DNA of 64,000 nt, from positions 3,220 to 67,219 of the forward strand of contig JAFSZU010000028.1 of the NCBI GenBank assembly GCA_017455585.1, in the 5' to 3' direction. Positions 1-64,000 of the stretch are shown here, piece after piece (position 1 is the first letter of the stretch; every line of letters begins with the position of its first letter). Below the pieces are notes generated by a model. It worked only from the letters and a program-made list of their open reading frames with translations. It was not told the DNA's origin and searched no databases. Made by a program: the position numbers and the translations under genes. The DNA is from Bacteroidaceae bacterium. Lineage in GTDB: Bacteria > Bacteroidota > Bacteroidia > Bacteroidales > Bacteroidaceae.

Positions 1-481
1 CTTCCATAATCTCACGCCAACGCTTCATTTCTTCCGTTTCCTCAACGTTGAAACTCAATTCGTACTTTCCGTCAGGATTCCAGTTGAACGGCTTCATTCT
101 TGGTGCGACATCTGCCGTCAGTGAGTTTACTCTTTTGATGTTGGAACTTATCGGCTGGCCGTTCAAAGTCACGCTGATTCCCATCACTTCTTTCCTCTGC
201 CCGTTGACGCTGGAGTAACGGAACTGATTCGTGATGCGTTTCTTCTCCTTGTCATACACGCCCCAATACTTCTTTGAGAATGCTAAGACAGACTTACGCA
301 AAAACCATCCTGCTATCCAATAGGCTTTGTCTGTATTCTGTTCGTCCTTGCCGTACACTACAGACTTTGGTACGTTGGCCACGTTACCTTTCACGTCCTT
401 TGCCTTGTAGCACTTCTCTGAAATGTCCGTCAGCGTACACGCCACGCTGTAAACTCGGACTATCTTTGTTTCGCTTTTCAT
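1..481 (-). CDS. hypothetical protein, 3'-truncated by window edge (AT-richer island)
   Basis: Manual reverse translation from the ATG at 481-479 (MKSETKIVRVYSVACTLTDISEKCYKAKDVKG...) stays open for 160 codons down to position 1. It is absent from the supplied track because it has no stop in the window. A TAACTTTG box lies at 523-530. No family recognised. Confidence 0.5.
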   Translation of the reverse strand, partial: MKSETKIVRVYSVACTLTDISEKCYKAKDVKGNVANVPKSVVYGKDEQNTDKAYWIAGWFLRKSVLAFSKKYWGVYDKEKKRITNQFRYSSVNGQRKEVMGISVTLNGQPISSNIKRVNSLTADVAPRMKPFNWNPDGKYELSFNVEETEEMKRWREIME

Positions 482-522
482 ACGTTCTTCGTTTACGCCA
501 TTATAAACGATGCTTCCAAGTT

Positions 523-530
523 CAAAGTTA
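523..530 (-). promoter_or_regulatory. Bacteroidota -7 box (TAACTTTG)
   Basis: TAnnTTTG match 42 nt upstream of ATG 481. Confidence 0.4.
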
Positions 531-770
531 GAAACGAAAATAACAGAGCGGAACTTGAAGCCTATTGTCTAATCAGGGTGCGTTTCACGATGACTCCGTA
601 CGCAATACCCCTATCGGTACGGAACCATCCTTTGAAGATAATAATTTCGGTGTACACGGAAACTGATTTGGCTTCATTGTTCTGCTTTGTTATTTTCGTT
701 TTCACTGCTAATAACAGGTAACAACGCCAAACCTCGGAATTTTGCTACACTCTTAACACTAATTAAGAGC

Positions 771-811
771 AAAAGAAAACCGCCTACTACTTTCACAAGC
801 AATAGGCGGTT
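771..811 (-). terminator. putative intrinsic terminator (minus strand) in AT-rich island
   Basis: On the minus strand: AACCGCCTA-N15-TAGGCGGTT followed by TTTTCTTTT. Confidence 0.4.
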
Positions 812-914
812 GGAACCAGTTGAATACACAACTTACGTCCATATACTCTCGTGTTTATATAATCTTGTGCAATAATTCTCCTTGTTTCTCGTTATTATAA
901 CAAACAACTCTCGT

Positions 915-1121
915 ATGCCAACAATTGAAGAAATATTGAAACTTGAATACGTTGTCATTGAGACTGGCGACCACGCTGGTCGGATTCTCAGTGTTCACAA
1001 CGTATCAAGCAACAATAACTTCATGGATTGTAAAGATAGCAATGGAAATCGTTTTAGTATCGCAGTTGACAATGTCAGACTTGCAACGCAAGATGAAATC
1101 TTAATGTTTCTGCGCTTGTAA
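915..1121 (+). CDS. hypothetical small protein (68 aa)
   Basis: ORF 882-1121 re-started at the first ATG (MPTIEEILKLEYVVIETGDHAGR...). AT-rich island. No recognisable family. Its 3' end overlaps the convergent ORF 1101-1349. Confidence 0.3.
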   Translation: MPTIEEILKLEYVVIETGDHAGRILSVHNVSSNNNFMDCKDSNGNRFSIAVDNVRLATQDEILMFLRL

Positions 1122-1349
1122 GTTTTCTAAAGCCTCTTTCACTGGTATCATAGGTTGTATCGTGTGCAACCACTTTGCTACCTCATCGGTGTACACGTTT
1201 GCTCTTTCGCACCACTCCGCTGTAACACGATGGTCTGATAACGTCAATCCTAATGCTTCTGCTACCTCTTCCAACTCTTTCTTAACCTCATCTATGTTGT
1301 CGTGACGGCGGCGTAGTTTGCCGTCAGTATCTAAAAACCATTTGGCCAT
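1101..1349 (-). CDS. hypothetical small protein (82 aa)
   Basis: ATG-initiated ORF MAKWFLDTDGKLRRRHDNIDEVKKELEEVAEALG... in the AT-rich island. No family recognised. Confidence 0.4.
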   Translation of the reverse strand: MAKWFLDTDGKLRRRHDNIDEVKKELEEVAEALGLTLSDHRVTAEWCERANVYTDEVAKWLHTIQPMIPVKEALENLQAQKH

Positions 1350-1423
1350 ACTTTTCTGTGTTTATTATTGTAACCTCGTTATGATATGGTCGCCTACAAC
1401 GACTTGCGTGAGATATAACTTTG

Positions 1424-1669
1424 TTAGTTGCCGAATACGCGTGACTGACATCTTGATTTGTTAAGTGCAAGATGTAGCGGATGTCCCTTGAAGTAATCCA
1501 CGAAGCCCTTCTCGCGTAGCACCTTCAGATAGGTGGCCACGGTGGTATAGGCGGGCTTAGGCTGCTCCCAACGCTCCAGAATGTCCCAGGCGCAGGCGGC
1601 ATGGCCCAAGTCCCAGAGTATCGTCATCACCTGGAACTCCGTTTTGGTCAGTGTCTGTTTATTCTTCAT
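1424..1669 (-). pseudogene. BlaI/MecI/CopY-family winged-helix repressor, 3'-truncated remnant
   Basis: The first ~63 aa (MKNKQTLTKTEFQVMTILWDLG..AWDILERWEQPKPAYTTVATYLKVLREKGFVDY) match the BlaI N-terminal DNA-binding domain. The sequence then diverges and stops at 81 aa, against about 120 aa expected. The divergence point (~1470-1480) coincides with the GC shift. There is no BlaR/M56 partner downstream. Confidence 0.6.
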
Positions 1670-1854
1670 CGTTATTGGGGTTTTCTCGGTGCAAAGGAAG
1701 AGGGAAAAAGTGAATCTCGCAATATTCCGATATACCTTTCTACGCCGCCACGCCCCTTTTTAACCTTTATTCTTAGAAATGCAACAACTATTTGCAATCA
1801 AAAGGTTGAAAGACGGGAGCACAAAGGATTACTGGCAAAAACATTGGACATAAT

Positions 1855-1890
1855 TGAAAACCCCGCCGCGCCGTCACGGCGAAGCGGGGG
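1855..1890 (-). terminator. intrinsic terminator after receptor-1 gene
   Basis: CCCCGCCGCGCCG-TCA-CGGCGAAGCGGGG hairpin followed on the minus strand by TTTTCAATT. Confidence 0.55.
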
Positions 1891-1933
1891 CCAGTGTACC
1901 TATAGGTTTTCGTTTACTAACTGCTTTATGGGG

Positions 1934-2001
1934 ATTATAAGGTTTTTAGGTTATAAGGTTTTTAGGTTATAAGGTTTATAGGTTATCAGGTTTTTAAGGT
2001 T
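1934..2001. repeat. AT-rich tandem repeat (AGGTTTTTAGGTTATA, ~16 bp x4) overlapping stop of receptor-1
   Basis: attataaggtttttaggttataaggtttttaggttataaggtttataggttatcaggtttttaaggtt. Confidence 0.8.
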
Positions 2002-5000
2002 CCTCGCCGCGGGCTCGTTTCCGTTCGCTCTTGCGCATGGGCTGGCGATTGAGACGCCACACGGCATGGAAGAGGACGTAGCGGGGCGGGACATTGGTGT
2101 ATGTCTCGATGCGGCCTTGGGCGTTGAGGATGTTGGTGGTGCTGCGCAGCTGGCCGAGGATGTCGAAGCCGTCGAGCATCACGACGAGGTTGCCCTTGAA
2201 GAAGGGACGTGCAAGGCGGGCTTTCCACATCCAGTCGGTGGTGTTCATCGAGGCATCGGCATAGCCGCGGCGGGCATAGAGCGTCAGGTCGGTCGAAAGT
2301 TGCAGCTTCCACGGCAGGTTCAGCAGGACGGAGAAGGTGGTCTTGTAGTCGGCCACATGGAAGTCCGTGAAGTCCGTGCGCGGGCTGTGAAGCCACTGCC
2401 ACTTGGGCTCGCAGTCCAGCTTTAGGTTGCCCAGGTCGCCGAGGCTGTACCTGGCAATCAGCAGCGGGCTTAGGGTGGTGGTGCTGACGGTGCTGCGTTG
2501 CAGTTGTGTCGTACCCGTCAGATCTACACTGTGACGGTAGCCAACGGAAGGCACAACGTAGATGCGCAGTCGGCCTCGCTTGTCGAGCGGCAGGTTACCG
2601 ATGCCATAGCCTCCGATGAATTCCCAGTTACCATTGATGCTGTAGGGCTTGTAGGTTCGGACACCTGTCTCGGGGTTGTAAAGCTGGCTCATGACCGTGG
2701 CGTTCTGCGTCAGGACGAAGTCTATGCCGCCCGTAAGCTTTATCTGCTTATTCTTGTAGTTCTTCTGATGATGCACCTGCATGCTGTGGCGGTAGATATT
2801 GTGCAGGTCGGAGTTGCCTTCGGTGATGTTCAGCGGGTCGGTGGCGTCACGGATGTTGACGTAGTTGAGCATCGAGGGGGCGTCGGCCTTCAGGCGATAG
2901 GCGATGAAGAGGGCGTTGCCGTTGTCCCAGCGTCCCTCGGCATAGCTCCAGTCGGTGTCGAGGAGGACGGTGCGGTGCGTGATGAGCGTATCGACCTGTC
3001 CGCGCTGGTAGTGCAATGTGCGGTTGAGCAGACTTATAGGTAGGCGCTGGCTGATGCTCCAACTACCGTTCTTCATCTTGGGGAACCACCAGAGGAAGGG
3101 TCGCAGGGAGTAGTAATGCTCGGTCAGACGGTAGCTGTAGCTGTTGGCGGCGTCCATGGTCCGCTCATACTCGGCCACGGAGGGCAGCACTCCAACATCC
3201 AGTGTGTCCGTGCGCTCCATTCGGTCTAAGAGGAAGAGCGAGGATTCCCGCTGCGTGTTGCGGTATTCGTAGCTGAGGTGGGTTTCCAAGGAGAGGTTGC
3301 GGCGGATGGTCCAATGGTACATGCCCTGTACCCACAACTTGCCATAGCGGTCAGGGTGGTCGCGGAAGTACTGGTCGCCATAAAATGGCGACCCACCTGA
3401 CACTCGCTGGCGGTTGAAGCGGTCGTCGGCTTTCACGTCGTAGCAGGCATCGGTTTCGAATTCGAAGTAGTCGCTGGTGCCGTCCAGCTTGATGGCTGTG
3501 AAGGTCGAGAGGTTGGGATGCAGGGAATAACCGCTCCGCGAACCCTGTTGTTGGTTGGTATTGATGAGGGAGTCGCCGGCATTCCATGCTTGAGACTGGA
3601 AGGACGAACGGTTGTCCCATCGATGATAGTCAAAGCTGGGTCTGATGCGGAGCTGCACCTTCGGGAAGTTATACTGGAACTGGTTCCATGTGCTCACAGA
3701 GAGTGACTTGTCCTCCGCCACCGAGCGGCTATGCTCGCGGGTGTCGCCGCCGGGCAGGTAGTTCACGCGCTCCGTGACGGTTGTCACATCATTCGTCGTG
3801 TGCTCGGCGCGGACATTGCCCTCCAGCTTCCATTTCTTGTCGCGATCCTCAGTGAAATAGTCGATGCCGCCCTGTTGTCGCGTCTGCTGTCCCGGACTCA
3901 CGCCCATCCTGTAGCCACCGCTTTCACCCGGTCGCTCGCCGTCGTTCAGGTTGTTGACATTGAAGTAGGCCGCAAGCCGCGAGTGGTCCGAGAAACGCAT
4001 GGCCAAGAGGCGGGCGAGGTAACGAAGACCCTCTCCCCGCTCCACCTTTAGGGGGAGAGCCTCGATACGCTCTTTTGCTGTGCGCAGCCACTCCTCTCCC
4101 ACACGGGAGGGGTTGGGGGTGGGTCTGCCCATACCTCCTTCCACATTCACCAGCCATCCGATGCTATATTCCCTCTTCAGCTTCACGTCCATCACATACT
4201 GCTTGTCGTTCTCCAACTGCTGTCCGAGGAACTCGCTCTTGTCTCCATACTTGTCATAAATCTCTACCTGCTTCACCGTATAGGCTGGCAGGTTCTCAAG
4301 CATCACGCGGTTGTCACCACGGAAGAAGTCTTTGCCATTGAGCAGCAGGGCCTCCACGCGCTTGCCGTTGACGGTGATTTCGCCACCGTCCTTCAACTCC
4401 ACGCCCGGCAGCTGCTTCACCAGCGCATCGAGCATGGAACCCTCTGCCAACTGGAAGGCATCGGCGTTATAGACCACTGTGTCGCCACGATAGTAGAACA
4501 TCACCTTCGAGGCGGTGACAGTCACTTCACGCATCGTATGACGTACAGTCTTGTGCATCAGGACGGGTGGCAGTTCGCGCACGAACTCCCGTCTGCCCAC
4601 GTTGCTGAGGTTATAATCCACGTAGGTGGTGTCGTGCCCCTCGAAGGATGCCCGCAGGATGTAAGCCTCCTGACGGTGAGGCACTTCGAAATAGAAGTCC
4701 GATGTGTAGCCGCTATGATCCATATTCATCCAAAACGACTTGGCTTCACGTGTACTGAGCACGGTGCTGTCTCGTGTCATCAACGTTACCACAGCCCCTG
4801 GCAGGTCGTTGCGCGTCATGTTGTCTAATACCTTGCCGTGGATGCTCATCATCTCCTTGTCCTGCTTGCGCTGTACAAAAATTTGACGAAGAGCCTTCTT
4901 CACTTTCACCTTCACGGGTAGGCTCTTCGTCAGCCGCTCCACGGCATCAGGAACGTCTTCTTCCGCTACCGACTCCAACGTGACAGCAGCTTCCAATCCC

Positions 5001-5176
5001 AGCAGTTCATCCGTCACGAAAGTGATGGTCCACTCCTCCTGCTGCTCGTTGAGGCGGGCGAGGGCTTGGGAAAGTGAGAGATGACCCTCCCCCGAAAAGG
5101 GAGCGGTTACCTGTGCTGATATGGGGAATAAGGCCACGCACGCGTATATAATAATAAGGTATAGCAGTCGTTTCAT
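1994..5176 (-). CDS. outer-membrane beta-barrel receptor (TonB-dependent-receptor-like, cell-surface-signalling partner of ECF module 1)
   Basis: 1060-aa ORF. Signal peptide MKRLLYLIIIYACVALFPISAQ. N-terminal STN-like segment, then a CarboxypepD_reg-like segment (IHGKVLDNMTRNDLPGAVVTLM). Plug-like VTVTASKVMFYYRGDTVVYNADAFQLAEGSMLDALVKQLPGVEL, followed by a long barrel. It overlaps the anti-sigma gene by 4 bp. Paralogue of 6471-9716. Confidence 0.75.
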   Translation of the reverse strand: MKRLLYLIIIYACVALFPISAQVTAPFSGEGHLSLSQALARLNEQQEEWTITFVTDELLGLEAAVTLESVAEEDVPDAVERLTKSLPVKVKVKKALRQIFVQRKQDKEMMSIHGKVLDNMTRNDLPGAVVTLMTRDSTVLSTREAKSFWMNMDHSGYTSDFYFEVPHRQEAYILRASFEGHDTTYVDYNLSNVGRREFVRELPPVLMHKTVRHTMREVTVTASKVMFYYRGDTVVYNADAFQLAEGSMLDALVKQLPGVELKDGGEITVNGKRVEALLLNGKDFFRGDNRVMLENLPAYTVKQVEIYDKYGDKSEFLGQQLENDKQYVMDVKLKREYSIGWLVNVEGGMGRPTPNPSRVGEEWLRTAKERIEALPLKVERGEGLRYLARLLAMRFSDHSRLAAYFNVNNLNDGERPGESGGYRMGVSPGQQTRQQGGIDYFTEDRDKKWKLEGNVRAEHTTNDVTTVTERVNYLPGGDTREHSRSVAEDKSLSVSTWNQFQYNFPKVQLRIRPSFDYHRWDNRSSFQSQAWNAGDSLINTNQQQGSRSGYSLHPNLSTFTAIKLDGTSDYFEFETDACYDVKADDRFNRQRVSGGSPFYGDQYFRDHPDRYGKLWVQGMYHWTIRRNLSLETHLSYEYRNTQRESSLFLLDRMERTDTLDVGVLPSVAEYERTMDAANSYSYRLTEHYYSLRPFLWWFPKMKNGSWSISQRLPISLLNRTLHYQRGQVDTLITHRTVLLDTDWSYAEGRWDNGNALFIAYRLKADAPSMLNYVNIRDATDPLNITEGNSDLHNIYRHSMQVHHQKNYKNKQIKLTGGIDFVLTQNATVMSQLYNPETGVRTYKPYSINGNWEFIGGYGIGNLPLDKRGRLRIYVVPSVGYRHSVDLTGTTQLQRSTVSTTTLSPLLIARYSLGDLGNLKLDCEPKWQWLHSPRTDFTDFHVADYKTTFSVLLNLPWKLQLSTDLTLYARRGYADASMNTTDWMWKARLARPFFKGNLVVMLDGFDILGQLRSTTNILNAQGRIETYTNVPPRYVLFHAVWRLNRQPMRKSERKRARGEEP
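4026..4126. repeat. GC-rich hairpin element, double-ended copy, inside receptor-1 CDS
   Basis: AGACCCTCTCCCCGCTCCACCTTTAGGGGGAGAG ... TGCGCAGCCACTCCTCTCCCACACGGGAGGGGTTGGGGGTGGGTCT. Inverted AGACCC/GGGTCT termini and two hairpins. Confidence 0.75.
5083..5111. repeat. GC-rich hairpin element (short variant) in receptor-1 N-terminus
   Basis: GACCCTCCCCCGAAAAGGGAGCGGTTACC. Encodes ..APFSGEGH.. just after the signal peptide. Confidence 0.5.
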
Positions 5177-5793
5177 TGCGCGCCTCCTTTCTGCACAAAG
5201 ATGGTATCTCGCAGCTCTGTCAGTTGCAGCCCATCCAGCTCATTGAGGCTTTCGATGAACACTGCCAGGCTGTCCTCTTGGTTCCACTTGGTGTGAATAC
5301 GGAGTCCTTTCAGTTGCTCATTACCGAAGGACACGGCTTTGCCATAATGCTGGCTCACAATCGCCAGCATGGAGTCCAAGCGGACATCGGCAAAAAGGAT
5401 GGGTGTCCCCCGTAGCCCCCCGGCGGGGGGCGCTTGAAGGCTGCCAACCTTTTCATCCTCCGCCGGGGGATTATAGGGGGCCAGGATTTGTATGCTTGCC
5501 CACACCAACCCACCGAGGAAGACGGCAGCGAGGAAGACGGCGGCAATCTTGCGATAGAAGACCCATCCCGCCCTTCGGGCACCTCTCCCGTGATAGAGGG
5601 GAGTGGCTGCGCACAGTTTCTCCCCATTGATGACTTCCTCCTTCACCAGCATCAGGATAGCATGGCGGTCGGTGGCGAGTTCGTCGGTGCAGTCATCGGC
5701 GAGGAGGTAGCTGACGAGGCGGCGCTCTTCATCGGCCGTCGTCTCGCCGCGGAAGAAACGGTCGCGGAGTATCAAGGCATCATTCTCTTTCAT
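5173..5793 (-). CDS. anti-sigma factor (single TM, FecR_C/DUF4974-like periplasmic domain), module 1
   Basis: Lies between the ECF sigma and receptor genes. TM helix IAAVFLAAVFLGGLVWASIQIL. C-terminal FADVRLDSMLAIVSQHYGKAVSF..IHTKWNQEDSLAVFIESLNELDGLQL resembles the FecR C-terminal domain. Confidence 0.65.
   Translation of the reverse strand: MKENDALILRDRFFRGETTADEERRLVSYLLADDCTDELATDRHAILMLVKEEVINGEKLCAATPLYHGRGARRAGWVFYRKIAAVFLAAVFLGGLVWASIQILAPYNPPAEDEKVGSLQAPPAGGLRGTPILFADVRLDSMLAIVSQHYGKAVSFGNEQLKGLRIHTKWNQEDSLAVFIESLNELDGLQLTELRDTIFVQKGGAQ
5559..5616. repeat. GC-rich hairpin element inside anti-sigma-1 CDS
   Basis: AGACCCATCCCGCCCTTCGGGCACCTCTCCCGTGATAGAGGGGAGTGGCTGCGCACAG. Confidence 0.75.
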
Positions 5794-5805
5794 AGTTGTA
5801 TGGAG

Positions 5806-6315
5806 TTAAGGATTGTCTGGATGTTCATGGAAATAGGAACGTAGTTGCTGGCGGGCGCGGGTGAGGATGGAGCGTGTGTTGGCAGGCGTCTCGCCCAGGA
5901 CGAGGGCGATGTCACGGGTCGTCATGTCGTCGAAGTACTGCATCGTGATGGCACTGCGTGCCTTGGGCTTCAGCGTGGCGAGTGCGAGGCGCAAGCGGCG
6001 CAGGTCGGCGTGCAGCTGTTCGCGCAGTTCCGTGTCCAGCTCGTCGGAGAGGCCATAGACCTCGCTTTCCTCAAGAGATACTGTTTCAGGGTGGCGGCTG
6101 CGCAACAGGTTCAGGCAGTGGTTCCTCAACGTCAGCAGGAAGAAACCCTCGGGCGACACCATGTCATCCAGCCGCTCACCTTGTCGCCACAGTCGCAGGA
6201 AAGTCTCCTGCACGGCGTCCTCGGCCTCCTGCCAATTGCCCAGCAGTGCCAGCGCCGTGCGCATTAGTCGCGTCCGCAGCGGCCAGTATTGTCGTTCAAA
6301 TTCGAGTTGGTTCAT
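5806..6315 (-). CDS. ECF (sigma-70 family) RNA polymerase sigma factor, module 1
   Basis: 169 aa. Region 2 EDAVQETFLRLWRQ..FFLLTLRNHCLNLLR. Region 4 HTH MTTRDIALVLGETPANTRSILTRARQQLR. Confidence 0.85.
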   Translation of the reverse strand: MNQLEFERQYWPLRTRLMRTALALLGNWQEAEDAVQETFLRLWRQGERLDDMVSPEGFFLLTLRNHCLNLLRSRHPETVSLEESEVYGLSDELDTELREQLHADLRRLRLALATLKPKARSAITMQYFDDMTTRDIALVLGETPANTRSILTRARQQLRSYFHEHPDNP

Positions 6316-6383
6316 TGTCTTGTTGTGATGCGTCTCTATTTATAGAACACATGAACCCCAGAAATGTTGCAAGAAGGATGTAG

Positions 6384-6422
6384 AAAAAAACGCCCCGCCA
6401 CGTCTCACGACGCAGCGGGGCG
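6384..6422 (-). terminator. intrinsic terminator after receptor-2 gene
   Basis: Minus strand: CGCCCCGCTGCGTCGTGAGACGTGGCGGGGCG followed by TTTTTTT. Confidence 0.7.
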
Positions 6423-6470
6423 ATGTGCCTATAGGTCTTGATTGTTTACTAACTACTTTATGGAAATCGA

Positions 6471-9400
6471 TTATCTTTTCTTCGGGTTCTTGTTGAAGTG
6501 CCAGACGGCGTGGAGCATGACGTAGTGGGGGAGGGAGCGGTACCAGGTGACGGTGCGGCCCTGGGCATTGATGCTGTAGTCGATGGGCGACAGCTGGTGC
6601 AGGAGGTCGAAGGCCTGGAGACTGAGGATGAACCTGCCCTTTGCCAGGGACTGGCTGAGGGAGGCGTTGACAACGAAGTTGTTTCGGTTGAGGTCGGCTG
6701 TGCCGTAGCCGCGACGGCTGAACATGGTGCCGTCGGCGGCGAGGGTGAGGCCTCCGAACCTGGTGCCCCAGAGGGCGGGTGTGGTGTAGGTGGCTTCGAG
6801 TCCGTACTGGAAGTCGAGGGCGGAAAGGGAAGACCCACCCCCTGCCCCTCCCGTGAGGGAGGGGAGTGGCTGCGCAGAGTGCCGCCAGTTGATTGACCCC
6901 ACAGCGCGGACGTTCAAGGTCTTGCGGTTGTAGCGGATGTTCGCTCCGCTGTTGAGACCGAGGGTATTCACGGTGTTGACACTGCTCTCGTTTTCGCCCT
7001 CCAGCAAGGCGTGGTCCTTGGAATGATTCCAGTCTGCACCTGCGTCGAGATGCCACGTCCAGTAGCGCTTCTCGCCGATGGTGCGGTTGGTGCCGAAGTT
7101 GGCGCGGGCGGCGTAGGCGCCGCTGATGTTCATGGGTTTGTAGGTGCTGATGCCGGTGGCGGGGTCGTAGGTCAGGGACTGTGCGATGTCGCGATGGTGG
7201 TAGTCGAAGGAGGCAGAGAGGTTGTAGGAGTCGTTTCGCGGCCCGGTGCTGTCATAGTATCTGATGTTGAAGGTCGTCTTTGCCGTGGGTTTCAGGTCGG
7301 GGTTGCCCAGCTTGACGATGAGGGGCTGGCTGTCGTCGCGGAAGGTGATGCGGTCCAGCAGGAGGGTGCGCTCCTGGCTGAAGCCGACATTGAAGTTGAG
7401 GTCTCGCCGCCCGCCTTTCCACACGTTGCGATAGCGGAACGTGGCTTTAGGCAGGAACACGGTCTGGCGTGCCAGCGTGTCCAGCGTGCCGCGGTGGTAG
7501 TGGAGGCGTTCGCCGGACAGCGGCGTGCCCACCTCCAGCGCAAACCGCTGGTAGCTGATTTTGGCGTGGAACTGCGGATGCACATAGTAGGCGTTCTTGT
7601 AGAACATGAGACCCACGTCGTTGCTCCAGTCGCGGTCGCGGCTGTCATAGGAGTTCGCGGCATCGGTGATGGCGGTCAGGGCGTCAAGCTGCGAGGGGAG
7701 GAGGGGGGACAGGGAGGTGTCCTCGGCGGGAAAACCGCCGAGCACCAACGCATCGGGCTGTGAAGGACTGCCGGGCACCAACGGGGAGGTACCTTCGGGA
7801 GCGCTCGGCTTTGCCGCTTCGCTTTGCGAAGAACCCTCGGGAACGGTAACGGGGTGGTAGAGGTAGTCGCGGTTGTGCTGGCGGCGGCTGAAGAACCCGT
7901 CGCTGATGCCTATGCGCAGGGCGTTGGGCAGTTCCCATTGGTATCCCATGCGGCCGAGAAACCATGTGCTGCGGTTGAAGAGCGTGTTGGAGTTGTGGGT
8001 GGCTCCCCCATTCTCCTCCGAGGGGGTGGCCGTTCTTGTTTCATACCTTGTCGCACGCTCGCTCTCGTCGTTGCTGTGTTCAAAGTGGAAGAAGTATTCT
8101 AAATGCTTCTTGTCCTTGCCCACATTGAAGGATCCCTGAACATCGAATATAGCATTCCACGCCCGCCCCTCGCTGACGCCCACGGTGCGCTGGCTGACGG
8201 TGAGGCTGTCGCTCCACTGGTCGAAGGCGGAGTTGAACGAGCCGTCGCGACTGGCGTAGCTGTAACGGGCCAGGGAGTAGAGATAGAAGGGCTTGGACAG
8301 CGACAGCGTGTTGTTCAGGCTGAGCCTGCGGTTGCCCGCGCGGTTGAAGGACTCGGTGACGGACGTGGGTGTGCAGCCGTCGATGAACTGTTCGCGGCGC
8401 TGCTGCACGGTCTGCTCGTCGGTCGAAGAGGTGTAATCAGCGCTGAATGTCTCCTTCAGTTTGTCGCCCTTGGTCTGGTAGTTGAGTTCTCCGGCCACGC
8501 TGCGCGTCGTCAGCAGCGATCGCGGCTGGCGCGCCGGGTTCCACTGGTCGGACTGCCCGATATGGCGACCCTCGTTGACGTTATTCGCGTTGGCCAGGAG
8601 CGTGAAGCGCAGACGGTCGGTGAAGCCGAGGAGGAAGCCACGGGCAAGCCACCGCTCCTGAGTGCCTCCTGCCGCTTCTACATTGCCGATGTAGCCTTGG
8701 CTGTATTCGTCCTTCAGGTTCACGTCCATCACATAGCGGCGCGGCTCCACGTCGTAGCCCAGTGCCACGCTCTTGTCGGTCTGCTTCTCATAGACCTTCA
8801 GGTTCTTCACGGTGTAGTACGGCAGGTTCTCCAACAGCACCTTCTTGTTGCCGCCGAAGAACGAGCGGGAGCCGAGCAGCAGCTCATCCACCTTGCGCCC
8901 GTTGACGAATATCTCGCCGTCGACGTTCATGGTCACGCCCGGCAGCTGGCGGATGAGGTCGTCGAGCATGGAGCCGTCGGGCAGCCGGAAGGCCGTGGCG
9001 TCGTAGATGAGCGTGTCGCCGCGGTAGAACATCTTGATCTTGGTGGCCGTGACGGTCACCTCACGCATGGTCTTGGTCGTACCGCGGCGCATCTTCAATG
9101 TGGGCACTTCCACACCGTCCTCAGGCAAGGGACGGGGGATGGTCACCCGTTGCCACACGTCGTCGTAGCCCTCCTGGCTGGCGCGGACGAGGTACTGCGA
9201 CTCGGCGGCACTCACTTCGGCGTTGAACTGTGCCCGAACCATCTTCATACCGCTTCCGTAGAAGACAACGATTTGTGCGGAATCCACCACCACGCTGCTG
9301 TCCGCGCGCAGGATGGAAACCTTTGCATAGGGCAGCGGCATCTCCAGGAAACCGTCCTCCACACAGCCTGAGAGGTGCACCGTCTTGCCTGTGAGGTCTC

Positions 9401-9716
9401 GTTCAGGCTTGTACTGTACAAAGATCTGCTTGCCCCTCGTCTTCACCTTCACGGGCTGTCCCTTGCATACCCGCGCCACCGCCTTGTCGGCTCTGAGATT
9501 CTTGGACGGCCGTGCCGAGACGCGCAGGTGTTCCAGATTGTTGTGGATGAAGTGGATGGCGTATTCTGTCTGCGCTGTTGCCAAAGAGTCAAGGGCAGTG
9601 GCGAGGGAAGACTCTTCCCCCGCCCTCCCTTGTAGGGAGGGAGAGGTTACTTGTGCGGATAGGGGAAATAACGCTGTCGCAAGGACATATATAATAAGGT
9701 ATAACCGTTTCATCAC
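6471..9716 (-). CDS. outer-membrane beta-barrel receptor (TonB-dependent-receptor-like), module 2
   Basis: 1081-aa paralogue of 1994-5176 with the same layout: signal peptide MMKRLYLIIYVLATALFPLSAQ and plug-like VTVTATKIKMFYRGDTLIYDATAFRLPDGSMLDDLIRQLPGVTM. Confidence 0.75.
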   Translation of the reverse strand: MMKRLYLIIYVLATALFPLSAQVTSPSLQGRAGEESSLATALDSLATAQTEYAIHFIHNNLEHLRVSARPSKNLRADKAVARVCKGQPVKVKTRGKQIFVQYKPERDLTGKTVHLSGCVEDGFLEMPLPYAKVSILRADSSVVVDSAQIVVFYGSGMKMVRAQFNAEVSAAESQYLVRASQEGYDDVWQRVTIPRPLPEDGVEVPTLKMRRGTTKTMREVTVTATKIKMFYRGDTLIYDATAFRLPDGSMLDDLIRQLPGVTMNVDGEIFVNGRKVDELLLGSRSFFGGNKKVLLENLPYYTVKNLKVYEKQTDKSVALGYDVEPRRYVMDVNLKDEYSQGYIGNVEAAGGTQERWLARGFLLGFTDRLRFTLLANANNVNEGRHIGQSDQWNPARQPRSLLTTRSVAGELNYQTKGDKLKETFSADYTSSTDEQTVQQRREQFIDGCTPTSVTESFNRAGNRRLSLNNTLSLSKPFYLYSLARYSYASRDGSFNSAFDQWSDSLTVSQRTVGVSEGRAWNAIFDVQGSFNVGKDKKHLEYFFHFEHSNDESERATRYETRTATPSEENGGATHNSNTLFNRSTWFLGRMGYQWELPNALRIGISDGFFSRRQHNRDYLYHPVTVPEGSSQSEAAKPSAPEGTSPLVPGSPSQPDALVLGGFPAEDTSLSPLLPSQLDALTAITDAANSYDSRDRDWSNDVGLMFYKNAYYVHPQFHAKISYQRFALEVGTPLSGERLHYHRGTLDTLARQTVFLPKATFRYRNVWKGGRRDLNFNVGFSQERTLLLDRITFRDDSQPLIVKLGNPDLKPTAKTTFNIRYYDSTGPRNDSYNLSASFDYHHRDIAQSLTYDPATGISTYKPMNISGAYAARANFGTNRTIGEKRYWTWHLDAGADWNHSKDHALLEGENESSVNTVNTLGLNSGANIRYNRKTLNVRAVGSINWRHSAQPLPSLTGGAGGGSSLSALDFQYGLEATYTTPALWGTRFGGLTLAADGTMFSRRGYGTADLNRNNFVVNASLSQSLAKGRFILSLQAFDLLHQLSPIDYSINAQGRTVTWYRSLPHYVMLHAVWHFNKNPKKR
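6831..6878. repeat. GC-rich hairpin element inside receptor-2 CDS
   Basis: AGACCCACCCCCTGCCCCTCCCGTGAGGGAGGGGAGTGGCTGCGCAG. This is a near-consensus copy. Confidence 0.8.
7719..7750. repeat. CGG hairpin type 1 in receptor-2 CDS
   Basis: GTCCTCGGCGGGAAAACCGCCGAGCACCAACG. Confidence 0.65.
7828..7854. repeat. PEG box (encodes PVTVPEGS) in receptor-2 CDS
   Basis: GAAGAACCCTCGGGAACGGTAACGGGG. Confidence 0.7.
9609..9650. repeat. GC-rich hairpin element in receptor-2 N-terminus
   Basis: AGACTCTTCCCCCGCCCTCCCTTGTAGGGAGGGAGAGGTTAC. Confidence 0.65.
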
Positions 9717-9737
9717 TCAATCAATTTTAGAAGGTGA

Positions 9738-9775
9738 CTACTCCTTCCCTTTGAGGGAAGGTGAGGGGAGGGTCT
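9738..9775. repeat. GC-rich hairpin element forming the last codons and stop of anti-sigma-2
   Basis: CTACTCCTTCCCTTTGAGGGAAGGTGAGGGGAGGGTCT. The CTA at 9738-9740 is the TAG stop on the minus strand. Confidence 0.65.
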
Positions 9776-10319
9776 TAACAAACACAGTGTCTCTTTCTTC
9801 CGTCACCTGTAAACCGTCGAACTCATTGAGCATGGTGATGAACGTCGCCAGAGAATCCTCGCGGTCCCACGTGATGGTGAAGCGCAGGTTGCGCGATGCC
9901 TCGTCGAGGAACTGCACCTGCTGCTTGTAGTGCGCCGCCACCACAGAGAGAATGCTGTCCAAGCGGACGTCGGAGAAACGGACGGGCGAAGCCCCCCGTA
10001 GCCCCCCGGTGGGGGGCGTTTGAAGACTGCCAACCTTTTCATCCCCCACTGGGGGATTATAAGGGGTCAGGATTTGTATGCTTGCCCACGCCAGCGCGCC
10101 GAGGAAGACGGCGGCGATGAGGATGGCAGCCATGCGGCGGTAACGATTGAGTCTAAGGAGGAACGGATTTTCGGATGCAGTCCCCCTCTCTTGCGTCCTC
10201 AGTTCCAGAGACTTCTCCATCAGTTGATCTACAAAGTCCTCGGAGTGTGGTGACGATGGCGGTGTGATGCGGCGGAGGGCATCACGCAGGTCGGAATGAG
10301 TGTTGTTCATTGTTCTCAA
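9738..10319 (-). CDS. anti-sigma factor (single TM, FecR_C-like), module 2
   Basis: Paralogue of 5173-5793 (AAILIAAVFLGALAWASIQIL; FSDVRLDSILSVVAAHYKQQVQF). The start could be the ATG at 10310 (MNNTHSDL). It overlaps the 3' end of the sigma gene. Confidence 0.6.
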   Translation of the reverse strand: MRTMNNTHSDLRDALRRITPPSSPHSEDFVDQLMEKSLELRTQERGTASENPFLLRLNRYRRMAAILIAAVFLGALAWASIQILTPYNPPVGDEKVGSLQTPPTGGLRGASPVRFSDVRLDSILSVVAAHYKQQVQFLDEASRNLRFTITWDREDSLATFITMLNEFDGLQVTEERDTVFVKTLPSPSLKGKE

Positions 10320-10914
10320 TGTTTAGGATAAGTGAGTAGAGTTTGCGGCGCAGACGATACAGGCGGCTGTAGAGGGCATCTGCTTCAGTGCCGAGGATGT
10401 AGGCTATGTCAGCCACGCCACGTTCCTCGGCATACCGCATGTAGAGCAGGTTGCGCTCCTCGTCCGTCAGGGTGGCGAGGGCTCGTGTCAGGCTCTCCAC
10501 GCGGTCGGGGCGTCCTGTGGAGAAAGCGGCATCCAGCTCCGCCTCCGATACGTCGGCCAGTTCAATGGTGTGTCTGGCAACAGCTGGCGCATCTATGGGC
10601 AACGTCGGCACTTGTGGATGCAACCGCAAGTGATTCAGGGCTGTGTTATAGGCGATGCGACTGAGCCACGTCGGCAGCGAGGCACGCGCGGGGTCATAGC
10701 TGTCGAGTCCCTGAAATACCTTCAGCAAAGTATCCTGCAATACCTCCTCTGCCTCGGCGGCATGGTGTATCATGCCGCGGATCAGCGTCAGCAGTTGCTG
10801 CCCGTAGGCATCGACCAGCGTCTGGCAGGCACCGCGGTCACCAGCCCTGGCGGCACGTATCATCTGTATGTCATCTGTCTGTGTCATTCTACTCATATAT
10901 ACAACCTGCATCAT
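10282..10914 (-). CDS. ECF (sigma-70 family) RNA polymerase sigma factor, module 2
   Basis: Region 2 AEEVLQDTLLKVFQGLDSYD..WLSRIAYNTALNHLR. Region 4 ERGVADIAYILGTEADALYSRLYRLRRKL. The exact start is uncertain because there are several N-terminal Met codons. Confidence 0.8.
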   Translation of the reverse strand: MMQVVYMSRMTQTDDIQMIRAARAGDRGACQTLVDAYGQQLLTLIRGMIHHAAEAEEVLQDTLLKVFQGLDSYDPARASLPTWLSRIAYNTALNHLRLHPQVPTLPIDAPAVARHTIELADVSEAELDAAFSTGRPDRVESLTRALATLTDEERNLLYMRYAEERGVADIAYILGTEADALYSRLYRLRRKLYSLILNIENNEQHSFRPA

Positions 10915-10979
10915 GGAATCTGACGCTGCGACACACCTTTTTCACAAACTTTAAGTTTTATATCCTCGTCTATGAACTG

Positions 10980-11014
10980 AAAAGCCCCGCTGCATCATTA
11001 TGACGCAACGGGGC
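10980..11014 (-). terminator. intrinsic terminator after AGE epimerase gene
   Basis: 15-bp stem GCCCCGTTGCGTCAT-A-ATGATGCAGCGGGGC (two G-U pairs) followed by TTTTC on the minus strand. Confidence 0.65.
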
Positions 11015-11074
11015 AGGATGTCTATGCGTACAACTGTTCTTGTCGTTACTGTGTTCGGAGGGAGAGAGAACAGT

Positions 11075-12307
11075 TTATGAGCGTGACGCAAGGTCTTCGA
11101 GAATCTTCCAGACGTTGAGGAGGCCGCGGGGGACGTGGAAGCAGCCTTTCCACTTGCCGCCCTTGAGGGGCAGGAGAACTTCGCCCTGGCGGTTGAGATA
11201 ACCATACCATTCGGGATAGTCGGGGTCGCGGAAATGGGTCCAGGTGTAGTCGTGAACGCGCTGGAACCAATCGAGACAGCGCTGGTCGCCCGTGAGTTGA
11301 TAGCCCTTGATGAGGGAGATGAGGGTCTCGAGGTGCACCCACCAGAGCTTCTGGTCCCATTCGAGTTCATGGCGCGGGTGGCCGAGTCGGTCCATGAAGT
11401 AGAAGATGCCGCCGAACTCCTTGTCCCAACCGTATTCGACTTCCTGCAGACAGATATCGACCGCTTTCTGGATGAGCTCGGGACGGTTGAGACGCTTGCC
11501 CAGGTCCATGACGAACCACATGGCCTCGATGGCGTGGCCGGGATTGAGCTTGCGACCGTCGAAGCAATCGACGAGGTTGCCGTCCTTGCCCAGGGCTTCC
11601 ACGATGAGACCGAGTTCAGGACGATAGAAGACATCCAAGACCTCGTGCAGGCAGTCGTCGATGGCTTTCTGCAGGAAGGCGGGGTCGAGGAGGGATTCTA
11701 TCTCCAATGAGACATTGCAGAGGATCATGGGGAGGTCGAAGGTCTTTAGGGCACGGGCACCAGGTGAGGCTTTTGACCATTTGCCCTTGGGGTTATCGAC
11801 CTTGGAGAGAACGATGTCGAAGGTGCGACGGGCAATGGAAGCGTACTCGGTGGAGAGCTCAGCGGCGGGGAAACCGCCGCATACCAATGAGGGCGAAGCT
11901 TTGGCGGCAGTGGCGAGGGCAATGCTCAATTGTCCGAAGGCGATGGTGGCGAAGGTGTAGGAGAAGATGTTGTAGGGCTCCACGAGGGGATGGCCTTCAC
12001 GGTCGAGGGCAAAGTACCAGTTGAGGTTGCCGTCGTGACCGTGCTTCTTCAGGAACTCGGCACCCTGAACAGCGGCATCGAGCCATTCCTGACGGGGCTC
12101 CACGGTGTTGTAGAGTTTGGAAAACATCCATACCTCGCGGCCTTGCAGCCAGATGAACTTGTCGGTGTCATAAACTGAGCCGTCTCGGTCGAGGCAGGTG
12201 AAATAGCCGCCAAATTCGGTGTCCTGGGACTTATTGAGCCAGAAGGGAACAACCCTATCAAGTAATTCAGAGCGATATTGCTCCGCCAATTGTTTGAAAT
12301 CTATCAT
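11075..12307 (-). CDS. N-acylglucosamine 2-epimerase (AGE / renin-binding-protein family)
   Basis: VPFWLNKSQDTEFGGYFTCLDRDGSVYDTDKFIWLQGREVWMFSKLY and WWVHLETLISLIKGY are typical AGE-family blocks. It sits beside nanA and a sialate transporter. Confidence 0.8.
   Translation of the reverse strand: MIDFKQLAEQYRSELLDRVVPFWLNKSQDTEFGGYFTCLDRDGSVYDTDKFIWLQGREVWMFSKLYNTVEPRQEWLDAAVQGAEFLKKHGHDGNLNWYFALDREGHPLVEPYNIFSYTFATIAFGQLSIALATAAKASPSLVCGGFPAAELSTEYASIARRTFDIVLSKVDNPKGKWSKASPGARALKTFDLPMILCNVSLEIESLLDPAFLQKAIDDCLHEVLDVFYRPELGLIVEALGKDGNLVDCFDGRKLNPGHAIEAMWFVMDLGKRLNRPELIQKAVDICLQEVEYGWDKEFGGIFYFMDRLGHPRHELEWDQKLWWVHLETLISLIKGYQLTGDQRCLDWFQRVHDYTWTHFRDPDYPEWYGYLNRQGEVLLPLKGGKWKGCFHVPRGLLNVWKILEDLASRS
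11857..11889. repeat. CGG hairpin type 1 in AGE epimerase CDS
   Basis: GCTCAGCGGCGGGGAAACCGCCGCATACCAATG. Encodes ..VCGGFPAAELS.. Confidence 0.6.
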
Positions 12308-12324
12308 ATAAGTATTGTGTTAAG

Positions 12325-15216
12325 TTATTCTTTAGGAAGGGTTTTCCACGTGAGTCCGGGTTGCTCCTTGTCTTGCGGGATGAAGATGCTGAGGATGAGG
12401 GCAACGAGGACGCTGACGAGCATGGAGACGAAACCGAAGAGGAGGAAGTTGGCCTGGGTGCAGAAGTTCATATAGAAGACGGTGGCTGTGCCGCAGAGGA
12501 AACCGATGAGGGCGGCACGGGAACCGATGCGTGGGAAGAAGATGCCCATGAGGAAGAGGCCGCCGATGGCACCGCTGAGGAGACCGAGGATGGTGTTGAA
12601 GTAGTCGAGGAGCGACTGGATGTCCACGGTGGCCATCAACCAGGCGATGGCCATGCCGATGAGACCGGCACAGATACCGGCGATGCGGGCGGTGCGGACG
12701 GAGGAGGTGGAACCCTCGGGAACAGTGACAGGACGGCGGAGGGTTGTCCACTTCGACCATAAATCTACGGTAAAGGCGGTGGAGATAGAGTTGATGTTGG
12801 AGGCGATGGTGGACATCGTGGCGGCGAAGACGGCGGCGATGAGGAGACCGGCGAGTCCTGCGGGCAACTGGCTCATCATGAAGAAGGGGAAGATGGCATC
12901 GCCCTTGGCCATCGTGATGTCCAGCTCGGCGGGATGGGTTTTGAAGAAGGTGTAGAGACCTGTGCCGATGGTGAAGAAGGCGATGGTGACGATAACGGAC
13001 ATGAGGCCGTTGGTCAGGATGCCGCGGGCGGCACTCTTCTCGTCGGAGGTGGTCAGGTAGCGCTGGATGACGGTCTGGTCGCTGGTGTAGGAGATAAGGT
13101 TATTGGCCAGACCACCGAGGATGACCACCCACCACGTGGCATTGACGAAGTCGAAGGGATTTTCCGAATTGAAAAGGAAAAGGCGGAACTTGTCGTGATC
13201 GGTGGCTATCTGCCAGAAGTCCGAAGCACCATTGTCGCCTGTATTGACAATGAGATAGACGGCAGCCAAGATGGCACCGCCCACAAGGATAATTCCCTGA
13301 ATGACATCGCCCCAGACGACCGCTTCCACACCACCCATCGTACAGTAAAGGATGGTGATGAGAGCCATCAAGGCTATACAAATATAGATATTGATACCCG
13401 TAACAGCTGTCATCGCCAAGGACGGAAGGAAGAGCACGAGGGCTGTGCGCGCCACCATGAAGACGATGAAGAGGATGCTGGCCATGAGGCGCGTGGCGCT
13501 GTTGAAGCGGCGTTCCAGATATTCATAGGCGGTGGTCACGTTCAGGCGACGGAAGAAGGGCAAATAATATTTGATGACGGGGAAGGACACCAGCAGGATG
13601 CAGATCTGCATGGGGTAGTAAGTCCAGTCGGTGGCGTAGGCCTTGGCGGGGATACTCATATAGGTAATGGCAGAAAGCATGGTGGCGAAGATGCTGATGC
13701 CAGCCGCCCACCAGGGGATGCGGCCGCCGCCCTTGAAGAAGTCTTCAGAAGAATTCGAGGCGCGCTTCATGAAGTAGTAGCCCAGATAGACCATGCCTAA
13801 CAGGTAGAGGATGAGCACTGTCCAGTTCAACCAGCCGAAGTGGGCGGTGTAGGTGATATCCACGCGGGTGACATCGGAAGAGCGGACACCGGGTTTCTCC
13901 TCGCCGTTGATAACGAGGAGGGAGACGGCGGACGAACCGCCGCCCACAGAGCCCAAGGCAGACGATGGCATGGGCACCAGGCCAGCACCGGCACGGGCGA
14001 TGAGGGGGCTGTCAAAGACCTCGGCCCACGAATCGGTGACGGTATGATAGACAAGAATGCTGCGGCGGAACTGGTACCAGGCGGGTTGCTGGGTCATGTA
14101 ATAGTGCATTTCCTCGCGGAGGTTGGCCAGACGCTCTGCGGTCTGGGTGGTGTCTGAGAGGAGGGCTCCGCGCTGGAGAGCGCCTTCAAAGATGCGCTTG
14201 TTCACACCGCCGAAGCAGAGGATATGGGCGGCACCGGAGGGGATGGCAGAGGCACCGACCAAAGACCCCTCATCTCCCCGTAAGGGGAGACTTTCGTTTC
14301 CACTCGTCTTCACTGCGCAGCCACTCCCATCCCTTACGGGAGGAGTTTGGGGGTGGGTCTTTATCAGACTTGTCGCCAACCAATCTCCTTTCCTTGGGTC
14401 ATAATAAACACCGTTGGTGACAGCTTTCCCATAGCGAGGGTCATAGCCGCCGAGGAGGTAGAAGTTGCTGCCGATAGCGCCTTTCTGCACGGCTGCGGCA
14501 GGTTGCACGCGGGCAGGGCCTGGCATATCGGGCAGCTCTTCCCAGGCAGCTCCTGTCTGTGTGTCGAACCAGGCAGAGGGTAGCGGCCATTTCAGGCGGA
14601 AGGCCTTGTGGTTGGCTACTCCATTGTGCAGACCACCAGCGATATAGATAAAGCCATCACCGTAGGCGGCAGCGAAGTTGTCGAGAGAAACAGGCAATGA
14701 TGGCAAATCCCGGCTAATGGCCTCGCCACTCGTTCCAAGGGTCAGGAGAACTGCAAAGTCCTCGCTCTTCTTACCGTCTGCCGTGCCGCCCAAACAGACA
14801 ACACCCTCGGACGTGGTGACGCTGGCACCGTAGGCTAACGCACAAGGCAGGGAGCCGGCACGCCACCAATAAGTGTCAGAATCTGAAAGGCTTATTGCAT
14901 AAATGTCTGTGTAGAAGACCTTTTGGCCACCCTCAGATGCTGGGATGTCTGGGAAGTTGCAGCCACCAGCCACCAAAACACGGTTGAAAGGCATCAAGAA
15001 ATCTTTTGGAACAAACCCAGCAAAGGAACCACTCACGCCCTGACCGCCAAATGCAGAGAGAGCCGGGACGGGAGTGAAGGAAGCGTTGTTGAAGCGGTGG
15101 GAAGACCTGCCCCCCTGCCCCTCCCTTGTAGGGAGAGGAGTAGAATCATTTGCAAATGAGAAACTTGATAGGAGAATCGCCAAAGCGAAAAGAGACATGA
15201 TTTTTTTCATAATCAC
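12325..15216 (-). CDS. fusion protein: N-terminal Kelch-type cyclically-permuted mutarotase (NanM-like) + C-terminal sodium:solute symporter (SSS family)
   Basis: 963 aa. Residues ~1-450 carry signal-peptide and Kelch-like blocks (VLVAGGCNFPD.., FIYIAGG, FYLLGGY, ILCFGGV). Residues ~455-963 are polytopic SSS-like (FFKGGGRIPWWAAGISIFATMLSAITYMSIPAKAY). Confidence 0.75.
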   Translation of the reverse strand: MIMKKIMSLFALAILLSSFSFANDSTPLPTREGQGGRSSHRFNNASFTPVPALSAFGGQGVSGSFAGFVPKDFLMPFNRVLVAGGCNFPDIPASEGGQKVFYTDIYAISLSDSDTYWWRAGSLPCALAYGASVTTSEGVVCLGGTADGKKSEDFAVLLTLGTSGEAISRDLPSLPVSLDNFAAAYGDGFIYIAGGLHNGVANHKAFRLKWPLPSAWFDTQTGAAWEELPDMPGPARVQPAAAVQKGAIGSNFYLLGGYDPRYGKAVTNGVYYDPRKGDWLATSLIKTHPQTPPVRDGSGCAVKTSGNESLPLRGDEGSLVGASAIPSGAAHILCFGGVNKRIFEGALQRGALLSDTTQTAERLANLREEMHYYMTQQPAWYQFRRSILVYHTVTDSWAEVFDSPLIARAGAGLVPMPSSALGSVGGGSSAVSLLVINGEEKPGVRSSDVTRVDITYTAHFGWLNWTVLILYLLGMVYLGYYFMKRASNSSEDFFKGGGRIPWWAAGISIFATMLSAITYMSIPAKAYATDWTYYPMQICILLVSFPVIKYYLPFFRRLNVTTAYEYLERRFNSATRLMASILFIVFMVARTALVLFLPSLAMTAVTGINIYICIALMALITILYCTMGGVEAVVWGDVIQGIILVGGAILAAVYLIVNTGDNGASDFWQIATDHDKFRLFLFNSENPFDFVNATWWVVILGGLANNLISYTSDQTVIQRYLTTSDEKSAARGILTNGLMSVIVTIAFFTIGTGLYTFFKTHPAELDITMAKGDAIFPFFMMSQLPAGLAGLLIAAVFAATMSTIASNINSISTAFTVDLWSKWTTLRRPVTVPEGSTSSVRTARIAGICAGLIGMAIAWLMATVDIQSLLDYFNTILGLLSGAIGGLFLMGIFFPRIGSRAALIGFLCGTATVFYMNFCTQANFLLFGFVSMLVSVLVALILSIFIPQDKEQPGLTWKTLPKE
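12709..12732. repeat. PEG box in SSS-transporter CDS
   Basis: GGAACCCTCGGGAACAGTGACAGG. Encodes RPVTVPEGST. Confidence 0.7.
14263..14360. repeat. GC-rich hairpin element, double-ended copy, inside NanM::SSS CDS
   Basis: AGACCCCTCATCTCCCCGTAAGGGGAGA ... CTGCGCAGCCACTCCCATCCCTTACGGGAGGAGTTTGGGGGTGGGTCT. Confidence 0.8.
15103..15143. repeat. GC-rich hairpin element in NanM::SSS N-terminus
   Basis: AGACCTGCCCCCCTGCCCCTCCCTTGTAGGGAGAGGAGTAG. Confidence 0.7.
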
Positions 15217-15233
15217 TCTTTTAATAAGGTTAC

Positions 15234-15270
15234 TACTCCCCTCGGCTCTTGGAGAGGTGGGGGTGAGGCT
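15234..15270. repeat. GC-rich hairpin element, intergenic (nanA / transporter)
   Basis: CTACTCCCCTCGGCTCTTGGAGAGGTGGGGGTGAGGCT. Confidence 0.65.
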
Positions 15271-15295
15271 TGAAGAGGCTTAGTAGAGGCTTCTA

Positions 15296-16243
15296 TTACT
15301 TATTGCAGTGGTTGAAGAAGTCGATGGCTTCGAGCTCGGCTTTCAGGCGGGCTTCCTCTTCGGGAGTGATGTTCTGAAAGGGTGTGCGGTTGGGACCCAA
15401 GTCGAGGCCGATGAGCTTCATGATGCGCTTGCCGCCGACAATGTTGCCGCGGAAGTGGCAAATGACATCGATGACGTCCTGCGCGTAGTTCTGCAAGGAA
15501 CGGGCCTTCTCCAGATCACCTTCTTCCCAGGCCTTGATGATGCCCGTGAGGCAGCGTCCGTTGTAGTTGGTGGTGCCGCCGATGCCGCCCTGTGCGCCGC
15601 CCATGGCAAGGCACGGAAGGATGGTCTCGTCCTGACCGTGCAGCATGTCGAACTTACCGTCCTTATATCGGCGGCAGCGGTTGTACTCGTAGAGGCTCTC
15701 AAACGTATATTTGATGCCGGCAAAGTTGGGAATGCGGCCATCCACGGCTTGCAAGAAGTCATACATGGAGAGGAAGGCACCGTTGAACGCTGGGATGTGG
15801 TAGAAATAGAAGGGAAGCTTGGGTGCTCCACAAGCGATTTCCTCGCAGTACTTCACCAGTTCCTCGATGCGTCCCACCTTGGGGAAGGGAGGTGCCATGG
15901 CGCCGATGCCGAAGGCTCCGATGGCCTGTGCGTGCTCGGCGAGGTTGCGGCTGCTGCGGACGCAGGTGCTGCCCACGTGAACGATGACCTTGAAGCCCTC
16001 GGGAGAACCTTCGGGAATAGTAACGGGAAGTTTTTTCACGGCATCCATCCACGCCTCGGCGATGGCCTTGCGCTCGTCCTCGGTGAGCATATAGCCCTCT
16101 CCGCTGGAGCCGTTGATAAACACACCTTTAAGACCATTGCGCTGAAGCAATGCTGCATACTGTGGGATAACAGACAGGTTGATGCTGCCGTCGGCGTGCA
16201 TCGGGGTAAATGGGGCGTCAATGAGACCTTTGATTTTTTCCAT
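15296..16243 (-). CDS. nanA: N-acetylneuraminate lyase (DHDPS/NAL family)
   Basis: GLIDAPFTPMHADGSINL..GVFINGSSGEGYMLTEDERKAI..VIVHVGS..YFYHIPAFNG is typical of the NAL family. The adjacent AGE and transporter genes support the call. Confidence 0.85.
   Translation of the reverse strand: MEKIKGLIDAPFTPMHADGSINLSVIPQYAALLQRNGLKGVFINGSSGEGYMLTEDERKAIAEAWMDAVKKLPVTIPEGSPEGFKVIVHVGSTCVRSSRNLAEHAQAIGAFGIGAMAPPFPKVGRIEELVKYCEEIACGAPKLPFYFYHIPAFNGAFLSMYDFLQAVDGRIPNFAGIKYTFESLYEYNRCRRYKDGKFDMLHGQDETILPCLAMGGAQGGIGGTTNYNGRCLTGIIKAWEEGDLEKARSLQNYAQDVIDVICHFRGNIVGGKRIMKLIGLDLGPNRTPFQNITPEEEARLKAELEAIDFFNHCNK
15995..16027. repeat. PEG box (double) in nanA CDS
   Basis: GCCCTCGGGAGAACCTTCGGGAATAGTAACGGG. 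Encodes LPVTIPEGSPEG. Confidence 0.7.
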
Positions 16244-16304
16244 TCTATAAGTTAGTTAGAGGGTTGATTGTATTTTTGGTTTGACGATTTCGGATGGATG
16301 CTTC

Positions 16305-17273
16305 CTAATTGACGACATGGATGGGCTGGCCATTCATGAATGCCACGAGGTTCTGTGTGGCGATGGTGATGAGGCGTTGACGCGCCTCGCGGGTGGCCCA
16401 TGCGATGTGTGGTGTCATGTAACAACGCGGTGCCGATAACAGGGGATTGTTTGTTGCCGGCGGTTCGGTGGAGAGTACATCGGCGCAGTAGGCCGCAAGG
16501 CGGTTCTGCTGCAATGCTGTGGCCACCGCCTCCTCGTTCACCAGGGGGCCGCGCCCCGTGTTGATGAGGATGGCTGTCGGCTTCATACAGGCTAACGTTG
16601 TGGCATTGATCATCTCGCGGGTATTCGGGGTGAGAGGACAATGCAGGGAGAGAACGTCGGCCTTCTGTAGTACCGTTTCCCATTCTGCTTTCTCCACACC
16701 AACGGGCAATATCTCTGGCGGCCTGGAGGTCACCGCCAACACTTTCATGCCGAAAGCCAGGGCAATACGTGCCACGGCGGAACCGATATTCCCGAGTCCA
16801 AAGATGCCCAAGGTCTTGCCTGTCAACTCAGTAAGCGGCGTGTCTGACCATGTGAAGTCGGGTGTCGATGGCCAGCGCTGACGGTTTTCGGCATAATGTG
16901 CCACGCTGTTTGTGACATTGAGCAGATGGGCAAACACGAGTTGTGCCACAGAATCTGTGCTATAAGCTGGGATGTTCGTCACCACGACGCCGCGTTGTCG
17001 GGCCGCTGCACAGTCAACCACATTATAGCCTGTTGCCAACACGCCGATGTAACGGAGGTGGGGGAGAGCCGTGAGCAATTCTGCTGTCAGCACCACCTTG
17101 TTCGTCAGCACGGCCTCTGCGTCTTGGCAGCGGTCCAGGGTTTCCTCGGGGCGGGTGCGGTCATAGGCCGTCACTTCCACATCAGGACATGACTTCGAGA
17201 GTTCTGTCTTCAAGTTTTGCCAGTTCAGGTCGTGCTGGATGACGGAATAGCCGTCGAGAATAGCAATCTTCAT
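16305..17273 (-). CDS. D-isomer-specific 2-hydroxyacid dehydrogenase (glycerate dehydrogenase-like)
   Basis: NAD-binding LGIFGLGNIGSAVARIA, then LINTGRGPLVNEEA and MTPHIAWATREA. Confidence 0.8.
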   Translation of the reverse strand: MKIAILDGYSVIQHDLNWQNLKTELSKSCPDVEVTAYDRTRPEETLDRCQDAEAVLTNKVVLTAELLTALPHLRYIGVLATGYNVVDCAAARQRGVVVTNIPAYSTDSVAQLVFAHLLNVTNSVAHYAENRQRWPSTPDFTWSDTPLTELTGKTLGIFGLGNIGSAVARIALAFGMKVLAVTSRPPEILPVGVEKAEWETVLQKADVLSLHCPLTPNTREMINATTLACMKPTAILINTGRGPLVNEEAVATALQQNRLAAYCADVLSTEPPATNNPLLSAPRCYMTPHIAWATREARQRLITIATQNLVAFMNGQPIHVVN

Positions 17274-17278
17274 TGGGC

Positions 17279-18124
17279 TTACTGTTTGATGGTGCGGATG
17301 GTGACTCGCTTGATGCAGACTGGTTTGCGGGGATGTTCTTTGGCATCTACGGGTGTACGTCCGATGCGGAGCGCAATGGGCATTCCCTCTACCACTTCAC
17401 CGAAAACCGTGTATTCGCCATCCAGATGGGGTGCCCCGCCCACGCGGGCATAGGTTTGTTTCTGCTGTTCATTGAAGGGACGTGGCGGATTGGCTGCCAG
17501 CGTTTCCTCGGCCTCGACTTGTAATTGGCTGAGGAGCGTCTGCTGGGCAGCACGGTCTGTGATGCGCAGACGTTCCAGTTCGTCGGCATGTTCCTGCTGG
17601 AGCCGCTCAAAGAGGGCTTGCACTTTTCCCTCATAGAGCAACACTTGCAGTTCTGCCAAGTCGGCCGAAGTCTGCTTCTTGCCCGTGACGATATACCACT
17701 GCAAGTCGCTGGATGCCCTTCCGGGATTGATACTGTCTGGCTCGCGTGCCATAGCCAGCGCTCCCTGTTTGTGGAAATGACGGGGATAGACAATCTCGGC
17801 GGGGATAGTATGAGCGGGCTGTTTGACCGTTTCAGCGGTTGTCTCTCGTCTGCCATCCACTTTCAGGGTGGTGTCGCCCGCCTGGATGACCATGTCCGGC
17901 ACAATGCGATTGAAGAGGATGCCATTATATGCTCCGGCTTCAGCGTTCTTGATGAAATTGTCGCGATGCAGCGGTGTGTCATCATAGAGGCGCAGACGGA
18001 TGTCGCCCTCCGAGGTTTCTATCAGTACTTCGGTACTGCCGATGGCGGCATATTTATCCCGACAGGCTGTTAGGATGCAGAGCATCACCAACAGAACCAC
18101 GTTCTGAGTCTTCAAGATATTCAT
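17279..18124 (-). CDS. peptidyl-prolyl cis-trans isomerase, cyclophilin type (secreted)
   Basis: FNRIVPDMVIQAGD and GEYTVFGEVVEGMPIALRI are cyclophilin signatures. N-terminal signal/lipobox LTAC. Confidence 0.8.
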   Translation of the reverse strand: MNILKTQNVVLLVMLCILTACRDKYAAIGSTEVLIETSEGDIRLRLYDDTPLHRDNFIKNAEAGAYNGILFNRIVPDMVIQAGDTTLKVDGRRETTAETVKQPAHTIPAEIVYPRHFHKQGALAMAREPDSINPGRASSDLQWYIVTGKKQTSADLAELQVLLYEGKVQALFERLQQEHADELERLRITDRAAQQTLLSQLQVEAEETLAANPPRPFNEQQKQTYARVGGAPHLDGEYTVFGEVVEGMPIALRIGRTPVDAKEHPRKPVCIKRVTIRTIKQ

Positions 18125-18139
18125 GTGTTGACATCATCT

Positions 18140-19033
18140 TTAATACTTGATGTTCAAATCCCGCAGAATGGCCGAGATCTGCTCCATCGTGGTCAGGCGT
18201 GTGGGCACAAGGGGGAGTCGCAACTGGTTCTCGATCATTCCCATGGCGTGAAGCATGGCTTTCACACCGGCAGGGTTGCCATCGACGAAGAGGAGTTTGA
18301 AGAGTTCGGCAAACTTGTGGTGGATGTGCAGGGCCGAGGCGTAGTCACCGCCCAAGGCCAGACGCACCATGCGGCTGAACTCGCGGGGCAGGGCGTTGCC
18401 TATCACCGAGATGACGCCCACGGCACCAAGGGTGATGAGGGGGAAGGTGATGCCGTCGTCGCCGGAGATGACATCGAAGCCGTCGGGCTTGTTCTTGATG
18501 ATGTCATCCATCTGGGTGATATTGCCGCTGGCTTCCTTGATGGCCACGATATTCTCCAAGTCACGTGCCAGACGCAAGGTGGTCTCGGCGGTCATGTTCA
18601 CGCCCGTGCGCCCGGGTACATTATATAATACTACGGGCACGGGCGAGGCTTCGGCAATGGCACGGAAATGCTGGTAGAGTCCTTCCTGCGACGGCTTGTT
18701 ATACATGGGGCAGACGCTCAACACGCCGTCGATGCCTGTCCAGTCGGTCGCCTGTAACTCGTTGACCACGGCCGTGGTGCAGTTGCCGCCGCAGCCCATC
18801 AACAGGGGTACACGCCCGGCCACACGCTCCACCAGCAATGCCTTCAGCCATCGTTTCTCGTCGGCGGTCAGGCAGGGCGTCTCGGCGGTGGTGCCCATGA
18901 TGCACAGGAAATCGGCCCCGTTCTTGATTTGGTATTCGACTAATCGGATGAGGGCATCGGTGTCAATGGTGCCGTCGGCCTTGAAAGGTGTGACGAGCGC
19001 GATACCCAGACCCTTGAACTTATTTTGTGCCAT
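18140..19033 (-). CDS. dapA: 4-hydroxy-tetrahydrodipicolinate synthase
   Basis: Re-started at ATG 19033 (MAQNKFKGLGIALVTPFKADGTIDTDAL...GTTAETPCLT...). The longer track ORF adds an Arg/Ser-rich non-homologous extension. Confidence 0.85.
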   Translation of the reverse strand: MAQNKFKGLGIALVTPFKADGTIDTDALIRLVEYQIKNGADFLCIMGTTAETPCLTADEKRWLKALLVERVAGRVPLLMGCGGNCTTAVVNELQATDWTGIDGVLSVCPMYNKPSQEGLYQHFRAIAEASPVPVVLYNVPGRTGVNMTAETTLRLARDLENIVAIKEASGNITQMDDIIKNKPDGFDVISGDDGITFPLITLGAVGVISVIGNALPREFSRMVRLALGGDYASALHIHHKFAELFKLLFVDGNPAGVKAMLHAMGMIENQLRLPLVPTRLTTMEQISAILRDLNIKY

Positions 19034-19049
19034 TGTGTGTCGTGTGTGT

Positions 19050-19520
19050 TTATGCCTTCTTGAAGAAGTAGATGAAGGTGGCAATGCCCTCGAGGGCGGT
19101 CTTGCCCGTCTCCTTGATTTCAATCTTGAAATGGATGCTCATGCGGATGGCACCGCGCAAGTTGGCCAGTGCCTCCATGCTGGTGGTCATGCGGACGCTC
19201 TGCCCCGAGAGTACAGGCTGCCCGAACTTCATCTTGTCCATGCCATAGTTCACCAGACGTTCCAGGTTGTTCACCTGAATAATCTGATCCCACAGGTGGG
19301 GCAGGAGAGAGAGGGTGAGATAGCCGTGGGCAATGGTCTGGCCGAAAGGGCTCTCTGTCTTGCAGCGTTCCTCGTCCACGTGAATCCACTGGTGGTCCAG
19401 CGTGGCGTCGGCAAACATGTTGATGCGGTCCTGCGGAATGTCCACGTAGTCAGAGGTGCCAATCTCTTTTCCCAGCAGACGCTCGAAGTCTTCGTAACAG
19501 TTAATAATCACTTTGCTCAT
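19050..19520 (-). CDS. MaoC-like (R)-hydratase / hotdog-fold protein
   Basis: Re-started at ATG 19520 (MSKVIINCYEDFERLLGKEIGTSDYVDIPQDRINMFADATLDHQWIHVDEERC..FGQTIAHGYLTLSL). This matches the MaoC dehydratase motif region. Confidence 0.7.
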   Translation of the reverse strand: MSKVIINCYEDFERLLGKEIGTSDYVDIPQDRINMFADATLDHQWIHVDEERCKTESPFGQTIAHGYLTLSLLPHLWDQIIQVNNLERLVNYGMDKMKFGQPVLSGQSVRMTTSMEALANLRGAIRMSIHFKIEIKETGKTALEGIATFIYFFKKA

Positions 19521-19649
19521 TGTTGCACTCTGTTTTATTTCGCCACAAAAGTACTGCTTTTTGTCCAAATATATGCTATCTTTCACGCTTTTTTGCAAAA
19601 ATACTTGTTCCTTCGCGTGATTTCGTGTAATTTTGCACGCCGAAGGACA

Positions 19650-19750
19650 TGCAATTGGACAATTGGACAAAATACAATTGGACAGTTGCTCCGTCATAAA
19701 GTTGCGTAATCGTGTATTTGTGCAATCGTCAAATTGTGCAATCGTCAAAT
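19650..19750. repeat. short tandem repeats in MaoC-kdsA spacer
   Basis: CAATTGGAC x3 and TGTGCAATCGTCAAAT x2. Confidence 0.6.
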
Positions 19751-19756
19751 ATATAA

Positions 19757-20530
19757 ATGTCAAATAAAACCGTGAAGCCATTATTCATTGCCGGCCCCTG
19801 TGTCATCGAGAATGCCGACGTCCTGGACGTCGTTGCCACAGCGTTGAGCCGTCTGCAGAAGCTATATGACCTTGATGTTTATTTCAAGGCATCGTTTGAC
19901 AAAGCCAACCGCACCAGTCTCTCTTCCTATCGGGGCCCGGGCATGGAGCGTGGGCTGCAGATGCTGTCCGATGTGCGCCAGCGCCATGGGCTGCGCCTGT
20001 TGACAGACATTCATGAAGCGTGGCAGGCTGCACCCGTGGCAGAGGTCGTGGATGTGCTGCAGATTCCTGCTTTCCTCTGCCGACAGACCGACCTGCTGGT
20101 GGCCGCAGCCCGCACAGGGCGCATCGTGAATATCAAGAAAGCACAGTTCCTTTCGGGGTTGGATATGCAGTATCCCGTGGAGAAGGCGCGCCAGAGCGGA
20201 GCCGCCGACGTGTGGCTCACCGAACGCGGCAACTCCTTTGGCTACAACAATCTGGTGGTGGATTTCCGCAATATCCCCGACATGCTGCGCTGGACACCGC
20301 GTGTCATCATGGACTGCACACACAGCGTGCAGCGGCCGGGAGCCGCCGGCGGCAAGACGGGCGGAAATCGTGAGTTCGTGCCGTCCATGGCCTTGGCAGC
20401 CAAGGCTTTCGGTGCCAACGGCTATTTCTTTGAGACGCATCCCGACCCCGACCACGCGCTGTCCGACGGGCCAAACATGCTTCAACTGAGCGACTTGGAA
20501 GCTGTCATCAAGAGTTTGATAAGTAGGTGA
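19757..20530 (+). CDS. kdsA: 3-deoxy-8-phosphooctulonate synthase
   Basis: FIAGPCVIEN..YFKASFDKANRTS..GPG...QIPAFLCRQTDLL..VNIKKAQF..TERG is the classical KdsA sequence. Confidence 0.9.
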   Translation: MSNKTVKPLFIAGPCVIENADVLDVVATALSRLQKLYDLDVYFKASFDKANRTSLSSYRGPGMERGLQMLSDVRQRHGLRLLTDIHEAWQAAPVAEVVDVLQIPAFLCRQTDLLVAAARTGRIVNIKKAQFLSGLDMQYPVEKARQSGAADVWLTERGNSFGYNNLVVDFRNIPDMLRWTPRVIMDCTHSVQRPGAAGGKTGGNREFVPSMALAAKAFGANGYFFETHPDPDHALSDGPNMLQLSDLEAVIKSLISR

Positions 20531-20548
20531 ACACAATTATCTTATATA

Positions 20549-20673
20549 AACCACAGATTACACAGATTACACGGATTATAGTCCTTTCCAATATAGAGAA
20601 TCTGTGAAATTCAGATAACAGTTACACAGATTAGAAGCAGTAAAGAATCTGTTTAATCTGTGCAATCTGTGGT
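20549..20673. mobile_element. MITE-like element with CACAGATT-repeat terminal inverted repeats (short form)
   Basis: Left AACCACAGATTACACAGATTACACGGATTA. Right GAATCTGTTTAATCTGTGCAATCTGTGGTT. Sits in the kdsA-kdsD spacer. Confidence 0.75.
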
Positions 20674-20695
20674 TCTTGTTAGAAACTAATTAAGT

Positions 20696-21655
20696 ATGAT
20701 CAATCATATCAATGTGAGGGACGTGGCGGTGCAGTGTCTGCGTGACGAGGCCGATGCCATCCTGCAGCTGATCCCGCAATTAGACGACTCCTTCGACCAT
20801 GTGGTGGAGCTGATTCTGCGCTGTCAGGGCAAGGTCATCGTCACCGGTGTGGGCAAGAGCGGCCACGTGGGTGCCAAGATTGCAGCCACACTGGCCAGCA
20901 CCGGCACGCCGGCTTTCTATATCAACCCGCTCGATGCCTATCATGGTGACCTGGGCATGATCACCCGTGCCGACATCGTGCTGGCCATCTCCAACAGCGG
21001 ACAGACCGACGAGTTGCTGCGCTTCATCCCGCAGCTGCGTGACCAGGGGGTGACGCTCGTCGGCATCTCCGGCAACGCCGACTCCCTGCTGGCCCGCAAC
21101 AGCGACCTGCATCTGCTGGTGCATGTGGATCACGAGGCCTGCCCGCTGAATCTGGCTCCCACCAGCAGCACCACGGCCCAGCTGGCCTTCGGCGATGCGC
21201 TGGCCATCGCCCTGATGCGTGTCCGCGGTTTCCAAGCCCGCGACTTCGCACAGTTCCACCCCGGCGGTTCGCTGGGACGGCGGCTGCTCACCACGGCTCG
21301 TGACATCATGCGCACCGACGACCTGCCCACGTGCTCCCTGCAAACGCCACTCTCCGAGGCCGTCATCCTCGTCAGCCGCTCCCGTCTGGGACTTGTCGTG
21401 CCTGTGCAGAACGGTGTTGTCCAGGGCATCATCACCGATGGCGATGTGCGCCGCGCCATGGAACGTCTGCAGGAACGATTCTTCAGCGTCACGGTGGAAG
21501 AGGTGATGACGCGCACCCCAAAATGTGTTCCGGCAGATATGAAAATCAGCGATATCCAGCGTCTCATGCACAAGAACAAGATACACGCCGTCCTCATCAC
21601 CGACCAGCAGAGGCACCTCATCGGCATCGTGGATTCCTTCAGCTGCATGATATAA
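20696..21655 (+). CDS. kdsD: arabinose-5-phosphate isomerase (KpsF/GutQ family: SIS + tandem CBS)
   Basis: SIS block GKVIVTGVGKSGHVGAKIAATLASTGTPAFY..ISNSGQTDE, with a C-terminal CBS pair. It lies adjacent to kdsA. Confidence 0.85.
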   Translation: MINHINVRDVAVQCLRDEADAILQLIPQLDDSFDHVVELILRCQGKVIVTGVGKSGHVGAKIAATLASTGTPAFYINPLDAYHGDLGMITRADIVLAISNSGQTDELLRFIPQLRDQGVTLVGISGNADSLLARNSDLHLLVHVDHEACPLNLAPTSSTTAQLAFGDALAIALMRVRGFQARDFAQFHPGGSLGRRLLTTARDIMRTDDLPTCSLQTPLSEAVILVSRSRLGLVVPVQNGVVQGIITDGDVRRAMERLQERFFSVTVEEVMTRTPKCVPADMKISDIQRLMHKNKIHAVLITDQQRHLIGIVDSFSCMI

Positions 21656-21673
21656 GGGTGCGACTGCGTCGCA

Positions 21674-21710
21674 GTTTAAGGTTTAAAAGTTTAAGGTTTA
21701 AAGTTGAAAG
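21674..21710. repeat. AT-rich tandem repeat (GTTTAAGG-like) upstream of cls
   Basis: gtttaaggtttaaaagtttaaggtttaaagttgaaagg. Confidence 0.6.
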
Positions 21711-23095
21711 GATTTATTATTTGCTTTCTGTTGTGCATCTCTGTTTCCGCTTGGACGCAGGAAACGGAGGTGGATGCCTCACGTCTGCTGCAGCAGGTGT
21801 TGACGGAGGAACTGGGCACGCGCTTCAGCAGCAACAACAGCGTGGTGCTGCTCTACACAGGACAGGACAAGTTTGATGCCATGTTCAATGCCATCCGTCA
21901 GGCCAGGCACTATGTTCATCTCGAATACTTTAACTTTCGCAACGACAGCATCGGCCTCGCGCTCTTTGACCTCCTGGGGCAGAAAGCCGCAGAGGGCGTG
22001 GAGGTGCGGGCCATGTTCGACAGCTTTGGCAACAGCAGCAATGATTCACCCCTGCTGAACCGTCACCTCAAGGCCATCAGGGCCACAGGCGTGCATGTCG
22101 AGGAGTTCGACCCCATCAAGTTCCCCTGGATCAATCACGCCTATCACCGTGACCACCGCAAGATTGTGGTCATCGACGGTGCCGTGGCCTATACTGGCGG
22201 CATGAATGTGGCCGACTACTACATCCACGGGCGACCCGAATACGGTGAGTGGCGCGATATGCACATGGAACTCACGGGGGATGTCGTGGCCGAGTATGAA
22301 CGCCTCTTCGCCCGCATGTGGTGGGAACAGACCGGCGAAATTCTCCTCAATGAGATCTATGCACCATCCCCTTCAGAAGCCGTAACGCCCCCCCTTGCAC
22401 CTCCTTCACCCTCCGTCGCTTCCTCCCCGGCTGCTCCTTTGTCTTCGTTGGTGCCCGTCGGTTTCCCCGACGGGAATCTCCCTTCCCTTGCCCGTTCCTC
22501 TTCCGCCTTCACCCTGCTGCCAGACACCACCCCCACAGCCGGCAGCAAGACCATCGGCGTGGTGGAACGCGGCCCCCACGACCATGCCAAAGACATGCGC
22601 AAGGCCTATGTGGCCGCCATCGATGCCGCCCAGCATCATATCCAGATTGTCAACCCCTATCCCACCAATGTCAAGAGCGTGCGACGCGCCTTGCGCCGTG
22701 CCCTCAAACGTGGTGTGCGCCTGGAAATCATGGTCTCTGCCAAGAGCGATGTGCCCGTCACCCCCGACGTCGTGGCTCTGGAGATGAAGAAACTGGCCAA
22801 GCGCGGTGCCGAAGTCTATTATAACCAGACCGGCTTCCACCACTCCAAGGTGATGATGGTGGATGGCAGCTACTGCACCGTGGGCAGCACCAATCTGGAT
22901 GCGCGCAGCTTCTGCTTCGACTATGAGGTCAACAGCTTTATCTTCGATGCCGCCACCACGCATCAGTTGCAGCACATTTTTGAACAGGACAAGCAGAACT
23001 GCACCACCTTCACGGTCGAGGACTACCGCCGCACGCAGAACTTCGGCCACCGCCTCACAGGCCACTTCTTCAGCCTCTTCCGCGGCTTCTTCTAA
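21704..23095 (+). CDS. cls: cardiolipin synthase / phospholipase D family protein
   Basis: Two HKD motifs (HRDHRKIVVIDG and HHSKVMMVDGSYCTVGSTNLD). There is an apparent TTG start and no in-frame ATG near the N-terminal hydrophobic segment. Confidence 0.8.
   Translation: MKGFIICFLLCISVSAWTQETEVDASRLLQQVLTEELGTRFSSNNSVVLLYTGQDKFDAMFNAIRQARHYVHLEYFNFRNDSIGLALFDLLGQKAAEGVEVRAMFDSFGNSSNDSPLLNRHLKAIRATGVHVEEFDPIKFPWINHAYHRDHRKIVVIDGAVAYTGGMNVADYYIHGRPEYGEWRDMHMELTGDVVAEYERLFARMWWEQTGEILLNEIYAPSPSEAVTPPLAPPSPSVASSPAAPLSSLVPVGFPDGNLPSLARSSSAFTLLPDTTPTAGSKTIGVVERGPHDHAKDMRKAYVAAIDAAQHHIQIVNPYPTNVKSVRRALRRALKRGVRLEIMVSAKSDVPVTPDVVALEMKKLAKRGAEVYYNQTGFHHSKVMMVDGSYCTVGSTNLDARSFCFDYEVNSFIFDAATTHQLQHIFEQDKQNCTTFTVEDYRRTQNFGHRLTGHFFSLFRGFF
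22451..22477. repeat. CGG hairpin type 2 (inverted orientation) in cls CDS
   Basis: GTGCCCGTCGGTTTCCCCGACGGGAAT. Confidence 0.55.
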
Positions 23096-23175
23096 ATTCT
23101 TTTTGTCTGCGCTCTGCACGATGCAAGTATTGTCAATCTATTAGGGCACACGTCTTTTCAGATGCCATTGGCAAA

Positions 23176-23285
23176 ACGTCCGCACGAAAGCATTATCACG
23201 TGCGGACGTATAAGCAAAAACGTGCGCACGAAAAGGCAGGAACGTGCGCACGATATTTTCATCACGGGTGCACTACCCGTTTTCA
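23176..23285. repeat. 22-bp phased tandem array (5 units) abutting stop codon of porin-like gene
   Basis: ACGTSCGNACG cores start at 23176, 23198, 23220, 23242 and 23264, an exact 22-bp spacing. Confidence 0.8.
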
Positions 23286-23288
23286 TGT

Positions 23289-25529
23289 TCAATTGTAGAA
23301 GTTCCAGGAGATGCCGAGGTGGATGGCGGTGGGGTCGATGGGGTAGTGGGGCGCCCAGAAGGCCCGGCCTGTAGATTGGTTGGCATGTTGATAATTAAGG
23401 TACATGCGCACGCGCTTGATGGCCAGGTTGACGTAGGCGTTGATAATGGGGTAGTTGCCTATCTTGATGCGTTCCTGCGAGGCATCCTGCACGGAAAACT
23501 GTCCGAGGAAGGGTGCATAGTCGGGAGCGTAGTAGCTGGTGAAGTAACGCATGTCTGCTCCGAGTTCCACGCGCAGCACCTTGGCCACATGGAAGAGCAG
23601 GTAGGCATTGGAGTAGAGCGAGATGACGGGCAGTGGCAGGGCATCGGCGTTGGAGGTGTGCTGCCATGTGACCTCGTTGTCGAGGTGAAAGATGCCGGCT
23701 GCGAGGTCTTGGCGCAGGGTGGCACTCATGACCTGCACGCTGCTGGTCTGGCGCACGGTGACATCGTGGCTGTAGGAGCTGATGGTGGTGCCGTCGGTGG
23801 CGTAGTTGGGGGTGAGGACGTTGGCGAAGTGTGTGTAGTCTGTGATGTTCTCGACGCCGAAACGGAAGGTGGTGTGTGTGCGGTCGATGGTGAAGAGTCC
23901 TTCGATGCGGGTGCGGGTCTCGTTGTTGAGGTTGTTGTCCCAGTAATGAGCGGCGCTGTGGAAATGCTGGAAATAGAAGGCCGGTTCGACGTTCTTGAAG
24001 TAGGCGTTGGCGGCCAGGTGCACGGTGTCCTTGAAGAGGCGGAAGTTGAGGTCGGCGGTGCCGTGGAGGTCCAGGTTCCCCACTTTCTGGCCGATGACCC
24101 AGAACTCCGCACCGGCACGGTAGTGGACGGTGCGCCCTTGTGTCTTGGAGATTTCTCCGCCCACGCTGATGTTGTTCTCGGTATATTTCTCAAAGACATC
24201 GAGTGTGTCGGAGGTGAGTGGGGAGGGCAGTGTGAAGCGTTCTGCCTGATGAGTGGCAAAGAGGGTGACACCTGCCTTGGCCCAACGGTTGAAGCCCTCG
24301 CGCAACTGCAGACCGAGGGTGTTGCGTAGGTTGCTGGCGATGGTCTGGTCTGTGAAAGCGTTGTAGGAGGAACGCAGGTAGGGGTCGTGAGAGAAATAGG
24401 TGGAGGGTATGCCGCCTGACTTCACAATATTGTCATGCGTCAGCTGTTTGAAGTCGATGGTGTGGATGATGCTGGTGACGGGGATGAACTCCTGGGGCGT
24501 GATCTGCTCCGACTGCCATTGCTGGCGCAGACTGTCGAGGGCTGTGGCGAGGCGGAGGGTGTCGGCTTTGATGACATCGCGGATGCTGTCCGACTTGATG
24601 CGCTGGAGCAGTTCCTGGTCCTTCGGCATCTGCGGTTTCAGGCTGTCCGGGACTTCAAGATCGCGGTTGAATCCGATATGATAGCGGTGAGTGAGAAAAT
24701 ACTCCTGCTGGTCATTACGGTTCCATACGGAGGAGAGGACTGTGGGGATGTCACGGCTATTCACGCTCCGCGGAAAGCTCTCGGGGTCAGTGATATAGAG
24801 GTCGCTCTCGATGCCGCCGTTCTCATACATCTTGGAATGGTCCCAAGAAGCGTAGGCGTGCATCTCATAGCGCTCACCGCGGTGATAGCCGAAGAGCGTT
24901 CCGCCGAACTGTGCATTGGACTGATTGTTGTAGTAGCCGCGGCCGTAGAGGTAATCGAGCTTGAAGCCGATGCCCGACTCCTTGTTGATGTTGGAGGCGA
25001 AGTAGGCCAGCACACGATCCTGCCCGTTCTCGCGCGACCCACATTCGTGGTACTGCAACTGTGTGAGCGGGCTTTTGCAATTGGAGAAAAGGAGATTGCC
25101 GGGGGTGGTGTGGAAGTAATCGTAGGGCTGGAAGAACATGATGTCATCCGTCATCTCGCGATCCAGGAAGTTGCGGTGGAGGCGCGGTGAACCCAGATTG
25201 CCCAGAATATTGTACTCTCCGCGGAAGCCCTCGGTGGCATTGAAGTTCTGGAAGAGGTGGGGCAGGGTGTCGTTGAGGGCCTCGGGCTGCACGGTGCCCA
25301 GCCGCTCGTCGATATGCCACTGGAAGTAGTCGGTGGGGATGACTTTATCGACCTTGGAGGTGTCGCGGCCCCATGTGCTGCGCTTCTGGCCGGAAGGGTC
25401 TGTGGAGCTGTCATCGCCGTTGGTGCCAAAGGTGCCGCCCTGTCCAAAAGTGCTGAAAGGGTCTTGTGCCAAAGCCGGGAGGCTGATGGCAAAGAGGAGC
25501 AGGATGGAAAGGAGAGAGAGATGGCGCAT
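23289..25529 (-). CDS. outer-membrane protein, putative-porin-like beta-barrel
   Basis: 746 aa. Signal peptide MRHLSLLSILLLFAISLPALAQ. Aromatic C-terminal residue (..ISWNFYN). The alternating beta-strand character resembles the Bacteroidota putative-porin family. The family call was made by eye only. Confidence 0.5.
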   Translation of the reverse strand: MRHLSLLSILLLFAISLPALAQDPFSTFGQGGTFGTNGDDSSTDPSGQKRSTWGRDTSKVDKVIPTDYFQWHIDERLGTVQPEALNDTLPHLFQNFNATEGFRGEYNILGNLGSPRLHRNFLDREMTDDIMFFQPYDYFHTTPGNLLFSNCKSPLTQLQYHECGSRENGQDRVLAYFASNINKESGIGFKLDYLYGRGYYNNQSNAQFGGTLFGYHRGERYEMHAYASWDHSKMYENGGIESDLYITDPESFPRSVNSRDIPTVLSSVWNRNDQQEYFLTHRYHIGFNRDLEVPDSLKPQMPKDQELLQRIKSDSIRDVIKADTLRLATALDSLRQQWQSEQITPQEFIPVTSIIHTIDFKQLTHDNIVKSGGIPSTYFSHDPYLRSSYNAFTDQTIASNLRNTLGLQLREGFNRWAKAGVTLFATHQAERFTLPSPLTSDTLDVFEKYTENNISVGGEISKTQGRTVHYRAGAEFWVIGQKVGNLDLHGTADLNFRLFKDTVHLAANAYFKNVEPAFYFQHFHSAAHYWDNNLNNETRTRIEGLFTIDRTHTTFRFGVENITDYTHFANVLTPNYATDGTTISSYSHDVTVRQTSSVQVMSATLRQDLAAGIFHLDNEVTWQHTSNADALPLPVISLYSNAYLLFHVAKVLRVELGADMRYFTSYYAPDYAPFLGQFSVQDASQERIKIGNYPIINAYVNLAIKRVRMYLNYQHANQSTGRAFWAPHYPIDPTAIHLGISWNFYN

Positions 25530-25542
25530 AGAGAGCGAGGAT

Positions 25543-25571
25543 GGCCGCGCGAATACGCGCTACACCCGACC
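25543..25571. repeat. CGCG hairpin box, 5' of porin-like gene
   Basis: GGCCGCGCGAATACGCGCTACACCCGACC. Confidence 0.6.
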
Positions 25572-25645
25572 AGAAGTTTACTGAAGGGTTGTGCAACAGA
25601 GGTTATTGAGGGTCGCCAGAGGGAGAGGTCGCGAAGGTGGTTTCC

Positions 25646-26188
25646 TCACTTTCTTGTGATGATTTCCATGCCGCGGCGGAGGGCTTCCTCGTTGGCGGGA
25701 ATGAGGTGGTGATGGCGCTCGGGGAGGGTCTTGCGGAGGGCGGCAAGGACATCGTCGATATTGACGAGGCCGCGAATCTTCAAGAGACCACCGAGGACAA
25801 TCATGTTGAATCCCTTGGGGTTGCCCATCTCTGCGGCAGCGTCCATGGCATCGATTTCATAGATGTTGATGTCTGTGCGCTTGGGTGGCTCGCTGATGCC
25901 ATAGCCGTCGTAGATGAGGGTGCCGCCGGGCTTGATTTGCGGCTCAAAGCGCTCCAAGGAGGGCTGGTTGAGGATGACGGCAGTGTCGAACTGGCTGACG
26001 ATGGGCGATGAGATGCGCTCGTCGGAGATGATGACGGTGACGTTGGCGGTGCCGCCGCGCTGTTCGGGACCGTAGGCGGGCATCCAGGAGACCTCCTTGC
26101 CCTCGACGAGGGCGGAGTAGGCCAGAATCTTGCCCATGGAGAGGACACCTTGTCCTCCAAAACCGGATATGATGATTTCTTCTGTCAT
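25646..26188 (-). CDS. korC: 2-oxoacid:ferredoxin oxidoreductase, gamma subunit
   Basis: IIISGFGGQGVLSMGKILAYSALVEGKEVSWMPAYGPEQRGGTANVTVIIS is the typical gamma subunit. Confidence 0.85.
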   Translation of the reverse strand: MTEEIIISGFGGQGVLSMGKILAYSALVEGKEVSWMPAYGPEQRGGTANVTVIISDERISSPIVSQFDTAVILNQPSLERFEPQIKPGGTLIYDGYGISEPPKRTDINIYEIDAMDAAAEMGNPKGFNMIVLGGLLKIRGLVNIDDVLAALRKTLPERHHHLIPANEEALRRGMEIITRK

Positions 26189-26949
26189 TGTTCTGTTGTG
26201 TTTTTGAGGTCGCCAATGTGGTAGTAATCAAACATGTGCTCTTCCATCCAGGCATTGGCCTCGATGGGTGTCTTCTTCCAGCCGGAGGAACAGGTGGAGA
26301 CAATCTCCACGAGGCTGGAACCGCGACGGTTGACACTGTTCTCGAAGGCTTGACGGATGGCGCGCTTGGCCTTGCGGATGGCGGCCACGCTGTGCACGCT
26401 CTGACGGGTGACATAGCATGTGCCTTCCAACTGTGCTGCCAGTTCTGTGATTTTCAGGGGATATCCGTGCAGGTCTGCCTGGCGACCGTAGGGGCAGGTG
26501 GCTGTCTTCATGCCCATGAGCGTGGTGGGAGCCATCTGTCCGCCTGTCATGCCGTAGATGGCATTGTTGATGAATATGATGGCGATGTTCTCGCCGCGGT
26601 TGAGGGCATGGATGGTCTCTGCGGTGCCGATACAGGCCAGATCGCCGTCGCCCTGATAGGTGAAGACGAGATGCTCTGGCCAGAGGCGCTTGATGGCAGA
26701 GGCGATGGCGGGCGCGCGTCCGTGGGCAGCTTCCTGCCAGTCGATGTCGATATACTTGTAGGCAAAGACGGCACAGCCTACGGGTGAGACACCTACGGCT
26801 TTCTCCGTGATGCCCATCTCCTCGATGACCTCGGCGATGAGCTTGTGGACCACGCCGTGGGAGCAGCCGGGGCAGTAGTGCATGTGTTCGTCATTGAGGA
26901 GCGCGGGCTTCTGATAGACGATATTCTCTGGTGAGATGATATTTTCCAT
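26185..26949 (-). CDS. korB: 2-oxoglutarate:ferredoxin oxidoreductase, beta (TPP-binding) subunit
   Basis: Re-started at ATG 26949 (MENIISPENIVYQKP..HYCPGCSHG..GDGD..). The track start at 26967 is a TTG inside the TTGTCAAC repeat array. Confidence 0.85.
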   Translation of the reverse strand: MENIISPENIVYQKPALLNDEHMHYCPGCSHGVVHKLIAEVIEEMGITEKAVGVSPVGCAVFAYKYIDIDWQEAAHGRAPAIASAIKRLWPEHLVFTYQGDGDLACIGTAETIHALNRGENIAIIFINNAIYGMTGGQMAPTTLMGMKTATCPYGRQADLHGYPLKITELAAQLEGTCYVTRQSVHSVAAIRKAKRAIRQAFENSVNRRGSSLVEIVSTCSSGWKKTPIEANAWMEEHMFDYYHIGDLKNTTEQ

Positions 26950-26960
26950 AATCTTAATAC

Positions 26961-27057
26961 TTGTCAACTTGTCAACTTGTCAACTTGTCAACTTGTCAAC
27001 TTGTTAACTTGTCAACTTGTCAACTCGTTAACTTGTCAACTGGTTAACTTGTCAACT
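26961..27057. repeat. perfect/near-perfect 8-bp tandem array TTGTCAAC x12 inside kor operon
   Basis: ttgtcaac repeated about 12 times with a few point variants (ttgttaac, tcgttaac, tggttaac). It lies 11 bp upstream of the korB ATG. Confidence 0.9.
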
Positions 27058-27059
27058 AT

Positions 27060-27233
27060 TTAAAACATAAAGCGGACGAAGAACTCCACCACCTTGACAA
27101 CCATGCCGATGCCAATGACAATCAGCCCAATGATGTGGTGGGCTGGGATGGCAAAGTAGAGCACCATGCCGATGATGGCGAGGAGCAGGAAGATGGTGTT
27201 GAGGGTGTTGCGGAGTTCGTCGCGGTTCTGCAT
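27060..27233 (-). CDS. small hydrophobic protein (57 aa) embedded in kor operon
   Basis: Hand-translated: MQNRDELRNTLNTIFLLLAIIGMVLYFAIPAHHIIGLIVIGIGMVVKVVEFFVRFMF*. Two predicted TM helices. It is below the track's 60-aa cut-off and fills the korA-korB gap. Confidence 0.35.
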   Translation of the reverse strand: MQNRDELRNTLNTIFLLLAIIGMVLYFAIPAHHIIGLIVIGIGMVVKVVEFFVRFMF

Positions 27234-27252
27234 TGTGTGGAGAGAGAGGTAT

Positions 27253-27292
27253 TATAGAAGCTATAGAAGCTATAGAAAAGATAGATTCTATA
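27253..27292. repeat. 9-10-bp tandem repeat (CTATAGAAG) at korA stop
   Basis: tatagaagctatagaagctatagaaaagatagattctata. Confidence 0.7.
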
Positions 27293-28388
27293 AGGTGATA
27301 CTGAAGTGGTTCTTGAGGGTGGCGATGACCTCGTCTGGGGTGGGCACGATTCCGCCCATCTTGCCATAGTGGGTGACGGGTGTACGGCCCTCGACGGCGA
27401 GGCGGACATCCTCTACCATCTGTCCGGCATTGATCTCGAAGGTGAGGATGCCACGTACCTTCTGGGAGAGTTCGCGGATGCGGTCGTAGGGGAAGGGCCA
27501 GAGCGTGATGGGACGCAGCAAGCCCACGCGGATGCCCTCGGCACGGAGGTCGCTGATGGCCTTCTGCGCGATGCGTGCAGCAGAGCCGAAGGCCACGATG
27601 AGGTAGTCGGCATCCTCGGTCTGCAGTTCCTCATAGCGCACCTCGTTCTTGCGGATCTCGGCGTACTTGGCCTGCAGGTGGAGGTTGTGCTGCTCCATGG
27701 CCTCGGGACGGAGTTCCAGGGAGGTGATGACGTTGATGGGTCGCATACCCTTCCGTCCGGTGCTGGCCCAGGGGCACTGGGCAATGACTTCCTCGTCGGT
27801 GCGACGGGGTTTGAAGGGAGGCAGCGTGACTTTCTCCATGACTTGCCCGATGACACCATCGGAGAGAATCATGGCGGGAATGCGGTACTTGAAGGCCAGC
27901 TCGAAGCTGAGATCCACGAAGTCGGCCATCTCCTGCACGGTGGAAGGGGCCAGCACGATGATGTAATAGTCGCCGTTGCCGCCGCCACGGGTGGCCTGGA
28001 AGTAGTCGCCCTGTGAGGGCTGGATGGTGCCCAGGCCGGGGCCGCCGCGCTGCACGTTGACGATGAGACCGGGAATCTCTGCGCCTGCCATGTAGGCGAT
28101 GCCCTCTTGCATGAGAGCCACGCCGGGGCTGGAGCTGGAGGTCATGACGCGCTTGCCGGCGCCGCCGCCGCCATAGAGCATGTTGATGCTGGCGACTTCG
28201 CTTTCTGCCTGGAGGACGACCATGCCGGTGGTCTCCCAGGGTTTCTGGGCGGCGAGGGTCTCGAGGATTTCACTCTGTGGAGTGATGGGATAACCAAAAT
28301 AGCCATCGCACCCGCAGCGGATAGCTGCATGGGCGATGGCCTCGTTACCCTTCATCAGTAGTATATCGTTGTTTGCCATAATGGGCAC
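27288..28388 (-). CDS. korA: 2-oxoglutarate:ferredoxin oxidoreductase, alpha subunit
   Basis: LMKGNEAIAHAAIRCGCDGYFGYPITPQSEI... is typical of the alpha subunit. Operon context with korB/korC and a ferredoxin gene. Confidence 0.85.
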   Translation of the reverse strand: MPIMANNDILLMKGNEAIAHAAIRCGCDGYFGYPITPQSEILETLAAQKPWETTGMVVLQAESEVASINMLYGGGGAGKRVMTSSSSPGVALMQEGIAYMAGAEIPGLIVNVQRGGPGLGTIQPSQGDYFQATRGGGNGDYYIIVLAPSTVQEMADFVDLSFELAFKYRIPAMILSDGVIGQVMEKVTLPPFKPRRTDEEVIAQCPWASTGRKGMRPINVITSLELRPEAMEQHNLHLQAKYAEIRKNEVRYEELQTEDADYLIVAFGSAARIAQKAISDLRAEGIRVGLLRPITLWPFPYDRIRELSQKVRGILTFEINAGQMVEDVRLAVEGRTPVTHYGKMGGIVPTPDEVIATLKNHFSITL

Positions 28389-28421
28389 GGCTGTTAGCCG
28401 TAGTTTAGAGTTTACTCAATT

Positions 28422-28655
28422 TTAATTCTCAATTTTCTTGCGATAGACGGTGATGCAGCCGTCTGGACAGACGATGGCACAGGATGTGCATCCAGTGCAT
28501 GCGTCTTGGTTTGTTTGCTCGACATAGCGGTATCCTCTGCGGTTGACCATCTTGTCTGCGAGCTGGATGATGTTGAGCGGACACGCGACGACACAGAGCG
28601 AACAACCTTTGCAGCGTTCTGTGTTGACGATGATGGCTCCTTTCATTTTTGCCAT
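28422..28655 (-). CDS. 4Fe-4S dicluster ferredoxin-type subunit
   Basis: Two CxxCxxCxxxCP motifs (CKGCSLCVVACP and CTGCTSCAIVCP). Confidence 0.8.
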   Translation of the reverse strand: MAKMKGAIIVNTERCKGCSLCVVACPLNIIQLADKMVNRRGYRYVEQTNQDACTGCTSCAIVCPDGCITVYRKKIEN

Positions 28656-28711
28656 AAGCGGTGTGTTTTTGTGTGTATGGGCTGCAACGTGTTGCAGCGT
28701 AGGGGGAAACT

Positions 28712-28933
28712 TTATGGGTTGTAATATTCTTTGCAGCGGTAGTCCATGATTTGCTGCAGCATCTCGCGTGCGTGTACGGCCGGTGAGGCAGGATCGAGCG
28801 CAGCGGCCTGGTCGTATGCATTAAGAGCAAGGCTCCACTGCTGCCGTTTGCGGTGCTGGTTGCCCTGCTCATAGAGTGCTGCTGCCTGTTGTGCAGATGA
28901 TGTGGTTGACTCCTGTATGGTGTCTGTGTTCAT
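28712..28933 (-). CDS. small TPR-like protein heading the kor operon
   Basis: 73-aa ORF with one TPR-like unit (AAALYEQGNQHRKRQQWSLALNAYDQAAALDP). A TACCTTTG box lies 23 nt upstream. Confidence 0.45.
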   Translation of the reverse strand: MNTDTIQESTTSSAQQAAALYEQGNQHRKRQQWSLALNAYDQAAALDPASPAVHAREMLQQIMDYRCKEYYNP

Positions 28934-28955
28934 GGACGTTTGCTTTTTCGGGGTG

Positions 28956-28963
28956 CAAAGGTA
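28956..28963 (-). promoter_or_regulatory. Bacteroidota -7 box (TACCTTTG) for kor operon
   Basis: TAnnTTTG match 23 nt upstream of ATG 28933. Confidence 0.5.
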
Positions 28964-29032
28964 GTGAATATTGGTGAAATAATCCTCGAATCTGAGTAAA
29001 AAGTGTTTGGAGCCTCTTGTTTTTAAGGGTTT

Positions 29033-29070
29033 TTAGAGAAATACGCCACCTTCCAGACAGGAAGACGGCG
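29033..29070 (-). terminator. putative terminator after DUF4468 gene
   Basis: CGCCGTCTTCC-TGTCT-GGAAGGTGGCG followed by TATTTCTCT on the minus strand. Confidence 0.4.
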
Positions 29071-29101
29071 TATAATAACGGGAATCGGGCCCTCGGTTAG
29101 G

Positions 29102-29698
29102 TTACTGAACGAAGGTCGCCGACGAGGGTTTCTCGAAGGCAGCACGGGCTGCTGTGAAGATCTCTGCCACGCGGTCAATGGTCTTGCGGCGGAACTTGCC
29201 GCTGCGGGGATAGAGCTTGGTGCCAGCCTTGTTGATGGCTTCTTTGTCGCTGATCCATTCCTCGGCCTTGTAATGTTCACCGCCTTTGCCCTCGTTATCG
29301 AACTGATACTGATAGGTAATCTGGGTAATGGTGAGGGCCACTTTGCTGTCAGGGGTGCACTGTGCCGTGATGCGATAACGGAAGAAGCAGTGGTCCCAGT
29401 TGAGGAAGACTTTCTTGAAGGTCATGATTTCCTCGACCTTGGCCACGGTGGTGAAGTCCTCGTCGGAGACGAGGCGTGTGCGCAGGTCCTGGCGGCCGTC
29501 GGACACCAGTTGCTTGACGAAGGACTGCATGACGGGGTAAATGTCTGCCTGTGTCTTGCCGGGAACAGAGAAGGTCTGGGTGAAGATGATGATGCCGTTC
29601 TGCTCAGGGACGGCACCTGCGAGATACTTCTGGTCCTCTACCTTGGCACTGGCCAGGAGGGGGAGGGTGAGAAGGAGAGTGAAAAGGATTTTCTTCAT
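29102..29698 (-). CDS. DUF4468-like secreted protein
   Basis: Signal peptide MKKILFTLLLTLPLLASA. YLAGAVPEQNGIIIFTQTFSVPGK..ITQITYQY resembles the DUF4468 (TBP-like fold) family. Call made by eye. Confidence 0.55.
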   Translation of the reverse strand: MKKILFTLLLTLPLLASAKVEDQKYLAGAVPEQNGIIIFTQTFSVPGKTQADIYPVMQSFVKQLVSDGRQDLRTRLVSDEDFTTVAKVEEIMTFKKVFLNWDHCFFRYRITAQCTPDSKVALTITQITYQYQFDNEGKGGEHYKAEEWISDKEAINKAGTKLYPRSGKFRRKTIDRVAEIFTAARAAFEKPSSATFVQ

Positions 29699-29731
29699 TA
29701 TTTTAGAGGGATTGGTTGATGGCTGGGGAGT

Positions 29732-29760
29732 TTCCGCGCGAATACGCGCGACACCCGACC
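29732..29760. repeat. CGCG hairpin box, 5' of DUF4468 gene
   Basis: TTCCGCGCGAATACGCGCGACACCCGACC. It is followed by a GGTTGCGGAGAGAG x4 tandem at about 29778-29835. Confidence 0.6.
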
Positions 29761-29845
29761 GGGGGGATTAAAGGGGTGGTTGCGGAGAGAGGGCTACAGG
29801 GGAGAGGTTGCGGAGAGAGGTTGCGGAGAGAGGCTGCTGGTGAGG

Positions 29846-31066
29846 TTACTCATAACGGATGGCCTCGATGGGGTCGAGGCGGGCGGCTTTCTGGGCGGGG
29901 AAGTAACCGAAGCCCACGCCGATGGCGACACAGACGGCAAAGCTGACGATGACACTCCAGGCGGGGATGACGGCGGGATAGCCGACAATGGTGTTGCAAC
30001 CCCAGGTGAGCAGTCCGCCGAAGAGCACTCCGAGGATGCCGCCCGTGAGGCTGATGAGGATGGACTCGATGAGGAACTGGTTACTGATGTCCAGCCCTCG
30101 CGCGCCCACGCTCATGCGCAAACCTATTTCCTTAGTACGCTCGGTGACGCTGACGAGCATGATGTTCATGATGCCGATGCCGGCCACGAGGAGCGAGAAG
30201 GCTGCTGCCACCACGAGGATGATGGTGATGGTGTCCATGGTGGAGGACATGGTCTCCATGAACTCCTGCTGGGAGCGGATGGTGAAGTTATCTTCATCAC
30301 CGTCCTTGAGCTTGTGGGTGCGGCGCAGGATCTGCGTGAGGTCTTCAATGGCCTGGTCGGACAGCTCTTCGGTGACGGCAGAGCAGACAATGCTGTTGTA
30401 GTGTGTCTGCGCGGCCAGACGTTTCATGACGGTGGTGTAGGGGGCGATGATGACGTTGTCCTGATCCATGCCCCAGTTGTTGTAGCCTTTGCCTTTGAGG
30501 ACACCGATGATGCGGAAGGGGATGTTCTTGAAGCGGATGGTTTTGCCCACGGGATCCTGCCCATTGGGGAAGAGTTCCTTGACCACCGTCTTGCCAACGA
30601 TGCAGACCTTGGCGGACTTCTTCACGTCTTCCTCGGTGAAGCAGGTGCCTTCCTCTACGTCCCAAAGCTTGATGCTGATATAGTCGGGTGATTCACCGTA
30701 GCAGGTGGAGGTGGTGTTGTTGGAGCCGAAGACAGCTTGTCCAGAGGAGGTGACCTCGGGGCTGACCTTGGTGACGAACTTGGCTTCAGAGAGGATGGTC
30801 TCATAATCCACCTGCTTGAGGGTCTGCATGGCAGAGGGGTCGAGGCGCACACCGCCGCGCATGTCGGCTCCCGGACGTATGGTGAGGAGGTTTGTACCTT
30901 GCTTGGACAGTTCCTCGCGGATGCTCTGCTTGGAACCTTGTCCGATGGCCATCATGACGATGACGGCTCCCACGCCGATGATGATGCCGAGCATGGAGAG
31001 GAACGAGCGGGCTTTGTTGCTGAGAATGGCCTTGATGGCTATCTTGAAGAGGTTGATGTAGGACAT
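29846..31066 (-). CDS. ABC transporter permease, MacB/FtsX type
   Basis: N-terminal TM, a large periplasmic domain and a C-terminal FtsX-like 3-TM block (ERTKEIGLRMSVGARGLDI..). Follows the ATPase gene. Confidence 0.85.
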   Translation of the reverse strand: MSYINLFKIAIKAILSNKARSFLSMLGIIIGVGAVIVMMAIGQGSKQSIREELSKQGTNLLTIRPGADMRGGVRLDPSAMQTLKQVDYETILSEAKFVTKVSPEVTSSGQAVFGSNNTTSTCYGESPDYISIKLWDVEEGTCFTEEDVKKSAKVCIVGKTVVKELFPNGQDPVGKTIRFKNIPFRIIGVLKGKGYNNWGMDQDNVIIAPYTTVMKRLAAQTHYNSIVCSAVTEELSDQAIEDLTQILRRTHKLKDGDEDNFTIRSQQEFMETMSSTMDTITIILVVAAAFSLLVAGIGIMNIMLVSVTERTKEIGLRMSVGARGLDISNQFLIESILISLTGGILGVLFGGLLTWGCNTIVGYPAVIPAWSVIVSFAVCVAIGVGFGYFPAQKAARLDPIEAIRYE

Positions 31067-31074
31067 AATACTCT

Positions 31075-31207
31075 AATTCACAATGCACAATTCATAATTC
31101 ATAATTGGCTGCGCATGGTTCGCATGTACCGCCAGTCTGTTTATAAATCATGAGTTGTCATTGTCTGGGGGAAATAATTGTGAATTATGAATTATCAATT
31201 ATGAATT
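31075..31207. repeat. inverted pair of 32-bp AATTCATAATT-type modules flanking 69-bp core, between ABC ATPase and permease genes
   Basis: Left aattcacaatgcacaattcataattcataatt. Right aattgtgaattatgaattatcaattatgaatt. Confidence 0.75.
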
Positions 31208-31211
31208 GACA

Positions 31212-31967
31212 TCAGTCATCCTGCGGAGCGGGCAGGGCAGCGAGGGCTTCTGCGGCAGAGAGGATATTGGGGTTGTAGGTGTCTTCGCGTACCTTGCCGT
31301 CGCGCAGGACGATGTTGCGGGAGGAATACTGCGCAATTTCGGGGTTGTGGGTGACGAAGATGATGGTGCGTCCCTCGGCATGAAGCTTCTGGAAGAGAAC
31401 CAGCACCTCGAAGGAGGTACGGGTGTCGAGGTTACCCGTGGCCTCATCGGCGAGGATGACGGCGGGGTTGTTGACCAGGGCACGGGCAATGGCCACACGC
31501 TGCATCTGTCCGCCGGACATCTGGTTGCTCTTGTGTTCCAAACGGTCACCAAGTCCCACAGCCTGCAGGGCTGCCACGGCTGCCTCACGACGCTGGCGCG
31601 AGTTATACTCCTTATTATACATGAGGGGCAGTTCCACATTCTCCACGGCTGTGGTCTTGGCCAGCAGGTTGTAGTTCTGGAAGACGAAGCCTATTTTGCG
31701 GTTGCGCAGACGGGCACGCTGGCTGCGGCGCATGGAGCGGACAGGGATGCCGTCGAGCAGATATTCTCCGCTGGTGGGCGTGTCTAAGCAACCGAGTTGG
31801 TTCAGGAGAGTGGATTTGCCGGAGCCGGAGGTGCCCATGATGGTAACGAACTCACCTTCGTAGATCTTGAACGAGATGCCGCGCAGGGCGTGGACGGTCT
31901 CGCTGCCCACCTGGAAGTTGCGACGCACGTCGCGGAGTTCGATAACGACTTTCTTTTCTTCTGCCAT
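31212..31967 (-). CDS. ABC transporter ATP-binding protein (MacB/LolD type)
   Basis: Walker A GTSGSGKST, signature MSGGQMQR, Walker B ILADEATGNLD. Confidence 0.9.
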   Translation of the reverse strand: MAEEKKVVIELRDVRRNFQVGSETVHALRGISFKIYEGEFVTIMGTSGSGKSTLLNQLGCLDTPTSGEYLLDGIPVRSMRRSQRARLRNRKIGFVFQNYNLLAKTTAVENVELPLMYNKEYNSRQRREAAVAALQAVGLGDRLEHKSNQMSGGQMQRVAIARALVNNPAVILADEATGNLDTRTSFEVLVLFQKLHAEGRTIIFVTHNPEIAQYSSRNIVLRDGKVREDTYNPNILSAAEALAALPAPQDD

Positions 31968-32012
31968 TGGGTTTTGGTTTTATTCCTGGAGGGAATTAAT
32001 TGGGGATTGATT

Positions 32013-32038
32013 ATCCCGGCGGGTGAACCGCCGGACAC
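32013..32038. repeat. CGG hairpin type 2, intergenic within efflux operon
   Basis: ATCCCGGCGGGTGAACCGCCGGACAC. Confidence 0.6.
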
Positions 32039-32041
32039 TAA

Positions 32042-33238
32042 CTACTTCTTAGTGGTGCCTTGGCCAGTCTTCTGGTTCTTGTTGTTGTTACGCGGTCCGG
32101 GCATGAAGGGGTTCTTGTTCTGCGAGGAGGTGGGGTCTTCTGCCACTTCGCCGAAGATCATGTCCTCGAGGACTTCTGTGTCGGCCTTGATGCCAGAGAC
32201 GATTTCCGTGGTGGTGCCGTTGGTGACGCCGGTCTCCACGGGAATGGCCTTGAACACCTTACCCTCGCGCACCCAGAGCTTGAATCTGCTGTCGCAGCCT
32301 TGAATGGTCTCGTCCTCGTCAATGAGAGCCTCGTTGGGAGCAAAGCGCAGGGCCTTGGCGGAGACGGTGAGGACATCGTTCTTCTCTAGGGTGAAGATGG
32401 TGACGTTGGCAGTGAGACCGGGCATGAGCTTGAGGTCGGCGTTGGGGGCGGAGATGACCACCTCGTAGGTGACCACGTTGCTCTCTGTGGTAGCCTGGCG
32501 GCGTACTTGTGTGACAGCACCATTGAAGATGTCGTTGGGGAATGCATCCACGGTGAAGGTGACGCGCTGCCCTTCCTTGACCTCGCCAATGTCGGCCTCG
32601 TCAATGTCTGCGATGACGCGCATGTCCGTGAGGTCCTGGGCGATGGTGAAGAGGGTAGGGGTGCTGAAGCTGGCTGCCACGGTCTGTCCTTCCTCTACCG
32701 CCTTGTTGAGCACGATGCCGTTGATGGGGGAGGTAATGGTGGCGTAGCCGAGGTCAGTCTCTGCACGCTTGACACTCTGGCGGGCAGTGTTCACCTGCTG
32801 CTGTGCCTTGATATAGGAGAGGCGTGACTGCTCGAAGTCGTTGGCACTGATTAAGCCCTTGTCATAGAGACCCTTCTGGCGCTCAAAGTTGGCTTTCTGG
32901 TACTCCAGTTCGCTCTGTGCGCTGGTGAGGTTGGAACGCTGGCTCTCCAGGGTGCTGAGGAGGTTGGTGCGGTCGAGTTCGGCAATGACCTGTCCGGCCT
33001 TCACCTCCGAGTTGTAATCCACATAGATTTTGGAGACGATGCCGCTGACCTGCGTACCCACTTCCACGCTGGTGACAGGCTCTATGGTGCCAGTGGCGGT
33101 GACGGTGGTGCTGATGTTACCCATTTCAACGGTGGTGGTGGCATACTCTGTCTTGGGTTTGGAGGAGCAGGCGACCATCATTGCAACGATTGCAATGATG
33201 GATGTAAAGTGTAAAATGTTAAATGCTTTGCGTGACAT
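32042..33238 (-). CDS. efflux periplasmic adaptor (membrane-fusion protein, HlyD/MacA family)
   Basis: Lipobox MVACSS, coiled-coil hairpin, and barrel-sandwich blocks (GIVSKIYVDYNSEVKAGQVIAELD). Confidence 0.8.
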   Translation of the reverse strand: MSRKAFNILHFTSIIAIVAMMVACSSKPKTEYATTTVEMGNISTTVTATGTIEPVTSVEVGTQVSGIVSKIYVDYNSEVKAGQVIAELDRTNLLSTLESQRSNLTSAQSELEYQKANFERQKGLYDKGLISANDFEQSRLSYIKAQQQVNTARQSVKRAETDLGYATITSPINGIVLNKAVEEGQTVAASFSTPTLFTIAQDLTDMRVIADIDEADIGEVKEGQRVTFTVDAFPNDIFNGAVTQVRRQATTESNVVTYEVVISAPNADLKLMPGLTANVTIFTLEKNDVLTVSAKALRFAPNEALIDEDETIQGCDSRFKLWVREGKVFKAIPVETGVTNGTTTEIVSGIKADTEVLEDMIFGEVAEDPTSSQNKNPFMPGPRNNNKNQKTGQGTTKK

Positions 33239-33263
33239 ATATAGTTCTACAATGATTACAGGG

Positions 33264-33293
33264 TTTCAACTTTCAACTTTTAACTTTCAACTT
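33264..33293. repeat. 8-bp tandem repeat (TTTCAACT) between TolC and adaptor genes
   Basis: tttcaactttcaacttttaactttcaactt. Confidence 0.7.
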
Positions 33294-34641
33294 AAATAGT
33301 CAACTGTCCGCCCTCGTAGAAGCGCAGGAGTTGGGTGTTGAGGATGGTGGTGTATTTACTCTGCAGGCGGTTCTGCTGTGCCTGTAGCAGGTTGTCGCGG
33401 GCTTGTAGCAGATCCACGATGTTCTTCAGTCCGGCCTTGAACTGCTCGTTGATGAGTTCGTAGTTGGTTTCCTGACTCTGCACGGCAGCCTGAGCACTCT
33501 TGAAACGCTGCTGTGCGCTGGTGGCTTGCAGCCATAGATTTTCGATGGTACTGCCCAGCGATGTCTGCTTGTCCAAGAGGTCGAGTGCGGTGGTTGTCTG
33601 GTTGAGCTTGGCACGGTTCACGGCGGTCTTGTTGCGGCGGTTGTCCAGGATGGGCACGCTGACACTGAGTCCCACGGAACCATTGAGGTTACGCTTCACC
33701 TGCTCGCCGAAGCCTTTCTGTCCGGTGGCCCAGTAATGACTGGTGCCGATGCCGGCGTTGAGTCCCACTGTGGGCAGATATCCACGCTTGGCGATGTCCA
33801 GCTGCACGTCGGCGGCATCTGCTTGCAGCTTGGCGGCACGAATCTCCGGGCGGAAGTTCAGAGCCGCGTTATATACCTCTGTCTTCTCCGGCACGGGATC
33901 CAGCGCCCGACTGTCTGCCATCTCGCTCTCGGCCACGTCAAAGGGCTGTTCTATACCCAGTTGCAGCAGTTCCTTCAACTGACGCTTGTAGCCAGCAATC
34001 TGTGTCTCAGCGTTCACTACATCATATTGTGCCGAGGCCACCTGTGACTCCAACTGTGCCAAATCGGCTTTAGCCAGATCACCCAGTTTGAAGCGTTCCT
34101 GCCCGCGGTCCAATTGCTGCTTGGCTGTCTCCAGAAGTTTCTCGTTCACGTGCTTGGCCTCGGTGGTATAGAGCACCTGCACATAGAGCTGGGCTATCTG
34201 CTCCTGAATGGTGCTGAGGCTCTGTTCTGCCTGTACTTCTGTGATTTGTGACTGCAACTTGGCGGCCTCAATATTCTTGTGGTTGATGCCGCCGTTCCAG
34301 ACGGTCCAATTGGCATTGAGACCGTATGAACCGTTCTCCGTCACCTTGTTGTTGGTGCTGGTGGCCATGCCGTTCTGCACGACAGTCATGGACTCTTGGA
34401 ATGGCCGATAGCCCACGCTCTGACTGACGGATGCGGAGAGCGAGGGGAATAGTGCAGCCTGATATTGCTTCAACTGCTCCTGTGCATCCTGTTGGCTGAT
34501 GCGGCTTTTCTGGAGCTGGATGTTGTGTTCTGCGGCGTAATCCAGGCACTGCTGCAACGTCCATGCCTGTTGGGCATGTGCATTGCTGCAGAAAGCAAGG
34601 AGTGAAGCCGCAAGAACTGTGAAGATGGGTTTGTGTTTCAT
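33292..34641 (-). CDS. TolC-family outer-membrane efflux protein
   Basis: 449 aa with a signal peptide and two repeated coiled-coil/OEP halves (LQQCLDYAAEHNIQLQKSRI.. ; ..LLQARDNLLQAQQNRLQSKY). Confidence 0.8.
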   Translation of the reverse strand: MKHKPIFTVLAASLLAFCSNAHAQQAWTLQQCLDYAAEHNIQLQKSRISQQDAQEQLKQYQAALFPSLSASVSQSVGYRPFQESMTVVQNGMATSTNNKVTENGSYGLNANWTVWNGGINHKNIEAAKLQSQITEVQAEQSLSTIQEQIAQLYVQVLYTTEAKHVNEKLLETAKQQLDRGQERFKLGDLAKADLAQLESQVASAQYDVVNAETQIAGYKRQLKELLQLGIEQPFDVAESEMADSRALDPVPEKTEVYNAALNFRPEIRAAKLQADAADVQLDIAKRGYLPTVGLNAGIGTSHYWATGQKGFGEQVKRNLNGSVGLSVSVPILDNRRNKTAVNRAKLNQTTTALDLLDKQTSLGSTIENLWLQATSAQQRFKSAQAAVQSQETNYELINEQFKAGLKNIVDLLQARDNLLQAQQNRLQSKYTTILNTQLLRFYEGGQLTI

Positions 34642-34832
34642 TGACGAATGTTTGATTGCTTTTTCTTGATTGAGCGTACAAAGGTACGTCTTTTTTCTCG
34701 TACTTGACCTTTTTTCGTCGGGCAGGTTTAAATCGTTTAAGAGGGTTTAACATTTCGACGGGTAAATCATAATAAATCTATCTTCATGGATAGATTATTC
34801 CCCATATCCTTGCTGATTCTGCATATTTGCCA

Positions 34833-34840
34833 TACCTTTG
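34833..34840 (+). promoter_or_regulatory. Bacteroidota -7 box (TACCTTTG)
   Basis: TAnnTTTG match 19 nt upstream of ATG 34859. Confidence 0.5.
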
Positions 34841-34858
34841 CGAAACATTTGTTCAACG

Positions 34859-36340
34859 ATGATTGTCATGACAACAGCACTCAGAGAAATCTTCCGCCTG
34901 TGGCTCAGGCAAAAGCGCAAGGACTTCCGTTGGCAGGAAGTCTTCATGTTTTTCTATTTCAGTGGCTTGTATCTGGCCATGGTCATTGGATTCTATGCCG
35001 CTGTGCATGATGAAGTGGCACAGCAGACCTTCCCTTCAATCTTAGTGACTTTTGCACCGCTTGTGGCTGTGAGCTTGCAGTTTGGCGACCTGGTGATGAA
35101 ACTCTTCTGGCGACGCTCGCCCGTGGAAATGGATGATTACCTGCGCACACGCCCCGTTCCTCCCCGTGACTGGGCACGTTTTGTGCTGATAGACACTTCC
35201 GCAGGATTCCTACAGTGGATGCTGGCTCTGATGGTCGGCACAGCTGCCATTCTCATCCTGTCGTGGTGGATGGCCCTGCTGTTGATGGTGCTCATCTTCT
35301 CGGTCTCACTCACCAACGCGCTATTCCAGAACTGCTGGCGACGTGCCCCGGGCAATCAGTGGACACTGCCTCTGGTCTTCGGTTACATCTTCTGGTCGGG
35401 GGTGATATGGGTTGTTGCCATCGGCACGGCTGTCGGGACGATGATGTTCACGGGCTTGCTTGATTTCAAAGACATCGTTGCAGAGAAACAATTCACCGAA
35501 GGCTTTGTGCTACCGGGGCTGCTGGCATCTGCCGCCCTGTTGCTGATTAACGGTCTCACTTGCTACATCCTGAATCGTTACTTCACGCGCATGAAGAATC
35601 ATAATGAGGAGCATCACGCGCCCGTGACCGCCACGGCGCATTCCCTCGGAGAGGTCTCGCTCTGGAGCATCGAATGGGTGCAACTGCTGCGAAGCAAACG
35701 TCTCAAGACCAGTTTCTTTGTCATTGTGGTGGTCTTCCTGCTGAACACCTATATGCAACAGAATTCCACCATCCAGACTGACATGCATGGGGTGAACATC
35801 ATGTTGCTTTTTGGCATTGCATTTCCCAGCATCATTCTGGCTCAATGGGTCATGGGTGTGGAAGCCAACTTCTTCTCGGGCATCTGGACCAAACCCTGGA
35901 GCGTGGAGGGCATCCTGCGGCGCAAGTATGTGTTCTTCTGTGCAATATGCGGTAGCATGGCATTACTGATGGTGCCTATGATCATTTGGATGGGTTTGTC
36001 GCCGCTGATGTGGCTGTGTACTTTGCTCTTCGGCTGTGGTGCCTTCGTGCTGCCCTTCATGGCTACTTGCCTGTTCAGCAGCCGCATGGACCTCTTCGCC
36101 AGCGCGTTCTTCAATTATCAGGGAGCCAACAAGCAACTTAACTTTTTCTCCTTCATTATGTTCGTTCCCATGGGCATCTACTATGCAGCCTACTTCCTCC
36201 TGCCTACGCTCTGGGCGCACGCCCTCATCGGCGGCCTCGGCATCCTCGGACTCCTGCTGCACCGCCCCTATATCCACTGGATCTATACCATCTGGCACAA
36301 GCGGAGATACAAAATCATGGAACGCTGGCAGGGAGAGTAA
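34859..36340 (+). CDS. polytopic membrane protein (DUF5687-like), putative partner of downstream ABC ATPase
   Basis: Re-started at ATG 34859, because the track start is a TTG inside the TACCTTTG promoter box. About 12 hydrophobic segments. Family call made by eye. Confidence 0.5.
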   Translation: MIVMTTALREIFRLWLRQKRKDFRWQEVFMFFYFSGLYLAMVIGFYAAVHDEVAQQTFPSILVTFAPLVAVSLQFGDLVMKLFWRRSPVEMDDYLRTRPVPPRDWARFVLIDTSAGFLQWMLALMVGTAAILILSWWMALLLMVLIFSVSLTNALFQNCWRRAPGNQWTLPLVFGYIFWSGVIWVVAIGTAVGTMMFTGLLDFKDIVAEKQFTEGFVLPGLLASAALLLINGLTCYILNRYFTRMKNHNEEHHAPVTATAHSLGEVSLWSIEWVQLLRSKRLKTSFFVIVVVFLLNTYMQQNSTIQTDMHGVNIMLLFGIAFPSIILAQWVMGVEANFFSGIWTKPWSVEGILRRKYVFFCAICGSMALLMVPMIIWMGLSPLMWLCTLLFGCGAFVLPFMATCLFSSRMDLFASAFFNYQGANKQLNFFSFIMFVPMGIYYAAYFLLPTLWAHALIGGLGILGLLLHRPYIHWIYTIWHKRRYKIMERWQGE

Positions 36341-36501
36341 AGACCCACTCCCAACCCCTCCCGTGAGGGGAGGGGAGAGTTTGCAGTTAATATAGAAAAA
36401 TGAACTAAAAGATTATTAACCCTATAATATGACCCAGTAACTTCTCAACTCTCAAGCGCCAGTCGCGCCCCTCCCTCACGGGAGGGGTTGGGGGTGGGTC
36501 T
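36341..36501. mobile_element. MITE-like intergenic element: two inverted GC-rich hairpin modules flanking ~80 bp AT-rich core
   Basis: Left module AGACCCACTCCCAACCCCTCCCGTGAGGGGAGGGGAGAGTTTGCAG (36341-36386). Right module GCGCCCCTCCCTCACGGGAGGGGTTGGGGGTGGGTCT (36465-36501). It starts 1 nt after the stop of 34859-36340 and ends 8 nt before ATG 36509. Confidence 0.75.
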
Positions 36502-36508
36502 TTATCTT

Positions 36509-37237
36509 ATGGAACTGAAAATCAAACAACTCAAGAAGACTTATGGTGAGAAAGTGGCACTGGATATTCCTGAACTGAATATCTATAGTGGTGAACTCGT
36601 AGGCCTCGTGGGCAATAACGGTGCGGGCAAGACCACGCTGCTGCGCCTCATCCTGGATCTCATCAAGGCAGACACCGGCCACGTCTATTCCGGCGGTATC
36701 GACGTGGCAGCACCCGCCTCTAAGCCGCAGGAGTGCGAGGCGTGGAAACTCTACACCGGCTCCTTCATCGACGGGCGCTTCCTCATAGATTTCTACACGC
36801 CCGAAGAGTATTTCACCCTTATCGGACGTCTGTATGGGATTCCACAAGCCACCATCGACGAGCGTCTGGAAGCCTTCAAGCCTCTCATGCACGACGAGAT
36901 ACTGGGCACCAAGAAGTATCTCCATGACTTCTCTGAGGGCAACCGTCAGAAGATAGGTATCATAGGAGCCATGCTCATACACCCGAAGGTGCTTCTGCTG
37001 GACGAGCCTTTCAATTATCTGGACCCCTCCAGCCAGATTGTGGTGGCACGCCTCATCCAGCAGATGAACCGTGAGCACGGCACCACCGTCCTCATCTCCT
37101 CCCACAACCTCAACTTTGTCTCGGACATCAGCACCCGCATCCTTCTCTTGGAGAAGGGAATTGTCATCAAGGACTTGTCTAATAATGAAGGAAGTGCTAC
37201 GCAGGAGCTGAATGACTACTTCAATGCTGAAGCATAG
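36509..37237 (+). CDS. ABC transporter ATP-binding protein
   Basis: Re-started at ATG 36509 (MELKIKQLKKTYG). Walker A GNNGAGKTT, signature FSEGNRQK, Walker B LLLDEP. The track start lies inside the repeat element. Confidence 0.85.
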   Translation: MELKIKQLKKTYGEKVALDIPELNIYSGELVGLVGNNGAGKTTLLRLILDLIKADTGHVYSGGIDVAAPASKPQECEAWKLYTGSFIDGRFLIDFYTPEEYFTLIGRLYGIPQATIDERLEAFKPLMHDEILGTKKYLHDFSEGNRQKIGIIGAMLIHPKVLLLDEPFNYLDPSSQIVVARLIQQMNREHGTTVLISSHNLNFVSDISTRILLLEKGIVIKDLSNNEGSATQELNDYFNAEA

Positions 37238-37351
37238 CTTGCCACGTCGTATGATACAGACTCTCCTGATATAACAACAAACACCCTTTTACGTATAACA
37301 CAAAACACACCTGCCTCATGGCAGGTGTGTTTTGTGTTATACGCAGGATAC

Positions 37352-39859
37352 CTATTTCAGCCAGCGGGCGAGCCAGTTGAAGTAGGTGCGCTGCCAGAGG
37401 ATGCCGTTCTGGGGATGGAGCACCCAGTGGTTCTCGTCGGGATAGAGGAGCAACTCGGCTTCGATGCCTCTCATGCGTGCGGCGTTGAAGGCGCTCATGC
37501 CCTGGGTGGCGTTGATGCGGTAGTCCTTTTCGCCGTGGATGCAGAGAATGGGGGTGTCCCACTGGTCAACAAAGCGGTGAGGAGAGTTCTCATAGGTTCT
37601 CCTGGCGTTGGCTGTCATGTCCTTGTTCCAGTAGGCATCGTCATATTCCCAGTTACTGAACCAGTTCTCCTCGGTCTCTGTATACATGGCTTCGAGGTTG
37701 AAGGCGCCGTCGTGAGCGATGAAGCACTTGAAACGCTTGTCATGGTGACCGGCAAGGTAATAGACGCTGAAGCCGCCAAAGCTGGCTCCCACGGCACCCA
37801 GACGGTCACGGTCCACGTATGGGAGGGAGTCGCACGCATCATCGATGGCACTGAGGTAGTCCTTCATGCACTGGCCTGTCCAGTCGCCGGAGATTTCCTC
37901 CAGCCACTCCTGCCCGAAGCCGGGGAGGCCGCGGCGGTTGGGGGCAATGATGACGTAGCCCTGTGAGGCCATGATGTCGAAGGTCCAGCGGTAGCTCCCG
38001 AACTGTGAGACGGGTGACTGGGGGCCGCCTTCGCAGAAGAGCAGGGTGGGGTATTTCTTCGATGGGTCGAAGTGGGGGGGCTTGATGACCCAGTAGAGGA
38101 GCTGCTGGCCATCGGTGGTGGGGCACCAGCGGGGCTCGGAGGTGCCGGGGGCGAGTTGGGAAAGGATGTGGTCGTTCTCGGCGGTGAGGCGGGTGATTTC
38201 TGCAACGGCGGTGCCGTTGCCTGCGCCAAGAGAAGAAGCAGCATTGGAGGCTGTGGTAGTGGGAACGGTAACCAGATAGAGGTCGGCGGGATGGAAGAAG
38301 TCGTGACGCTCCATGAGGAGGGTGGCGCCAGCCTTCTCCCCTCCATCACGGGCGGGGTCGGGGGTGGGTCTTGGGATGAGTTGCAAATTGCCCCAGTCGG
38401 CCTGGTCATTGGTGAGCTGTGTGACTTCGCCCTTCAGGTTGGTGCGGTAGAGATTGACGGTGGCGTGCCAGACACCTATATAATATAAGGTATAGCTGTC
38501 ATCGTCCCATACGAAGTCGTCAACGTTGCTGTCAAAGGACTCGGTGACATATACTTTGGCGTTCTCTATTGGCTCATTGGCGAGCTGCTGCAGGTCATAG
38601 ACGCAGAGACGCTGGCGGTCTGCCTCGTAGCCGTCACGCTTCATAGAGAGCCAGGCCACGTAGCGGCCATCGGGCGAGAACTTGGGGTTCTGGTCGTAGC
38701 CCACATTGCAGCCCTTCAAATCCTGGGCCTGGTTGATGTACTGGTTTTTGAGAGACTTGGTGGGATTGCAGGAGTTATCAGGACTGCCGACGAATCCTCC
38801 ATCGGGTACAACGTCAAACTCACAACCGTTCTTGCAGAGGTTCCTGGTCTTGTTCATGTCGCCGCTCTCCACATCAAAGAGGAAGATGTCGGAGTCGGTG
38901 CTGATGCTGTAGTCAATCCCGGTCTTGCAGCGGCAGGTGAAAGCGATGAACTTGCTGTCGGGGCTCCAAGCGAGCTGCTCGATGCCGCCGAAAGGTTCCA
39001 TGGGACATTCATAAGGCTCACCTTCGAGGATGTCGAACTCCTTACCCGTGGCCAGGTCAAGGACGAAGGGATGCGGGATGCTCTCGACATAGTGATCCCA
39101 GTGTCGGTACATGAGGTCTGTGATGACGCGGCCAGTGCTCTTGGGCAGGTCGGCGGGGCGCTCCTGGATGATGTCGTGGAAAGGCACGGACTTGATAATG
39201 ATGACCTTTTTCTGGTCGGGTGAGAAGAGGAAACCATCTACGCTGCCGCCGGTCTTGGTGAGTTGCTTGCGGGACTTGCCTTTTGCGGTCATGGTCCAGA
39301 TGTCGCCTTTGAGGTTGAAGGCGATGCGGTTGTTGTCCAGCCAGACAGGGTCGCTGCCGAGACCGAGGAAGGTGGGGGATGTTTCCGCGCTAATAAGCGC
39401 GGCACCCGACCCTGCGGCGGTTGAGGATGCAGGAGATCCTGCGGCGGCTGGGGAGGCAGGGCTTGTTTCAGGCTCGGCGGCGGTTGAGGATGCAGGAGAC
39501 CCTGCGGCGGTTGAGGAGGTTGTTCCCCGTTCTGCGGCGGCTGAGGAGGCAGGAATATCCAGACAGTAGAGGAGGGTGTTGCTGCGGTCTTCGGGGACGC
39601 TGTAATAGGTGACCTGATAGGCGACTTTGGAGCCGTCGGGGGAAACGGCGTAGGAGCCGATGCGTCCCATGGCCCAGAGGGCTTCGGGCGTGAGGGTGTC
39701 GCTCTGGAGCTGGATGTTGCTGCGCGTGATGACGGGCTTCTGTTCTTTCTGGCAGGCGGTCATGATGGCGATGATGAGGAGGAGGAGGAAAAGCCTCACC
39801 CCCGCCCCCTCTCCGAGTGAAGAGGGGAATAGATGGTTGTGGATAAAGGAATGTTTCAT
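37352..39859 (-). CDS. S9-family serine peptidase (beta-propeller + alpha/beta-hydrolase)
   Basis: Lipobox IMTAC. Nucleophile elbow GASFGGFSV. C-terminal ..IHGEKDYRI..HWV catalytic Asp/His region. N-terminal WD40-like propeller. Confidence 0.75.
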   Translation of the reverse strand: MKHSFIHNHLFPSSLGEGAGVRLFLLLLIIAIMTACQKEQKPVITRSNIQLQSDTLTPEALWAMGRIGSYAVSPDGSKVAYQVTYYSVPEDRSNTLLYCLDIPASSAAAERGTTSSTAAGSPASSTAAEPETSPASPAAAGSPASSTAAGSGAALISAETSPTFLGLGSDPVWLDNNRIAFNLKGDIWTMTAKGKSRKQLTKTGGSVDGFLFSPDQKKVIIIKSVPFHDIIQERPADLPKSTGRVITDLMYRHWDHYVESIPHPFVLDLATGKEFDILEGEPYECPMEPFGGIEQLAWSPDSKFIAFTCRCKTGIDYSISTDSDIFLFDVESGDMNKTRNLCKNGCEFDVVPDGGFVGSPDNSCNPTKSLKNQYINQAQDLKGCNVGYDQNPKFSPDGRYVAWLSMKRDGYEADRQRLCVYDLQQLANEPIENAKVYVTESFDSNVDDFVWDDDSYTLYYIGVWHATVNLYRTNLKGEVTQLTNDQADWGNLQLIPRPTPDPARDGGEKAGATLLMERHDFFHPADLYLVTVPTTTASNAASSLGAGNGTAVAEITRLTAENDHILSQLAPGTSEPRWCPTTDGQQLLYWVIKPPHFDPSKKYPTLLFCEGGPQSPVSQFGSYRWTFDIMASQGYVIIAPNRRGLPGFGQEWLEEISGDWTGQCMKDYLSAIDDACDSLPYVDRDRLGAVGASFGGFSVYYLAGHHDKRFKCFIAHDGAFNLEAMYTETEENWFSNWEYDDAYWNKDMTANARRTYENSPHRFVDQWDTPILCIHGEKDYRINATQGMSAFNAARMRGIEAELLLYPDENHWVLHPQNGILWQRTYFNWLARWLK
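38331..38371. repeat. GC-rich hairpin element inside S9 peptidase CDS
   Basis: GCCTTCTCCCCTCCATCACGGGCGGGGTCGGGGGTGGGTCT. Confidence 0.7.
39383..39411. repeat. CGCG hairpin box inside S9 peptidase CDS
   Basis: TTCCGCGCTAATAAGCGCGGCACCCGACC. Confidence 0.55.
39411..39565. repeat. in-frame 27-33-bp tandem repeats (CTGCGGCGGYTGAGGAGGCAGGA) in S9 peptidase CDS
   Basis: Five units encoding an A/S/T/P-rich tract (..STAAGSPASSTAAEPETSPASPAAAGSPASSTAAGSG..). Confidence 0.75.
39792..39832. repeat. GC-rich hairpin element in S9 peptidase signal-peptide region
   Basis: AGCCTCACCCCCGCCCCCTCTCCGAGTGAAGAGGGGAATAG. Confidence 0.65.
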
Positions 39860-39882
39860 TGTTAGTTAAGGGTTGGGCGGGT

Positions 39883-39915
39883 GGCCTCGGTGGGGAAACC
39901 ACCGAGCACCAACGG
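39883..39915. repeat. CGG hairpin type 1, intergenic (yidC / peptidase)
   Basis: GGCCTCGGTGGGGAAACCACCGAGCACCAACGG. Confidence 0.65.
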
Positions 39916-39918
39916 TGG

Positions 39919-41844
39919 TTATCTTTTTTGCTGGCGCTGCTGCTCGGCGGCCATCTTCTGGAGGGCTTCCAGGCGGGCAGCCATGCCGGATTGTTTCTTG
40001 GGATTATTGGCGTTCTTGGCGCGGTAGGCTTCGAGCTCGGCGAGGAGGCGACTGTCATTGGTGGTCTTGCGGAGCACCCACATGATGATGATGCTGGTGA
40101 GGCCGGAGAGGAAGTAGTAGTAGTTGAGGCCTGAGCTGTATGTGTTGAACATGAAGAAGAACATGATGGGCATGAGGTACATCATCCAGCGCATCATCTT
40201 CATGCTCTGTTCCTGCTCGGGCGACATCACGGCGTTCTGCTGCTGCTTCATGCTGATCCAAGTGTTGGCCACCTGCATCACACAGAAAAGAACGCAGAAG
40301 ATGCTGAGGTGGTCGCCGATGAGCCAGAGGTCTTTGCCCCAGTGGATGACATCGTCGTAGGCAGAGAGGTCATCGGCCCAGAGGAAGCTCTGTCCGCGCA
40401 GCTCGATAGCGTTGGGGACGAAGTTGAAGAGGGCCACCCAGATGGGCATCTGGATGAGCATGGGCAGACAGCCGCCCATGGGCGAGACGCCGTACTGGCT
40501 GTAGAGCTGCATCATCTCCTGCTGCTTCTTCATGGCATCTTCCTGCTTGGGGTACTTGGCGTTGAGCTGGTCGATTTTGGGCTTGAGGACTCTCATGCGG
40601 GCACTGGCCATGTAGCTCTTCTTGGTGGCGGGATAGACGAGGGCCTTGACGATGAGGGTCAGCAGCAGGAGGACAAGTCCCATGTGGAGTCCGAAGCCCT
40701 TGAGCCAGTCGAAGAGGTAGATGATGAACCAGCGGTTGATCCAGCGCACGATGGGCCATCCGAGATAGACGAGGTCTTCGAGTTCCAGGTCTTTGTCTGC
40801 GTTGATGCTGAGGTCATTGTGGGCTTTCAGGGTGTGGAAGTCATTGGGGCCGAAATACATTTGCAATTGGGTCGGTTGTGCGCCGGTGGGGTCGAAGGGT
40901 GTCTGGAGGGATGCCTCGTAGTTCTTCAGGTAGCCTTGTCCTTTCTTGTAGAGTTGTGATTTAAAGTGTGCGCCATGCATCTGCTGGTGGCTGATGAGCA
41001 CGGCAGAGAAGAACTGGTTCTTGAAGGCCACCCAGTCGATGGGTTCCTCGATGTCTTTCTCCTGATCCGAGGTCTCGCTCAGGTTCTTGGTCTTGCCGTC
41101 GGTGCGGTGGTAGCGGATGCAGGCGTAGCGCTGCTCAAAGTCAAAGCCTTTCTCGAGCTGGCGGGCACGGTCTGTCCATGCGATGTCGAGGGTCTTCATG
41201 GAGGGGGCGAAGAGGTTGGCGATGCCGCGGGCGGTGATGGTCATATCCACCATGTAGGCATCGGGGCGGAGGGTGTAGTCGATGTCGAGGGAGCCGCCGG
41301 GGAGGGGGAGGCGGAGGGTGGTGGATTGTCCCTCGGGAGAGCCCTCGGGCACAGTAACTGGCTGGAAGAAGAGGTCGGAGGTGACAATGTTCTCCTGCTT
41401 GGTGGCCAGCGAGAGAATCATCTGAGCGTCTTTGGCGCTGACGAGGTGGACGTTCTCCTTCTGCTGGTCTTTGTAGTTCTTGAGTTCGGCATCCTCGATG
41501 ATGCCGCCGCGGGTGTTGATGGTGAGTTTCACCAGGTCGTTCTCGAGGGTGATGCGCTCCTCGGTGCCTTGTGCTGCGGCGAAGAGGATGCTGGCGGAGT
41601 CTGGGACGAGATTGCCGGTGGAATCGGCAACGAGGCCGGCAGTGGCGGCGGAAGCGGTGGTGGTCCCGGCGGATGAACCGCCGGGCACGGTGCTCTGCGT
41701 TTCCTGCTGGGCGAGCTGTGCGGCGGCGATGGAGTCGCGTTCACGTTGTGCTTTGAGTTGTGCTTCTGAGGGGCGGCTGTACCACGAGAAGGCGATGAGC
41801 ACAGCGGCCATGAGGACGAATCCTGTGATGGTGTTTTTGTCCAT
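39919..41844 (-). CDS. yidC: membrane protein insertase YidC
   Basis: 641 aa with a large periplasmic P1 domain and a conserved C-terminal core (..MRVLKPKIDQLNAKYPKQEDAMKKQQEMMQLYSQYGVSPMGGCLPMLIQMPIW..). Confidence 0.9.
   Translation of the reverse strand: MDKNTITGFVLMAAVLIAFSWYSRPSEAQLKAQRERDSIAAAQLAQQETQSTVPGGSSAGTTTASAATAGLVADSTGNLVPDSASILFAAAQGTEERITLENDLVKLTINTRGGIIEDAELKNYKDQQKENVHLVSAKDAQMILSLATKQENIVTSDLFFQPVTVPEGSPEGQSTTLRLPLPGGSLDIDYTLRPDAYMVDMTITARGIANLFAPSMKTLDIAWTDRARQLEKGFDFEQRYACIRYHRTDGKTKNLSETSDQEKDIEEPIDWVAFKNQFFSAVLISHQQMHGAHFKSQLYKKGQGYLKNYEASLQTPFDPTGAQPTQLQMYFGPNDFHTLKAHNDLSINADKDLELEDLVYLGWPIVRWINRWFIIYLFDWLKGFGLHMGLVLLLLTLIVKALVYPATKKSYMASARMRVLKPKIDQLNAKYPKQEDAMKKQQEMMQLYSQYGVSPMGGCLPMLIQMPIWVALFNFVPNAIELRGQSFLWADDLSAYDDVIHWGKDLWLIGDHLSIFCVLFCVMQVANTWISMKQQQNAVMSPEQEQSMKMMRWMMYLMPIMFFFMFNTYSSGLNYYYFLSGLTSIIIMWVLRKTTNDSRLLAELEAYRAKNANNPKKQSGMAARLEALQKMAAEQQRQQKR
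41329..41361. repeat. PEG box (double) in yidC CDS
   Basis: TCCCTCGGGAGAGCCCTCGGGCACAGTAACTGG. Encodes QPVTVPEGSPEG. Confidence 0.7.
41663..41688. repeat. CGG hairpin type 2 in yidC CDS
   Basis: GTCCCGGCGGATGAACCGCCGGGCAC. Encodes ..TVPGGSSAGT.. Confidence 0.6.
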
Positions 41845-41861
41845 TGTTATTTGAGGTGGTT

Positions 41862-41884
41862 ATCCCGGCAAATATGCCGGGCAC
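41862..41884. repeat. CGG hairpin type 2, upstream of yidC
   Basis: ATCCCGGCAAATATGCCGGGCAC. Confidence 0.55.
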
Positions 41885-41891
41885 TCAACCA

Positions 41892-42030
41892 TGATGAGTT
41901 AAATGATAGATGGTTAAATGCTGAGGGGTTGATGGGAAACGAGCGGGGTTGATGGCACAGGGGGGGATGGAAAGCGAGCGGGATGATGGGAAGAGTGGAA
42001 TGATGGGAAGAGCGGGATTGATGGCTAATG
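41892..42030. repeat. degenerate GATGG-rich ~18-bp tandem repeats between engB and yidC
   Basis: ..gatgggaaacgagcggggttgatggcacagggggggatggaaagcgagcgggatgatgggaagagtggaatgatgggaagagcgggattgatgg.. Confidence 0.6.
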
Positions 42031-42630
42031 GGTGAGGGATTTGTTAATCTCTTCGATGTAGGCGAGGAGGTCTTCACGGCCTTGTTTGCTCTCGGCAGAG
42101 GTGATGAAGTGGGGTGGGAGGGGATCCCATTCCTCAGAGAGTCGTTGCAGATAGGCGTTGACATTCTCTGTGAGTTTGGCGCGGCTGAGTTTGTCGGCCT
42201 TGGTGAAGACGATGCTAAAGGGCACGTTGCTCTCTCCCAGCCAGCGCATGAACTCCAGGTCAATCTGCTGTGGCTCATGGCGGCAGTCGATGAGCAGGAA
42301 GAGGTTAGTGAGCTGCTCGCGTTGCAGGATGTAGCCGGAGATGATCTTCTCCAACCTGGCGCGCTCTGTCTTGCTGCGCTTGGCAAATCCATAGCCGGGC
42401 AAGTCCACGAGATACCACTCTCCTCCGTTGATGATGAAATGATTGATGAGCAGTGTCTTGCCGGGTTGTGCCGAAGTCTTGGCCAGTTTGCGGTTGTCTG
42501 CCAGCATGTTGATGAGGCTTGACTTGCCGACATTGCTGCGCCCGATGAAGGCATATTCGGGACACCTGTGCACAGGACACTGGCTGATGAACTCGCTGCT
42601 CTTGACGTATGTGGCGTTCTTGATGGTCAC
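42025..42630 (-). CDS. engB: ribosome-biogenesis GTPase YsxC/EngB
   Basis: G1 [12 protein letters not shown], then DLPGYG and TKADK motifs. Confidence 0.9.
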
Positions 42631-42661
42631 GTGATATGTTGAGCGTTTAGGCGTTTAACGT

Positions 42662-44038
42662 TTAGAAATCGTAGTTCAGACCGAGGGACAGGAACTCCTT
42701 GAACATCCAGAATGTGCCGTCGTGGTTCTCTCCGGAACGGTAATTGGGCGAGCTGTCCTCGAAGCGCGGATACATGAACAGCTTGGCCGAGATATACTTG
42801 TTGACCGTGAAGTTGAAGGTGTTTTCCCATTCGATGCGTGTCAGTTTGAGGTTGGAGAACCAGTAGGCACGGCTGGACCATGTGATGTTCTTCAGCAGTT
42901 TCCACGTGAACGTGAGGTTCACGTTGGGACCCCAGTCGTGTTTGGCATTGTGTCCTGCGTCGATACCATAGCGTGTCACGAGGTTGTCCCGGTCCACGTA
43001 TGTGATGTTCCAAGAGAGTGGTGCCAGGAGGAGTGCTCCGGAAAGGTTCTTCCAGCTGAACTTGTAGTCCATACCGATTGATGAGCGGATGTAGAGCGGT
43101 GAGATGAAGTCTGCCACCACGTTGTCACCGCTCCCGTCGTAGGTCATGTAGGGTTGCGACTGCAACTGGAGCTGGGCGGCGTAGTTCCACTTGCCGATGG
43201 CCTTGATGCCGAGCTTGCTGGTGAGGCGCAGCAGGTTGCTGGTGGCCCGGAACTTGGGCTTGCTGTTCTCGGTTGTCTGGAAGCCCAGTTGTGCCTCGAA
43301 CTTGTTGTCCCACTGGATCTTGCGTTTGTTGTCATAGTTGGCATCCAGGGTGAGGAGGGTGAGCATGGAGTACATGTCATCACCGCCCTGGTACCAGTTG
43401 TCTGAGAAGTGGTTCTGTGTGAACTGCATGCCTCCGTTTCCCTTTAGGGTCCAGAAGTTGGGCTTCATCACTTCCACGTCCACGGCCTCGACCTGCATCT
43501 GTGGCTTGTCCTCCACCACCTTCTCTGCCAGTTTCTTGTTTGATTCCTGTTTCTTGGTGAGGTCCGACCTGATGCGTGAACCGCTCATCAGCTCCTGCTG
43601 CGTTGTGGAGAAGAACTGCGGGGAGGTGATATATGCCTGTGCCAGCGCGTTGTTGATGTCCTCGGCCAGCTGCAGCTGGCTGTCTGTGGTGCTGCCGAGC
43701 TGTGGGCGCTTGGCTGCCTCTGTGTCATCTGCATCTTCTGCATTGATAGACATTTTCTGACTGAGCACATTGTTATAGAGTGTGCCGGGCGCGAACAGCC
43801 GGAATAGATATGGGCTGGGTGCAGATGTGGTTCCTGTGGCCTGTTGCTGCAAAGTCACCAGGTTCTGTAGTGACACGATATAGGCGTTCACGATGGAGTC
43901 TGCCTGATTGGCAAAAGCTTGTTGCACGGAATCTACTTCTTCGGCCATTGCTTTTGAACCTTTCACCTCACGTGCCTCGAGCAAAGAGGATTGGAGTGTC
44001 AGCATCAAGAATGCTGCAATAAAAAGTTGTTTATTCAT
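42662..44038 (-). CDS. DUF3078-like outer-membrane protein
   Basis: Re-started at ATG 44038 (MNKQLFIAAFLMLTLQSSLL). WTLKGNGGMQFTQNHFSDNWYQGGD is characteristic of DUF3078. Confidence 0.6.
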   Translation of the reverse strand: MNKQLFIAAFLMLTLQSSLLEAREVKGSKAMAEEVDSVQQAFANQADSIVNAYIVSLQNLVTLQQQATGTTSAPSPYLFRLFAPGTLYNNVLSQKMSINAEDADDTEAAKRPQLGSTTDSQLQLAEDINNALAQAYITSPQFFSTTQQELMSGSRIRSDLTKKQESNKKLAEKVVEDKPQMQVEAVDVEVMKPNFWTLKGNGGMQFTQNHFSDNWYQGGDDMYSMLTLLTLDANYDNKRKIQWDNKFEAQLGFQTTENSKPKFRATSNLLRLTSKLGIKAIGKWNYAAQLQLQSQPYMTYDGSGDNVVADFISPLYIRSSIGMDYKFSWKNLSGALLLAPLSWNITYVDRDNLVTRYGIDAGHNAKHDWGPNVNLTFTWKLLKNITWSSRAYWFSNLKLTRIEWENTFNFTVNKYISAKLFMYPRFEDSSPNYRSGENHDGTFWMFKEFLSLGLNYDF

Positions 44039-44181
44039 ACTTATCCGAAATTTGCGGCAAAGATACAAATAATGTTTGAAAGGCGAGCAGAATCTGCGCA
44101 CGAATCATCAATTATTGTATTTTTTTCACCTCTTAGTCTCATATTTGTTGTTGGACATCGTGCAGAAAGAGGATTTTTATA

Positions 44182-44189
44182 TACCTTTG
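44182..44189 (+). promoter_or_regulatory. Bacteroidota -7 box (TACCTTTG)
   Basis: TAnnTTTG match 26 nt upstream of ATG 44215. Confidence 0.5.
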
Positions 44190-44214
44190 TCGGCAGAATC
44201 AAAGCAACAGGACC

Positions 44215-45036
44215 ATGATACAACTCATCGCAGACAGCGGCTCCACAAAGACAACCTGGCTCCTCCGGGACGGCGTTCACCCGGATGTCTGCCTGCAAAC
44301 GGCAGGCATCAATCCCGTTCGTGACACAGAGGACACGATATGTTCAGTGGTGGCGTCTCTGCCACAAACAGCTGTGTCTGACCTCTATTTCTACGGGGCC
44401 GGCTGCATCCAGCCCTATTCAGAGACCGTCTCTCGTGTGCTGCGGTCGGCATTCCCGGGCGCAAATATCTGTGTGGAGAGTGATTTGCTGGGGGCTGCCC
44501 GCGCCCTTTGCGGCCACGATGAAGGCATCGCCTGCATACTGGGCACAGGGTCCAATTCCTGTCTGTATGACGGCACGCGGATGGTTCAGAACGTCTCTCC
44601 GCTGGGTTGGATTCTGGGCGATGAGGGCAGCGGTGCCGTGCTTGGCCGCACGCTGGTCGGCGACCTGCTCAAGGGTCAACTGCCTCATTCACTGCTGGAA
44701 GCGTTCTTGTCACGCTTCCACCTCACCCAGGCGTCCATCATCGATGCGGTGTATCGCCAGCCCCAGCCCAATCGTTTTCTTGCCTTTTTGGTTCCCTTCC
44801 TGTCAGAACACCGTGCAGAGCCGGGCATCCATGATTTGCTGCTTCGCCAGTTCCGTCTGTTCCTGGCGCGCAACGTGGCAGCCTATCAGCGTCGGGACTT
44901 GCCGGTCAATTGCGTAGGTGGTGTTGCCTATTCCTTTGAGAATGAACTCCGTGAGGCCGCCAGCCTGGAGGGCTTTGACGTGGGTGTGGTGAATCGGTCT
45001 CCCATGGACGGTATGGCTCGTTTCCACGAGTTTTGA
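44215..45036 (+). CDS. BadF/BadG/BcrA/BcrD-type ATPase (N-acetylglucosamine-kinase-like)
   Basis: MIQLIADSGSTKTTW.. phosphate-1 motif, then ..ILGTGSNSC.. and GWILGDEGSGA. Confidence 0.65.
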   Translation: MIQLIADSGSTKTTWLLRDGVHPDVCLQTAGINPVRDTEDTICSVVASLPQTAVSDLYFYGAGCIQPYSETVSRVLRSAFPGANICVESDLLGAARALCGHDEGIACILGTGSNSCLYDGTRMVQNVSPLGWILGDEGSGAVLGRTLVGDLLKGQLPHSLLEAFLSRFHLTQASIIDAVYRQPQPNRFLAFLVPFLSEHRAEPGIHDLLLRQFRLFLARNVAAYQRRDLPVNCVGGVAYSFENELREAASLEGFDVGVVNRSPMDGMARFHEF

Positions 45037-45192
45037 CGAGCCTGATTTGCAATGTCGAGTTTGCAAAACCAGAGCTTTTGACCCACGAATCAATGAATTT
45101 ATTTCAAAAATAAGGATGTTTTGAAAAATGTATGTTGCAAAACATGTTTTCAGGGTTACATGCTGACGCTTTCACCCGTATCTTTGTGTCAG

Positions 45193-45283
45193 TTATCCTG
45201 AAAACAATCTTTTTACCTTAAACAGGCTAATACCTAAAGATTAAGCATTGGGGTCGCTGTGAAGCGACCCCTGTGTTGTTCTG
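45193..45283 (+). ncRNA. candidate small RNA (promoter box + ~90 nt + terminator hairpin)
   Basis: TATCTTTG box at 45179-45186. GGGGTCGCT-GTGA-AGCGACCCC hairpin at 45250-45271, followed by TGTGTTGTTCT. No ORF. Sits in a convergent intergenic region. Confidence 0.3.
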
Positions 45284-45373
45284 CACGTTTGATGCTTTTC
45301 AGCTGTGCTTTTGGCTCTTTTCTGGCTGTGCTTTTGGCTCTTTCCTGGCTGGTGGGTATATATGGACTTTTGA

Positions 45374-45483
45374 ACGTGCGGTCGTGATGCCAATTACGTG
45401 CAGACGTGATGCCAATTACGTGCGGTCGTAAAGGCAATGACGTGCGGTCGTGAAGGCAATGACGTGCGGACGTGTTGTGAGCG
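45374..45483. repeat. 22-bp phased tandem array (5 units) abutting stop codon of glycosyltransferase gene
   Basis: ACGTGCGGTCGTGATGCCAATT-type units start at 45374, 45396, 45418, 45440 and 45462. Confidence 0.85.
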
Positions 45484-45494
45484 ACCCCTGCTTG

Positions 45495-46661
45495 TTATCG
45501 CTGACTCTCGTAAAAGTCTTGATACTCAAGGGCTACGTGGATGTGGTCATGGTGGCGGCGGATATACTCGACACTGTCCATTTGCAGCTGATGGATATTC
45601 TCTTTGCCGGATAGCAGCCGACGGGCAATCTGGTCATAGACATCTTGCTCTGTGGGCTGCACATTGATGATGGGACGCAGTTCTGTCTCGCCCAGCAACT
45701 GGTATTGCTCTTCCTCGCCGCCGCCCACCACAATGAGCCCTTTGGCCATCGCCAAGAGGGCGTTCATGGCGGGGGTATAGCTGTAGAGCTGGTCCAGCAG
45801 CACGTGGCTGCTGTCCATCATCTGCTGATAACGGGCAAAGGGCACGCTCTCTGCCACCTGCAAGCCCACACGCTCAGGCCCGAAGTCGGCCTGCAGACGG
45901 TGCAAAGCGGCCAGCATGATGTCTGTTCCCTTGTAGGCTGACCGCGCACGCTGGATGCCGATGAAGAAGTTGAGGGGTGAGGGTTGGGGGTTGAGGGTTC
46001 TTGAAGGGTCAAGCGTCTCTGCGGGCCGAGCGGAGGAGTTTGGGTTGAGGGTGGCGGTTGGAGTGACGGTGGAGCGGTCGATGGGGAAGGGAATGAAACG
46101 TGTCTTGTCCGGGAAGAAGGGTCGATAACACATTTCATATTCATAGAGTCCGGTGATGATGCCGTCGCAGTCCTCGGCCATGCGCTGGTTGAGGGCTCCC
46201 TTGGGCCCGTGCAGCCAGTCGGCAATCATGGTGTCCATGAAAGGATAGCTGCGCAGGGTGGGGCCGAAGTTGAAGTCGCTGTAGCGGAACGTCTTGCAGT
46301 CCATGCCCACCCGCACCCAGTAGTGGTCGATGCCGAAGGCACCGAGGAAGACGCGCCCGTTGTGACGTCGCAAGAAGCGGTAGAAGGGCCAGATGCGCTC
46401 GCCCTTGAGGTCGATGAAGACGGGGTTGATGAGTTGCACGACATCATAGCCGCGCAGACGGGGCCAGATGCGTGCCAGGTCTGTGAGATAGCGGATGGTG
46501 CCGGTGACAGAGAGGCTGCGGCGCCGCAGGTCGATGTCGCGGGGATAGTTCTTCCAGCGATCGCCGTCGGACACCACCGTGACTTGATGTCCCAGGGTTC
46601 TCAGTCCCTGGCCCAACGTCCAGTGCACGTTGCTGTATTCGCCGATGAGCAGTATCTTCAT
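45495..46661 (-). CDS. glycosyltransferase (GT-B, family 1/4-like)
   Basis: MKILLIGEYSNVHWTLGQGLRTLGHQVTVVS.. with a C-terminal GT-B half. Sits in a glycan-locus context. Confidence 0.6.
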   Translation of the reverse strand: MKILLIGEYSNVHWTLGQGLRTLGHQVTVVSDGDRWKNYPRDIDLRRRSLSVTGTIRYLTDLARIWPRLRGYDVVQLINPVFIDLKGERIWPFYRFLRRHNGRVFLGAFGIDHYWVRVGMDCKTFRYSDFNFGPTLRSYPFMDTMIADWLHGPKGALNQRMAEDCDGIITGLYEYEMCYRPFFPDKTRFIPFPIDRSTVTPTATLNPNSSARPAETLDPSRTLNPQPSPLNFFIGIQRARSAYKGTDIMLAALHRLQADFGPERVGLQVAESVPFARYQQMMDSSHVLLDQLYSYTPAMNALLAMAKGLIVVGGGEEEQYQLLGETELRPIINVQPTEQDVYDQIARRLLSGKENIHQLQMDSVEYIRRHHDHIHVALEYQDFYESQR

Positions 46662-46676
46662 GAGAAAGAGGTTGTT

Positions 46677-47843
46677 TCAGGACGAGGAACCCTTGAAGCG
46701 GCAGTAGGCACGCTGTTGCCAGTCGAAGAGGCGGTCGCTGTAGAGTAGCCAGTAGCCGGGCTTCCAGCGGGCACTCCACCGCAGCCGCGAGGGGCGGAAG
46801 GTATGCAGGATGGTGTGGAAACGGCTGTGCAGCAGCACACGGTCGGTCTCTGGGATTTCTGCCTCGTGGCGCAGATAGAGCCGGTAGCAGGCGATGAATG
46901 TCATCCAGCGGTGCACCTCGTAGCGGCGCAGCAGCCGGACAGCAACGCCCTCGCGCTTCAGTGTCAGCAGCAGAGACAGGTTGGCCTCCATGAAGTCGAA
47001 ACGCCGCAGGTTGAAGTTCTGTGTCATTGACAGCTGATGCTGCCTATAATAATAGATACCCGCGCACGCGCGAACCTCTTTACTATATAGGTAGTGCAGT
47101 CGCGAACTGTTGTCGTCGCTGTAGAGCCGTGTGGCGGTGTCGAAGGGGAATTGGCGGTGGAGCGGTGTGCGGGTGAGATAGAGGCCGTGGAGCTGCCAGC
47201 CGTCCAGACACAGCTCAAAGGCCTGTTCACCCGTGAGCATGCCGCCCGCTTCCAGTTCCTGTGGCAGACCATAGTCCTCTTCGCGGCCGTCTGCATCGAA
47301 GTGCCGTCGCAGGTGGAAGACACAGCAGTCTGTACGCGGGTGCTGCTGCATCACCTGCACAGCCGCCTCCAGGGCATCGGCAGACAGCCAGTCGTCGGCA
47401 TCCACCATGCAGACGTAGGGTGCCTTCACCTGCTGCAGCGCCAGATTACGCGCCACAGCCTGACCGCTGTTCACGGGTGTCTGCAGCACATGGATGCGGG
47501 CATCCAGCGCGGAGCGGTCACGCAACAGAGACAGCGTCTCGTCGGTGGAGCAGTCATCGACGCATAGAATCTCTATGTCATGCAGGGTCTGCCCACACAG
47601 CGAGTCGAGGCAGGCGGGCAGGGTTCCGGTCGCGTTGTAGGCGGCCACGAGCACGGCCACTGTTGGAGAACCGCCAACAGCCTCACCCACTGCAACACCA
47701 CCCCCAAACCTGTCCGTTCTCGGTTTAGGAGATAAACCTCGGTCGCTCGGAGAGATTGACATCAAGTCAATCTCTTTTTCCCTCGCTACCCTGTCAGGGA
47801 GAGGAGCGGTCACCTTAGACTGTGGAACAATGCTGTCTCTCAC
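46677..47843 (-). CDS. glycosyltransferase family 2
   Basis: VAVLVAAYNATGTLPACLDSLCGQTLHDIEILCVDDCSTDETL..DADD is a GT-A signature. The first ~60 codons are repeat-derived, so the real start may be ATG 47762. Confidence 0.7.
   Translation of the reverse strand: MRDSIVPQSKVTAPLPDRVAREKEIDLMSISPSDRGLSPKPRTDRFGGGVAVGEAVGGSPTVAVLVAAYNATGTLPACLDSLCGQTLHDIEILCVDDCSTDETLSLLRDRSALDARIHVLQTPVNSGQAVARNLALQQVKAPYVCMVDADDWLSADALEAAVQVMQQHPRTDCCVFHLRRHFDADGREEDYGLPQELEAGGMLTGEQAFELCLDGWQLHGLYLTRTPLHRQFPFDTATRLYSDDNSSRLHYLYSKEVRACAGIYYYRQHQLSMTQNFNLRRFDFMEANLSLLLTLKREGVAVRLLRRYEVHRWMTFIACYRLYLRHEAEIPETDRVLLHSRFHTILHTFRPSRLRWSARWKPGYWLLYSDRLFDWQQRAYCRFKGSSS
47780..47814. repeat. GC-rich hairpin element in 5' region of GT2 ORF
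   Basis: CCCTCGCTACCCTGTCAGGGAGAGGAGCGGTCACC. Confidence 0.5.
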
Positions 47844-47857
47844 TTATTATTTAATGG

Positions 47858-49369
47858 TTATTTGGTTCCTCTCTTGAGCAGTTTCTGTCTCACCTTTTCA
47901 ATGATGGTGGTCTCTGCGGCCAGGATGCGATAGCTGATGATGGCGGAACAGGCCAGCAGCGGCAATCCCGCAGCCAGGCGCCAGAAGGACGGCAATAACA
48001 TGCAGCCCACCACAGCCGCGCCCAGCAACAAAGCCTGCATGACGGCCAGACGGATGGTGGCAACGGGCAGACGGACACGGTAATACCGCCCGTAGGTGAA
48101 GCCGATGAGCAGCAAGTCAAAGAGGGCTGAGGCAGAAAGACCCAGACCCGCACCCGTCAGGCCAAACAGATAATAGCCGCAGAAGATGATGCCTAGGGAG
48201 ATCGCATCATAGATGACCTCCATCAGCAGGAACAGGATGGAGTCTCCGCAGGCCAGGGCCGTATAGCCCATGGGCACGGTGATGCTGCGCAGGAACATGT
48301 AGAAGGCAGCGCAGACAGCCATGTCTGTGGCTGGCAGGAAGGCCGTGGTGTTCAACAGGCGGATGACCAGTGGCATCGCCGTGACCAGCGCAATGAGCAT
48401 GGGAGCAATGAGCAGCAGACACACCCTCACCTGCTGATTGATGGTGTGGTTGCGCTGTTGCTCATCATGGTTGACAGCAGAGAGACGGGGGAAGTAATCG
48501 GCCTCGAAAGCGGTGAAGATGATGCCGGCATAGCTCACCATGAGGCCATAGCCCACGCGATAAAAGCCCACATCCTCTAAACTGCCATAGTGAATCATGA
48601 GTGCCGGCAGAGCCATGGCCACACCGGAACCGGCAATGGCGGCCATGGCGTATGGCAGACCCACCCGCACCAGTTCCAGCCCTTCTCGGAGGATTGAGCG
48701 GGAAAAAGGAGAGATGCGCCAAGGATAGAGGGGGGTGGTGAAACACAGGTGAATGATGGTGATGGCAACCGTGCTGACATCGAGTGCCAGGATGATGCCC
48801 CGGATGTGAAACGCCCAGAACAGGGGCACCGTCAGACACAGGGTGGACAAGGCGCCCAACACAGAGATGGAAGCCACGCGACGCAGACGGCGCACGCCCT
48901 TGAGAATGGACAACTCACCGGCCGTGATGGTCAGGGCCGTCACCATGGGTGCCAGGAGAATCACACTCCACACGGATATCTCGGTGTCCTTGCCGAACCA
49001 CATCCCAAGCCAGTGGGCACCAAGGATGCAGAGCAGAACGGCGAGGATGGCTATCCAGAAGCACCATGTGCGGATGACACGCACCAGACGCTCCACGGCC
49101 GCGGCGTCCTGGGTCTCAAAAAGCTCAGACAGCCGCCGCACAGACGCGAAGTGGATGCCCATGTTGCTGGTGCTGGTGATAAACTCAGAAATATTGATAT
49201 AGACCCCCATCAGCGCAAAGCCGATGGGCCCGAGGAGGTATGACGTCAGTTTCGTGCGGACAACACTCATCAGAATGTTCAAACCCTGCACACCGCCGAA
49301 CACGCCAGTGTACTTCAGCACATGATCCAGGGTGCTGGCATCCTTCCGCTGTTCCTCTGTCATCTTCAC
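47858..49369 (-). CDS. oligosaccharide flippase (Wzx / MOP superfamily)
   Basis: 503 aa with about 12-14 TM segments. Lies next to the glycosyltransferases. Confidence 0.7.
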   Translation of the reverse strand: MKMTEEQRKDASTLDHVLKYTGVFGGVQGLNILMSVVRTKLTSYLLGPIGFALMGVYINISEFITSTSNMGIHFASVRRLSELFETQDAAAVERLVRVIRTWCFWIAILAVLLCILGAHWLGMWFGKDTEISVWSVILLAPMVTALTITAGELSILKGVRRLRRVASISVLGALSTLCLTVPLFWAFHIRGIILALDVSTVAITIIHLCFTTPLYPWRISPFSRSILREGLELVRVGLPYAMAAIAGSGVAMALPALMIHYGSLEDVGFYRVGYGLMVSYAGIIFTAFEADYFPRLSAVNHDEQQRNHTINQQVRVCLLLIAPMLIALVTAMPLVIRLLNTTAFLPATDMAVCAAFYMFLRSITVPMGYTALACGDSILFLLMEVIYDAISLGIIFCGYYLFGLTGAGLGLSASALFDLLLIGFTYGRYYRVRLPVATIRLAVMQALLLGAAVVGCMLLPSFWRLAAGLPLLACSAIISYRILAAETTIIEKVRQKLLKRGTK

Positions 49370-49372
49370 GTC

Positions 49373-49996
49373 CTAAACAAGTATCTCCTTGAAGTTGTCT
49401 ATCACCTCATCTGCCAGCGGCGCAATGACCTCGCGAGGGTTGGTCGTGGCCAGACCAACGACATGGCACCCCGCCGCGCGACCGGCCTTGAGACCGTTGA
49501 TGCTGTCCTCAAACACCGCGCAGTCGGCAGCCGGAACGCCGAAGAGCCGCATTCCGAGCAGATAGCAGTCCGGTGCGGGCTTGGAGGCAGAAAAGTCTTC
49601 GCTGGTGAGGATTCGGTCAAAAAGTTGTGGCAGCTCAGGGTGGGCACTCATGACCTGCCGCATCTTCTCCTGATTGCTGCTGGTGACAATGGCCATGGGG
49701 ATGCCCAGTGCATGCAACTGCATGATATATTCCCGGGCACCGGGGATATACTCATAATGCATCTGGGCCTCGAACGCATCCAGCCGCTGGGTAATCTGTG
49801 CCTGCTTGGCTTCCTCACCCGCGAACCAGCGTTCATAAATCTGCACAAGTGTCTGCCCCTTGATGAGTTGACAGAAATTGGGGACCTCTGGATGATATTC
49901 GTGACCGATGCCACCCCAGAAGACAGAATACTGACTTTCTGTGTCCAAGATGACCCCATCAAGGTCAAAAAGGGCCGCTTTTGGCTGTTTTTGCAT
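49373..49996 (-). CDS. HAD-superfamily hydrolase (beta-phosphoglucomutase-like)
   Basis: Re-started at ATG 49996. Motif [14 protein letters not shown], then ..VTSS.. and [15 protein letters not shown]. Confidence 0.75.
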
Positions 49997-50097
49997 TGCC
50001 TTACGTAGATTTTGGGCGCAAATATAGTGTTTATTTGGGAGAAATATGTACTTTTGCGCCCGAATTTTTGAATATAACACTTTTTACACTCATAATA

Positions 50098-50919
50098 ATG
50101 GCTGGATACCTCGTTGACGATACGCGCAAAGTGACCACGCACCGTCTTTATGAAATGAAACAGAACGGCAAGAAGATTGCCATGCTCACCTCCTATGACT
50201 ACTCTATGGCACGCATCGTGGACGGAGCAGGAGTGGACGTCATCCTCGTGGGAGACAGCGCCTCAAATACCATGGCTGGCAACGTCACAACACTGCCCAT
50301 CACGCTGGATCAGATGATTTATCACGCCCGCAGTGTGGTGCGTGGTGTGACACGCGCCCTCGTGGTCTGCGACATGCCATTCGGCACCTATCAGGTAGAC
50401 CCGCAGGATGCCGTGCGCCATGCCGTGCGCATCATGCAGGAGACGGGCTGCGATGCCCTCAAGCTGGAAGGCGGTGTGGAGATCATTCCTGCCATCAAGC
50501 TGATTCTCGACGCCGGCATACCGGTCATGGGACATCTGGGACTGACACCCCAGAGCATCAACAAGTTCGGGACCTACGCCGTGCGGGCCAAGGAACAAGC
50601 TGAGGCCGACAAACTGCGTTCCGATGCCTGTGCGCTGGCCGAAGTCGGCTGCTTTGCCCTGGTGCTGGAGAAGATTCCGGCCGTCCTGGCCACAGAGGTG
50701 ACACAGAGCATACCCATTCCCGTTATCGGCATCGGAGCTGGTGGCGGCTGTGACGGACAGGTGCTTGTCGTGCATGACATGCTGGGGATGACCAAGGGCT
50801 TCTCGCCCAAGTTCCTGCGCCGCTATGCCGACCTCAGCACTGTCATCACCGATGCTGTGGGGCAATATGTCACCGACGTGAAGAACTGTGACTTTCCCAA
50901 CGAGAACGAACAGTACTGA
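50098..50919 (+). CDS. panB: 3-methyl-2-oxobutanoate hydroxymethyltransferase
   Basis: Re-started at ATG 50098. [36 protein letters not shown] is classical PanB. Confidence 0.9.
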
Positions 50920-51024
50920 GCAAGGACATCACGAGAACACACAGCCCGCAGAGCAAGGACAACATAAAAGCGGAACACATGATTGTGCAAATGCATCATG
51001 TGTTCCGCTTTTGTGATGAAACAT

Positions 51025-51642
51025 TTATCGGATGAAGTTGGTGCGGAGCGGTTGCTCCAGTTGTGGATGGCCGTCTTGGCGGATATTCAACCGCTGGAGC
51101 ATCCACGCCATATTGCGTCCGAGGGTACGCATCGTCTGCATCCCCTCTTCATCCTGCTCCACTTGACCCGGAGTCTGCCCATAGGCCATGTTCCAGTACT
51201 GTGAACTCACAACAGGCATGTTCAATATCGTGAAGTACTTGTTCAGACGGTCGAAGGCTGCCGAGGCACCGCCGCGACGACAGACAACCACGCTGGCACC
51301 GGGCTTGAAACGCAAGTCGGCACCCAATGAATAGAAGACTCGGTCGAGCAGAGCACAGAGCGAGCCGTTGGGACCGCCATAATAGACAGGCGAGCCGATG
51401 ATGAGACCGTCAATCCCCTCCTTGATGGAACGCAGGACCCGATGATACAAGTCATCATGGAACGTGCAGCGACCTGTGCGGCCGCACATGGCACAGGCGA
51501 TGCAGCCTTGCACAGCCTGCTTGCCGATGCTGATGATTTCTGTGTCAACGCCTTCGGCATTCAATGTCTGGGCGACTTCACTTAGCGCGCGAAAGGTGTT
51601 TCCGTGTTCGCGCGGGCTACCGTTAATCAATAGGACTTTCAT
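51025..51642 (-). CDS. flavodoxin-like NAD(P)H-dependent FMN reductase / iron-sulfur flavoprotein
   Basis: Re-started at ATG 51642 (MKVLLINGSPREHGNT...CIACAMCGRTGRC...IIGSPVYYG). Confidence 0.7.
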   Translation of the reverse strand: MKVLLINGSPREHGNTFRALSEVAQTLNAEGVDTEIISIGKQAVQGCIACAMCGRTGRCTFHDDLYHRVLRSIKEGIDGLIIGSPVYYGGPNGSLCALLDRVFYSLGADLRFKPGASVVVCRRGGASAAFDRLNKYFTILNMPVVSSQYWNMAYGQTPGQVEQDEEGMQTMRTLGRNMAWMLQRLNIRQDGHPQLEQPLRTNFIR

Positions 51643-51671
51643 TTCTTTGCGATATTTCAATAATTGTAGAA

Positions 51672-53225
51672 TCAGAAAGGCAACGTGTCGTCTGAGGGAT
51701 GGCTCCCGTCTGTGGGCCATGTGCCGTAAAGGTGATAATAGTAATAGTCCAAAAAGTCCGTTAAGGGTGTTCCCACCGGCAGGATCTGACCGAAGAGTTC
51801 CATCAGGTTGGTGGCTTTGAGCTGCACGGCCTGCTTCATCTCATCCAGCGATGCTTCATACTCCTGCAACTCATAGCTACAGGCAGCCAGATAGGTCCAC
51901 GTGTTGGCGTGCAACTGTTGTTCAGAGACGAAATCAGGAGAGGTTTCTGCATCCGTGTCCATCGAGGCGGGGGCGGTGAATGGCGTACTCAGCACAAGGC
52001 GGAAATAGTCTTGCGCCAGCTGGAAATATCCGGTATCAAATAATATCTGGCCACCTTGATAATAGATAAATGGCAAATCCGACGGATACTGGCGGGCACA
52101 CTGTGTGAGCACTGCCACCGCTTGCTGAGGTTGATTGTTCTCGGCATAGACACGAGCCTTCAGGAATTGGTAGTCTGTCTGATCACCACTTTGCCCGAAC
52201 TGTTGTTCCGCCTGTTCCAGAAGTTGCAGGGAGCCTTCGACATCATGCAACTCAGAGAGAATATGTGCGTGATGTTCCATGATAGCTTGTTGTTCCGTGC
52301 TCATTCCCCCTGAGAGTTCTTCTGCCTGTTCTACCAATCGTAATGCTTCATGAATCTCACCCTTGTCATACATACAGAAGGAGTCATAGAGGTAATTCAA
52401 CTCGTAGGCAGGGTTCATGACTTCCAGCTGTTGGTAAAGCTCATGGGCTTCATCACTGTTGCCTTGTTGCATGAGAACCCAGGCCTTGAGCTGCAGGGCG
52501 CGTTCGTCCTGTGGGTCCACGGCGAGTGCATAGTCACAACTCTCCACAGCCTTTTCAAACTGCATGAGACCGCAGTAGGCTTCACATCGCCAGTTCCAGG
52601 CTTCCACATAGAAGGGGTCTATGTCCAAGAGTCGTTCTATGTAGGAAATGGCCTGTTCATAGTCTTCTTGTGCCAGTAGAATATCTGCGCGCACCTGCCA
52701 CGTCTTGAACCATTTGGGGGCCATCTGCTCCAGCACGTCTGCCAGTTCCTGCGCCGATGAGTAATCTTCATAGTCTATGAAGATGTAGGCACTGTCATAG
52801 TAGAAATAGTCAAGATCCTCGTCCACAGAATCTGCCATGTCCAACAAATAGCGCATCGCCTCATCGTTCCTTTGCTGGCGAATCAACAGTTCTGCCCGCA
52901 GGAAGATGACCTCGCGATGCTGCTGGTCATCGATGGCATCACATATCAGTTGTGCCGTTTCTGTGTCTCCGTCCAGCATTCGCTTGCGCGCCCTGAAGAT
53001 TTGAGGATCCACGGCATCGGGATGCAGTTGCAGGGCCATGTCTATTACCTCTGCCGCAGCCTCATCATCGTGGCACACCATGGCATAATACTCTGCCACG
53101 TCGGTGAGCTCGTCGGCATCCATATAGATGGCAGAACGATTCTCCCTGGAAGCCTCGTACTTCGACAGAATCTCCTTGAACTCAGAAGATTCGAAATAGC
53201 TAAGGTCATCGTCCTGCCGCATCAC
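51672..53225 (-). CDS. tetratricopeptide-repeat protein
   Basis: 517 aa, acidic, with many TPR-like A/Y/L-patterned 34-mers. Confidence 0.6.
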   Translation of the reverse strand: MMRQDDDLSYFESSEFKEILSKYEASRENRSAIYMDADELTDVAEYYAMVCHDDEAAAEVIDMALQLHPDAVDPQIFRARKRMLDGDTETAQLICDAIDDQQHREVIFLRAELLIRQQRNDEAMRYLLDMADSVDEDLDYFYYDSAYIFIDYEDYSSAQELADVLEQMAPKWFKTWQVRADILLAQEDYEQAISYIERLLDIDPFYVEAWNWRCEAYCGLMQFEKAVESCDYALAVDPQDERALQLKAWVLMQQGNSDEAHELYQQLEVMNPAYELNYLYDSFCMYDKGEIHEALRLVEQAEELSGGMSTEQQAIMEHHAHILSELHDVEGSLQLLEQAEQQFGQSGDQTDYQFLKARVYAENNQPQQAVAVLTQCARQYPSDLPFIYYQGGQILFDTGYFQLAQDYFRLVLSTPFTAPASMDTDAETSPDFVSEQQLHANTWTYLAACSYELQEYEASLDEMKQAVQLKATNLMELFGQILPVGTPLTDFLDYYYYHLYGTWPTDGSHPSDDTLPF

Positions 53226-53263
53226 TTCATTTCAATCTACTATCACTCATATTTTAATTAAAC

Positions 53264-53480
53264 ACCACGGATTACACGGATTAAACAGATTCTTTCTGCT
53301 TCTCATCTGTATAGTTTTCATCTGTATTTCACAGATTTCCTAAAATGGGAAGGACACTGTGTAATCAGCTTGTATATATGATAGCACTTGCGTAACGTTT
53401 CACTCGAAAATCTGTGAAATACAGATAAAAATTGAAAGCCAGGGACACGTAATCCGTTTAATCTGTGTAATCTGTGGTGC
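53264..53480. mobile_element. MITE-like element with CACAGATT-repeat terminal inverted repeats (long form)
   Basis: Left CACCACGGATTACACGGATTAAACAGATTC. Right CACGTAATCCGTTTAATCTGTGTAATCTGTGGTG. An internal ATCTGTATTTCACAGATTT / AATCTGTGAAATACAGAT inverted pair is shared with the 20549 copy. Confidence 0.75.
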
Positions 53481-53503
53481 ACATGACAAACGAAGAATGA
53501 TTC

Positions 53504-55357
53504 TCAGCTCTTCAGCCCCACGGTCTTGTTGAAGACAAGGTGGTCGGGGGTGGAATCGGTGTCAATGTTGAAGTAGCCGATGCGCTGGAACTGGAGGTAT
53601 GTCAAAGCGGGCATGTCACGCACAAACTTCTCGATGTAGCAGTGCTGGAGCACGTGCAGCGAATCGGGGTTCATCATCTGCTGCATGGCCTCGATGGCAG
53701 AGAGGCCCTCGCCCTGCAGGCGTGCCAGTTCGTCACGCGGGTTCTCCACCTGCCACAACCGTTCATACATACGCACCTCGGCGGGCAGACAATGTCCGCA
53801 ACTGAGCCAGTGCAGGGTCTTGCCCTTGATCTTGCGGTCGGCACCGGGCAGTCCGCTGCGCGTCTCGGGGTCGTAGGTAGCATAGATGGTGGTCACGTTG
53901 CCGTCGGCATCCTCGTCGAAGGGGTGCTCCTCGTCGCACTTGATGATGTAGGCGTTCTTCAGGCGCACTTCCTTGCCGGGAGCCAGGCGCATGAACTTCT
54001 TCTCGGCCACCTTCTGGAAGTCGTCGCGCTCTATCCATAGCTCACGTGAGAACTCGATAGTATGTGTGCCGTCCTCCGGGCGTTCAGGGTTGTTGACGGC
54101 TTCCAACTCCTCGACCTGTCCCTCCGGGTAGTTGGTAATCACGAGTTTGACAGGGTTGATGACCGCTGCCACACGGGTGGCGCGCTGGTTCAGGTCCTCG
54201 CGCACGGCACTCTCCAAGAGAGCGAAGTCGTTCAAGGCATCGTATGTGGTGTAGCCAATCTTCTGGATGAAGTTGACAATGCTCTCGGGCGAATAGCCAC
54301 GACGGCGGAAGGCGCAGATGGTGGGCATACGCGGGTCGTCCCATCCGCTGACGAAGCCGTTCTTGACCAGTGCCAGCAGGTTGCGCTTGGACATGAGCGT
54401 GTAGTTGAGGTTCAGCTTATTGAATTCTGTCTGGCGCGGGCCTTGATAAGTTGAAAGTTGAGAGTTCTCCAAGTGTGGAGCGACCAAGGTCGAGCGGAAA
54501 GTTGAAAGTTGACTACCGCTCTCTGCCTGGCTACCGCAATCGGCAATCCACTCTCGCATCCACGTGACGAAGAGGTCATACAAGGGTCGGTGCTCCACAA
54601 ACTCCAGCGTACACCATGAGTGGGTGACACCCTCTAAGTAGTCGCTCTGTCCGTGAGTGAAGTCATACATGGGATAGGCGTTCCAGCGGTTGCCTGTCTT
54701 CAGGTGCGGGATGTTCAACACGCGGTAAATCAGCGGGTCGCGGAACAGCATATTGGGGTGAGCCATGTCTATCTTGGCACGTAGCACAAGGGTGCCCGGC
54801 TCGCACTTGCCACTGTTCATGTACTCGAACAGGCGCAGGTTCTCCTCCACGGGACGGTCACGGAAGGGGCTGTTGGTGCCCGGAGAGGTGGTCGTACACT
54901 TCTGCTGGGCAATCTGCTCGCTTGTCTGTTCATCCACGTAGGCACGCCCCTGCTTGATGAGCCACACGGCGAAGTCCCACAACTGCTGGAAGTAGTCGCT
55001 GGCATAATAGACATTGGCCCACTGGAAGCCCAGCCACTTGATGTCCTGCTCAATGGCTTCGATGTACTCGGTGTCCTCCTTCTGCGGGTTGGTGTCATCG
55101 AAGCGCAGGTTACACGTGCCGCCATACTTCTTGGCCAGTCCGAAGTCCAGTGCGATGGCCTTGGCGTGGCCGATATGCAGGTAGCCATTGGGTTCAGGCG
55201 GGAAGCGTGTCTGGAACCTTCCGCCGTTCTTGCCTTCGGCCAGGTCGTTGATTACTTTCTGTTCGATGAAGGAGGCAGCACGCCCGGCCTCACCCCCCGT
55301 CCCCCTCTCCAAGGGGCGAGGGGGAGTAGTTACATTTGAAGAGTTGTTTTCGTTCAT
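53504..55357 (-). CDS. glnS: glutamine--tRNA ligase
   Basis: Class I HIGH motif (PEPNGYLHIGHAKA), LMSKR (KMSKS-like), and a conserved C-terminal anticodon-binding region. The start is set at ATG 55357 (MNENNSS). It contains repeat-derived inserts (see findings). Confidence 0.9.
   Translation of the reverse strand: MNENNSSNVTTPPRPLERGTGGEAGRAASFIEQKVINDLAEGKNGGRFQTRFPPEPNGYLHIGHAKAIALDFGLAKKYGGTCNLRFDDTNPQKEDTEYIEAIEQDIKWLGFQWANVYYASDYFQQLWDFAVWLIKQGRAYVDEQTSEQIAQQKCTTTSPGTNSPFRDRPVEENLRLFEYMNSGKCEPGTLVLRAKIDMAHPNMLFRDPLIYRVLNIPHLKTGNRWNAYPMYDFTHGQSDYLEGVTHSWCTLEFVEHRPLYDLFVTWMREWIADCGSQAESGSQLSTFRSTLVAPHLENSQLSTYQGPRQTEFNKLNLNYTLMSKRNLLALVKNGFVSGWDDPRMPTICAFRRRGYSPESIVNFIQKIGYTTYDALNDFALLESAVREDLNQRATRVAAVINPVKLVITNYPEGQVEELEAVNNPERPEDGTHTIEFSRELWIERDDFQKVAEKKFMRLAPGKEVRLKNAYIIKCDEEHPFDEDADGNVTTIYATYDPETRSGLPGADRKIKGKTLHWLSCGHCLPAEVRMYERLWQVENPRDELARLQGEGLSAIEAMQQMMNPDSLHVLQHCYIEKFVRDMPALTYLQFQRIGYFNIDTDSTPDHLVFNKTVGLKS
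54449..54513. repeat. AGTTGAAAGTTGA-type direct repeats inside glnS CDS
   Basis: aagttgaaagttgagagtt (54449-54467) and aaagttgaaagttgac (54498-54513). These are the reverse complement of the 33264 repeat type. Confidence 0.7.
55287..55329. repeat. GC-rich hairpin element in glnS N-terminal extension
   Basis: GGCCTCACCCCCCGTCCCCCTCTCCAAGGGGCGAGGGGGAGTAG. Encodes ..TPPRPLERGTGGEAG.. Confidence 0.7.
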
Positions 55358-55382
55358 ATTTAATCTGTTTGCTATTCTTCTA

Positions 55383-55658
55383 TTATTTATCATCATAATG
55401 CCCGTATGCAGTTAGCACAAGAACCACGACTTGCATATCATGAATTTCATAGACAAGACGGTGTTTCTTGGTGATGCTGCGTGACCACTGTCCCGCACGG
55501 TCACCACTAAGCTGGTGGGGATGACCTGTGCCAGTGCGTGGATGCTCCATGAGTTCTTTCAACAAATCACCCAATTTAGAGAAAGCCTTTGGTTCACTCT
55601 TCTTCAAGCGAGCCATTCCCTCTTGAGCCAAAGAGGTATAATCCAAGTCATAAATCAT
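55383..55658 (-). CDS. type II toxin, Txe/YoeB family
   Basis: ..LLKELMEHPRTGTGHPHQLSGDRAGQWSRSITKKHRLVYEIHD..VLTAYGHY parallels the E. coli YoeB core ([26 protein letters not shown]...HY). Confidence 0.75.
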   Translation of the reverse strand: MIYDLDYTSLAQEGMARLKKSEPKAFSKLGDLLKELMEHPRTGTGHPHQLSGDRAGQWSRSITKKHRLVYEIHDMQVVVLVLTAYGHYDDK

Positions 55659-55915
55659 AAGCTATTGAGAAAGGCTTCCAGCTCCTCATGTGAATGGATG
55701 GTCTTGTACTCTCCCCGCTCATACTGAGCTTTGGCACGGTCAACCTTCGCAAAGAACTCTTCCTTGGTCATCAGCGTAGGGTCTTGCTGTTTGGCAGCGG
55801 CACGCTCCCGCTCCACGTCGTGGATGAGGCGGTCTGCCAGCCACTTCTTGTTTCTCGTACTCAGCGACAGAGACTGCAGAAAGTCCCAGATGCCGTTCAT
55901 CGTAATCGTTGCCAT
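55655..55915 (-). CDS. putative antitoxin of the YoeB-like toxin
   Basis: Re-started at ATG 55915 (MATITMNGIWDFLQ...). 86 aa. It overlaps the toxin gene by 4 bp. Charged helical C-terminus. No family recognised. Confidence 0.45.
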   Translation of the reverse strand: MATITMNGIWDFLQSLSLSTRNKKWLADRLIHDVERERAAAKQQDPTLMTKEEFFAKVDRAKAQYERGEYKTIHSHEELEAFLNSL

Positions 55916-55919
55916 CTTT

Positions 55920-56573
55920 TTAATCTTTAATGTTTTGCAAATACTGAGCATAGCGGGCGATGTACTTGCCCAGGATGTCAAACTCCAGGTTCACCACGGT
56001 TCCCTCCTTGATGCTGTGGAAGTTGGTGTTGTCAAAGGTGTAGGGGATGATGCAGACAGCAAAAGCCCCTTTCCCGGTTCCTCCTGTGGGGGGGAGAGAC
56101 ATGGTGGGTCGGCAGACGGTCAGCGACACGCCATTGACACAGACAGAACCTTTATCTACGGTGAAGTAGCCGCGGGCGACCATCTCGGCGTCTGCATCAT
56201 ACTCAAAGGTGAACTCGTGGCTGCCCGCCTGGTCTTCCACACGGATGCAGCGCGCCGTCTGATCCACATGCCCCTGCACGATGTGGCCGTCCAGACGGCC
56301 TCCCATCTGCATGGAGCGTTCCACGTTCACTTCGTCGCCCACTTGCAGCAGACCCAGATTGGAGCGTTCCAGTGTCTCGCGCATGGCTGTAACCACATAG
56401 GTTCCAGCATCGAGGTCGATGCGCACCACGGTGAGGCACACGCCGTTGTGTGCAATGCTCTGGTCAACCTTCAGCTCGCTGGTGAAGGGACAACGGAGCG
56501 TAAAGTGCAGGTTGTCCTGCTCACGTTCTATAGCCACCACAGTGGCCGTGCTTTCTACAATTCCTGAGAACAT
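55920..56573 (-). CDS. ribE: riboflavin synthase (alpha chain)
   Basis: MFSGIVESTATVVAIE...SIAHNGVCLTVV...VNVERS...GHIVQGHVD...GVSLTV..IPYT. This is the duplicated lumazine-binding domain pattern. Confidence 0.85.
   Translation of the reverse strand: MFSGIVESTATVVAIEREQDNLHFTLRCPFTSELKVDQSIAHNGVCLTVVRIDLDAGTYVVTAMRETLERSNLGLLQVGDEVNVERSMQMGGRLDGHIVQGHVDQTARCIRVEDQAGSHEFTFEYDADAEMVARGYFTVDKGSVCVNGVSLTVCRPTMSLPPTGGTGKGAFAVCIIPYTFDNTNFHSIKEGTVVNLEFDILGKYIARYAQYLQNIKD
56062..56113. repeat. GC-rich element (degenerate) inside ribE CDS
   Basis: AGCCCCTTTCCCGGTTCCTCCTGTGGGGGGAGAGACATGGTGGGTCGGC. Confidence 0.5.
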
Positions 56574-56694
56574 ATATTAGTTGAGAGTTGGACAACAGAA
56601 ATAACGGAAAAGAAGCGGATTTGTTTCCGGGTATTTCAGATGGTTTCTGTGATTTCCGTTGTAGAGAGTTGAATGTATGATGAATATTTGCGTG

Positions 56695-56702
56695 CAAAGG
56701 TA
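56695..56702 (-). promoter_or_regulatory. Bacteroidota -7 box (TACCTTTG) upstream of ribE
   Basis: TAnnTTTG match about 120 nt upstream of ATG 56573. Confidence 0.35.
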
Positions 56703-56758
56703 CATATTTTTTATTTATTTGCGCGCAAAAAAAGAATTATTTATTGCATTGCTTTTGA

Positions 56759-56846
56759 ACGTGCGCACGTGAAGGCAATTGCGTGCGCACGTGATGCCGT
56801 TCACGTGCGCTCGTGAATGGCTTTGCGTGCGCTCGTGATTTTCGCA
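56759..56846. repeat. 22-bp phased tandem array (4 units) abutting stop codon of cstA
   Basis: RCGTGCGCNCGTGA.. units start at 56759, 56781, 56803 and 56825. The first unit is preceded by CTTTTGA, as at 45367. Confidence 0.85.
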
Positions 56847-56850
56847 TGGT

Positions 56851-58368
56851 TCAAGCCCTCTTTTCCTGTCCTTTGCACAATTTGATTTTCCACACCGTGA
56901 AGCGGATGAGGCAAGCGGTGGTGAGGACGGCGGCGATGATGAGGGAGGGTGTCTCTGGCAAGGATAGGGTGGTGGGGGAGGCCAGGAAGAAGTCTGTGAC
57001 CACCATGGTCATGAAGATGGCAGGCAGCAGTGTCAACATATATAGTTTATGTTCGCGCGCAAGATAGACAGTGCAGATCCACAGCGTGACGGCGGCCATG
57101 AGCTGTGTGCCCCATGCCACATACTGCCACACGGTGCTGAACCCTGAAGGATTGCCAATCTGCCAGGCCAGCAGGGCGATGCCCACGGCAAAGACGGGCA
57201 GCGAGAGCAACAGACGGGAGCGGGCGGTGGTCTGCTTCAGACCCAGGGCCTCGGTGAGAATCAGGCGGGCACTGCGGAACGAGCTGCCGCCCGTGGTGAT
57301 GGGGGCTGCCACCACACCGAGCAGGGCCAGGATGCTGCCGGCCAGTCCCAGCCACGAGGCACAGATGGTTGTGACCACCGTGGGCGCGTCGAAGAACTGG
57401 ATGAGCGAGCGGCCGTCGGCATGGCGGATGAGACCGTCGGCACCCGCGGTGAACTGCTGCACCAACTCGGGCGAGCAGACGTCCTTCCACCCGTCGGCAA
57501 AGAAGAAGTAGCTGGAGATGGTGGCCCAGACGAGTGCCACCAGACCCTCGGTGACCATGGCACCGTAGAAGATGGGGCGCCCCTGCCGCTCGCTCTTCAT
57601 GCAGCGCGCCATCATGGGCGACTGCGTGGCGTGGAAGCCGCTGACGGCTCCGCAGGCGATGGTGACAAAGAGGGCAGGGAAGAGGGGCTGCTTCAGACCC
57701 AGGTGTTCCGGTCCCCAGTTGCCCAGACCGTCCCAGACCTCGGGCAGCACGGGCTGCTTCCAGAACAGTACGACACCGATGGCAATCACCATGAAGAGCA
57801 TGGACAGCGCAAAAGCGGGATAGATCTTGCCGATGACCTTGTCGATAGGCATCATGGTGGTGGCCACGTAGTAGAGGAAGATGAGTACCACCCACATCAT
57901 CTTGTCGCCCCATATGCCGCTGAGGATGATGGCAGGACAATAGACAAAGAACGCGCCCACGAGCACCATCATCATCATCGTGAAGAGAATCATGCCCTTG
58001 CGCGCCATGCTGCCCAGATAGATGCCGGTGAGCTCGGCCTGTCCGCAGCCGTCGTGGCGCATGGACAGCATGCCGCTGATGTAGTCGTGCACCGCGCCGC
58101 CGAAGATGCAACCGAAGACAATCCACAGGTAGGCAGCAGGGCCGAACCACATGCCCATGATGGCACCGAAGATGGGGCCTGTGCCGGCAATGTTGAGGAA
58201 CTGAATCATGAAGATGCGCCAGGAGGGCAGGACGATGTAGTCCATCTTGTCGGCCTTGCGGATGGCAGGGGTCTCGCGGTCATCGGGACCGAAGATGCGT
58301 TCGGCCACGCGCCCGTAGAGGAGATAGCCCACGAAGAGGGCGATGACGCTGAGTGTAAAGGAAATCAT
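56851..58368 (-). CDS. cstA: carbon starvation protein A (peptide/pyruvate transporter family)
   Basis: Re-started at ATG 58368 (MISFTLSVIALFVGYLLYGRVAERIFGPDDRETPA..FGAIMG..). Polytopic. A TAACTTTG box lies 42 nt upstream. Confidence 0.85.
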   Translation of the reverse strand: MISFTLSVIALFVGYLLYGRVAERIFGPDDRETPAIRKADKMDYIVLPSWRIFMIQFLNIAGTGPIFGAIMGMWFGPAAYLWIVFGCIFGGAVHDYISGMLSMRHDGCGQAELTGIYLGSMARKGMILFTMMMMVLVGAFFVYCPAIILSGIWGDKMMWVVLIFLYYVATTMMPIDKVIGKIYPAFALSMLFMVIAIGVVLFWKQPVLPEVWDGLGNWGPEHLGLKQPLFPALFVTIACGAVSGFHATQSPMMARCMKSERQGRPIFYGAMVTEGLVALVWATISSYFFFADGWKDVCSPELVQQFTAGADGLIRHADGRSLIQFFDAPTVVTTICASWLGLAGSILALLGVVAAPITTGGSSFRSARLILTEALGLKQTTARSRLLLSLPVFAVGIALLAWQIGNPSGFSTVWQYVAWGTQLMAAVTLWICTVYLAREHKLYMLTLLPAIFMTMVVTDFFLASPTTLSLPETPSLIIAAVLTTACLIRFTVWKIKLCKGQEKRA

Positions 58369-58409
58369 TTTGAAGTGTCTTTGTTGTGGATTTGGTTGAA
58401 TTGCCGCCG

Positions 58410-58417
58410 CAAAGTTA
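58410..58417 (-). promoter_or_regulatory. Bacteroidota -7 box (TAACTTTG) for cstA
   Basis: TAnnTTTG match 42 nt upstream of ATG 58368. Confidence 0.5.
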
Positions 58418-58696
58418 CGGAAAAAGCTTGTAACAAACGAGGAATTTTGGAAATTCTTTGCAAGCAAAGCGTCCTTTTAGGCCGAGCGAGCGCAATTCGG
58501 GCTAAGAATATGCAAAAACGGGGTCGAATGAGTACGTCCGTCCATTATTTAACATCTTTTATGAGTAATCTTTCCGAGCGTTTTGCGTTATATAGACAGA
58601 ACGTTTTCGATAAGCCATGAGCAGAGCCAAACTTGCATGAACAATACCATGGCGAGAAAATGAAGGATGCAATCCTGTGACTTAAAGTGAAGACTT

Positions 58697-59641
58697 ATGA
58701 ACAAGGAACACAGCAACGAGCTTGAATTTGCTCAGATAGAGAAGCGGCTGCGCCCACGGCTGATGCAGATGGGGCGCGAGTTCTTCGGCTCCGACACCGA
58801 GGCCGAGGAGGTGGTGCAGGAAACGTGGCTGCGGGCATGGAGTGTCCGGGACAGGGTAGAGTTCACCGATGCCTACATCCTGCGCATTGCACGCAACGTC
58901 TGTGTCAGTATGTGGCGCGGACAGCGGGTACAAACGGAGTTGACAGATGAGGAAAGTGCCGCTATCACTGAGATTACACCACAGGAAGAAGTGGAGGAGC
59001 GCGAAAACTCCGAATGGTTGCAGTCGCGCCTCCAGCGTCTGCCCCAGGCCGAGCGCGAAGTGTGGCAGTTATTCTACGACGAGGGGCTGACCGTGGAGGA
59101 GATTGCCGAAGCGCGAGGTACGACGGTCGCCACTGTTCGTAAGACCATCAGCAACGTGCGCAACCGCTTGCGTAAAGACATACGCCGCCACTTCTTCGGA
59201 TTGCGTCATCTGCTCATCTTTATCATTATTGCACTGGCTACGGGTATAGCCGTAGCGGCCATTATCAGTCCGCGTGGCACGGTGCGCGGGGTCATAGAGA
59301 AAGTCTTCCACCTGCCCGAGGACACAACTATCTGCGATATCCCGGAAGTGATGCCCAGCTATCGTGGTGACGTTGATGCCCTATACAGGCACATCGCTTT
59401 CGAGATGCATTATCCCGATGCTGCGCAGGCCGATAGCGTGCAGGGGCGCGTCATCATCCGTTTCGTGGTTGAGAAGGACGGTAGGCTTACTAACTTTGAA
59501 GTAGTGCGCACACCTGACGACCGCCTCAGTGCCGAGGCCATCCGCGTCCTGCGTCTGACCGAGCCTTGGCAGCCCGCCCAGAATCAAGGTCGCCCTGTTC
59601 GCTGCCACTTCTGCGTGCCCGTCTCGTTTAGGTTAAGGTGA
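58697..59641 (+). CDS. fusion: ECF sigma factor (regions 2 and 4) + TM helix + TonB C-terminal domain
   Basis: Region 2 AEEVVQETWLRAWSVRD..ILRIARNVCVSMWR. Region 4 EREVWQLFYDEGLTVEEIAEARGTTVATVRKTISNVRNRL. TM helix LLIFIIIALATGIAVAAII. TonB_C-like PSYRGDVDALYRHIAFEMHYPDAAQADSVQGRVIIRFVVEKDGRLTNFEVV. Confidence 0.7.
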   Translation: MNKEHSNELEFAQIEKRLRPRLMQMGREFFGSDTEAEEVVQETWLRAWSVRDRVEFTDAYILRIARNVCVSMWRGQRVQTELTDEESAAITEITPQEEVEERENSEWLQSRLQRLPQAEREVWQLFYDEGLTVEEIAEARGTTVATVRKTISNVRNRLRKDIRRHFFGLRHLLIFIIIALATGIAVAAIISPRGTVRGVIEKVFHLPEDTTICDIPEVMPSYRGDVDALYRHIAFEMHYPDAAQADSVQGRVIIRFVVEKDGRLTNFEVVRTPDDRLSAEAIRVLRLTEPWQPAQNQGRPVRCHFCVPVSFRLR

Positions 59642-59697
59642 ATATATTTTTCATAAAGCAGTTATTTAGTAAACAGAAAGACCTATAGGCATCTTGG

Positions 59698-59736
59698 CCT
59701 CACTGCGTCGCGATGACACGGTGGGGCTTTTCTTTT
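59698..59736 (+). terminator. intrinsic terminator after sigma::TonB_C fusion gene
   Basis: CCTCAC-N17-GTGGGG followed by CTTTTCTTTT. Confidence 0.6.
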
Positions 59737-59962
59737 AACATCCCATTCACGGCAAACGGGCAGACTATTGGAACGAAATCCAATACACCGACATCTACAT
59801 TGAAGGACAGACCGCCACAGAATACCACACCATGCCGCACGGTTTCCAAGGTGAAAACGATTATCTGGTGGAGAAGTTTGCGCACACCAGAGAAGGTGCT
59901 TTTTGTGTCTTTTGGAAATCAAGGCACCCATCGTACAAGAGGGGTCATCTAAATAGTCTATA

Positions 59963-62242
59963 TCAGATAGTTTCTTTTTTGGGTTCCCGATACTCCGAAG
60001 GGGTGATGCCGAACATCTTCTTGAACTGCGTGGAGAAGTAGCGGGGAGTGGTGAAGCCTACGCGCTCGGAGATCTCGACGATGGAGAGGTCGGTGTCGGA
60101 TAGTAGGACGGCAGCACGTTTGAGGCGGACGCTGCGGATGAAGTCGTTGGGCGTGATGCCCAACATAGTCTGCATGCGCTTGTAGAGGTTGGTGCGTCCG
60201 AGAGCCACGTCGCGGGCCAGTTGGTCAACGCTGTATTCCGTGTTGTCGAGGTTCTGTTCTATGGCTTTCAGAAGCTGACCGACAAGGGCTTCTTCCTCGC
60301 TGTTGACACCAATCTTGGAGGCATCGATGCGTACGTTATCCACGAATTGCTTGCGGGCTTGCTCGCGCAATTCAAAGAGGTGGTTGACACGCTCCTCGGC
60401 TTCGGCTTCGAGGCGGGCCCGCTTCTTCTTCAAATAGAATTCTATAAGCCCTATAAGCCCCATTAGCCCTATAAGCCCATAAATCATCTTCATCCACCAG
60501 GTGAGCCACCATGGCGGGCGGATGGTGAAGGGTATGGACAGGGCTTCGCCCCATTCGCCTCCTGCGACAGAGGCTTGTGCCTCGAAGACGTATCGACCTG
60601 GCTGCAGAGCGTTATAGGAGGCCGTGGCAAGTCCCGTGCCGCTGCTGTCGTAGAGCCAGTCGCGGTCGAGACCAACAAGACGATAGCGGTAGATGGTATG
60701 TTCAGGAGCTGCGTAGTTGAGGGCGGAGAAACGGAAGGTGAGGTAGTTCTGGGAGTGGGGGAAAAGCCCCCTCCCGACCTCCCTTAAGGGGGAGGGGACT
60801 GGCTGCCCGTTAACCTCGAAGCTGACGAGGTGGACGGGAAACGTGGTCGAATCAGCTACGAACCACTCCGGACGAATGGTAACGAGACCCATGGTGTGCT
60901 GCACGAACACCAGGCGCCCATCGTCCAAGAGGGTTGCTGCCCGCTCATCCATCGAAACCTGTGGCACGCCGTCAGAAAGACCCAAATTCAGAATGGGAAA
61001 TGGCTCGTGAGCTCCAACCCTGCTGATTCCGCTTGATGAGCCTACCCATATATTGCCCTCCTTGTCCTCCACAAGGCTACGTATGCAGTTGTTAGCTAAC
61101 CCCTCCATACGAGTAACTTCAGCACAATTATGAATTATAAATTGTGAATTATGAATTAAAAAGAGTCCATTCTGTGTTCCGAGCCACAATCGTCCCTTGC
61201 TGTCTCGCAGGGCGCAGTTGTATTTTTCTGTCCAACGTGCTATCTCGCTTGCTGGGGCAAACTCGTTGATGCTGTCGTGCTTGACATCAAGCAGGAAGGC
61301 ACCGTTCTGGGAATACACCAACACATCATTCTCCGTCAATGGGCAGGCTCCCACAATCCAGCGATAGTTGGCCTCTATCTGTGGCAGTTTGCGGTTTAAG
61401 ACATCGAACGAAAGGGCTTCCGGGTCGAAATAGCCGAGGTTGTTGCCGTTGTTACAAAGCAACAATCGGCCGTCAGGCAACTCTGTGATAAACACAATCC
61501 GATTATGTACGAAGCCTGGGACGTTGTCTTGTCCGTAGCGTATGGCCCTGCTCTCAGGCCCCAGGAAGTCGGACTCGGAACGGCAGTAGAGACCATTCAT
61601 GGTGCATTGCCATGCTCGCCCCTGAGAGTCCTGCATATAGCGGGCAGCATGGAGCAGGCTATCATTGTGTCCGATATAGATGGCCTGCGGACGCGGCGGA
61701 CGGACGTAGAACAAGCCGTTGCCACGAGTGCCTATCCAGCGACCACCCTGTCGGTCGGTCATAGCATGTGCCACCTTCGACGCAGTTCCCAGACTATCAG
61801 CTAACTGCTGCCAAGAATCATCAGGACTCTCGTAAGTTCCCTCTCCGGCTACCAACTGGTTCAGTTGTTCTGACGTAAGGCGCGCTTCCACATCATAACG
61901 AAATGCCCTCTCACGCGCATCGAACAAATAAAGGTGATAGAAGTCGCGCAGCCACAGCAGCGAGTCACCTTGCCACAGATGGGCATAGCCGCCAAAATGT
62001 TCCAGCCGATATGTGCGACTGAGGTCACACGAGATTTCCCGGAATGTCTGACCGTCGAACATACAGAAAGCGCCCTCGCAGTTCACCAACACCTGCCCGT
62101 TCGGCAGTTCCACCACCTGGCGCACTTCGTTCGTGATGAGTCCGTCGCCCACCGTATAGTGATGCCACACGTTCTGTCCGAAAGACATAAGTGTGCAGCC
62201 GAAAGATAACAATGGAATAACAATGTATAGGAAGCGTCTCAT
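59963..62242 (-). CDS. one-component transmembrane sensor-regulator: periplasmic beta-propeller/Y_Y_Y domain + TM + AraC-type HTH (no kinase or receiver)
   Basis: Re-started at ATG 62242 (MRRFLYIVIPLLSF). Reg_prop-like repeats. Y_Y_Y block (YRYRLVGLDRDWLY..GRYVFEAQA). TM helix. C-terminal AraC HTH (ISERVGFTTPRYFSTQFKKMFGITPSEYR). Confidence 0.75.
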   Translation of the reverse strand: MRRFLYIVIPLLSFGCTLMSFGQNVWHHYTVGDGLITNEVRQVVELPNGQVLVNCEGAFCMFDGQTFREISCDLSRTYRLEHFGGYAHLWQGDSLLWLRDFYHLYLFDARERAFRYDVEARLTSEQLNQLVAGEGTYESPDDSWQQLADSLGTASKVAHAMTDRQGGRWIGTRGNGLFYVRPPRPQAIYIGHNDSLLHAARYMQDSQGRAWQCTMNGLYCRSESDFLGPESRAIRYGQDNVPGFVHNRIVFITELPDGRLLLCNNGNNLGYFDPEALSFDVLNRKLPQIEANYRWIVGACPLTENDVLVYSQNGAFLLDVKHDSINEFAPASEIARWTEKYNCALRDSKGRLWLGTQNGLFLIHNSQFIIHNCAEVTRMEGLANNCIRSLVEDKEGNIWVGSSSGISRVGAHEPFPILNLGLSDGVPQVSMDERAATLLDDGRLVFVQHTMGLVTIRPEWFVADSTTFPVHLVSFEVNGQPVPSPLREVGRGLFPHSQNYLTFRFSALNYAAPEHTIYRYRLVGLDRDWLYDSSGTGLATASYNALQPGRYVFEAQASVAGGEWGEALSIPFTIRPPWWLTWWMKMIYGLIGLMGLIGLIEFYLKKKRARLEAEAEERVNHLFELREQARKQFVDNVRIDASKIGVNSEEEALVGQLLKAIEQNLDNTEYSVDQLARDVALGRTNLYKRMQTMLGITPNDFIRSVRLKRAAVLLSDTDLSIVEISERVGFTTPRYFSTQFKKMFGITPSEYREPKKETI
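60442..60478. repeat. 10-bp tandem repeat (CTATAAGCCC) encoding part of the sensor's TM helix
   Basis: ctataagccctataagccccattagccctataagccc. Encodes GLIGLMGLIGLI. Confidence 0.65.
60765..60806. repeat. GC-rich hairpin element inside AraC-type sensor CDS
   Basis: AGCCCCCTCCCGACCTCCCTTAAGGGGGAGGGGACTGGCTGC. Confidence 0.7.
61126..61157. repeat. 32-bp AATTATGAATT-type module inside AraC-type sensor CDS
   Basis: aattatgaattataaattgtgaattatgaatt. Encodes ..LIHNSQFIIHN.. Confidence 0.7.
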
Positions 62243-62412
62243 GTCATTAATCCTTGGTTTGCAAGGGCAAAAGTAGTAAAAACCCTTTAATGGACAGCAT
62301 AAAAGCGTCCAAAATCGTACATGAAGCATCAAAAACCGTCCATTTTATCGATGTGAACGATTCTTTCGGGCTGTTTCGAACGCATGATGATTAAAAAAAC
62401 TATCTCATTTTC

Positions 62413-62420
62413 TACTTTTG
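62413..62420 (+). promoter_or_regulatory. Bacteroidota -7 box (TACTTTTG) for lyase gene
   Basis: TAnnTTTG match 31 nt upstream of ATG 62451. Confidence 0.5.
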
Positions 62421-62450
62421 CAGTGTCAAAACAACTTTAATCTCTAAAAA

Positions 62451-64000
62451 ATGAAACGTATCCTCTCTTTCGCATTATTCATTTTTCATTTTTCGTTTTT
62501 TATTTCGTCGCAGACGACCGACCGTGGCTTCATTCATCCCGGCGGTCTGCACACGCAGACAGACTTCGACCGTGTGAAGGCACAGTTGGCAGACGGCAAT
62601 ACTAAGGTGAAACAGGCTTATGCCAAGTTGACGAGTGCTGCTTACGCACAGAGCAGCGTACAGACCTATCCCGTGGAGACCATTGTACGCGGCGGTGGAA
62701 GCGGTGAGAACTACATTAATGCGGCACGAGGGGCTACGATGGCCTACCAGAACGCCCTGCGCTGGAAAATCGGCGGTACGGAAGCCAATGCCAAGGCTGC
62801 CGTGAGGATTCTCATGGCGTGGTGCAATACGACGAAAGCCATTAGCGGCAACTCCGACCAGTGTCTGGCCGTGGGGCTCTACGGCTATCAGTTTGCACAG
62901 GCTGCTGAGTTGATGCGCGACTACGAAGGTTGGAGCCGAGAAGATTTCCAGAAGTTTCAGCACTGGATGCTCAAACTGTGGTATCCAAAGGCTATTAACT
63001 TTCTTCGCTCACGCAACGGCACTTGGGAAAACTCGAGCAAATGGTGGCAGGCACCCGGTCACTACTGGTCGAACTGGGGACTGTGTAACTGCCTCTGCGT
63101 GGCTATGATCGGCATCCTCTGCGACGACGTGTTCATCTACAATCAGGCCATGTCCTATTTCAAATATGACCAGTGCGGCACGTTCCGCGACCCGCGAACT
63201 GAGGTTCCTATCAAGAACGACGGCCTCACCGAGTTTCTCGGCAACCTCGTGGTGACTACTTCCGAGAGTGAACTTGAAACAGGTGCTTACGGGGAGCTCG
63301 GACAGATGAATGAGAGCGGACGCGACACGGGCCACTCGGCCATGGCGCTGGGCCTGGCCGTGGATATGGCCAAGGTGGGCTGGAACCAGGGCGACGACCT
63401 CTTCGCCTACATGGACCACCGCCTGGCTGCCGGCATCGAGTACGTGGCGGCACAGACGCAGAGCATCGAGGGTCTGCCGTGGGTGAACTACCACTATGCC
63501 AACAACGGCTATTACTACAGCGACTCGCGATCATGGCTGATGGAGGGACCTGCCCTCGGCGCACAGATGCGCCCCTACTGGGGAACGGTCATCGGCATCT
63601 ACGAGGGCGTGAAGGGCGTGCAGATGCCCTTCTCTGAGGTGTCATACAAGAACATGGGCATCGATGAGGGTGGTCAGGGCGGCACCAGCGGCGGCTACGA
63701 CCACTTAGGCTATAGCGTGCTTATGAACACACGCGACGAACAGCTCTGTCCTGCCGACCAGGTGCCCACGGAACTGACGCCGAAGATGGAGTATAGCGGT
63801 ACGCTCACCACGAACCTCATACCCAGCCTGGCACAGGAGAAGACGCGCAAGCTCATCAGTGGAAAGACCCTACTCCACAATGAGCTGGGAGGATTGGTCA
63901 ACACCTATACCTTAAATAATAACACGTGCGTGCCAGCAGGTCAGACGCTGAAGCTCATGCCTCAGCTGCCCGAGGGCGAGGAGGACACAGGACAGTGGCT
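62451..64000 (+). CDS. secreted polysaccharide lyase, alginate-lyase-family-like (3'-truncated by window edge)
   Basis: Hand-translated from ATG 62451 (MKRILSFALFIFHFSFFISSQTTDRGFIHPGGLHTQTDFDRVKAQLADGN...). It is open to the end of the window and is not in the track because it has no stop. A TACTTTTG box lies at 62413-62420. The family call was made by eye from the N-terminal FIHPGGLHT..DFDRVK pattern. Confidence 0.55.
   Translation, partial: MKRILSFALFIFHFSFFISSQTTDRGFIHPGGLHTQTDFDRVKAQLADGNTKVKQAYAKLTSAAYAQSSVQTYPVETIVRGGGSGENYINAARGATMAYQNALRWKIGGTEANAKAAVRILMAWCNTTKAISGNSDQCLAVGLYGYQFAQAAELMRDYEGWSREDFQKFQHWMLKLWYPKAINFLRSRNGTWENSSKWWQAPGHYWSNWGLCNCLCVAMIGILCDDVFIYNQAMSYFKYDQCGTFRDPRTEVPIKNDGLTEFLGNLVVTTSESELETGAYGELGQMNESGRDTGHSAMALGLAVDMAKVGWNQGDDLFAYMDHRLAAGIEYVAAQTQSIEGLPWVNYHYANNGYYYSDSRSWLMEGPALGAQMRPYWGTVIGIYEGVKGVQMPFSEVSYKNMGIDEGGQGGTSGGYDHLGYSVLMNTRDEQLCPADQVPTELTPKMEYSGTLTTNLIPSLAQEKTRKLISGKTLLHNELGGLVNTYTLNNNTCVPAGQTLKLMPQLPEGEEDTGQW

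Follow-up and report, generated by a model that had tools for sequence, protein, structure and literature searches.

A hairpin-ended repeat unit fills the spacer between a DUF5687 membrane-protein gene and an ABC ATPase gene in a Prevotella-like genome and may mask the ATPase start

We analysed a window of 64,000 nt (contig C141:3220-67219) from the genome G000, an assembly of 2.82 Mb in 201 contigs that is 80% complete. Within this window, a DUF5687 membrane-protein gene is followed on the same strand by a gene encoding an ABC transporter ATPase (Table 1). The DUF5687 protein ends (..MERWQGE) at the same residue as its orthologues, and the start of the ATPase is kept in orthologues as well (MEL/MEI..). 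The ATPase is DrrA-like but scores under every curated NCBIfam cut-off. With a divergent OEP/HlyD efflux unit on one side and a convergent S9 peptidase gene on the other, the two genes most likely form one transcription unit. The S9 peptidase ORF (37352-39859, minus strand) itself contains two single modules of the repeat family described below (38334-38371 and 39792-39833), one of which falls within the first codons of the ORF.

Table 1. Features of the DUF5687-ABC ATPase junction, in positions of the window.
Feature	Position	Strand	Basis
DUF5687 membrane-protein gene, 500-codon ORF, stop TAA 36338-36340	34838..36340	+	ORF list; Pfam PF18940, E = 8e-24
Predicted long RNA hairpin with stop and start codon at its foot	36329..36511	+	minimum-free-energy fold
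Left arm of the 37-nt inverted repeat, including the TAA	36338..36374	+	repeat search, 92% complementary
Left hairpin module, C-rich on the mRNA strand	36341..36377	+	sequence and nhmmer module match
AT-rich core, unique to the locus	36378..36464	+	core comparisons with own genome, congeners and relatives' spacers
Right hairpin module, G-rich on the mRNA strand	36465..36501	+	sequence and nhmmer
Four G-runs (GGG A GGGG TT GGGGG T GGG), G-quadruplex-capable	36480..36498	+	read from sequence
Seven non-module bases TTATCTT before the ATG	36502..36508	+	TTA pairs with TAA, UCUU with 36333-36336 (minimum-free-energy fold)
ABC transporter ATPase gene, DrrA-like	36509..37237	+	ORF list, domain match, orthologues

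A hairpin-ended unit fills 161 of the 168 nt between the TAA of the DUF5687 gene and the ATG of the ATPase gene. It consists of two GC-rich hairpin modules that face each other in inverted orientation across a core of 33% GC, in a genome of 56% GC. An earlier note on this DNA had described this layout, and both the sequence and the repeat search bear it out, with two small corrections: the unit begins at the base adjoining the TAA and not after a gap of 1 nt, and seven bases, not eight, separate its end from the ATG. The note had further proposed that essentially the whole intercistronic region, including any ribosome-loading sequence for the ATPase, is element DNA; this holds for the extent of the unit, but a loading sequence of the Shine-Dalgarno type is not expected in this phylum (PMC6847099).

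The repeat search returned a terminal inverted repeat of 37 nt (36338-36374 and 36468-36504, with a gap of 93 nt) that takes in the TAA stop codon and a mirror TTA (TAAAGACCC / GGGTCTTTA). Each arm also contains a local hairpin. The one in the left arm (36355-36375) has a C-run/G-run stem of 8-9 bp and a GTGA loop, and the one in the right arm (36468-36487) a perfect stem of 8 bp and a TCAC loop. The G-quadruplex-capable motif lies on the mRNA strand, 11-29 nt 5' of the ATPase ATG. At the right edge of the core we found a subterminal GCGCCAG, which is common to members of the subfamily and to the nuclease units discussed below. The left arm has an extra G at 36367 compared to four same-species contigs. 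Matches to the 22-nt end motif occur five times in the window and not once in 100 shuffles. A search of Rfam over 36000-36900 gave nothing at the gathering score and two sub-threshold chance matches, and inspection of the + strand of the core by eye revealed no TAnnTTTG box of the Bacteroidetes type. A TTG at 36488, within the right arm, is in frame with the ATG at 36509 and 21 nt upstream of it; an element-encoded N-terminal extension of 7 residues is formally possible, and the orthologues begin at the ATG.

The arms recur throughout the genome. They gave 109 BLAST matches in G000, and an nhmmer profile built from them detected 175 modules, of which 132 form 66 facing pairs and 43 are single. 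The earlier description of the spacer as repetitive element DNA is thereby confirmed, and the spacer is not, as far as its arms are concerned, a locus-specific sequence without copies elsewhere. Facing pairs (66, with a pair length of 102-214 nt) far outnumber neighbouring pairs in any other near orientation (4), and arms are more alike within pairs than between them, with none of 2000 permutations, carried out within the two main end types AGACCC.. and AGCCTC.., reaching the observed value. The excess of facing pairs and the likeness of their arms indicate that the pair is the unit of the family. The end pattern is present in 49 of 81 genomes of the genus, G000 included, at 0-70 copies per genome and 66 in G000, whereas the reversed end pattern, used as a control, has 0 matches in the 81 genomes. 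The nhmmer profile is specific to the subfamilies of G000, and a scan of 148 foreign loci for further pairs detected one. In the literature on Prevotella in connection with MITE, REP, REPIN, RAYT, DUF559 or RPE, we did not find a description of this repeat family.

Compact subfamilies of 108, 120, 126, and 129 nt have conserved GC-rich cores. The core of the copy at 36341-36501 matches no other core of its own genome, and a comparison with 178 congeneric genomes returned just chance-level AT-rich matches of 20-30 nt. The earlier note had taken this copy to define the element; given its unique core, the compact subfamilies of 108-129 nt and the nuclease units of about 510 bp define the family better. 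The copy does share an asymmetric inner layout, with a GCTGGCGC-type motif inside one arm and a TAAC-type motif inside the other, with three long copies that have AT-rich cores (C70:31565, C131:1291, and C107:777). Its left arm is fitted better by 3 of 27 other right arms than by its own right arm.

Most copies sit inside genes. Among 65 pairs, 42 are read through by ORFs with at least 40 and often hundreds of open codons on each side, and the compact subfamilies of 108-129 nt supply most of these. The length is a multiple of 3 in 44 of the 65 pairs and in 32 of the 42 read-through pairs. Single modules behave similarly, 30 of 43 being read through by long ORFs. Among the 27 pairs that lie outside ORFs by a crude gene call, the stop codon of a long ORF ends between -5 and +2 nt from the element end in 14, compared to 4.5-7% expected with uniform intergenic placement (binomial p ~1e-10). 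The junctions at these stops are of the types TAA/AGACCC, TGA/AGACCC, T/AGACCC, TAA/AGCCCC and similar, where the slash marks the element end. Single modules in the same genome abut stop codons in five cases and start codons in four.

Three pairs, including the copy at 36341-36501, have a stop codon at one foot and a start codon at the other. One of the others (C139:15158-15295) measures 138 nt, belongs to the AGCCTC subfamily, and takes up the spacer that separates an rnfD/nqrB-like gene from an FMN_bind (rnfG/nqrC-like) gene; the TAG of the former overlaps the element by 2 nt, and the ATG of the latter lies 6 nt beyond it. A related layout is found between a purH-like gene and mreB (C118:10092-10240), where the element supplies the last codons of the upstream ORF, which stops 53 nt inside it, and the mreB ATG follows 19 nt after the element. 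The rnfG-like gene and mreB, which stand behind these elements, are presumably needed genes.

The flanks of the 65 pairs contain no target-site duplication. Instead, the palindrome continues into them for a few purines, with a preference for R-A-M ahead of AGMCYC. A TA duplication (TA/AAGACCC..GGGTCTT/TA) fits the copy at 36341-36501 but fails in most other copies, among them two nuclease units of the same subfamily (L053 and L056, see below), and was rejected.

These features bear on how the family is to be classified. The earlier note had called the element MITE-like, and this is apt for its shape: a 37-nt inverted repeat, small size, and many copies. A classical IS-derived MITE, on which a DDE transposase acts at the terminal repeats and leaves a target-site duplication, would also account for the lack of an ORF and for the presence or absence of copies between relatives. 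However, there is no direct repeat at the copies, whose flanks continue the palindrome and show a mere purine preference; no transposase partner was found, and the longer elements found with the same ends carry a DUF559 gene and no transposase; and 42 of 65 pairs lie in frame in genes. We therefore regard an IS-derived MITE as very improbable.

REP, BIME, and REPIN elements (PMC3116915, PMC3337134) resemble the family in several respects: they are doublets of inverted GC-rich palindromes with a variable spacer, occur in high copy number together with many singlets, typically occupy operon spacers or the sequence just behind stop codons, and can influence both the stability of the mRNA and the translation upstream of them. 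Nevertheless, a REPIN, i.e., a REP doublet moved by a RAYT tyrosine transposase, appears close to untenable here. G000 has no Y1_Tnp (PF01797) protein, one of five congeners with 17-70 modules has a strong Y1_Tnp match, and no module lies within 1.5 kb of any match, so that no RAYT adjoins the modules. Moreover, REPINs are extragenic, whereas two thirds of the pairs described here are in frame within ORFs, even if the copy at 36341-36501 is itself extragenic, and the REP superfamilies have a GTAG or CGTC head (PMC3733652) where the present end motif reads AGACCC/AGCCTC.

The habit of lying in frame within genes is shared with the Rickettsia palindromic elements (RPE; Ogata et al. 2000; reviewed in PMC10969869 and PMC3184786), which are likewise palindromic repeats of about 100-150 bp without a known transposase, with many copies that are read through. 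By description, the family in Prevotella differs from them in belonging to the Bacteroidota, in its sequence, in the GC-rich nested-hairpin arms, in the link to DUF559 genes, and in having intergenic copies that abut stop codons, such as the untranslated copy at 36341-36501. Given phylum and composition, homology to RPE-1 to RPE-8 is not expected.

Longer elements with the same ends carry a nuclease gene. Five module-rich congeners contain 13 strong DUF559 matches (E ~1e-31 to 1e-34), and 8 of these 13 loci are bracketed by facing modules 479-823 bp apart. The DUF559 units measure about 510 bp and have AT-rich interiors. Two of them, L053 in genome G067 and L056 in G032, agree with the copy at 36341-36501 in their GTGA-loop arms and in the GCGCCAG motif. 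Their ORFs match PF04480 (E = 3e-32), and the encoded proteins resemble PDB 3hrl (E = 8e-17) and, more weakly, 3r3p (E = 0.003). The DUF559/Vsr-like clade belongs to the PD-(D/E)XK nucleases (PMC3424549). The protein of these full-length relatives is thus comparable to I-Bth0305I, a Vsr-like/EDxHD homing endonuclease (PDB 3r3p; row 58, Table 1, PMC3424549). However, I-Bth0305I sits in a group I intron, whereas the DUF559 genes are enclosed by hairpin inverted repeats, where neither an intron nor an intein was detected, and the copy at 36341-36501 has no nuclease gene.

Across 80 congeners, a DUF559 gene is present in 27 of 31 genomes with at least 5 modules and in 19 of the 49 others, a descriptive comparison of related and hence non-independent genomes; 19 genomes with few modules thus do have the gene. 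In the G000 assembly, which is 80% complete, DUF559 is absent above the cut-off and represented by one 19-bit fragment in a frame of 1333 codons. We take the link between DUF559 and the modules, as read from the sequences, to be an association only. The nuclease units may have given rise to the miniature copies, or the nuclease gene may be a parasite of the repeats that homes into them; a DUF559 nuclease acting in trans is one candidate for the mover of the family.

L053 and L056 begin directly after the TAA of an upstream ORF with the junction TAA/AGACCC, as found at 36340/36341, and the far end of L053 adjoins a TGA on the opposite strand. The copy at 36341-36501 could accordingly have decayed from a unit that inserted at full length behind the stop codon, with the AT-rich core as what remained once an internal deletion had removed the nuclease gene. 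The identical junction in full-length members of the same subfamily, the common GCGCCAG motif, and the AT-rich interiors of the full-length units fit such an origin. However, the core shows no significant DNA likeness to the interiors of the DUF559 units (best z = 2.6-3.1 of 14 comparisons), and a profile search of 390 translated frames from 65 miniature elements detected no DUF559 remnant (all E > 10). We consider this origin unlikely.

The same junction can be compared between relatives. Eight contigs encode an identical ABC protein, and the element is present in all four that were examined. As these four contigs come from independent metagenome assemblies, the insertion is real and not an assembly artefact. 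Their spacer measures 167 nt, compared to 168 nt in the window, and differs from it at 3-4 positions, whereas the DUF5687 and ABC genes differ from those of conspecifics at 0-8 of 2211 positions. A read-through or bypass fusion of the DUF5687 and ABC proteins was rejected, since the spacer of 168 nt is in frame here but that of 167 nt in the conspecifics is not.

The earlier note had recommended comparing the gene pair in related strains, and empty sites were indeed found. In the nearest other lineage (ABC protein 93% and DUF5687 protein 74% identical), the two genes are separated by a 79-nt AT-rich spacer without modules, and the element at 36341-36501 is missing from about 100 further loci in GTDB genomes and metagenomes. 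None of the related loci offers an empty site that can be aligned base by base to the insertion. Across relatives (L064-L172), the DUF5687-ABC spacer ranges from 0 to 183 nt and often consists of short tandem repeats of 6-16 nt. This hypervariability indicates that the spacer contains no conserved signal and that none was displaced by the element. On these sequence comparisons, the unit at 36341-36501 is a lineage-specific insertion into a hypervariable, unconstrained spacer.

In other lineages, modules of distinct sequence occupy the same position after the DUF5687 stop codon. A TAA/AGCCTC.. junction is found directly at the stop in L073, L103, and L104, and the same type occurs 3 nt off in L067 and L068 and 9-12 nt after the stop in L115 and L116. 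L097 has T/AGACTCTCC.. at the stop codon, and L141-143 have TAG/AAATCTCC.. at the head of a decay series that leads down to L133. L172 has a module directly after the TAA according to the spacer listing. When the 17 module-bearing loci other than L172 were scored on a maximum-likelihood tree of the ABC protein (108 loci), presence and absence of a module at the junction required at least six changes. In the decay series (L143, L148, L137/L139, L133/L136/L140), the solo module after the stop codon decays by substitution while the spacer stays constant at 146 nt.

Two sister species with flanks that are about 97-99% identical show the contrast most directly, as the site is filled in G184 (L073) and empty in G180 (L074) after the same stop codon. 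Comparison of the filled with the empty site revealed that 5 nt were replaced and none duplicated. The 108-nt insert of G184 consists of one GC-rich module followed by an AT-rich tail, and the end of this tail nearly duplicates the native sequence just 5' of the ABC start, which hints at an event beyond simple insertion. In L070 (G153), a module lies at the ABC start, and the ATPase apparently has an N-terminal extension that reads through it (..PSFEGRAGGG..).

Such solo modules raise the question of whether the copy at 36341-36501 arrived in one piece. Two separate events could have placed one solo module after the stop codon and another before the start codon, in which case the core would be native spacer. 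The core is unique and AT-rich like native spacers, which in relatives are similar in length (26-183 nt); solo modules lie right after the same stop codon elsewhere (L073, L097, L103, L141, and others); G153 has a module at the ABC start; and solo modules abut five stops and four starts in the same genome. The arms of the copy are also not each other's best match, and the absence of a homologue of the core, together with arms that are not unusually alike, counts against arms and core as one arriving unit. On the other hand, facing pairs dominate in this genome (66 against 4 other near arrangements) and the arms of a pair co-vary, both arms of this copy belong to the same GTGA-loop subfamily and share the same AA dinucleotide, and the asymmetric inner layout recurs at C70:31565, C131:1291, and C107:777. 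The core also shows no significant likeness to the spacers of the nearest relatives, which carries little weight as those spacers evolve too fast. Taken together, we judge two separate insertions to be improbable.

The position of the element between the two genes has consequences for the predicted structure of their mRNA. A 211-nt stretch folds at -98.3 kcal/mol, compared to -57.7 +/- 4.5 kcal/mol in shuffles (z = -9), and a context of 280 nt at -108.0 kcal/mol. The earlier suggestion that the arms could pair in the mRNA agrees with this prediction, in which they are joined just where the two cistrons meet. In the context of 280 nt, the helix extends past the element, and the bases around the stop codon are predicted to pair with positions -1 to -20 relative to the ABC start: UAA is paired with UUA at 36502-36504, GAGA at 36333-36336 with UCUU at 36505-36508, and U and G of the ATPase AUG with 36330 and 36329. 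Formation of the long helix could face kinetic competition from the local hairpins of the arms or from a G-quadruplex.

The predicted cost of opening the ATPase start is 29.1 kcal/mol for positions -18 to +10, 12.2 kcal/mol for -9 to +10, and 1.4 kcal/mol for 0 to +15. For the -18 to +10 region, 67 homologous junctions of other lineages have a median of 4.3 and a maximum of 13.0 kcal/mol, and 120 crudely called gene starts of G000 a median of 7.3 and a maximum of 23.5 kcal/mol. The rnfD-rnfG junction (C139:15158-15295), which has the same geometry, has a predicted opening cost of 30.6 kcal/mol. Shine-Dalgarno sequences are absent from Bacteroidetes mRNAs, in which secondary structure and an A at position -3 tune initiation (PMC6847099). 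The ATPase start has a C at -3, and this together with the strong predicted structure suggests that the start on its own should be very poorly accessible.

We propose that the arms would pair in the bicistronic mRNA to form a helix of about 45 bp, the foot of which would tie the last DUF5687 codons and the stop codon to positions -1 to -20 of the ATPase start and thus occlude it. A ribosome that reaches the TAA would unwind the lower 12-15 bp of the helix and free the opposite strand before the AUG. ATPase translation would thereby depend on translation of the upstream permease gene, i.e., be coupled by unmasking, and would not be abolished. On this model, coupling by unmasking seems to us more likely than silencing, since the helix has the stop codon of the upstream gene at its 5' foot. 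The rnfG-like gene is preceded by the same arrangement, which indicates that downstream expression is possible with it. The helix would also be a likely substrate of RNase III and a possible weak terminator, and partial termination, RNase III cleavage, and stalling of terminating ribosomes at the helix are possible further effects.

Such effects might also have been put to use by the host. The element could be a co-opted RNA device in the manner of REP or Correia elements that sets the ratio of permease to ATPase via partial termination, protection from 3'-exonucleases, or cleavage by RNase III. A U-rich run (UUUAUCUUAU) follows the helix, which is very stable, and all four same-species contigs examined carry the copy. 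Newbury is said to have reported in 1987 that the malE-malF REP stabilises the upstream mRNA, and Liang, Rudd and Deutscher reportedly found in 2015 that upstream translation drops when a REP lies within 15 nt of a stop codon. The Correia elements of Neisseria (PMC2649163) resemble the present copy in their length of 100-160 bp, their boundary by inverted repeats, and their co-transcription with neighbouring genes; their RNA hairpins bind RNase III, are cleaved or protected by it, and alter the expression of adjacent genes. They differ in having a TA target duplication, conserved cores, IHF sites, and promoters generated by their ends, none of which was found in the Prevotella copy. Against co-option, the hypervariable spacers of relatives (0-183 nt) show no need for a device of this kind, solo modules at this position in other lineages decay by substitution (L143 to L133), and the spacer differs from conspecifics at 3 of 168 positions while the flanking genes differ at 1-2 of 2211. 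A simple scan for sigma-70 promoters and terminators, which is unsuited to Bacteroidetes and uninformative here, called no terminator at the element. Co-option is thus doubtful.

The explanation that we prefer, with moderate confidence in it as a whole, is that the copy at 36341-36501 is a lineage-specific member of a family of non-autonomous, palindromic, hairpin-ended miniature elements that is very abundant in a rumen Prevotella-like genus, and that it masks the ATPase start with coupling to upstream translation. The element would be selfish DNA that confers no necessary benefit on the host. The family comes closest to RPE by habit, to REP/REPIN by shape and post-stop site, and to Correia elements by its expected effects on RNA. 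New here are the statistics of stop adjacency, the recurrent occupation of one junction, and the quantified geometry of occlusion. More speculatively, the family may choose as its target either the bases that immediately follow a stop codon or a position in frame, and copies that fill a spacer may act as ribosome-operated clamps that impose strict translational coupling wherever they land; we offer this broader view as an unlikely extension.

Prevotella are dominant in the rumen and in many communities of the gut. The family reaches 60-70 end-pattern matches per genome at genome sizes of 2.6-3.3 Mb and lies inside essential genes and at gene ends, and its non-translated members are not scattered through spacers but attached to stop codons. 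One junction has been occupied repeatedly in different lineages, and of more than 180 start regions that were compared, the one behind such a copy is predicted to be the most occluded. Should terminating ribosomes open the helix, these elements rewire the translation of operons; if the helix stays closed, they silence or attenuate downstream genes. The clamp, if true, would represent a mobile element that installs translational coupling in a phylum without Shine-Dalgarno initiation. The findings matter for how Prevotella operons are read, for gene calling in metagenome-assembled genomes, and for the persistence of selfish DNA in compact genomes.

What the first reader, a model, noticed from the sequence alone, without database searches (positions are those of the whole stretch)
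54445..54540. Glutaminyl-tRNA synthetase carries a ~34-aa insert built from an intergenic-type AT-rich repeat
Between the conserved ..RPLYD and PRQTEFNKLNLNYTLMSKR blocks this GlnRS has LFVTWMREWIADCGSQAESGSQLSTFRSTLVAPHLENSQLSTYQG, which is 45 aa. E. coli GlnRS, as I recall it, has ..[35 protein letters not shown], about 11 aa.

The extra DNA contains two direct copies of AAGTTGAAAGTTGA (54449-54467 and 54498-54513). Their reverse complement, TCAACTTTCAACTT, is the tandem repeat found intergenically at 33264-33293. The peptide accordingly repeats SQLST twice.

A second element copy (55287-55329) forms most of an N-terminal extension, ..TPPRPLERGTGGEAG.., ahead of the catalytic domain. Repeat invasion of an essential translation enzyme is unusual.
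Basis: partly seen in the sequence, partly recalled or inferred. Interest (0 to 1): 0.75.

Follow-up and report, generated by a model that had tools for sequence, protein, structure and literature searches.

The report
Nested mobile mini-repeats inside GlnRS gene
The essential enzyme glutaminyl-tRNA synthetase of this rumen Prevotella carries, in frame and apparently translated, a 7-base tandem repeat with a 30-base mobile hairpin element inserted into it; the same tiny element sits inside many other ordinary genes of related bacteria, much like the "selfish DNA in genes" known from Rickettsia.

Summary
GlnRS (53504-55357, minus strand) has 45 aa between RPLYD and PRQTEF. TCAACTTTCAACTT occurs twice in that stretch, and (TCAACTT)x4 lies intergenically at 33266-33293.

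The insert is nested.
- Bacteroidales ancestrally have 16-20 aa here.
- Many rumen Prevotella carry a 35-aa allele containing a TCAACTY heptamer array. It is polymorphic within a species: 35 versus 20 aa at about 97% nucleotide identity.
- The window adds exactly 30 nt (54467-54496) inside that array. Deleting it restores a perfect five-unit array.

This 30-nt unit has two hairpins, and the second one covaries. It is a dispersed element.
- A pattern scan hit more than 120 metagenome contigs, in 92 distinct contexts. None is GlnRS.
- About 30-40% of copies lie in frame inside real genes, using all three sense frames.
- Element length is a multiple of 3 in 30/34 copies inside ORFs, against 45/84 elsewhere.
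- A GDP-mannose dehydratase pair shows a clean 30-nt filled/empty site at the same C^AAYTC position.

The N-terminal extension holds a different, GC-rich dispersed hairpin repeat. Other GlnRS loop alleles are built from further repeat families.

Best reading: translated, near-neutral selfish DNA at permissive sites. It is an RPE/REP/SDR-like phenomenon in Bacteroidota. How the element moves is unknown.

The parts
53504..55357 (-). Glutaminyl-tRNA synthetase CDS (617 aa, ATG at 55357, TGA at 53504-53506), the host gene
   Evidence: ORF. PDB phmmer gives E=2e-176 to E. coli GlnRS. HIGH at residue 61 and MSK at 322. The N-terminal MNENxxS..VT is conserved in relatives, which supports this ATG as the start.
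54440..54574 (-). Hypervariable loop L262-G306 between RPLYD and PRQTEF. The allele-specific part is I271-G306, 54440-54547.
   Evidence: The ancestral form is 16-20 aa, and more than 15 unrelated alleles of 24-49 aa occur in rumen Prevotella. Strains with 99.8% identical cores carry 20-aa or 35-aa forms.
54499..54512 (-). Heptamer array, 5' part (TCAACTT x2, encodes SQLST)
54467..54496 (-). 30-nt two-hairpin mobile mini-element, CGCTCG-ACC-TT-GGT-CG-CTCCA-CACT-TGGAG. It is inserted at TC^AACTC of the array. The core as matched by the family pattern is 54462-54497.
   Evidence: Unique in the window as a 30-mer. The family has more than 120 metagenome contigs. The covariance model scores 53 bits here. 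Deleting the 30 nt restores a perfect 5-unit array and the canonical 35-aa allele. The same 30-nt indel is seen in Gmd.
54448..54461 (-). Heptamer array, 3' part (TCAACTT x2, encodes SQLST)
55288..55327 (-). GC-rich hairpin repeat of a different dispersed family, translated as TPPRPLERGTGGEA in the N-terminal extension
   Evidence: Folds at -31.4 kcal/mol, z=-2.4. The 22-nt motif is found in 9 viral contigs and L187 with a conserved 3' GGGGTGAGG. The extension varies among close relatives.
33264..33293 (+). Intergenic tandem array (TTTCAAC x4.3) of the same heptamer. It lies between the stop of a minus-strand gene (product not checked with a tool) and the start of the next minus-strand gene (N-terminus reads like a lipoprotein signal; product not checked).
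45992..46036 (-). Second, diverged copy of the two-hairpin element. It is in frame in a GT4-like ORF (45495-46661) and adjoins heptamer array 45969-45999.
   Evidence: Covariance model 34 bits, E=2e-4. Sequence. Pfam.
58448..58492 (-). Third, diverged copy of the element, intergenic, upstream of a CstA-like gene
   Evidence: Covariance model 27.7 bits, E=0.005. Sequence. Pfam.

Best explanation
The extra peptide in this GlnRS is translated selfish or junk DNA stacked at a permissive surface loop. It is not a functional enzyme module.

Step 1 (shown). In a subset of rumen Prevotella, the ancestral 11-residue loop end (RGETDNIEDNR) was replaced by an allele ending in YQG. That allele contains a tandem array of the 7-nt unit TCAACTY, the kind of microsatellite that litters the intergenic DNA of these genomes. 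The allele, and many unrelated alternatives built from other repeat families, segregate within and between species.

Step 2 (shown). In the window's lineage, a 30-nt element with two small hairpins inserted into the array between C and AACTC. This added 10 codons without a target duplication. The element is a dispersed, recently mobile repeat of rumen Prevotellaceae. It prefers AACTC-type heptamer arrays and is stop-free in all six frames. It is tolerated inside genes when its length keeps the frame.

Step 3 (shown). A separate GC-rich hairpin repeat forms part of the N-terminal extension.

Inferred:
- The loop joins the last helix and last strand of the Rossmann fold ahead of KMSKS, on the face away from the active site and the tRNA. 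Insertions there would be near neutral.
- The element is moved by a process that reads DNA hairpins. The most likely candidate is a single-strand HUH/Y1-type (IS200/IS605- or RAYT-like) enzyme acting in trans. Gene conversion between arrays is an additional or alternative route.
For: Nested anatomy. Deleting 54467-54496 gives TCAACTT-TCAACTT-TCAACTC-TCAACTT-TCAACTT and the peptide IADCGSQAESGSQLSTFNSQLSTYQG, which is the common 35-aa allele.

Loop polymorphism. The loop is 16-20 aa in Bacteroides, Phocaeicola and most Prevotella. More than 15 unrelated longer alleles are interspersed on the tree. P0024 (35 aa) and P0064 (20 aa) have 99.8% identical cores and about 97% nucleotide identity, with a sharp right boundary.

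Dispersal of the 30-nt unit.
These are 135 copies in 92 flank clusters, and none is GlnRS.
- There were 0 hits in viral contigs.
- The covariance model found 12 hits at E<0.01 in 1.49 Mb (the window, 80 related genome loci and three metagenome contigs carrying GlnRS), including two more in the window.

Hairpin 2 covaries. 116/120 copies keep a stem of at least 5 bp using many different sequences. Pair types are UA28/CG11/UG1 and GC26/UA7/CG6/AU1, and 0/500 shuffles reach the observed score.

Copies in genes.
- 34/118 copies are spanned by long ORFs, 31 in sense, using all three frames.
- 10/10 of these ORFs tested have Pfam domains.
- Length is a multiple of 3 in 30/34 copies inside ORFs against 45/84 elsewhere, p=3e-4.

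The peptide is not conserved. The same element is read in different frames in the window (FRSTLVAPHLE) and in L083 (PLGRRTLARQE), and it sits after array unit 2 versus unit 3.

Filled and empty sites. Gmd in L190 and L213 is 93.8% identical with a single indel. That indel is exactly the 30-nt element, at C^AAYTC.

Orientation. Intergenic copies show no bias relative to neighbouring genes, 15 sense to 17 antisense.

Other families.
- The N-terminal repeat belongs to its own family.
- The L015 and L001/L002 GlnRS loop alleles match other dispersed GC-rich families, which are also found in frame in the window's OMP genes and in guaA.
Against: - Translation of the insert is inferred from frame conservation only. 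No proteomic or RNA data are available.
- The structural position is inferred from Rossmann-fold topology and the alignment to E. coli residues 245-252. The AlphaFold model was unusable (mean pLDDT 56).
- The older 35-aa allele keeps a Leu i/i+3/i+7 pattern while its DNA drifts away from perfect heptamers. That part may be under some protein-level constraint and so not purely junk.
- No transposase was found. An IS200 TnpA phmmer search of all ORFs in 2.27 Mb found nothing.
- The array units flanking the element differ between filled and empty Gmd alleles far more than the gene average. That fits gene conversion at least as well as transposition.
- The origin of the non-repetitive leader of the allele (IADCG..AESGS) is unexplained.
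Confidence: 0.8

Rival explanations
1. The insert is an adaptive, lineage-specific GlnRS appendage. It could be a docking site for a partner protein, a regulatory peptide, or a decoy under diversifying selection from a toxin or phage. Its repeat-like DNA would be incidental.
For: - The loop is hypervariable even within species, with several alleles maintained across species. Diversifying or balancing selection could produce that.
- The 35-aa allele conserves a heptad-like Leu pattern and the terminal Y-Q/S/D-G.
- The insert lies about 15 residues upstream of the KMSKS loop.
Against: - The 30-nt element is read in different frames in two lineages.
- Identical repeat types occur in many unrelated enzymes, in all three frames.
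- The ancestral 20-aa form coexists with the insert in the same species.
- Alleles are made of at least four unrelated dispersed repeat families.
- Nothing links the loop to any partner.
Confidence: 0.1
2. Everything arose in place by replication slippage and hairpin-templated mutation in an unconstrained loop. No mobile DNA would be involved, and the similarity to intergenic arrays would reflect only a shared mutational bias towards heptamer repeats.
For: - Period-7 arrays are strongly over-represented in these genomes: 150 arrays against 13 of period 6 in 1.46 Mb.
- Heptamer over-representation in bacteria is known and has been ascribed to polymerase slippage (PMC4692102).
- Unit sequences are homogenised within arrays, e.g. 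ACTCTAC x3 in L009 against ACTCTCA x4 in L007.
- Gmd arrays vary in steps of 21 nt.
Against: - This cannot explain the 30-nt unit. Near-identical copies with conserved ends occur in 92 unrelated contexts.
- There is a clean filled/empty site.
- It also cannot explain the GC-rich families shared between GlnRS loops and distant loci.
- It remains plausible for the origin and turnover of the heptamer arrays themselves.
Confidence: 0.05
3. The insert is not part of the mature protein. It would be removed or skipped by translational bypassing, RNA processing or protein splicing, so that GlnRS is effectively of the ancestral form.
For: - The insert DNA contains hairpins.
- Precedents for bypassing elements in coding regions exist in T4 gene 60 and yeast mitochondria (from my own knowledge).
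Against: - All alleles seen keep the frame and lack stop codons.
- Copies of the element inside ORFs are strongly enriched for lengths that are multiples of 3. A skipped segment would not need that.
- There are no intein motifs, and 45 aa is too short for an intein.
- No Rfam family matches.
Confidence: 0.03
4. Assembly artefact or chimera: repeat reads were wrongly joined inside the GlnRS gene.
For: The data are metagenome-derived, and short repeats are error-prone in assembly.
Against: - The same 45-aa loop is in P0001, a 99% identical cluster of 9 member sequences.
- The 35-aa allele is found in dozens of independent MAGs and assemblies.
- The ORF stays intact.
- Equivalent inserts recur in independent assemblies of Gmd.
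Confidence: 0.01

Closest known systems
Rickettsia palindromic elements (RPEs; Ogata et al. 2000, as summarised in PMC10969869 and PMC3733652)
   Same: - Small palindromic dispersed repeats inserted in frame into many unrelated housekeeping genes.
- They are translated as extra peptide at sites compatible with the fold, and they also occur intergenically.
- They are interpreted as selfish DNA.
   Different: - RPEs are about 100-150 bp, and each family encodes a conserved peptide in one frame. They occur in obligate intracellular alpha-proteobacteria with small populations.
- Here the unit is 30 nt and is read in all three frames.
- It is nested in heptamer microsatellites and occurs in free-living rumen Bacteroidota.
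- There is no sequence similarity.
REP/REPIN elements and intragenic GTAG- or CGTC-tagged REPs, with RAYT transposases (PMC3733652, PMC3116915)
   Same: - 20-40-nt hairpin repeats, dispersed and often clustered or tandem, sometimes inside genes.
- Hairpin structure is conserved through compensatory changes.
- They are thought to be moved by HUH Y1 enzymes that act on single-stranded hairpins without target duplication.
   Different: - There is no GTAG or CGTC tag in the consensus.
- The unit has two different hairpins, not one palindrome or an inverted REP pair.
- No RAYT or IS200-like gene was found near copies.
- The element has a strong association with AACTC heptamer arrays.
Small dispersed repeats (SDR4-6) of Nostoc (Elhai et al. 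2008; not readable here, cited via PMC5861425, PMC3116915 and PMC2884548)
   Same: - Very small (21-27 nt) repeats judged mobile from presence/absence in otherwise similar sequences.
- They insert into other short repeats; HIP1 is reported as an SDR5 target.
- From my memory only, they are also found in conserved genes and near heptamer repeats.
   Different: - A different phylum, with no sequence relation.
- The details of SDR structure and targets could not be checked because the paper is not held.
- The SDR mechanism is also unknown.
Heptanucleotide simple-sequence repeats (cyanobacterial STRR; Xanthomonas and Nostoc GGGAATC/GGGGAYT arrays; PMC4692102)
   Same: - Intergenic tandem arrays of 7-nt units are over-represented relative to other periods.
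- They sometimes occur as inverted pairs.
- Their length and sequence vary between close relatives.
   Different: - In those reports the arrays are intergenic.
- Here arrays of many different units also lie in frame in coding regions. They change length in steps of three units and serve as landing sites for a second element.
IS200/IS605-derived minimal elements (PATEs) and their peel-and-paste transposition (from my own knowledge)
   Same: - Insertion without target-site duplication next to a short specific sequence.
- The ends are defined by subterminal hairpins.
- The mechanism is strand- and orientation-specific.
   Different: - PATEs are more than 100 nt and can be matched to a parent IS.
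- No parent IS or TnpA has been identified here, and the mechanism is untested.

Membership tests
Glutaminyl-tRNA synthetase (class I aaRS) | HIGH and KMSKS motifs, the class Ic catalytic domain, the GlnRS anticodon-binding beta-barrels, and close similarity to solved GlnRS structures | tested here: met
   HIGH at 61 and LMSKR at 321-325. Homologues carry PF00749, PF03950 and PF20974. E. coli GlnRS matches at E=2e-176 in two blocks that flank the insert.
Heptanucleotide SSR / STRR-like arrays | Head-to-tail copies of a 7-nt unit, at least 3 copies, and over-represented relative to other periods | tested here: met
   Array 33264-33293 has 4.3 copies. The GlnRS array has 5 units once the element is removed. 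There are 150 arrays of period 7 against 13 of period 6 in 1.46 Mb.
Dispersed mobile repeat (generic) | Many copies in unrelated genomic contexts, plus presence/absence at orthologous sites in closely related sequences | tested here: met
   135 copies in 92 flank clusters. Gmd shows a filled and an empty site at 93.8% nucleotide identity with an exact 30-nt indel. GlnRS shows 35-aa against 45-aa forms.
REP (GTAG- or CGTC-tagged) / REPIN | A single imperfect palindrome tagged at one end by GTAG or CGTC | tested here: not met
   The consensus CCGCTCG-ACC-NNN-GGT-CGCT-stem-loop-stem-AACTC has neither tag on either strand and contains two distinct hairpins.
REP (GTAG- or CGTC-tagged) / REPIN | Association with a RAYT (Y1 HUH) gene flanked by the repeats | tested here: inconclusive
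   phmmer with IS200 TnpA against all ORFs of at least 90 aa in 2.27 Mb found nothing. Only fragments of genomes were available, and a single-sequence search is weak.
Rickettsia palindromic elements | In-frame insertion into functional protein genes, with the element translated | tested here: met
   34/118 copies lie in long ORFs and 10/10 tested have Pfam domains. Frame-preserving lengths are enriched, p=3e-4. Translation itself is inferred.
Rickettsia palindromic elements | Size of ~100-150 bp, a family-specific conserved encoded peptide in one frame, and sequence membership in RPE-1 to RPE-10 | tested here: not met
   The unit is 30 nt and is read in three frames as PL[DG].., SARP.. or LRS... 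It occurs in Bacteroidota, not Rickettsia. No sequence comparison with RPE consensus sequences was possible here.
MITE | Terminal inverted repeats, target-site duplication, and a size of 50-500 bp | tested here: not met
   The filled/empty comparison shows no duplication, and the ends CGCTCG... and ...GAG are not inverted repeats. The length is 30 nt.
Cyanobacterial SDR elements | 21-27-nt dispersed units, mobile, and nested in other repeats and genes | not testable with these tools
   The primary paper is not held. Only secondary mentions were read. The behaviour is similar. Sequence and structure were not compared.
Intein / intron / translational bypass element | Splicing motifs or a self-splicing RNA fold, with the segment free of frame constraints | tested here: not met
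   No Rfam match. All alleles are in frame without stops. Copies of the element inside genes are enriched for lengths that are multiples of 3. The 45-aa loop is far too short for an intein.

The most novel reading that the evidence does not exclude
The 30-nt two-hairpin unit may be a previously undescribed class of ultra-small transposable element in Bacteroidota. On this reading it is mobilised in trans by a hairpin-recognising single-strand (HUH-type or other) enzyme. It uses heptamer microsatellites (C^AAYTC) as landing pads and colonises coding sequences in any frame.

Together with at least three other mini-repeat families, it would turn particular surface loops of core enzymes (GlnRS, Gmd, Fcl and others) into hypervariable, strain-specific segments. 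Its activity may also help to create or homogenise the heptamer arrays.
Probability: 0.35. Interest if true: 0.85.

Novelty: new variant of a known kind. Interest (0 to 1): 0.72.

Why it matters
- **In-frame selfish DNA is not confined to reduced genomes.** Such insertions in essential genes are usually tied to the reduced genomes of intracellular bacteria such as Rickettsia. Here they are common in abundant, free-living rumen Prevotella with large populations.
- **A very small, well-defined unit.** The element is exactly 30 nt, has a precise insertion site and leaves clean filled and empty sites. That makes it a good handle for finding the enzyme that moves such mini-repeats.
- **Consequences for annotation and typing.** Peptides such as LSTLNSQLST, PLGRRTLA and SPSGDE in conserved proteins are repeat-derived, and the loops vary between strains.
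- **A view of protein evolution.** It offers a natural experiment on how proteins tolerate, and perhaps later domesticate, random peptide insertions.

Tried and rejected
- **Local search for the 30-mer.** I looked in the window and in 1.46 Mb of related genome loci by pattern search and blastn-short. Nothing convincing turned up, and I nearly dismissed mobility. The metagenome scan with a degenerate pattern reversed that.
- **AlphaFold2.** A run on a 39-sequence alignment gave mean pLDDT 56, so I did not use it to place the loop. I ran no fold search on it. I ran no further search on a second run because the hit lists return only close relatives.
- **Rfam.** There was no match for the window at gathering thresholds, and none for a five-copy tandem cluster at E<=1.
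- **Loop alleles as RNA or DNA hairpins.** Only some alleles fold better than shuffles (L015 z=-5.2, L040 -3.0, L002 -2.7). The window's loop does not (z=-1.3). A conserved loop-wide structure is rejected.
- **Array continuity test.** A strict periodicity threshold on 28-nt flanks left too few cases. I replaced it with flank logos and with direct filled/empty comparisons.
- **Transposase search.** IS200 TnpA against all ORFs found no hit. I inspected ORFs next to multi-copy loci L150 and L135 and found nothing transposase-like.
- **Phage origin.** There were 0 hits for the element in IMG/VR.
- **Literature.** Nothing on such elements in Prevotella was found. Elhai et al. 2008 could not be opened.
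Full report
**1. What is in the sequence**

The minus-strand ORF 53504-55357 encodes a 617-aa glutaminyl-tRNA synthetase.
- HIGH is at residue 61 and LMSKR at 321-325.
- It matches E. coli GlnRS structures at E=2e-176.
- The match comes in two blocks. Query residues 25-263 align to E. coli 6-244, and 306-616 to 253-546. So query residues 264-305 stand where E. coli has eight residues (245-252).

Between RPLYD and PRQTEF there are 45 residues (54440-54574). The 14-mer TCAACTTTCAACTT occurs on the sense strand at 54499-54512 and 54448-54461. The same heptamer forms a 4.3-copy tandem array at 33264-33293 between two minus-strand genes. That gives five matches in the window where shuffles give 0.02.

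**2. Comparison with relatives**

The closest proteins and genome loci are rumen Prevotella/Prevotellaceae MAGs. Across 120 proteins and 72 of the 80 related genome loci in which the flanking motifs could be found, the segment is as follows:
- 16 aa in Bacteroides and Phocaeicola.
- 20 aa (LFVTWMKEWRGETDNIEDNR) in most Prevotella.
- In a scattered subset, many unrelated sequences of 24-49 aa that all end in Y-[QDSE]-G.

The commonest variant is a 35-aa allele...REW-IADCGxxAESGS-KLSTLNSQLST-YQG. At the DNA level it contains four to five tandem heptamers. These are ACTCTCA x4 in L007 and ACTCTAC x3 in L009.

The variants are interspersed with the 20-aa form on a tree built without the loop. P0024 (35 aa) and P0064 (20 aa) are 99.8% identical outside the loop. 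Their genes and flanks are about 97% identical in DNA, and the difference is confined to the loop plus about 20 nt upstream. So this is a presence/absence and replacement polymorphism within species.

**3. The window's allele is nested**

The window's allele differs from the 35-aa form by 10 residues. P0041 (L083) also has 45 aa.

The two extra segments are homologous in DNA but are read in different frames: FRSTLVAPHLE against PLGRRTLARQE. They sit after the second and the third heptamer respectively.

Deleting exactly 30 nt (54467-54496, CGCTCGACCTTGGTCGCTCCACACTTGGAG) leaves a perfect five-unit array. The peptide then reads IADCGSQAESGSQLSTFNSQLSTYQG, the canonical 35-aa allele.

**4. The 30-nt segment is a dispersed element**

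It has no other copy as a 30-mer in the window or in 1.46 Mb of related loci.

A degenerate pattern taken from the two GlnRS copies changed the picture. My rough chance expectation is below one.
- These are 135 copies in 92 distinct flank clusters.
- None is a GlnRS gene.
- None is in IMG/VR viral contigs.

The consensus has a constant 5' CGCTCG. Then come hairpin 1 (CG-ACC-loop-GGT-CG) and hairpin 2, followed by AACTC.

The 5-6-bp stem of hairpin 2 varies by compensatory changes: CTTGC/GCAAG, CTCGC/GCGAG, CTTGA/TCAAG, CTTTG/CAAAG, CTCTG/CAGAG, and the window's CTCCA/TGGAG.
- 116 of 120 copies keep the stem.
- The two variable pairs show UA28/CG11/UG1 and GC26/UA7/CG6/AU1.
- All cells of this stem pair, and no shuffle in 500 reaches the observed covariation.

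A covariance model (R1) recovers the GlnRS copy at 53 bits. It also finds two diverged copies in the window:
- 45992-46036 lies in frame in a GT4-like gene beside another heptamer array.
- 58448-58492 is intergenic, upstream of a CstA-like gene.

In 1.49 Mb (the window, 80 related genome loci and three metagenome contigs carrying GlnRS) the model finds 12 hits at E<0.01. In 0.67 Mb of the loci seeded by the pattern it finds 136.

The 5' flank consensus is AACTCT-C and the 3' flank is AACTC-TC-AACTC. The element therefore usually sits inside TCAACTC-type arrays. Tandem 37-nt copies also occur, five of them in L135.

**5. It lives inside genes**

- 34 of 118 unique copies are spanned by ORFs with at least 60 codons on each side. 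31 are in sense, and all three sense frames are used (PL[DG].., SARP.., LRS..).
- A second classification finds 34 copies inside ORFs of at least 150 aa and 45 clearly intergenic.
- All ten ORFs tested have Pfam domains flanking or spanning the insert: GH31, a hybrid two-component regulator, an ATP-grasp enzyme, a PD-(D/E)XK nuclease, a PNGase-like protein, a purple acid phosphatase, DUF5686, GDP-mannose 4,6-dehydratase, a MiaB-like enzyme and a GlcNAc 2-epimerase-like protein.
- Element length is a multiple of three in 30/34 copies inside ORFs against 45/84 of the rest (Fisher p=3e-4). This is the signature expected if the copies in genes are translated.
- The sense bias has a simple explanation. 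The reverse complement of TCAACTC arrays contains TGA in every frame.
- Intergenic copies between co-directional genes show no orientation bias, 15 to 17. That argues against an RNA-level role.

**6. Independent replication in another gene**

Homologues of the GDP-mannose dehydratase (Gmd) that carries a copy in L190 show the same series as GlnRS:
- A 9-aa ancestral loop, IDVATGKVL.
- 22-aa array-only alleles, IVKSIDSQLSTLNSQLSVGDIL.
- 30-36-aa alleles with array plus element, in each of the three frames.
- Arrays whose length steps by 7 aa, which is three heptamers: 29, 36, 43 and 50 aa.

At the DNA level, L190 (filled) and L213 (empty) are 93.8% identical with a single indel. The indel is exactly the 30-nt element, between C and AAYTC, with no target duplication and no junction ambiguity.

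Other genes behave similarly. GDP-fucose synthase in five loci has a hypervariable loop encoded by heptamer arrays. UDP-glucose dehydrogenase and GMP synthase in L135, and a MiaB-like gene in L141, carry related inserts.

**7. The other repeat families**

The N-terminal extension (TPPRPLERGTGGEA, 55288-55327) folds as a GC-rich hairpin at -31.4 kcal/mol, z=-2.4. Its 22-nt core, with a conserved GGGGTGAGG tail, recurs in nine viral contigs and in L187. It is a genuine dispersed repeat, but of another family than the loop element.

The start codon is supported by the conserved MN(E/D)N..S..VT of relatives. There is no in-frame ATG or GTG between the element and the conserved SFIEQK; the only in-frame start-type codon is a TTG inside the hairpin loop.

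Other GlnRS loop alleles are made of further families:
- L015 carries the ACCCACCCCCAACCCCTCCC...GGGAGGGGCAGGGGGTGGGT palindrome. In the window this family also lies in frame in two outer-membrane beta-barrel genes and occurs as an intergenic inverted pair.
- L001 and L002 carry a GTGTCCCCCTCGGGGGAC family, which is also found twice inside guaA in L135.
- L039 and L040 carry inverted pairs of AT-rich 7- or 8-nt arrays.

So this loop is a hot spot that collects whatever small repeats the genome carries.

**8. How it most likely works**

Shown: nested repeat DNA, dispersed and recently mobile, kept in frame.

Inferred:
- *The loop is a permissive site.* It connects the last helix (RPLYDLFVTWM..) and last strand (PRQTEF..) of the Rossmann fold. 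In a Rossmann fold, helix-to-strand connections lie on the face opposite the active site. The loop already varies from 8 to 20 residues among ordinary GlnRS. I therefore expect the insert to be a solvent-exposed, largely irrelevant appendage. The AlphaFold model was too poor to test this (mean pLDDT 56).
- *The mobilisation mechanism is open.* Three features point to a hairpin-reading single-strand process of the IS200/IS605/RAYT type: conserved ends, two hairpins maintained by compensatory change, and insertion next to a short motif without duplication. Against this, no such gene was found. In addition, the array units next to the element differ between filled and empty Gmd alleles much more than the gene average. 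That would fit copy-paste by gene conversion between arrays.

The heptamer arrays themselves belong to a known phenomenon: heptamer SSRs are over-represented in bacteria, possibly because of polymerase slippage (PMC4692102). In these loci there are 150 arrays of period 7 against 13 of period 6.

**9. Comparison with what is known**

It works like Rickettsia palindromic elements (in-frame selfish DNA; PMC10969869) and intragenic REPs (PMC3733652). It resembles the very small dispersed repeats of Nostoc (Elhai 2008; secondary citations only).

It is not a member of any of these:
- It has no GTAG or CGTC tag.
- It is 30 nt long, with two hairpins.
- It is read in three frames.
- It comes from a different phylum.
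- It has no terminal inverted repeats and no target duplication.

I found no description of such elements in Prevotella in the held literature, and no Rfam family matches.

**10. Verdict**

GlnRS is one of many genes in these bacteria that carry translated mini-repeats.

I rate it a new variant of a known kind, with interest 0.72. The main uncertainties are:
- Direct proof that the insert is translated.
- The structural position of the loop.
- The mobilisation mechanism.

Noticed in passing
window 45969-46036 (-), within ORF 45495-46661: A second, diverged copy of the 30-nt two-hairpin element adjoins a GTTGAGG x4.4 heptamer array. Both lie in frame in a GT4-like glycosyltransferase (peptide ..TLNPNSSARPAETLDPSRTLNPQPSPLN..).
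   Followed up: partly
window 58448-58492 (-): A third, diverged copy of the element (covariance model 27.7 bits) lies in the intergenic region upstream of a CstA-like gene.
   Followed up: partly
window 4105-4124, 6833-6853, 36343-36362 and 36480-36499: A GC-rich palindromic repeat family (ACCCACCCCCAACCCCTCCC / GGGAGGGGCAGGGGGTGGGT) lies in frame in two outer-membrane beta-barrel family ORFs and occurs as an intergenic inverted pair. The same family forms the GlnRS loop allele of locus L015.
   Followed up: partly
window 62473-62505 (+): A heptamer array (CATTTTT x4.7) encodes the hydrophobic core of a signal peptide (MKRILSFALFIFHFSFFISS...). So arrays also build signal sequences.
   Followed up: no
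window 60442-60482 and 61126-61158, inside ORF 59966-62332 (-): A 9-nt array (CTATAAGCC x4.7, peptide GLIGLMGLIGLI, which looks like a transmembrane segment) and a heptamer array (AATTATG x4.7) lie within the long ORF of a regulator resembling a hybrid two-component system (HTCS). Whether the upstream 395 codons belong to the gene is unclear.
   Followed up: no
window 31074-31207, 20552-20671 and 53266-53476: Inverted pairs of short tandem arrays (TAATTCA, or CACAGATTA 9-mers) flank 70-160 nt of intergenic DNA. One pair lies directly downstream of GlnRS. The architecture is a hairpin whose arms are microsatellites. Its function is unknown.
   Followed up: no
window 26959-27057: (ACTTGTCA) x12, an 8-nt array, abuts the start codon of a minus-strand gene. 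It reads TTGACAAG x12 on the sense strand.
   Followed up: no
window 55383-55981 (-): A YoeB-like toxin gene and a small upstream ORF, presumably the antitoxin, sit immediately upstream of GlnRS. The toxin's stop overlaps the longest in-frame GlnRS start candidate.
   Followed up: partly
all loci L001-L080 plus the window (1.46 Mb): Tandem arrays of period 7 with at least 3 copies number 150, against 13 of period 6, 53 of period 8 and 38 of period 9. Their units are very diverse. This is a genome-wide heptamer microsatellite habit in rumen Prevotella.
   Followed up: partly
P0121-P0240 (Gmd homologues); L190:1160-1260; L213: GDP-mannose dehydratase has its own hypervariable loop. Forms seen are a 9-aa ancestral loop, 22-aa array-only alleles, 30-36-aa alleles with array plus element in three frames, and arrays growing in steps of 7 aa (29/36/43/50).
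   Followed up: yes
L010, L017, L019, L021 and L031 at about 16.7-16.8 kb: GDP-fucose synthase carries a heptamer-array-encoded loop, VTGEGL[..]K(K)VL. Its unit differs in each species: CTCTCAC, TCAATGG, TCAATCT or ATTGTCA.
   Followed up: partly
L135 5875-10138; L141 10494-12071: Three further host genes carry in-frame repeats. UDP-glucose dehydrogenase has KLSTLNSQLST. GMP synthase has two GC-hairpin inserts (..VSPSGDERGAY..). A MiaB-like enzyme has both the 30-nt element and a long Ser/Pro/Leu low-complexity insert. In L135, five tandem 37-nt element copies lie in the ugd-upxY intergenic region.
   Followed up: no
P0001 versus window, N-terminus (window 55300-55316): The 99%-identical relative differs in the loop of the N-terminal GC hairpin, PWVWG against PLERG. 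The apical loop of that repeat is a local mutation hot spot.
   Followed up: no

Follow-up and report, generated by a model that had tools for sequence, protein, structure and literature searches.

Envelope signalling in Bacteroidales, here gut and rumen Prevotella-like bacteria, is known mainly from hybrid two-component systems and from SusC/anti-sigma/ECF trios. The closest characterised analogue of the protein described here is IutY of Pseudomonas putida (ECF243), a sigma/anti-sigma hybrid of aerobactin cell-surface signalling. IutY joins an ECF sigma factor, a membrane helix and a periplasmic sensor in one polypeptide and is activated by Prc and then RseP (PMC5411451; PMC8999054). Prc, an S41 peptidase, and RseP free the sigma factor, and Prc is needed only if the periplasmic part exceeds about 50 residues (PMC5411451). 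Further membrane-fused ECF sigmas are predicted: ECF48, ECF52, ECF53 (e.g. SCO4117 of Streptomyces coelicolor), ECF01-Gob and ECF263 (PMC8999054; PMC7826278). All of these fusions are viewed as one-component sigma systems, presumably freed by proteolysis (PMC8999054; PMC7826278). A search of the main texts of these two sources found no TonB_C extension and no Bacteroidota member among them.

TonB_C domains occur on other regulators. TonB_C is the second most common sensor domain or architecture among about 15,000 BlaR-like M56 proteins (preprint 10.64898/2026.04.08.717257). The BlaR1-like M56-TonB_C proteins of B. thetaiotaomicron, BT0813 (TonB1) and BT3898 (TonB10), are uncharacterised (PMC10350073).

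The window, that is the whole stretch of 64,000 nucleotides that was analysed, contains an intact ORF of 314 aa with an ATG start (Table 1). The initial annotation described a single polypeptide with sigma regions 2 and 4, one transmembrane helix and a TonB C-terminal domain. Pfam, NCBIfam and an AlphaFold2 model agree with this. Sigma70_r2 (residues 17-77, 42.4 bits), Sigma70_r4 (35.4 bits), Sigma70_r4_2 (residues 106-158, 39.7 bits) and TonB_C (PF03544, residues 237-313, 63.5 bits, E 2.5e-17) all scored over the Pfam gathering cut-offs. The NCBIfam models sigma70-ECF TIGR02937 (76.3 bits, cut-off 42.9) and tonB_Cterm TIGR01352 (46.1 bits, cut-off 27.1) confirmed both ends. Pfam gave no match to sigma regions 3 and 1.1 and none to FecR or FecR_C. 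The protein was not assigned to a named ECF subgroup, as the best NCBIfam subgroup models, NF058625 sigma_PG0214 (92.9 bits, cut-off 130) and TIGR02985 (87.1 bits, cut-off 126.4), stayed below their cut-offs.

Table 1. Positions of the sigma-TonB_C gene, its signals and its neighbours in the window.
Feature	Position	Strand	Remarks
Promoter-like motif of the sigma-TonB_C gene	58548..58602	+	5' block TTTAACATCTTTTATGAGTAAT 58548-58569, 15-nt spacer, GCGTTATA 58585-58592
5' leader	58603..58696	+	About 76 nt longer, by an insertion, than in most family members (alignment, motif-to-ATG distances)
sigma-TonB_C gene	58697..59641	+	314 codons plus stop
Sigma region 2	58745..58927	+	Residues 17-77, Pfam PF04542; most conserved part of the protein
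Sigma region 4	59012..59185	+	Residues 106-163, Pfam PF08281 and PF04545
Single transmembrane helix	59204..59263	+	Residues about 170-189, AlphaFold2 model
Short periplasmic linker	59264..59326	+	Residues 190-210, pLDDT 50-58
TonB C-terminal domain	59327..59638	+	Residues 211-314, pLDDT about 90 (AlphaFold2)
3' box ATAAAGCAGTTATTTAGTAAACAGAAAGACCTATAGGCA	59653..59691	+	One occurrence in the window at up to 3 mismatches
Intrinsic-terminator-like hairpin	59696..59737	+	GGCCUCACUG...CGGUGGGGCU then UUUUCUUUU; centroid structure
Truncated second motif copy	59734..59742	+	TTTAACATC only; match breaks after 9 nt
GLPGLI-family gene remnant	59742..59879	+	46 codons, residues 122-167 of the intact paralogue on contig C50
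Reg_prop/Y_Y_Y/AraC regulator	59963-62332	-	Without kinase domains
Alginate_lyase-family gene	from 62451		

By its domain content, the N-terminal part of 165 residues is a complete ECF (group 4) sigma factor with a predicted cytoplasmic location. Region 2 had a mean identity to the query of 0.91 over 120 homologues. The best PDB and Foldseek matches of the sigma part were SigW, SigE, SigL and CnrH (Foldseek E 4e-6 for the N-terminal half with SigW 5wur). Region 4 ends where free ECF sigmas such as SigW stop; the alignment with SigW 5wuq runs to residue 185 of 187. The hydrophobic stretch LLIFIIIALATGIAVAAII (residues 171-189) starts directly past region 4, after a gap of about 6 and at most 6-8 residues. 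AlphaFold2 modelled one unbroken helix (144-189), in which the last region-4 helix runs on into the membrane helix. The juxtamembrane residues R163, F166, L169, R170 and H171 are invariant among homologues.

The periplasmic part comprises about 125 residues. Its linker holds a conserved P.G..RG...LPEDTTI motif, and H238, Y239 and P240 form an invariant H-Y-P motif in the TonB_C domain. Foldseek matched the C-terminal domain to TonB C-terminal domains bound to transporters (6i97_D, TM-score 0.76, rmsd 1.6 A; also 9dc4_T and 2gsk_B). The predicted position of the domain is at the periplasmic face of the inner membrane, about 20 residues beyond the helix.

IutY, from Pseudomonas and not from Bacteroidales, shows the same order in a single polypeptide: an ECF sigma at the N-terminus, then one membrane helix and the periplasmic sensor part. 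Both proteins are tied to an outer-membrane TonB-dependent or TonB-dependent-like protein, here a predicted barrel, and have an S41-type peptidase and a site-2 protease available, here as predicted gene products. IutY differs in its FecR-type periplasmic domain, which reads the STN domain of IutA, whereas the present protein has TonB_C and no FecR match; its linked barrel has a CarboxypepD_reg extension and no detected STN domain. Unlike IutY, the protein leaves no space for an anti-sigma segment in the cytoplasm. The ECF48/52/53, ECF01-Gob and ECF263 proteins share the C-terminal extension with a transmembrane helix and an extracytoplasmic domain, but those extensions place a zinc-finger anti-sigma domain ahead of the membrane helices, and their outer parts are carbohydrate-binding, WD40 or multi-helix. 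The BlaR1-like M56-TonB_C proteins, of which the window's own genome encodes one (C91:9688-11253), likewise have TonB_C at the periplasmic end and a cytoplasmic part that controls transcription. Their output is a metalloprotease cutting a separate BlaI repressor, whereas here the output would be the fused sigma itself. The FecI/FecR/FecA trios also couple an ECF sigma to an outer-membrane barrel and pass a signal across the inner membrane, as is predicted here, but divide the task among three proteins: the sigma, an anti-sigma of the FecR_C type and a barrel with an N-terminal signalling domain. The initial annotation knew of no characterised example. This stands for the exact architecture, which was not found in the literature searched, but not for its analogue IutY.

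A promoter-like motif with the consensus TTTAACATCTTTTATGGGTAAA-N15-GCGTTATA precedes the gene. It was conserved at each base in all six loci first aligned and was present 5' of each further family member examined; the 5' block of the window copy, TTTAACATCTTTTATGAGTAAT, has 2 mismatches to the family consensus. The distance from motif start to ATG is 149 nt in the window and 73 nt in most members, and the insertion of about 76 nt is shared by one relative (L002). In members at 55-58% identity, the blocks TTTAAC and GCGTTATA and their spacing are kept while the ATG inside the motif is gone, which marks the motif as a signal in the DNA rather than part of a coding sequence or a uORF. A coding N-terminus or uORF was rejected on further grounds: the same motif precedes unrelated genes, an in-frame stop follows after 10 codons at GLPGLI promoters, and intervening stops put the motif out of reach of the ORF in the window. 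Rfam had no match in 58300-60000, which covers the motif and the 3' box. The likeness to the ECF layout 'AAC ... CGT' is loose, with a spacer of 15-16 nt. The perfectly conserved 5' half exceeds a -35 element in length and may be the site of another factor. The ATG within the motif is taken as the start by many gene callers, which gives models of 333-345 aa.

The genome of the window has four motif copies, each in front of a gene. Three recurrent gene classes have the motif 71-93 nt ahead of their start codons: the sigma gene, genes of GLPGLI-family lipoproteins with the gene of a 900-aa outer-membrane protein behind them, and a gene of an S41-type peptidase of about 700 aa. Clustered regulons were found in two cases (L054 and L053). 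The sigma gene is followed on its own strand by a gene for GLPGLI (9, including the 46-aa remnant in the window), the barrel (7) or S41 (1) at 17 of 23 distinct loci, and this linkage holds in the most divergent members too. A link to TonB-dependent outer-membrane proteins, as initially suggested, gains support from the motif and from the downstream neighbours, which are GLPGLI or barrel genes at 16 of the 23 loci. The S41-like proteins keep the SASA serine motif and have no obvious G-K catalytic lysine. In some genomes, the regulon encodes a soluble TonB_C protein of 136 aa.

The 900-aa protein is modelled as a barrel resembling a TonB-dependent transporter. AlphaFold2 placed 22 strands (331-919) at a mean pLDDT of 50, with 103-332 unmodelled. 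The top Foldseek matches of this low-confidence model were all TonB-dependent transporters, but at TM-scores of about 0.15. An N-terminal CarboxypepD_reg extension was the sole Pfam domain found; Pfam detected neither Plug nor TonB_dep_Rec, PDB phmmer and profile searches were also empty, and no STN domain was detected. A TonB-box-like segment LKEVSVRA has invariant L106, K107, E108 and A113, and a plug-like motif, DVLKRMPGIEV, is present. NCBI labels some members 'TonB-dependent receptor'.

From the position and spread of the motif we infer that it is the promoter read by the sigma-TonB_C protein, a pattern of classic ECF autoregulation. If the motif is read by its own sigma, the gene would be autoregulated. 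On balance, the protein is probably a membrane-tethered 'pro-sigma' of this autoregulated kind, with a TonB_C domain that detects a beta-strand ligand in the periplasm and with release by proteolysis. Tethering would keep the sigma inactive by holding region 4 at the membrane without a flexible linker. As the sensor, the TonB_C domain would bind a beta-strand that is exposed; the best candidate is the TonB box of the transporter-like barrel from the regulon, or of this barrel in transit. It is doubtful that the domain could directly touch the TonB box of a barrel already assembled in the outer membrane, since a linker of about 20 residues would not reach across the periplasm. Upon the signal, the periplasmic part would be trimmed and an intramembrane cut by a site-2 protease would release the sigma, as for IutY. 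By this analogy, proteolytic release is plausible. A Peptidase_M50 (site-2 protease) is encoded in all four sigma-positive genomes of at least 90% completeness; it was not found in the window's own genome, which is 80% complete. The soluble TonB_C protein of some genomes may compete with the sensor domain.

More tentative is an extension of this mechanism to one-protein surface signalling without STN or anti-sigma. TonB_C would then read the TonB-box exposure of its own barrel, and thereby its ligand occupancy or assembly state; capture would lead to S41 and site-2 cleavage that frees the sigma, and the soluble TonB_C protein of some genomes, once secreted, would act as a competing decoy for negative feedback.

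The tethered pro-sigma has a competitor in a sigma factor that is active while membrane-bound, like ToxR or CadC. RNA polymerase would be recruited to the membrane, and ligand binding or dimerisation of TonB_C would act as the switch without cleavage. This fits the same architecture and regulon, and cleavage is itself a prediction. TonB C-terminal domains are known as dimers in crystals, e.g. 1u07, which is among the Foldseek matches. The predicted regulon consists of envelope proteins, and co-translational insertion would hold their genes near the membrane. However, region 4 and the membrane helix are modelled as continuous, so that the -35 and upstream DNA would clash with the bilayer. A membrane-bound active sigma was not found in the literature searched, and IutY, the only characterised fused sigma, needs release (PMC5411451). 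Activity at the membrane is therefore unlikely, although it is the strongest of the alternatives.

Another regulator might own the motif, for example BlaI from the adjacent BlaI/BlaR1(M56)-TonB_C pair, with the motif as its operator, or another ECF sigma; the sigma-TonB_C protein would then have a different regulon. The motif-S41 unit is located directly 3' of BlaI-BlaR1(M56)-TonB_C in at least 6 genomes, and the TonB_C domains of these BlaR1-like proteins are 37-42% identical to that of the sigma fusion. The 5' block contains a weak dyad, TTTAnC-N10-GnTAAA, and part of it exceeds the usual length of a -35 element. The distribution argues against another owner. Among 179 genomes of the genus, the motif was present in 14 of 14 sigma-positive genomes and the gene in none of 159 motif-negative ones; a reversed control pattern gave 0 matches. 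Six genomes were 'motif-only'. In two of these, including L040, the gene is cut off at a contig end, and two others (G046 and G192) have good motifs without a detected sigma gene in assemblies that are 75% and 86% complete. At least 6 motif-positive genomes have no close BlaR1 orthologue, whereas G135 has the orthologue but neither motif nor S41 gene nor sigma. The motif also precedes every sigma-TonB_C gene examined, even where identity falls to 55% in other genera. A BlaI operator was rated unlikely, since it is the sigma gene that the motif follows from genome to genome, not the BlaR1 orthologue, and ownership by any other regulator is quite improbable.

The initial annotation suggested that the protein merges the anti-sigma and TonB roles of cell-surface signalling. 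With no anti-sigma domain and about 6 residues between region 4 and the helix, the 'anti-sigma role' could only be inhibition by tethering. The TonB role would demand a working TonB paralogue that energises the regulon barrel via ExbB/ExbD, with the sigma as a cytoplasmic add-on coupling transporter use to transcription. The C-terminal domain is complete and shares the fold and the motifs Y-P, GRV..F.V..DG and W.PA..G with E. coli TonB and the ordinary TonB of the same genome (C9, 238 aa). With its invariant Y-P motif, the domain fits TonB-transporter complexes, a barrel similar to TonB-dependent transporters belongs to the predicted regulon, and NCBI labels family members 'TonB family protein'. 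The helix of the C9 TonB also has no enterobacterial S-x3-H motif. However, canonical TonB has a short cytoplasmic N-terminus, an N-terminal anchor and a linker of about 100 residues, as in C9. In the fusion, the membrane helix is internal, behind a folded domain of 165 residues, unlike in any TonB tested. True energy transduction is unlikely because the linker has only about 20 residues. No exbB or exbD gene was present in the loci inspected. None of the 11 TonBs of B. thetaiotaomicron has a sigma domain, and none with extra domains is characterised (PMC10350073). A working TonB is thus a very unlikely reading.

Homologues numbered 1028 at E<=0.001, and all 120 among the matches listed had the same four Pfam domains. 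dN/dS was about 0.10 in the sigma part, 0.11 in TonB_C and 0.21 in the linker, the least constrained part. By these ratios, purifying selection acts equally on the two halves. An artefact of assembly or frameshifting, or a gene in decay, might be suspected from the source, a metagenome-type assembly of 201 contigs and 80% completeness, and from the decayed operon 3' of the window copy, but has a negligible probability because homologues from independent assemblies share the architecture with dN/dS near 0.1 in each half, and the frame runs unbroken through more than 1000 clusters, drawn from independent samples, and is free of stops in at least 30 independent genomes.

The fusion is genuine and conserved, but narrow in distribution. 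Of 401 genomes from one Bacteroidales family (Prevotella-like), 15 carry the gene, and a sample of 400 other genomes from across the phylum yielded none. A library clustered at 50% identity had one full-length cluster plus fragments; by alignment, the other top matches listed match through TonB_C repeats only, and no independent sigma-TonB_C fusion was apparent among them. By these surveys, the sigma-TonB_C family is a narrow one.

The sigma-TonB_C protein looks like a one-protein switch for envelope-to-gene signalling, so far undescribed in the literature searched. TonB_C domains on regulatory proteins are very common in the phylum, and to our knowledge none has a known function. If TonB_C is a sensor of TonB boxes or beta-strands, a function would be suggested for many other TonB_C fusion proteins. 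The family is unusually tractable, with a single small gene and a short regulon. Its output would be directly readable because the motif is sharply defined, confined to genomes with the gene or to incomplete assemblies, and present in only 2-4 copies each. If the proposed mechanism is true, the protein would be the second experimentally accessible membrane-bound sigma precursor after IutY. The compact pair of sigma and promoter might also find use in Bacteroidales as an orthogonal expression switch.

The gene is monocistronic, with its own motif 5' and a terminator 3'. The conserved 3' box reported earlier was recovered with a terminator hairpin next to it; the predicted fold of 59645-59742 has an MFE of -22.5 kcal/mol. 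The box core AAG(A/T)CCTATAGGCA followed by a hairpin occurs four times in the genome, three of them behind genes of the predicted regulon. Four of the six aligned loci keep the box behind the gene, and an equivalent terminator hairpin is conserved in orthologous loci.

Relatives have a full motif at the site of the truncated second copy, ahead of the downstream GLPGLI/barrel genes. By this comparison, the truncated copy marks a deletion junction. The GLPGLI remnant is 87% identical in amino acids to the C50 paralogue (tblastn E 4e-26; blastn 87.6% over 129 nt). The window copy of the sigma gene is intact, but its adjacent target operon was lost by deletion. As a consequence, the window sigma would act in trans on the motif promoters of contigs C50 and C91.

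The AraC-type sensor and the lyase gene named as neighbours in the initial annotation are both present, but they are not conserved partners. A functional link to CstA, the AraC-type regulator or the alginate-lyase family was rejected because the neighbourhoods differ at every other locus. Two trios of the FecI/FecR/FecA type are encoded on the minus strand of the window (1994-10914). The closest sigma paralogue in the genome, with 30% identity, is a member of a FecI/FecR/FecA-type trio.

The sigma-TonB_C gene of the window very probably encodes a real membrane-anchored, autoregulated sigma factor with a regulon marked by a conserved promoter-like DNA motif. Four Pfam domains exceeded their gathering scores in the single open reading frame: Sigma70_r2 (residues 17-77), Sigma70_r4_2 and Sigma70_r4 (106-160) and TonB_C (237-313; 63.5 bits). 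The NCBIfam models for the sigma70-ECF superfamily and tonB_Cterm were both over their cut-offs; none of the ECF subgroup models reached its own. The sigma part is complete because its alignment with SigW of B. subtilis extends to query residue 163, which is SigW residue 185 of 187. The hydrophobic stretch LLIFIIIALATGIAVAAII begins only about six residues later. An AlphaFold2 model with 35 family members as input (mean pLDDT 79) has the usual region 2 and region 4 helices, a single unbroken helix at 144-189 formed by the last region-4 helix and the membrane helix, poorly defined residues 190-210 and a confident TonB_C domain at 211-314 (pLDDT about 90). Foldseek matched the N-terminal half with SigW, SigE, SigL and CnrH. 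The C-terminal domain matched TonB C-terminal domains in crystal structures with FoxA, TbpA and BtuB (6i97_D: TM-score 0.76, rmsd 1.6 Å). Domain searches and structural comparison thus confirmed what the initial annotation had read in this frame: sigma regions 2 and 4, one membrane helix and TonB_C.

A frameshift fusing two genes had been considered for this protein. Among 5.8 billion proteins searched, 1028 were homologues, and the 120 matches listed all have the same four Pfam domains at 73-99% identity. This common architecture and the constraint on both halves exclude an assembly or frameshift artefact; the fusion is genuine. The sigma and TonB_C halves are under comparable purifying selection, with pairwise Nei-Gojobori dN/dS ratios (19 genes; rough, as dS is near saturation) of about 0.10 for the sigma part, 0.11 for the TonB_C domain, 0.18 for the membrane helix and 0.21 for the linker. 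The invariant or nearly invariant TonB blocks of the family are the H-Y-P hallmark, GRV..FVVE.DG, PD..L..EA.RV and W.PA..G. Public databases already contain the family proteins, with the non-specific labels 'RNA polymerase sigma factor' or 'TonB family protein [Prevotella sp. / Bacteroidaceae bacterium]'. In a 50%-identity cluster library, one cluster (P0121) contains the full-length fusion, accompanied by fragments; the other top matches listed align through TonB_C repeats only. The phylogenetic survey envisaged in the initial annotation located the gene in 14 of 179 genomes of the genus and 15 of 401 of the family (7 of 35 genera, 55-79% identity). It was absent from 16 genomes of other families of the order and from a phylum-wide sample of 400 genomes. 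The window's own genome, an 80%-complete assembly of 201 contigs, has a second copy on contig C50 with 79% identity.

Alignment of the flanks of six loci showed that about 55 nt upstream of the gene are conserved almost base for base. The consensus is TTTAACATCTTTTAT(G/A)GGTAAA, 15 nt, GCGTTATA(T/A)(A/G)GGCAGAA, and a second copy follows the gene's terminator. At all loci the start codon comes 71-93 nt after the first base of the motif, with 73 nt for most sigma-TonB_C genes; in the window, motif and ATG are separated by about 76 inserted nt, which one relative also has. Three gene classes stand behind it: sigma-TonB_C genes, genes for a GLPGLI-family lipoprotein or the barrel (an outer-membrane protein of about 900 aa), and S41-type genes. 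Exactly four copies occur in the own genome. Two stand in front of the two sigma-TonB_C genes, a third in front of a GLPGLI-family gene with a CarboxypepD_reg outer-membrane protein next downstream (C50), and the fourth in front of an S41/M23-like peptidase gene (contig C91). Among the 179 genus genomes, the 22-nt block of the motif, with up to two mismatches, was present in 20, including all 14 sigma-positive genomes with 2-4 copies each. The 159 genomes lacking it have no sigma-TonB_C gene, and the reversed control pattern matched in none of the 179. Among the motif-only genomes, the motif of G068 and G180 lies where a contig ends (beside the first 99 codons of a sigma-TonB_C gene in G068), G111 and G148 have degenerate matches, and G046 and G192 are 75% and 86% complete.

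Members from other genera with 55-58% identity keep TTTAAC (positions 1-6) and GCGTTATA (38-45) at unchanged spacing. Block 16-22 is altered from GGGTAAA to TGTGAA or TGTGAT in two of three; the third has a main-type block (GAGTAAG). In the two altered members, an ATG within the motif is either missing or directly followed by a stop codon, and at GLPGLI promoters an in-frame stop comes 10 codons after it. This rules out a coding or uORF feature; the motif is therefore a DNA signal whose two conserved blocks and fixed spacer are the anatomy of a promoter. ECF promoters have an AAC...CGT pattern; by eye, (G)GTAAA(C)-N15/16-CGTTA is a loose match to it. Co-occurrence and position suggest that the motif is the putative promoter of the sigma-TonB_C factor itself, which would be autoregulated. 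At least six genomes have a BlaI/BlaR1(M56)-TonB_C operon a short way upstream of the motif-S41 unit, and the motif might be read by another factor such as BlaI. This is unlikely, as close BlaR1 orthologues occur in only 8 genus genomes, at least six motif-positive genomes are without one, and the sole sigma-negative genome with an orthologue (G135) has neither motif nor S41 gene there. Gene callers often start sigma-TonB_C genes at the in-motif ATG (ATGGGTAAA...). The spurious N-terminal extension has 20-30 residues (MGKLFGRFALYGQN...), and many homologues are thus 333-345 aa long. The S41 gene on C91 has the same miscalled start (MGKDSLAEALYRRQG...).

Downstream sequence is available for 23 distinct sigma-TonB_C loci. 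There, the first gene after sigma-TonB_C on the same strand codes for GLPGLI in nine (the 46-aa window remnant included), the barrel in seven, two of which are among the three most divergent members, and S41 in one. The whole gene set is clustered at two loci. The order in genome G146 (L054) is OMP_b-brl_3, motif and sigma-TonB_C, motif with three GLPGLI genes and a 920-aa barrel, and motif with a 726-aa S41 protein. In G134 (L053), the sigma-TonB_C gene is followed by an ordinary ECF sigma/FecR_C/OMP_b-brl_3 trio, a motif with S41 and a redoxin-like protein, and a motif with six GLPGLI genes and the barrel. The barrel has an N-terminal CarboxypepD_reg domain, as in SusC-type transporters, and an invariant LKEVSVRA..KI segment before the plug-like motif DVLKRMPGIEV...KFNGKSI..FYVEDMDLL. 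Pfam and PDB sequence searches detected no plug domain. Its low-confidence AlphaFold2 model (pLDDT 50) has 22 long strands, and the Foldseek matches are all TonB-dependent transporters (Fiu, SusC BT2264, BauA, RagA, TbpA) with poor TM-scores. NCBI names some members 'TonB-dependent receptor'. The barrel is probably, but not certainly, such a transporter. The SASA serine motif is retained in the S41-like proteins; no catalytic base was recognised in them. Some genomes encode, within motif-driven GLPGLI operons or immediately behind the sigma-TonB_C gene, a secreted protein of about 136 aa with only a signal peptide and one TonB_C domain (PF03544, 66.8 bits). This soluble protein may be a competitor or partner of the sigma factor's TonB_C domain.

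Coordinates of the sigma-TonB_C gene, associated elements and related loci
Feature	Location (strand)	Details
Upstream motif copy	window 58548-58602	two mismatches in first block
Sigma-TonB_C gene	window 58697-59641 (+)	314 codons
3' box and hairpin	window 59653-59737 (+)	
3' box and hairpin	window ~6380-6470 (-)	
3' box and hairpin	C50 ~4440-4520 (+)	
3' box and hairpin	C91 ~6940-7010 (-)	
End of downstream motif copy	window 59734-59742	stops after TTTAACATC
GLPGLI remnant	window 59742-59879 (+)	46 codons
Intact GLPGLI gene	C50:4604-5641	
Two tandem signalling-type trios	window 1994-10914 (-)	sigmas 169 + 210 aa; short FecR_C-type anti-sigmas 206 + 193 aa; OMP_b-brl_3 proteins 1060 + 1081 aa
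BlaI, BlaR1(M56)-TonB_C, small reverse-strand insert, motif, S41/M23-like gene (~700 aa)	C91:7023-11621 (-), L012	own genome
Same BlaI/BlaR1-motif-S41 arrangement	L023, L027, L034, L035, L041	
Secreted TonB_C-only protein	L053:13315-13725 (+)	
Secreted TonB_C-only protein	L026:1581-2093 (+)	
Secreted TonB_C-only protein	L063	downstream of sigma gene
zf-HC2 putative anti-sigma factor, second S41/M23-like protein	C50:254-3250 (+), L011	321 aa; 672 aa
Gene-free stretch	L005:6718-8001	
Gene-free stretch	L008:8951-10521	

Region 4 joins the membrane helix without a flexible linker and leaves no room for an anti-sigma domain, so the sigma factor would be inactive while tethered. Of the proposed merger of anti-sigma and TonB roles, the TonB_C domain is present and an anti-sigma domain is not; an anti-sigma role could only mean inhibition by tethering. 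A tethered pro-sigma factor released by proteolysis is slightly favoured; with region 4 fixed in this way, a sigma factor active in the membrane, like ToxR, is unlikely. Release would follow the route of IutY, a Pseudomonas putida ECF sigma factor whose polypeptide continues into a membrane helix and a periplasmic FecR-type part, by periplasmic trimming and then an intramembrane cut. In IutY, periplasmic parts of more than about 50 residues are first trimmed by the S41 peptidase Prc, after which RseP makes the intramembrane cut (PMC5411451; PMC8999054). The periplasmic part of the sigma-TonB_C protein has about 125 residues. Candidate components of release exist: the motif precedes an S41-type gene, and every one of the four sigma-positive genomes with at least 90% completeness has a Peptidase_M50 gene; none was found in the 80%-complete genome of the window.

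TonB C-terminal domains take up a partner's TonB box as an additional beta-strand of their own sheet. The best structural matches include 6i97 and 2gsk, where this pairing can be seen. In the pro-sigma model, the TonB_C domain would be the sensor; in a more specific and tentative version, it would sense a TonB box. The most economical ligand would be that of the regulon's own barrel, resulting in one-protein cell-surface signalling. The main difficulty is geometry. The periplasmic linker has about 20 residues, and therefore the domain is located at the inner membrane and hardly reaches an assembled outer-membrane barrel. The long N-terminal region of the barrel, a barrel in transit, the GLPGLI protein or the soluble TonB_C protein may be the ligand instead. 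A true energy-transducing TonB, with which the protein shares this domain, is very improbable, as the linker sets it apart from TonB (about 100 residues in the ordinary 238-aa TonB of the own genome) and no exbBD genes lie near it in the loci inspected.

The fusion is not a new principle. For the combination of sigma factor, membrane helix and periplasmic sensor, the characterised example is IutY, and the groups ECF48, ECF52 and ECF53 are predictions (PMC8999054; PMC7826278). The initial annotation knew of no characterised example; this stands for the exact architecture, since full-text literature searches found no description of the sigma and TonB_C combination, its promoter or regulon, and not for the general kind. 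Unlike IutY-type hybrids, the protein has no FecR domain and no STN partner; it may still work like them. As an outer domain of regulatory membrane proteins, TonB_C is already known bioinformatically from M56/BlaR-like proteins, and B. thetaiotaomicron TonB1 and TonB10 are further cases (PMC10350073). None of these is characterised. The compact, promoter-defined sigma-TonB_C system could finally give a function to regulatory TonB_C domains.

The window copy is an intact reading frame in eroded surroundings. The truncated downstream motif copy is joined directly to the GLPGLI remnant, which corresponds to residues 122-167 of the intact C50 protein with 87% identity. The adjacent target operon was therefore removed by deletion. 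A convergent AraC-type regulator gene begins past the remnant. The AraC-type sensor and alginate-lyase-family genes, which the initial annotation named beside the gene, are present as chance neighbours; the neighbourhoods of other loci are entirely different. The conserved 3' box reported after the gene is present. Near the stop codon it reads ATAAAG(C/T)AGTTA..TAGTAAACA..AAG(A/T)CCTATAGGCAC; a GC-rich hairpin with inner CGTCG.GA.ACG and a T-run come next. Three of the four genome copies follow sigma-TonB_C regulon genes and one follows a 1081-aa outer-membrane barrel gene. The box has no Rfam match and could be a lineage-specific terminator module or 3'-UTR element.

In some metagenomic contigs, gene-free stretches of 1.3 to 1.5 kb flank the sigma-TonB_C gene. 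A TCATTCG/TCATTCA tandem repeat with units of 6-7 nt occurs in the upstream flanks of loci L003 and L008. The L011 pair lies directly upstream of the paralogous sigma-TonB_C gene at the contig start, where any partner sigma would be out of view. The OMP_b-brl_3 proteins of the window trios have an N-terminal signalling-like region, and the 169-aa trio sigma is the closest paralogue of the fusion's sigma part (30% identity).
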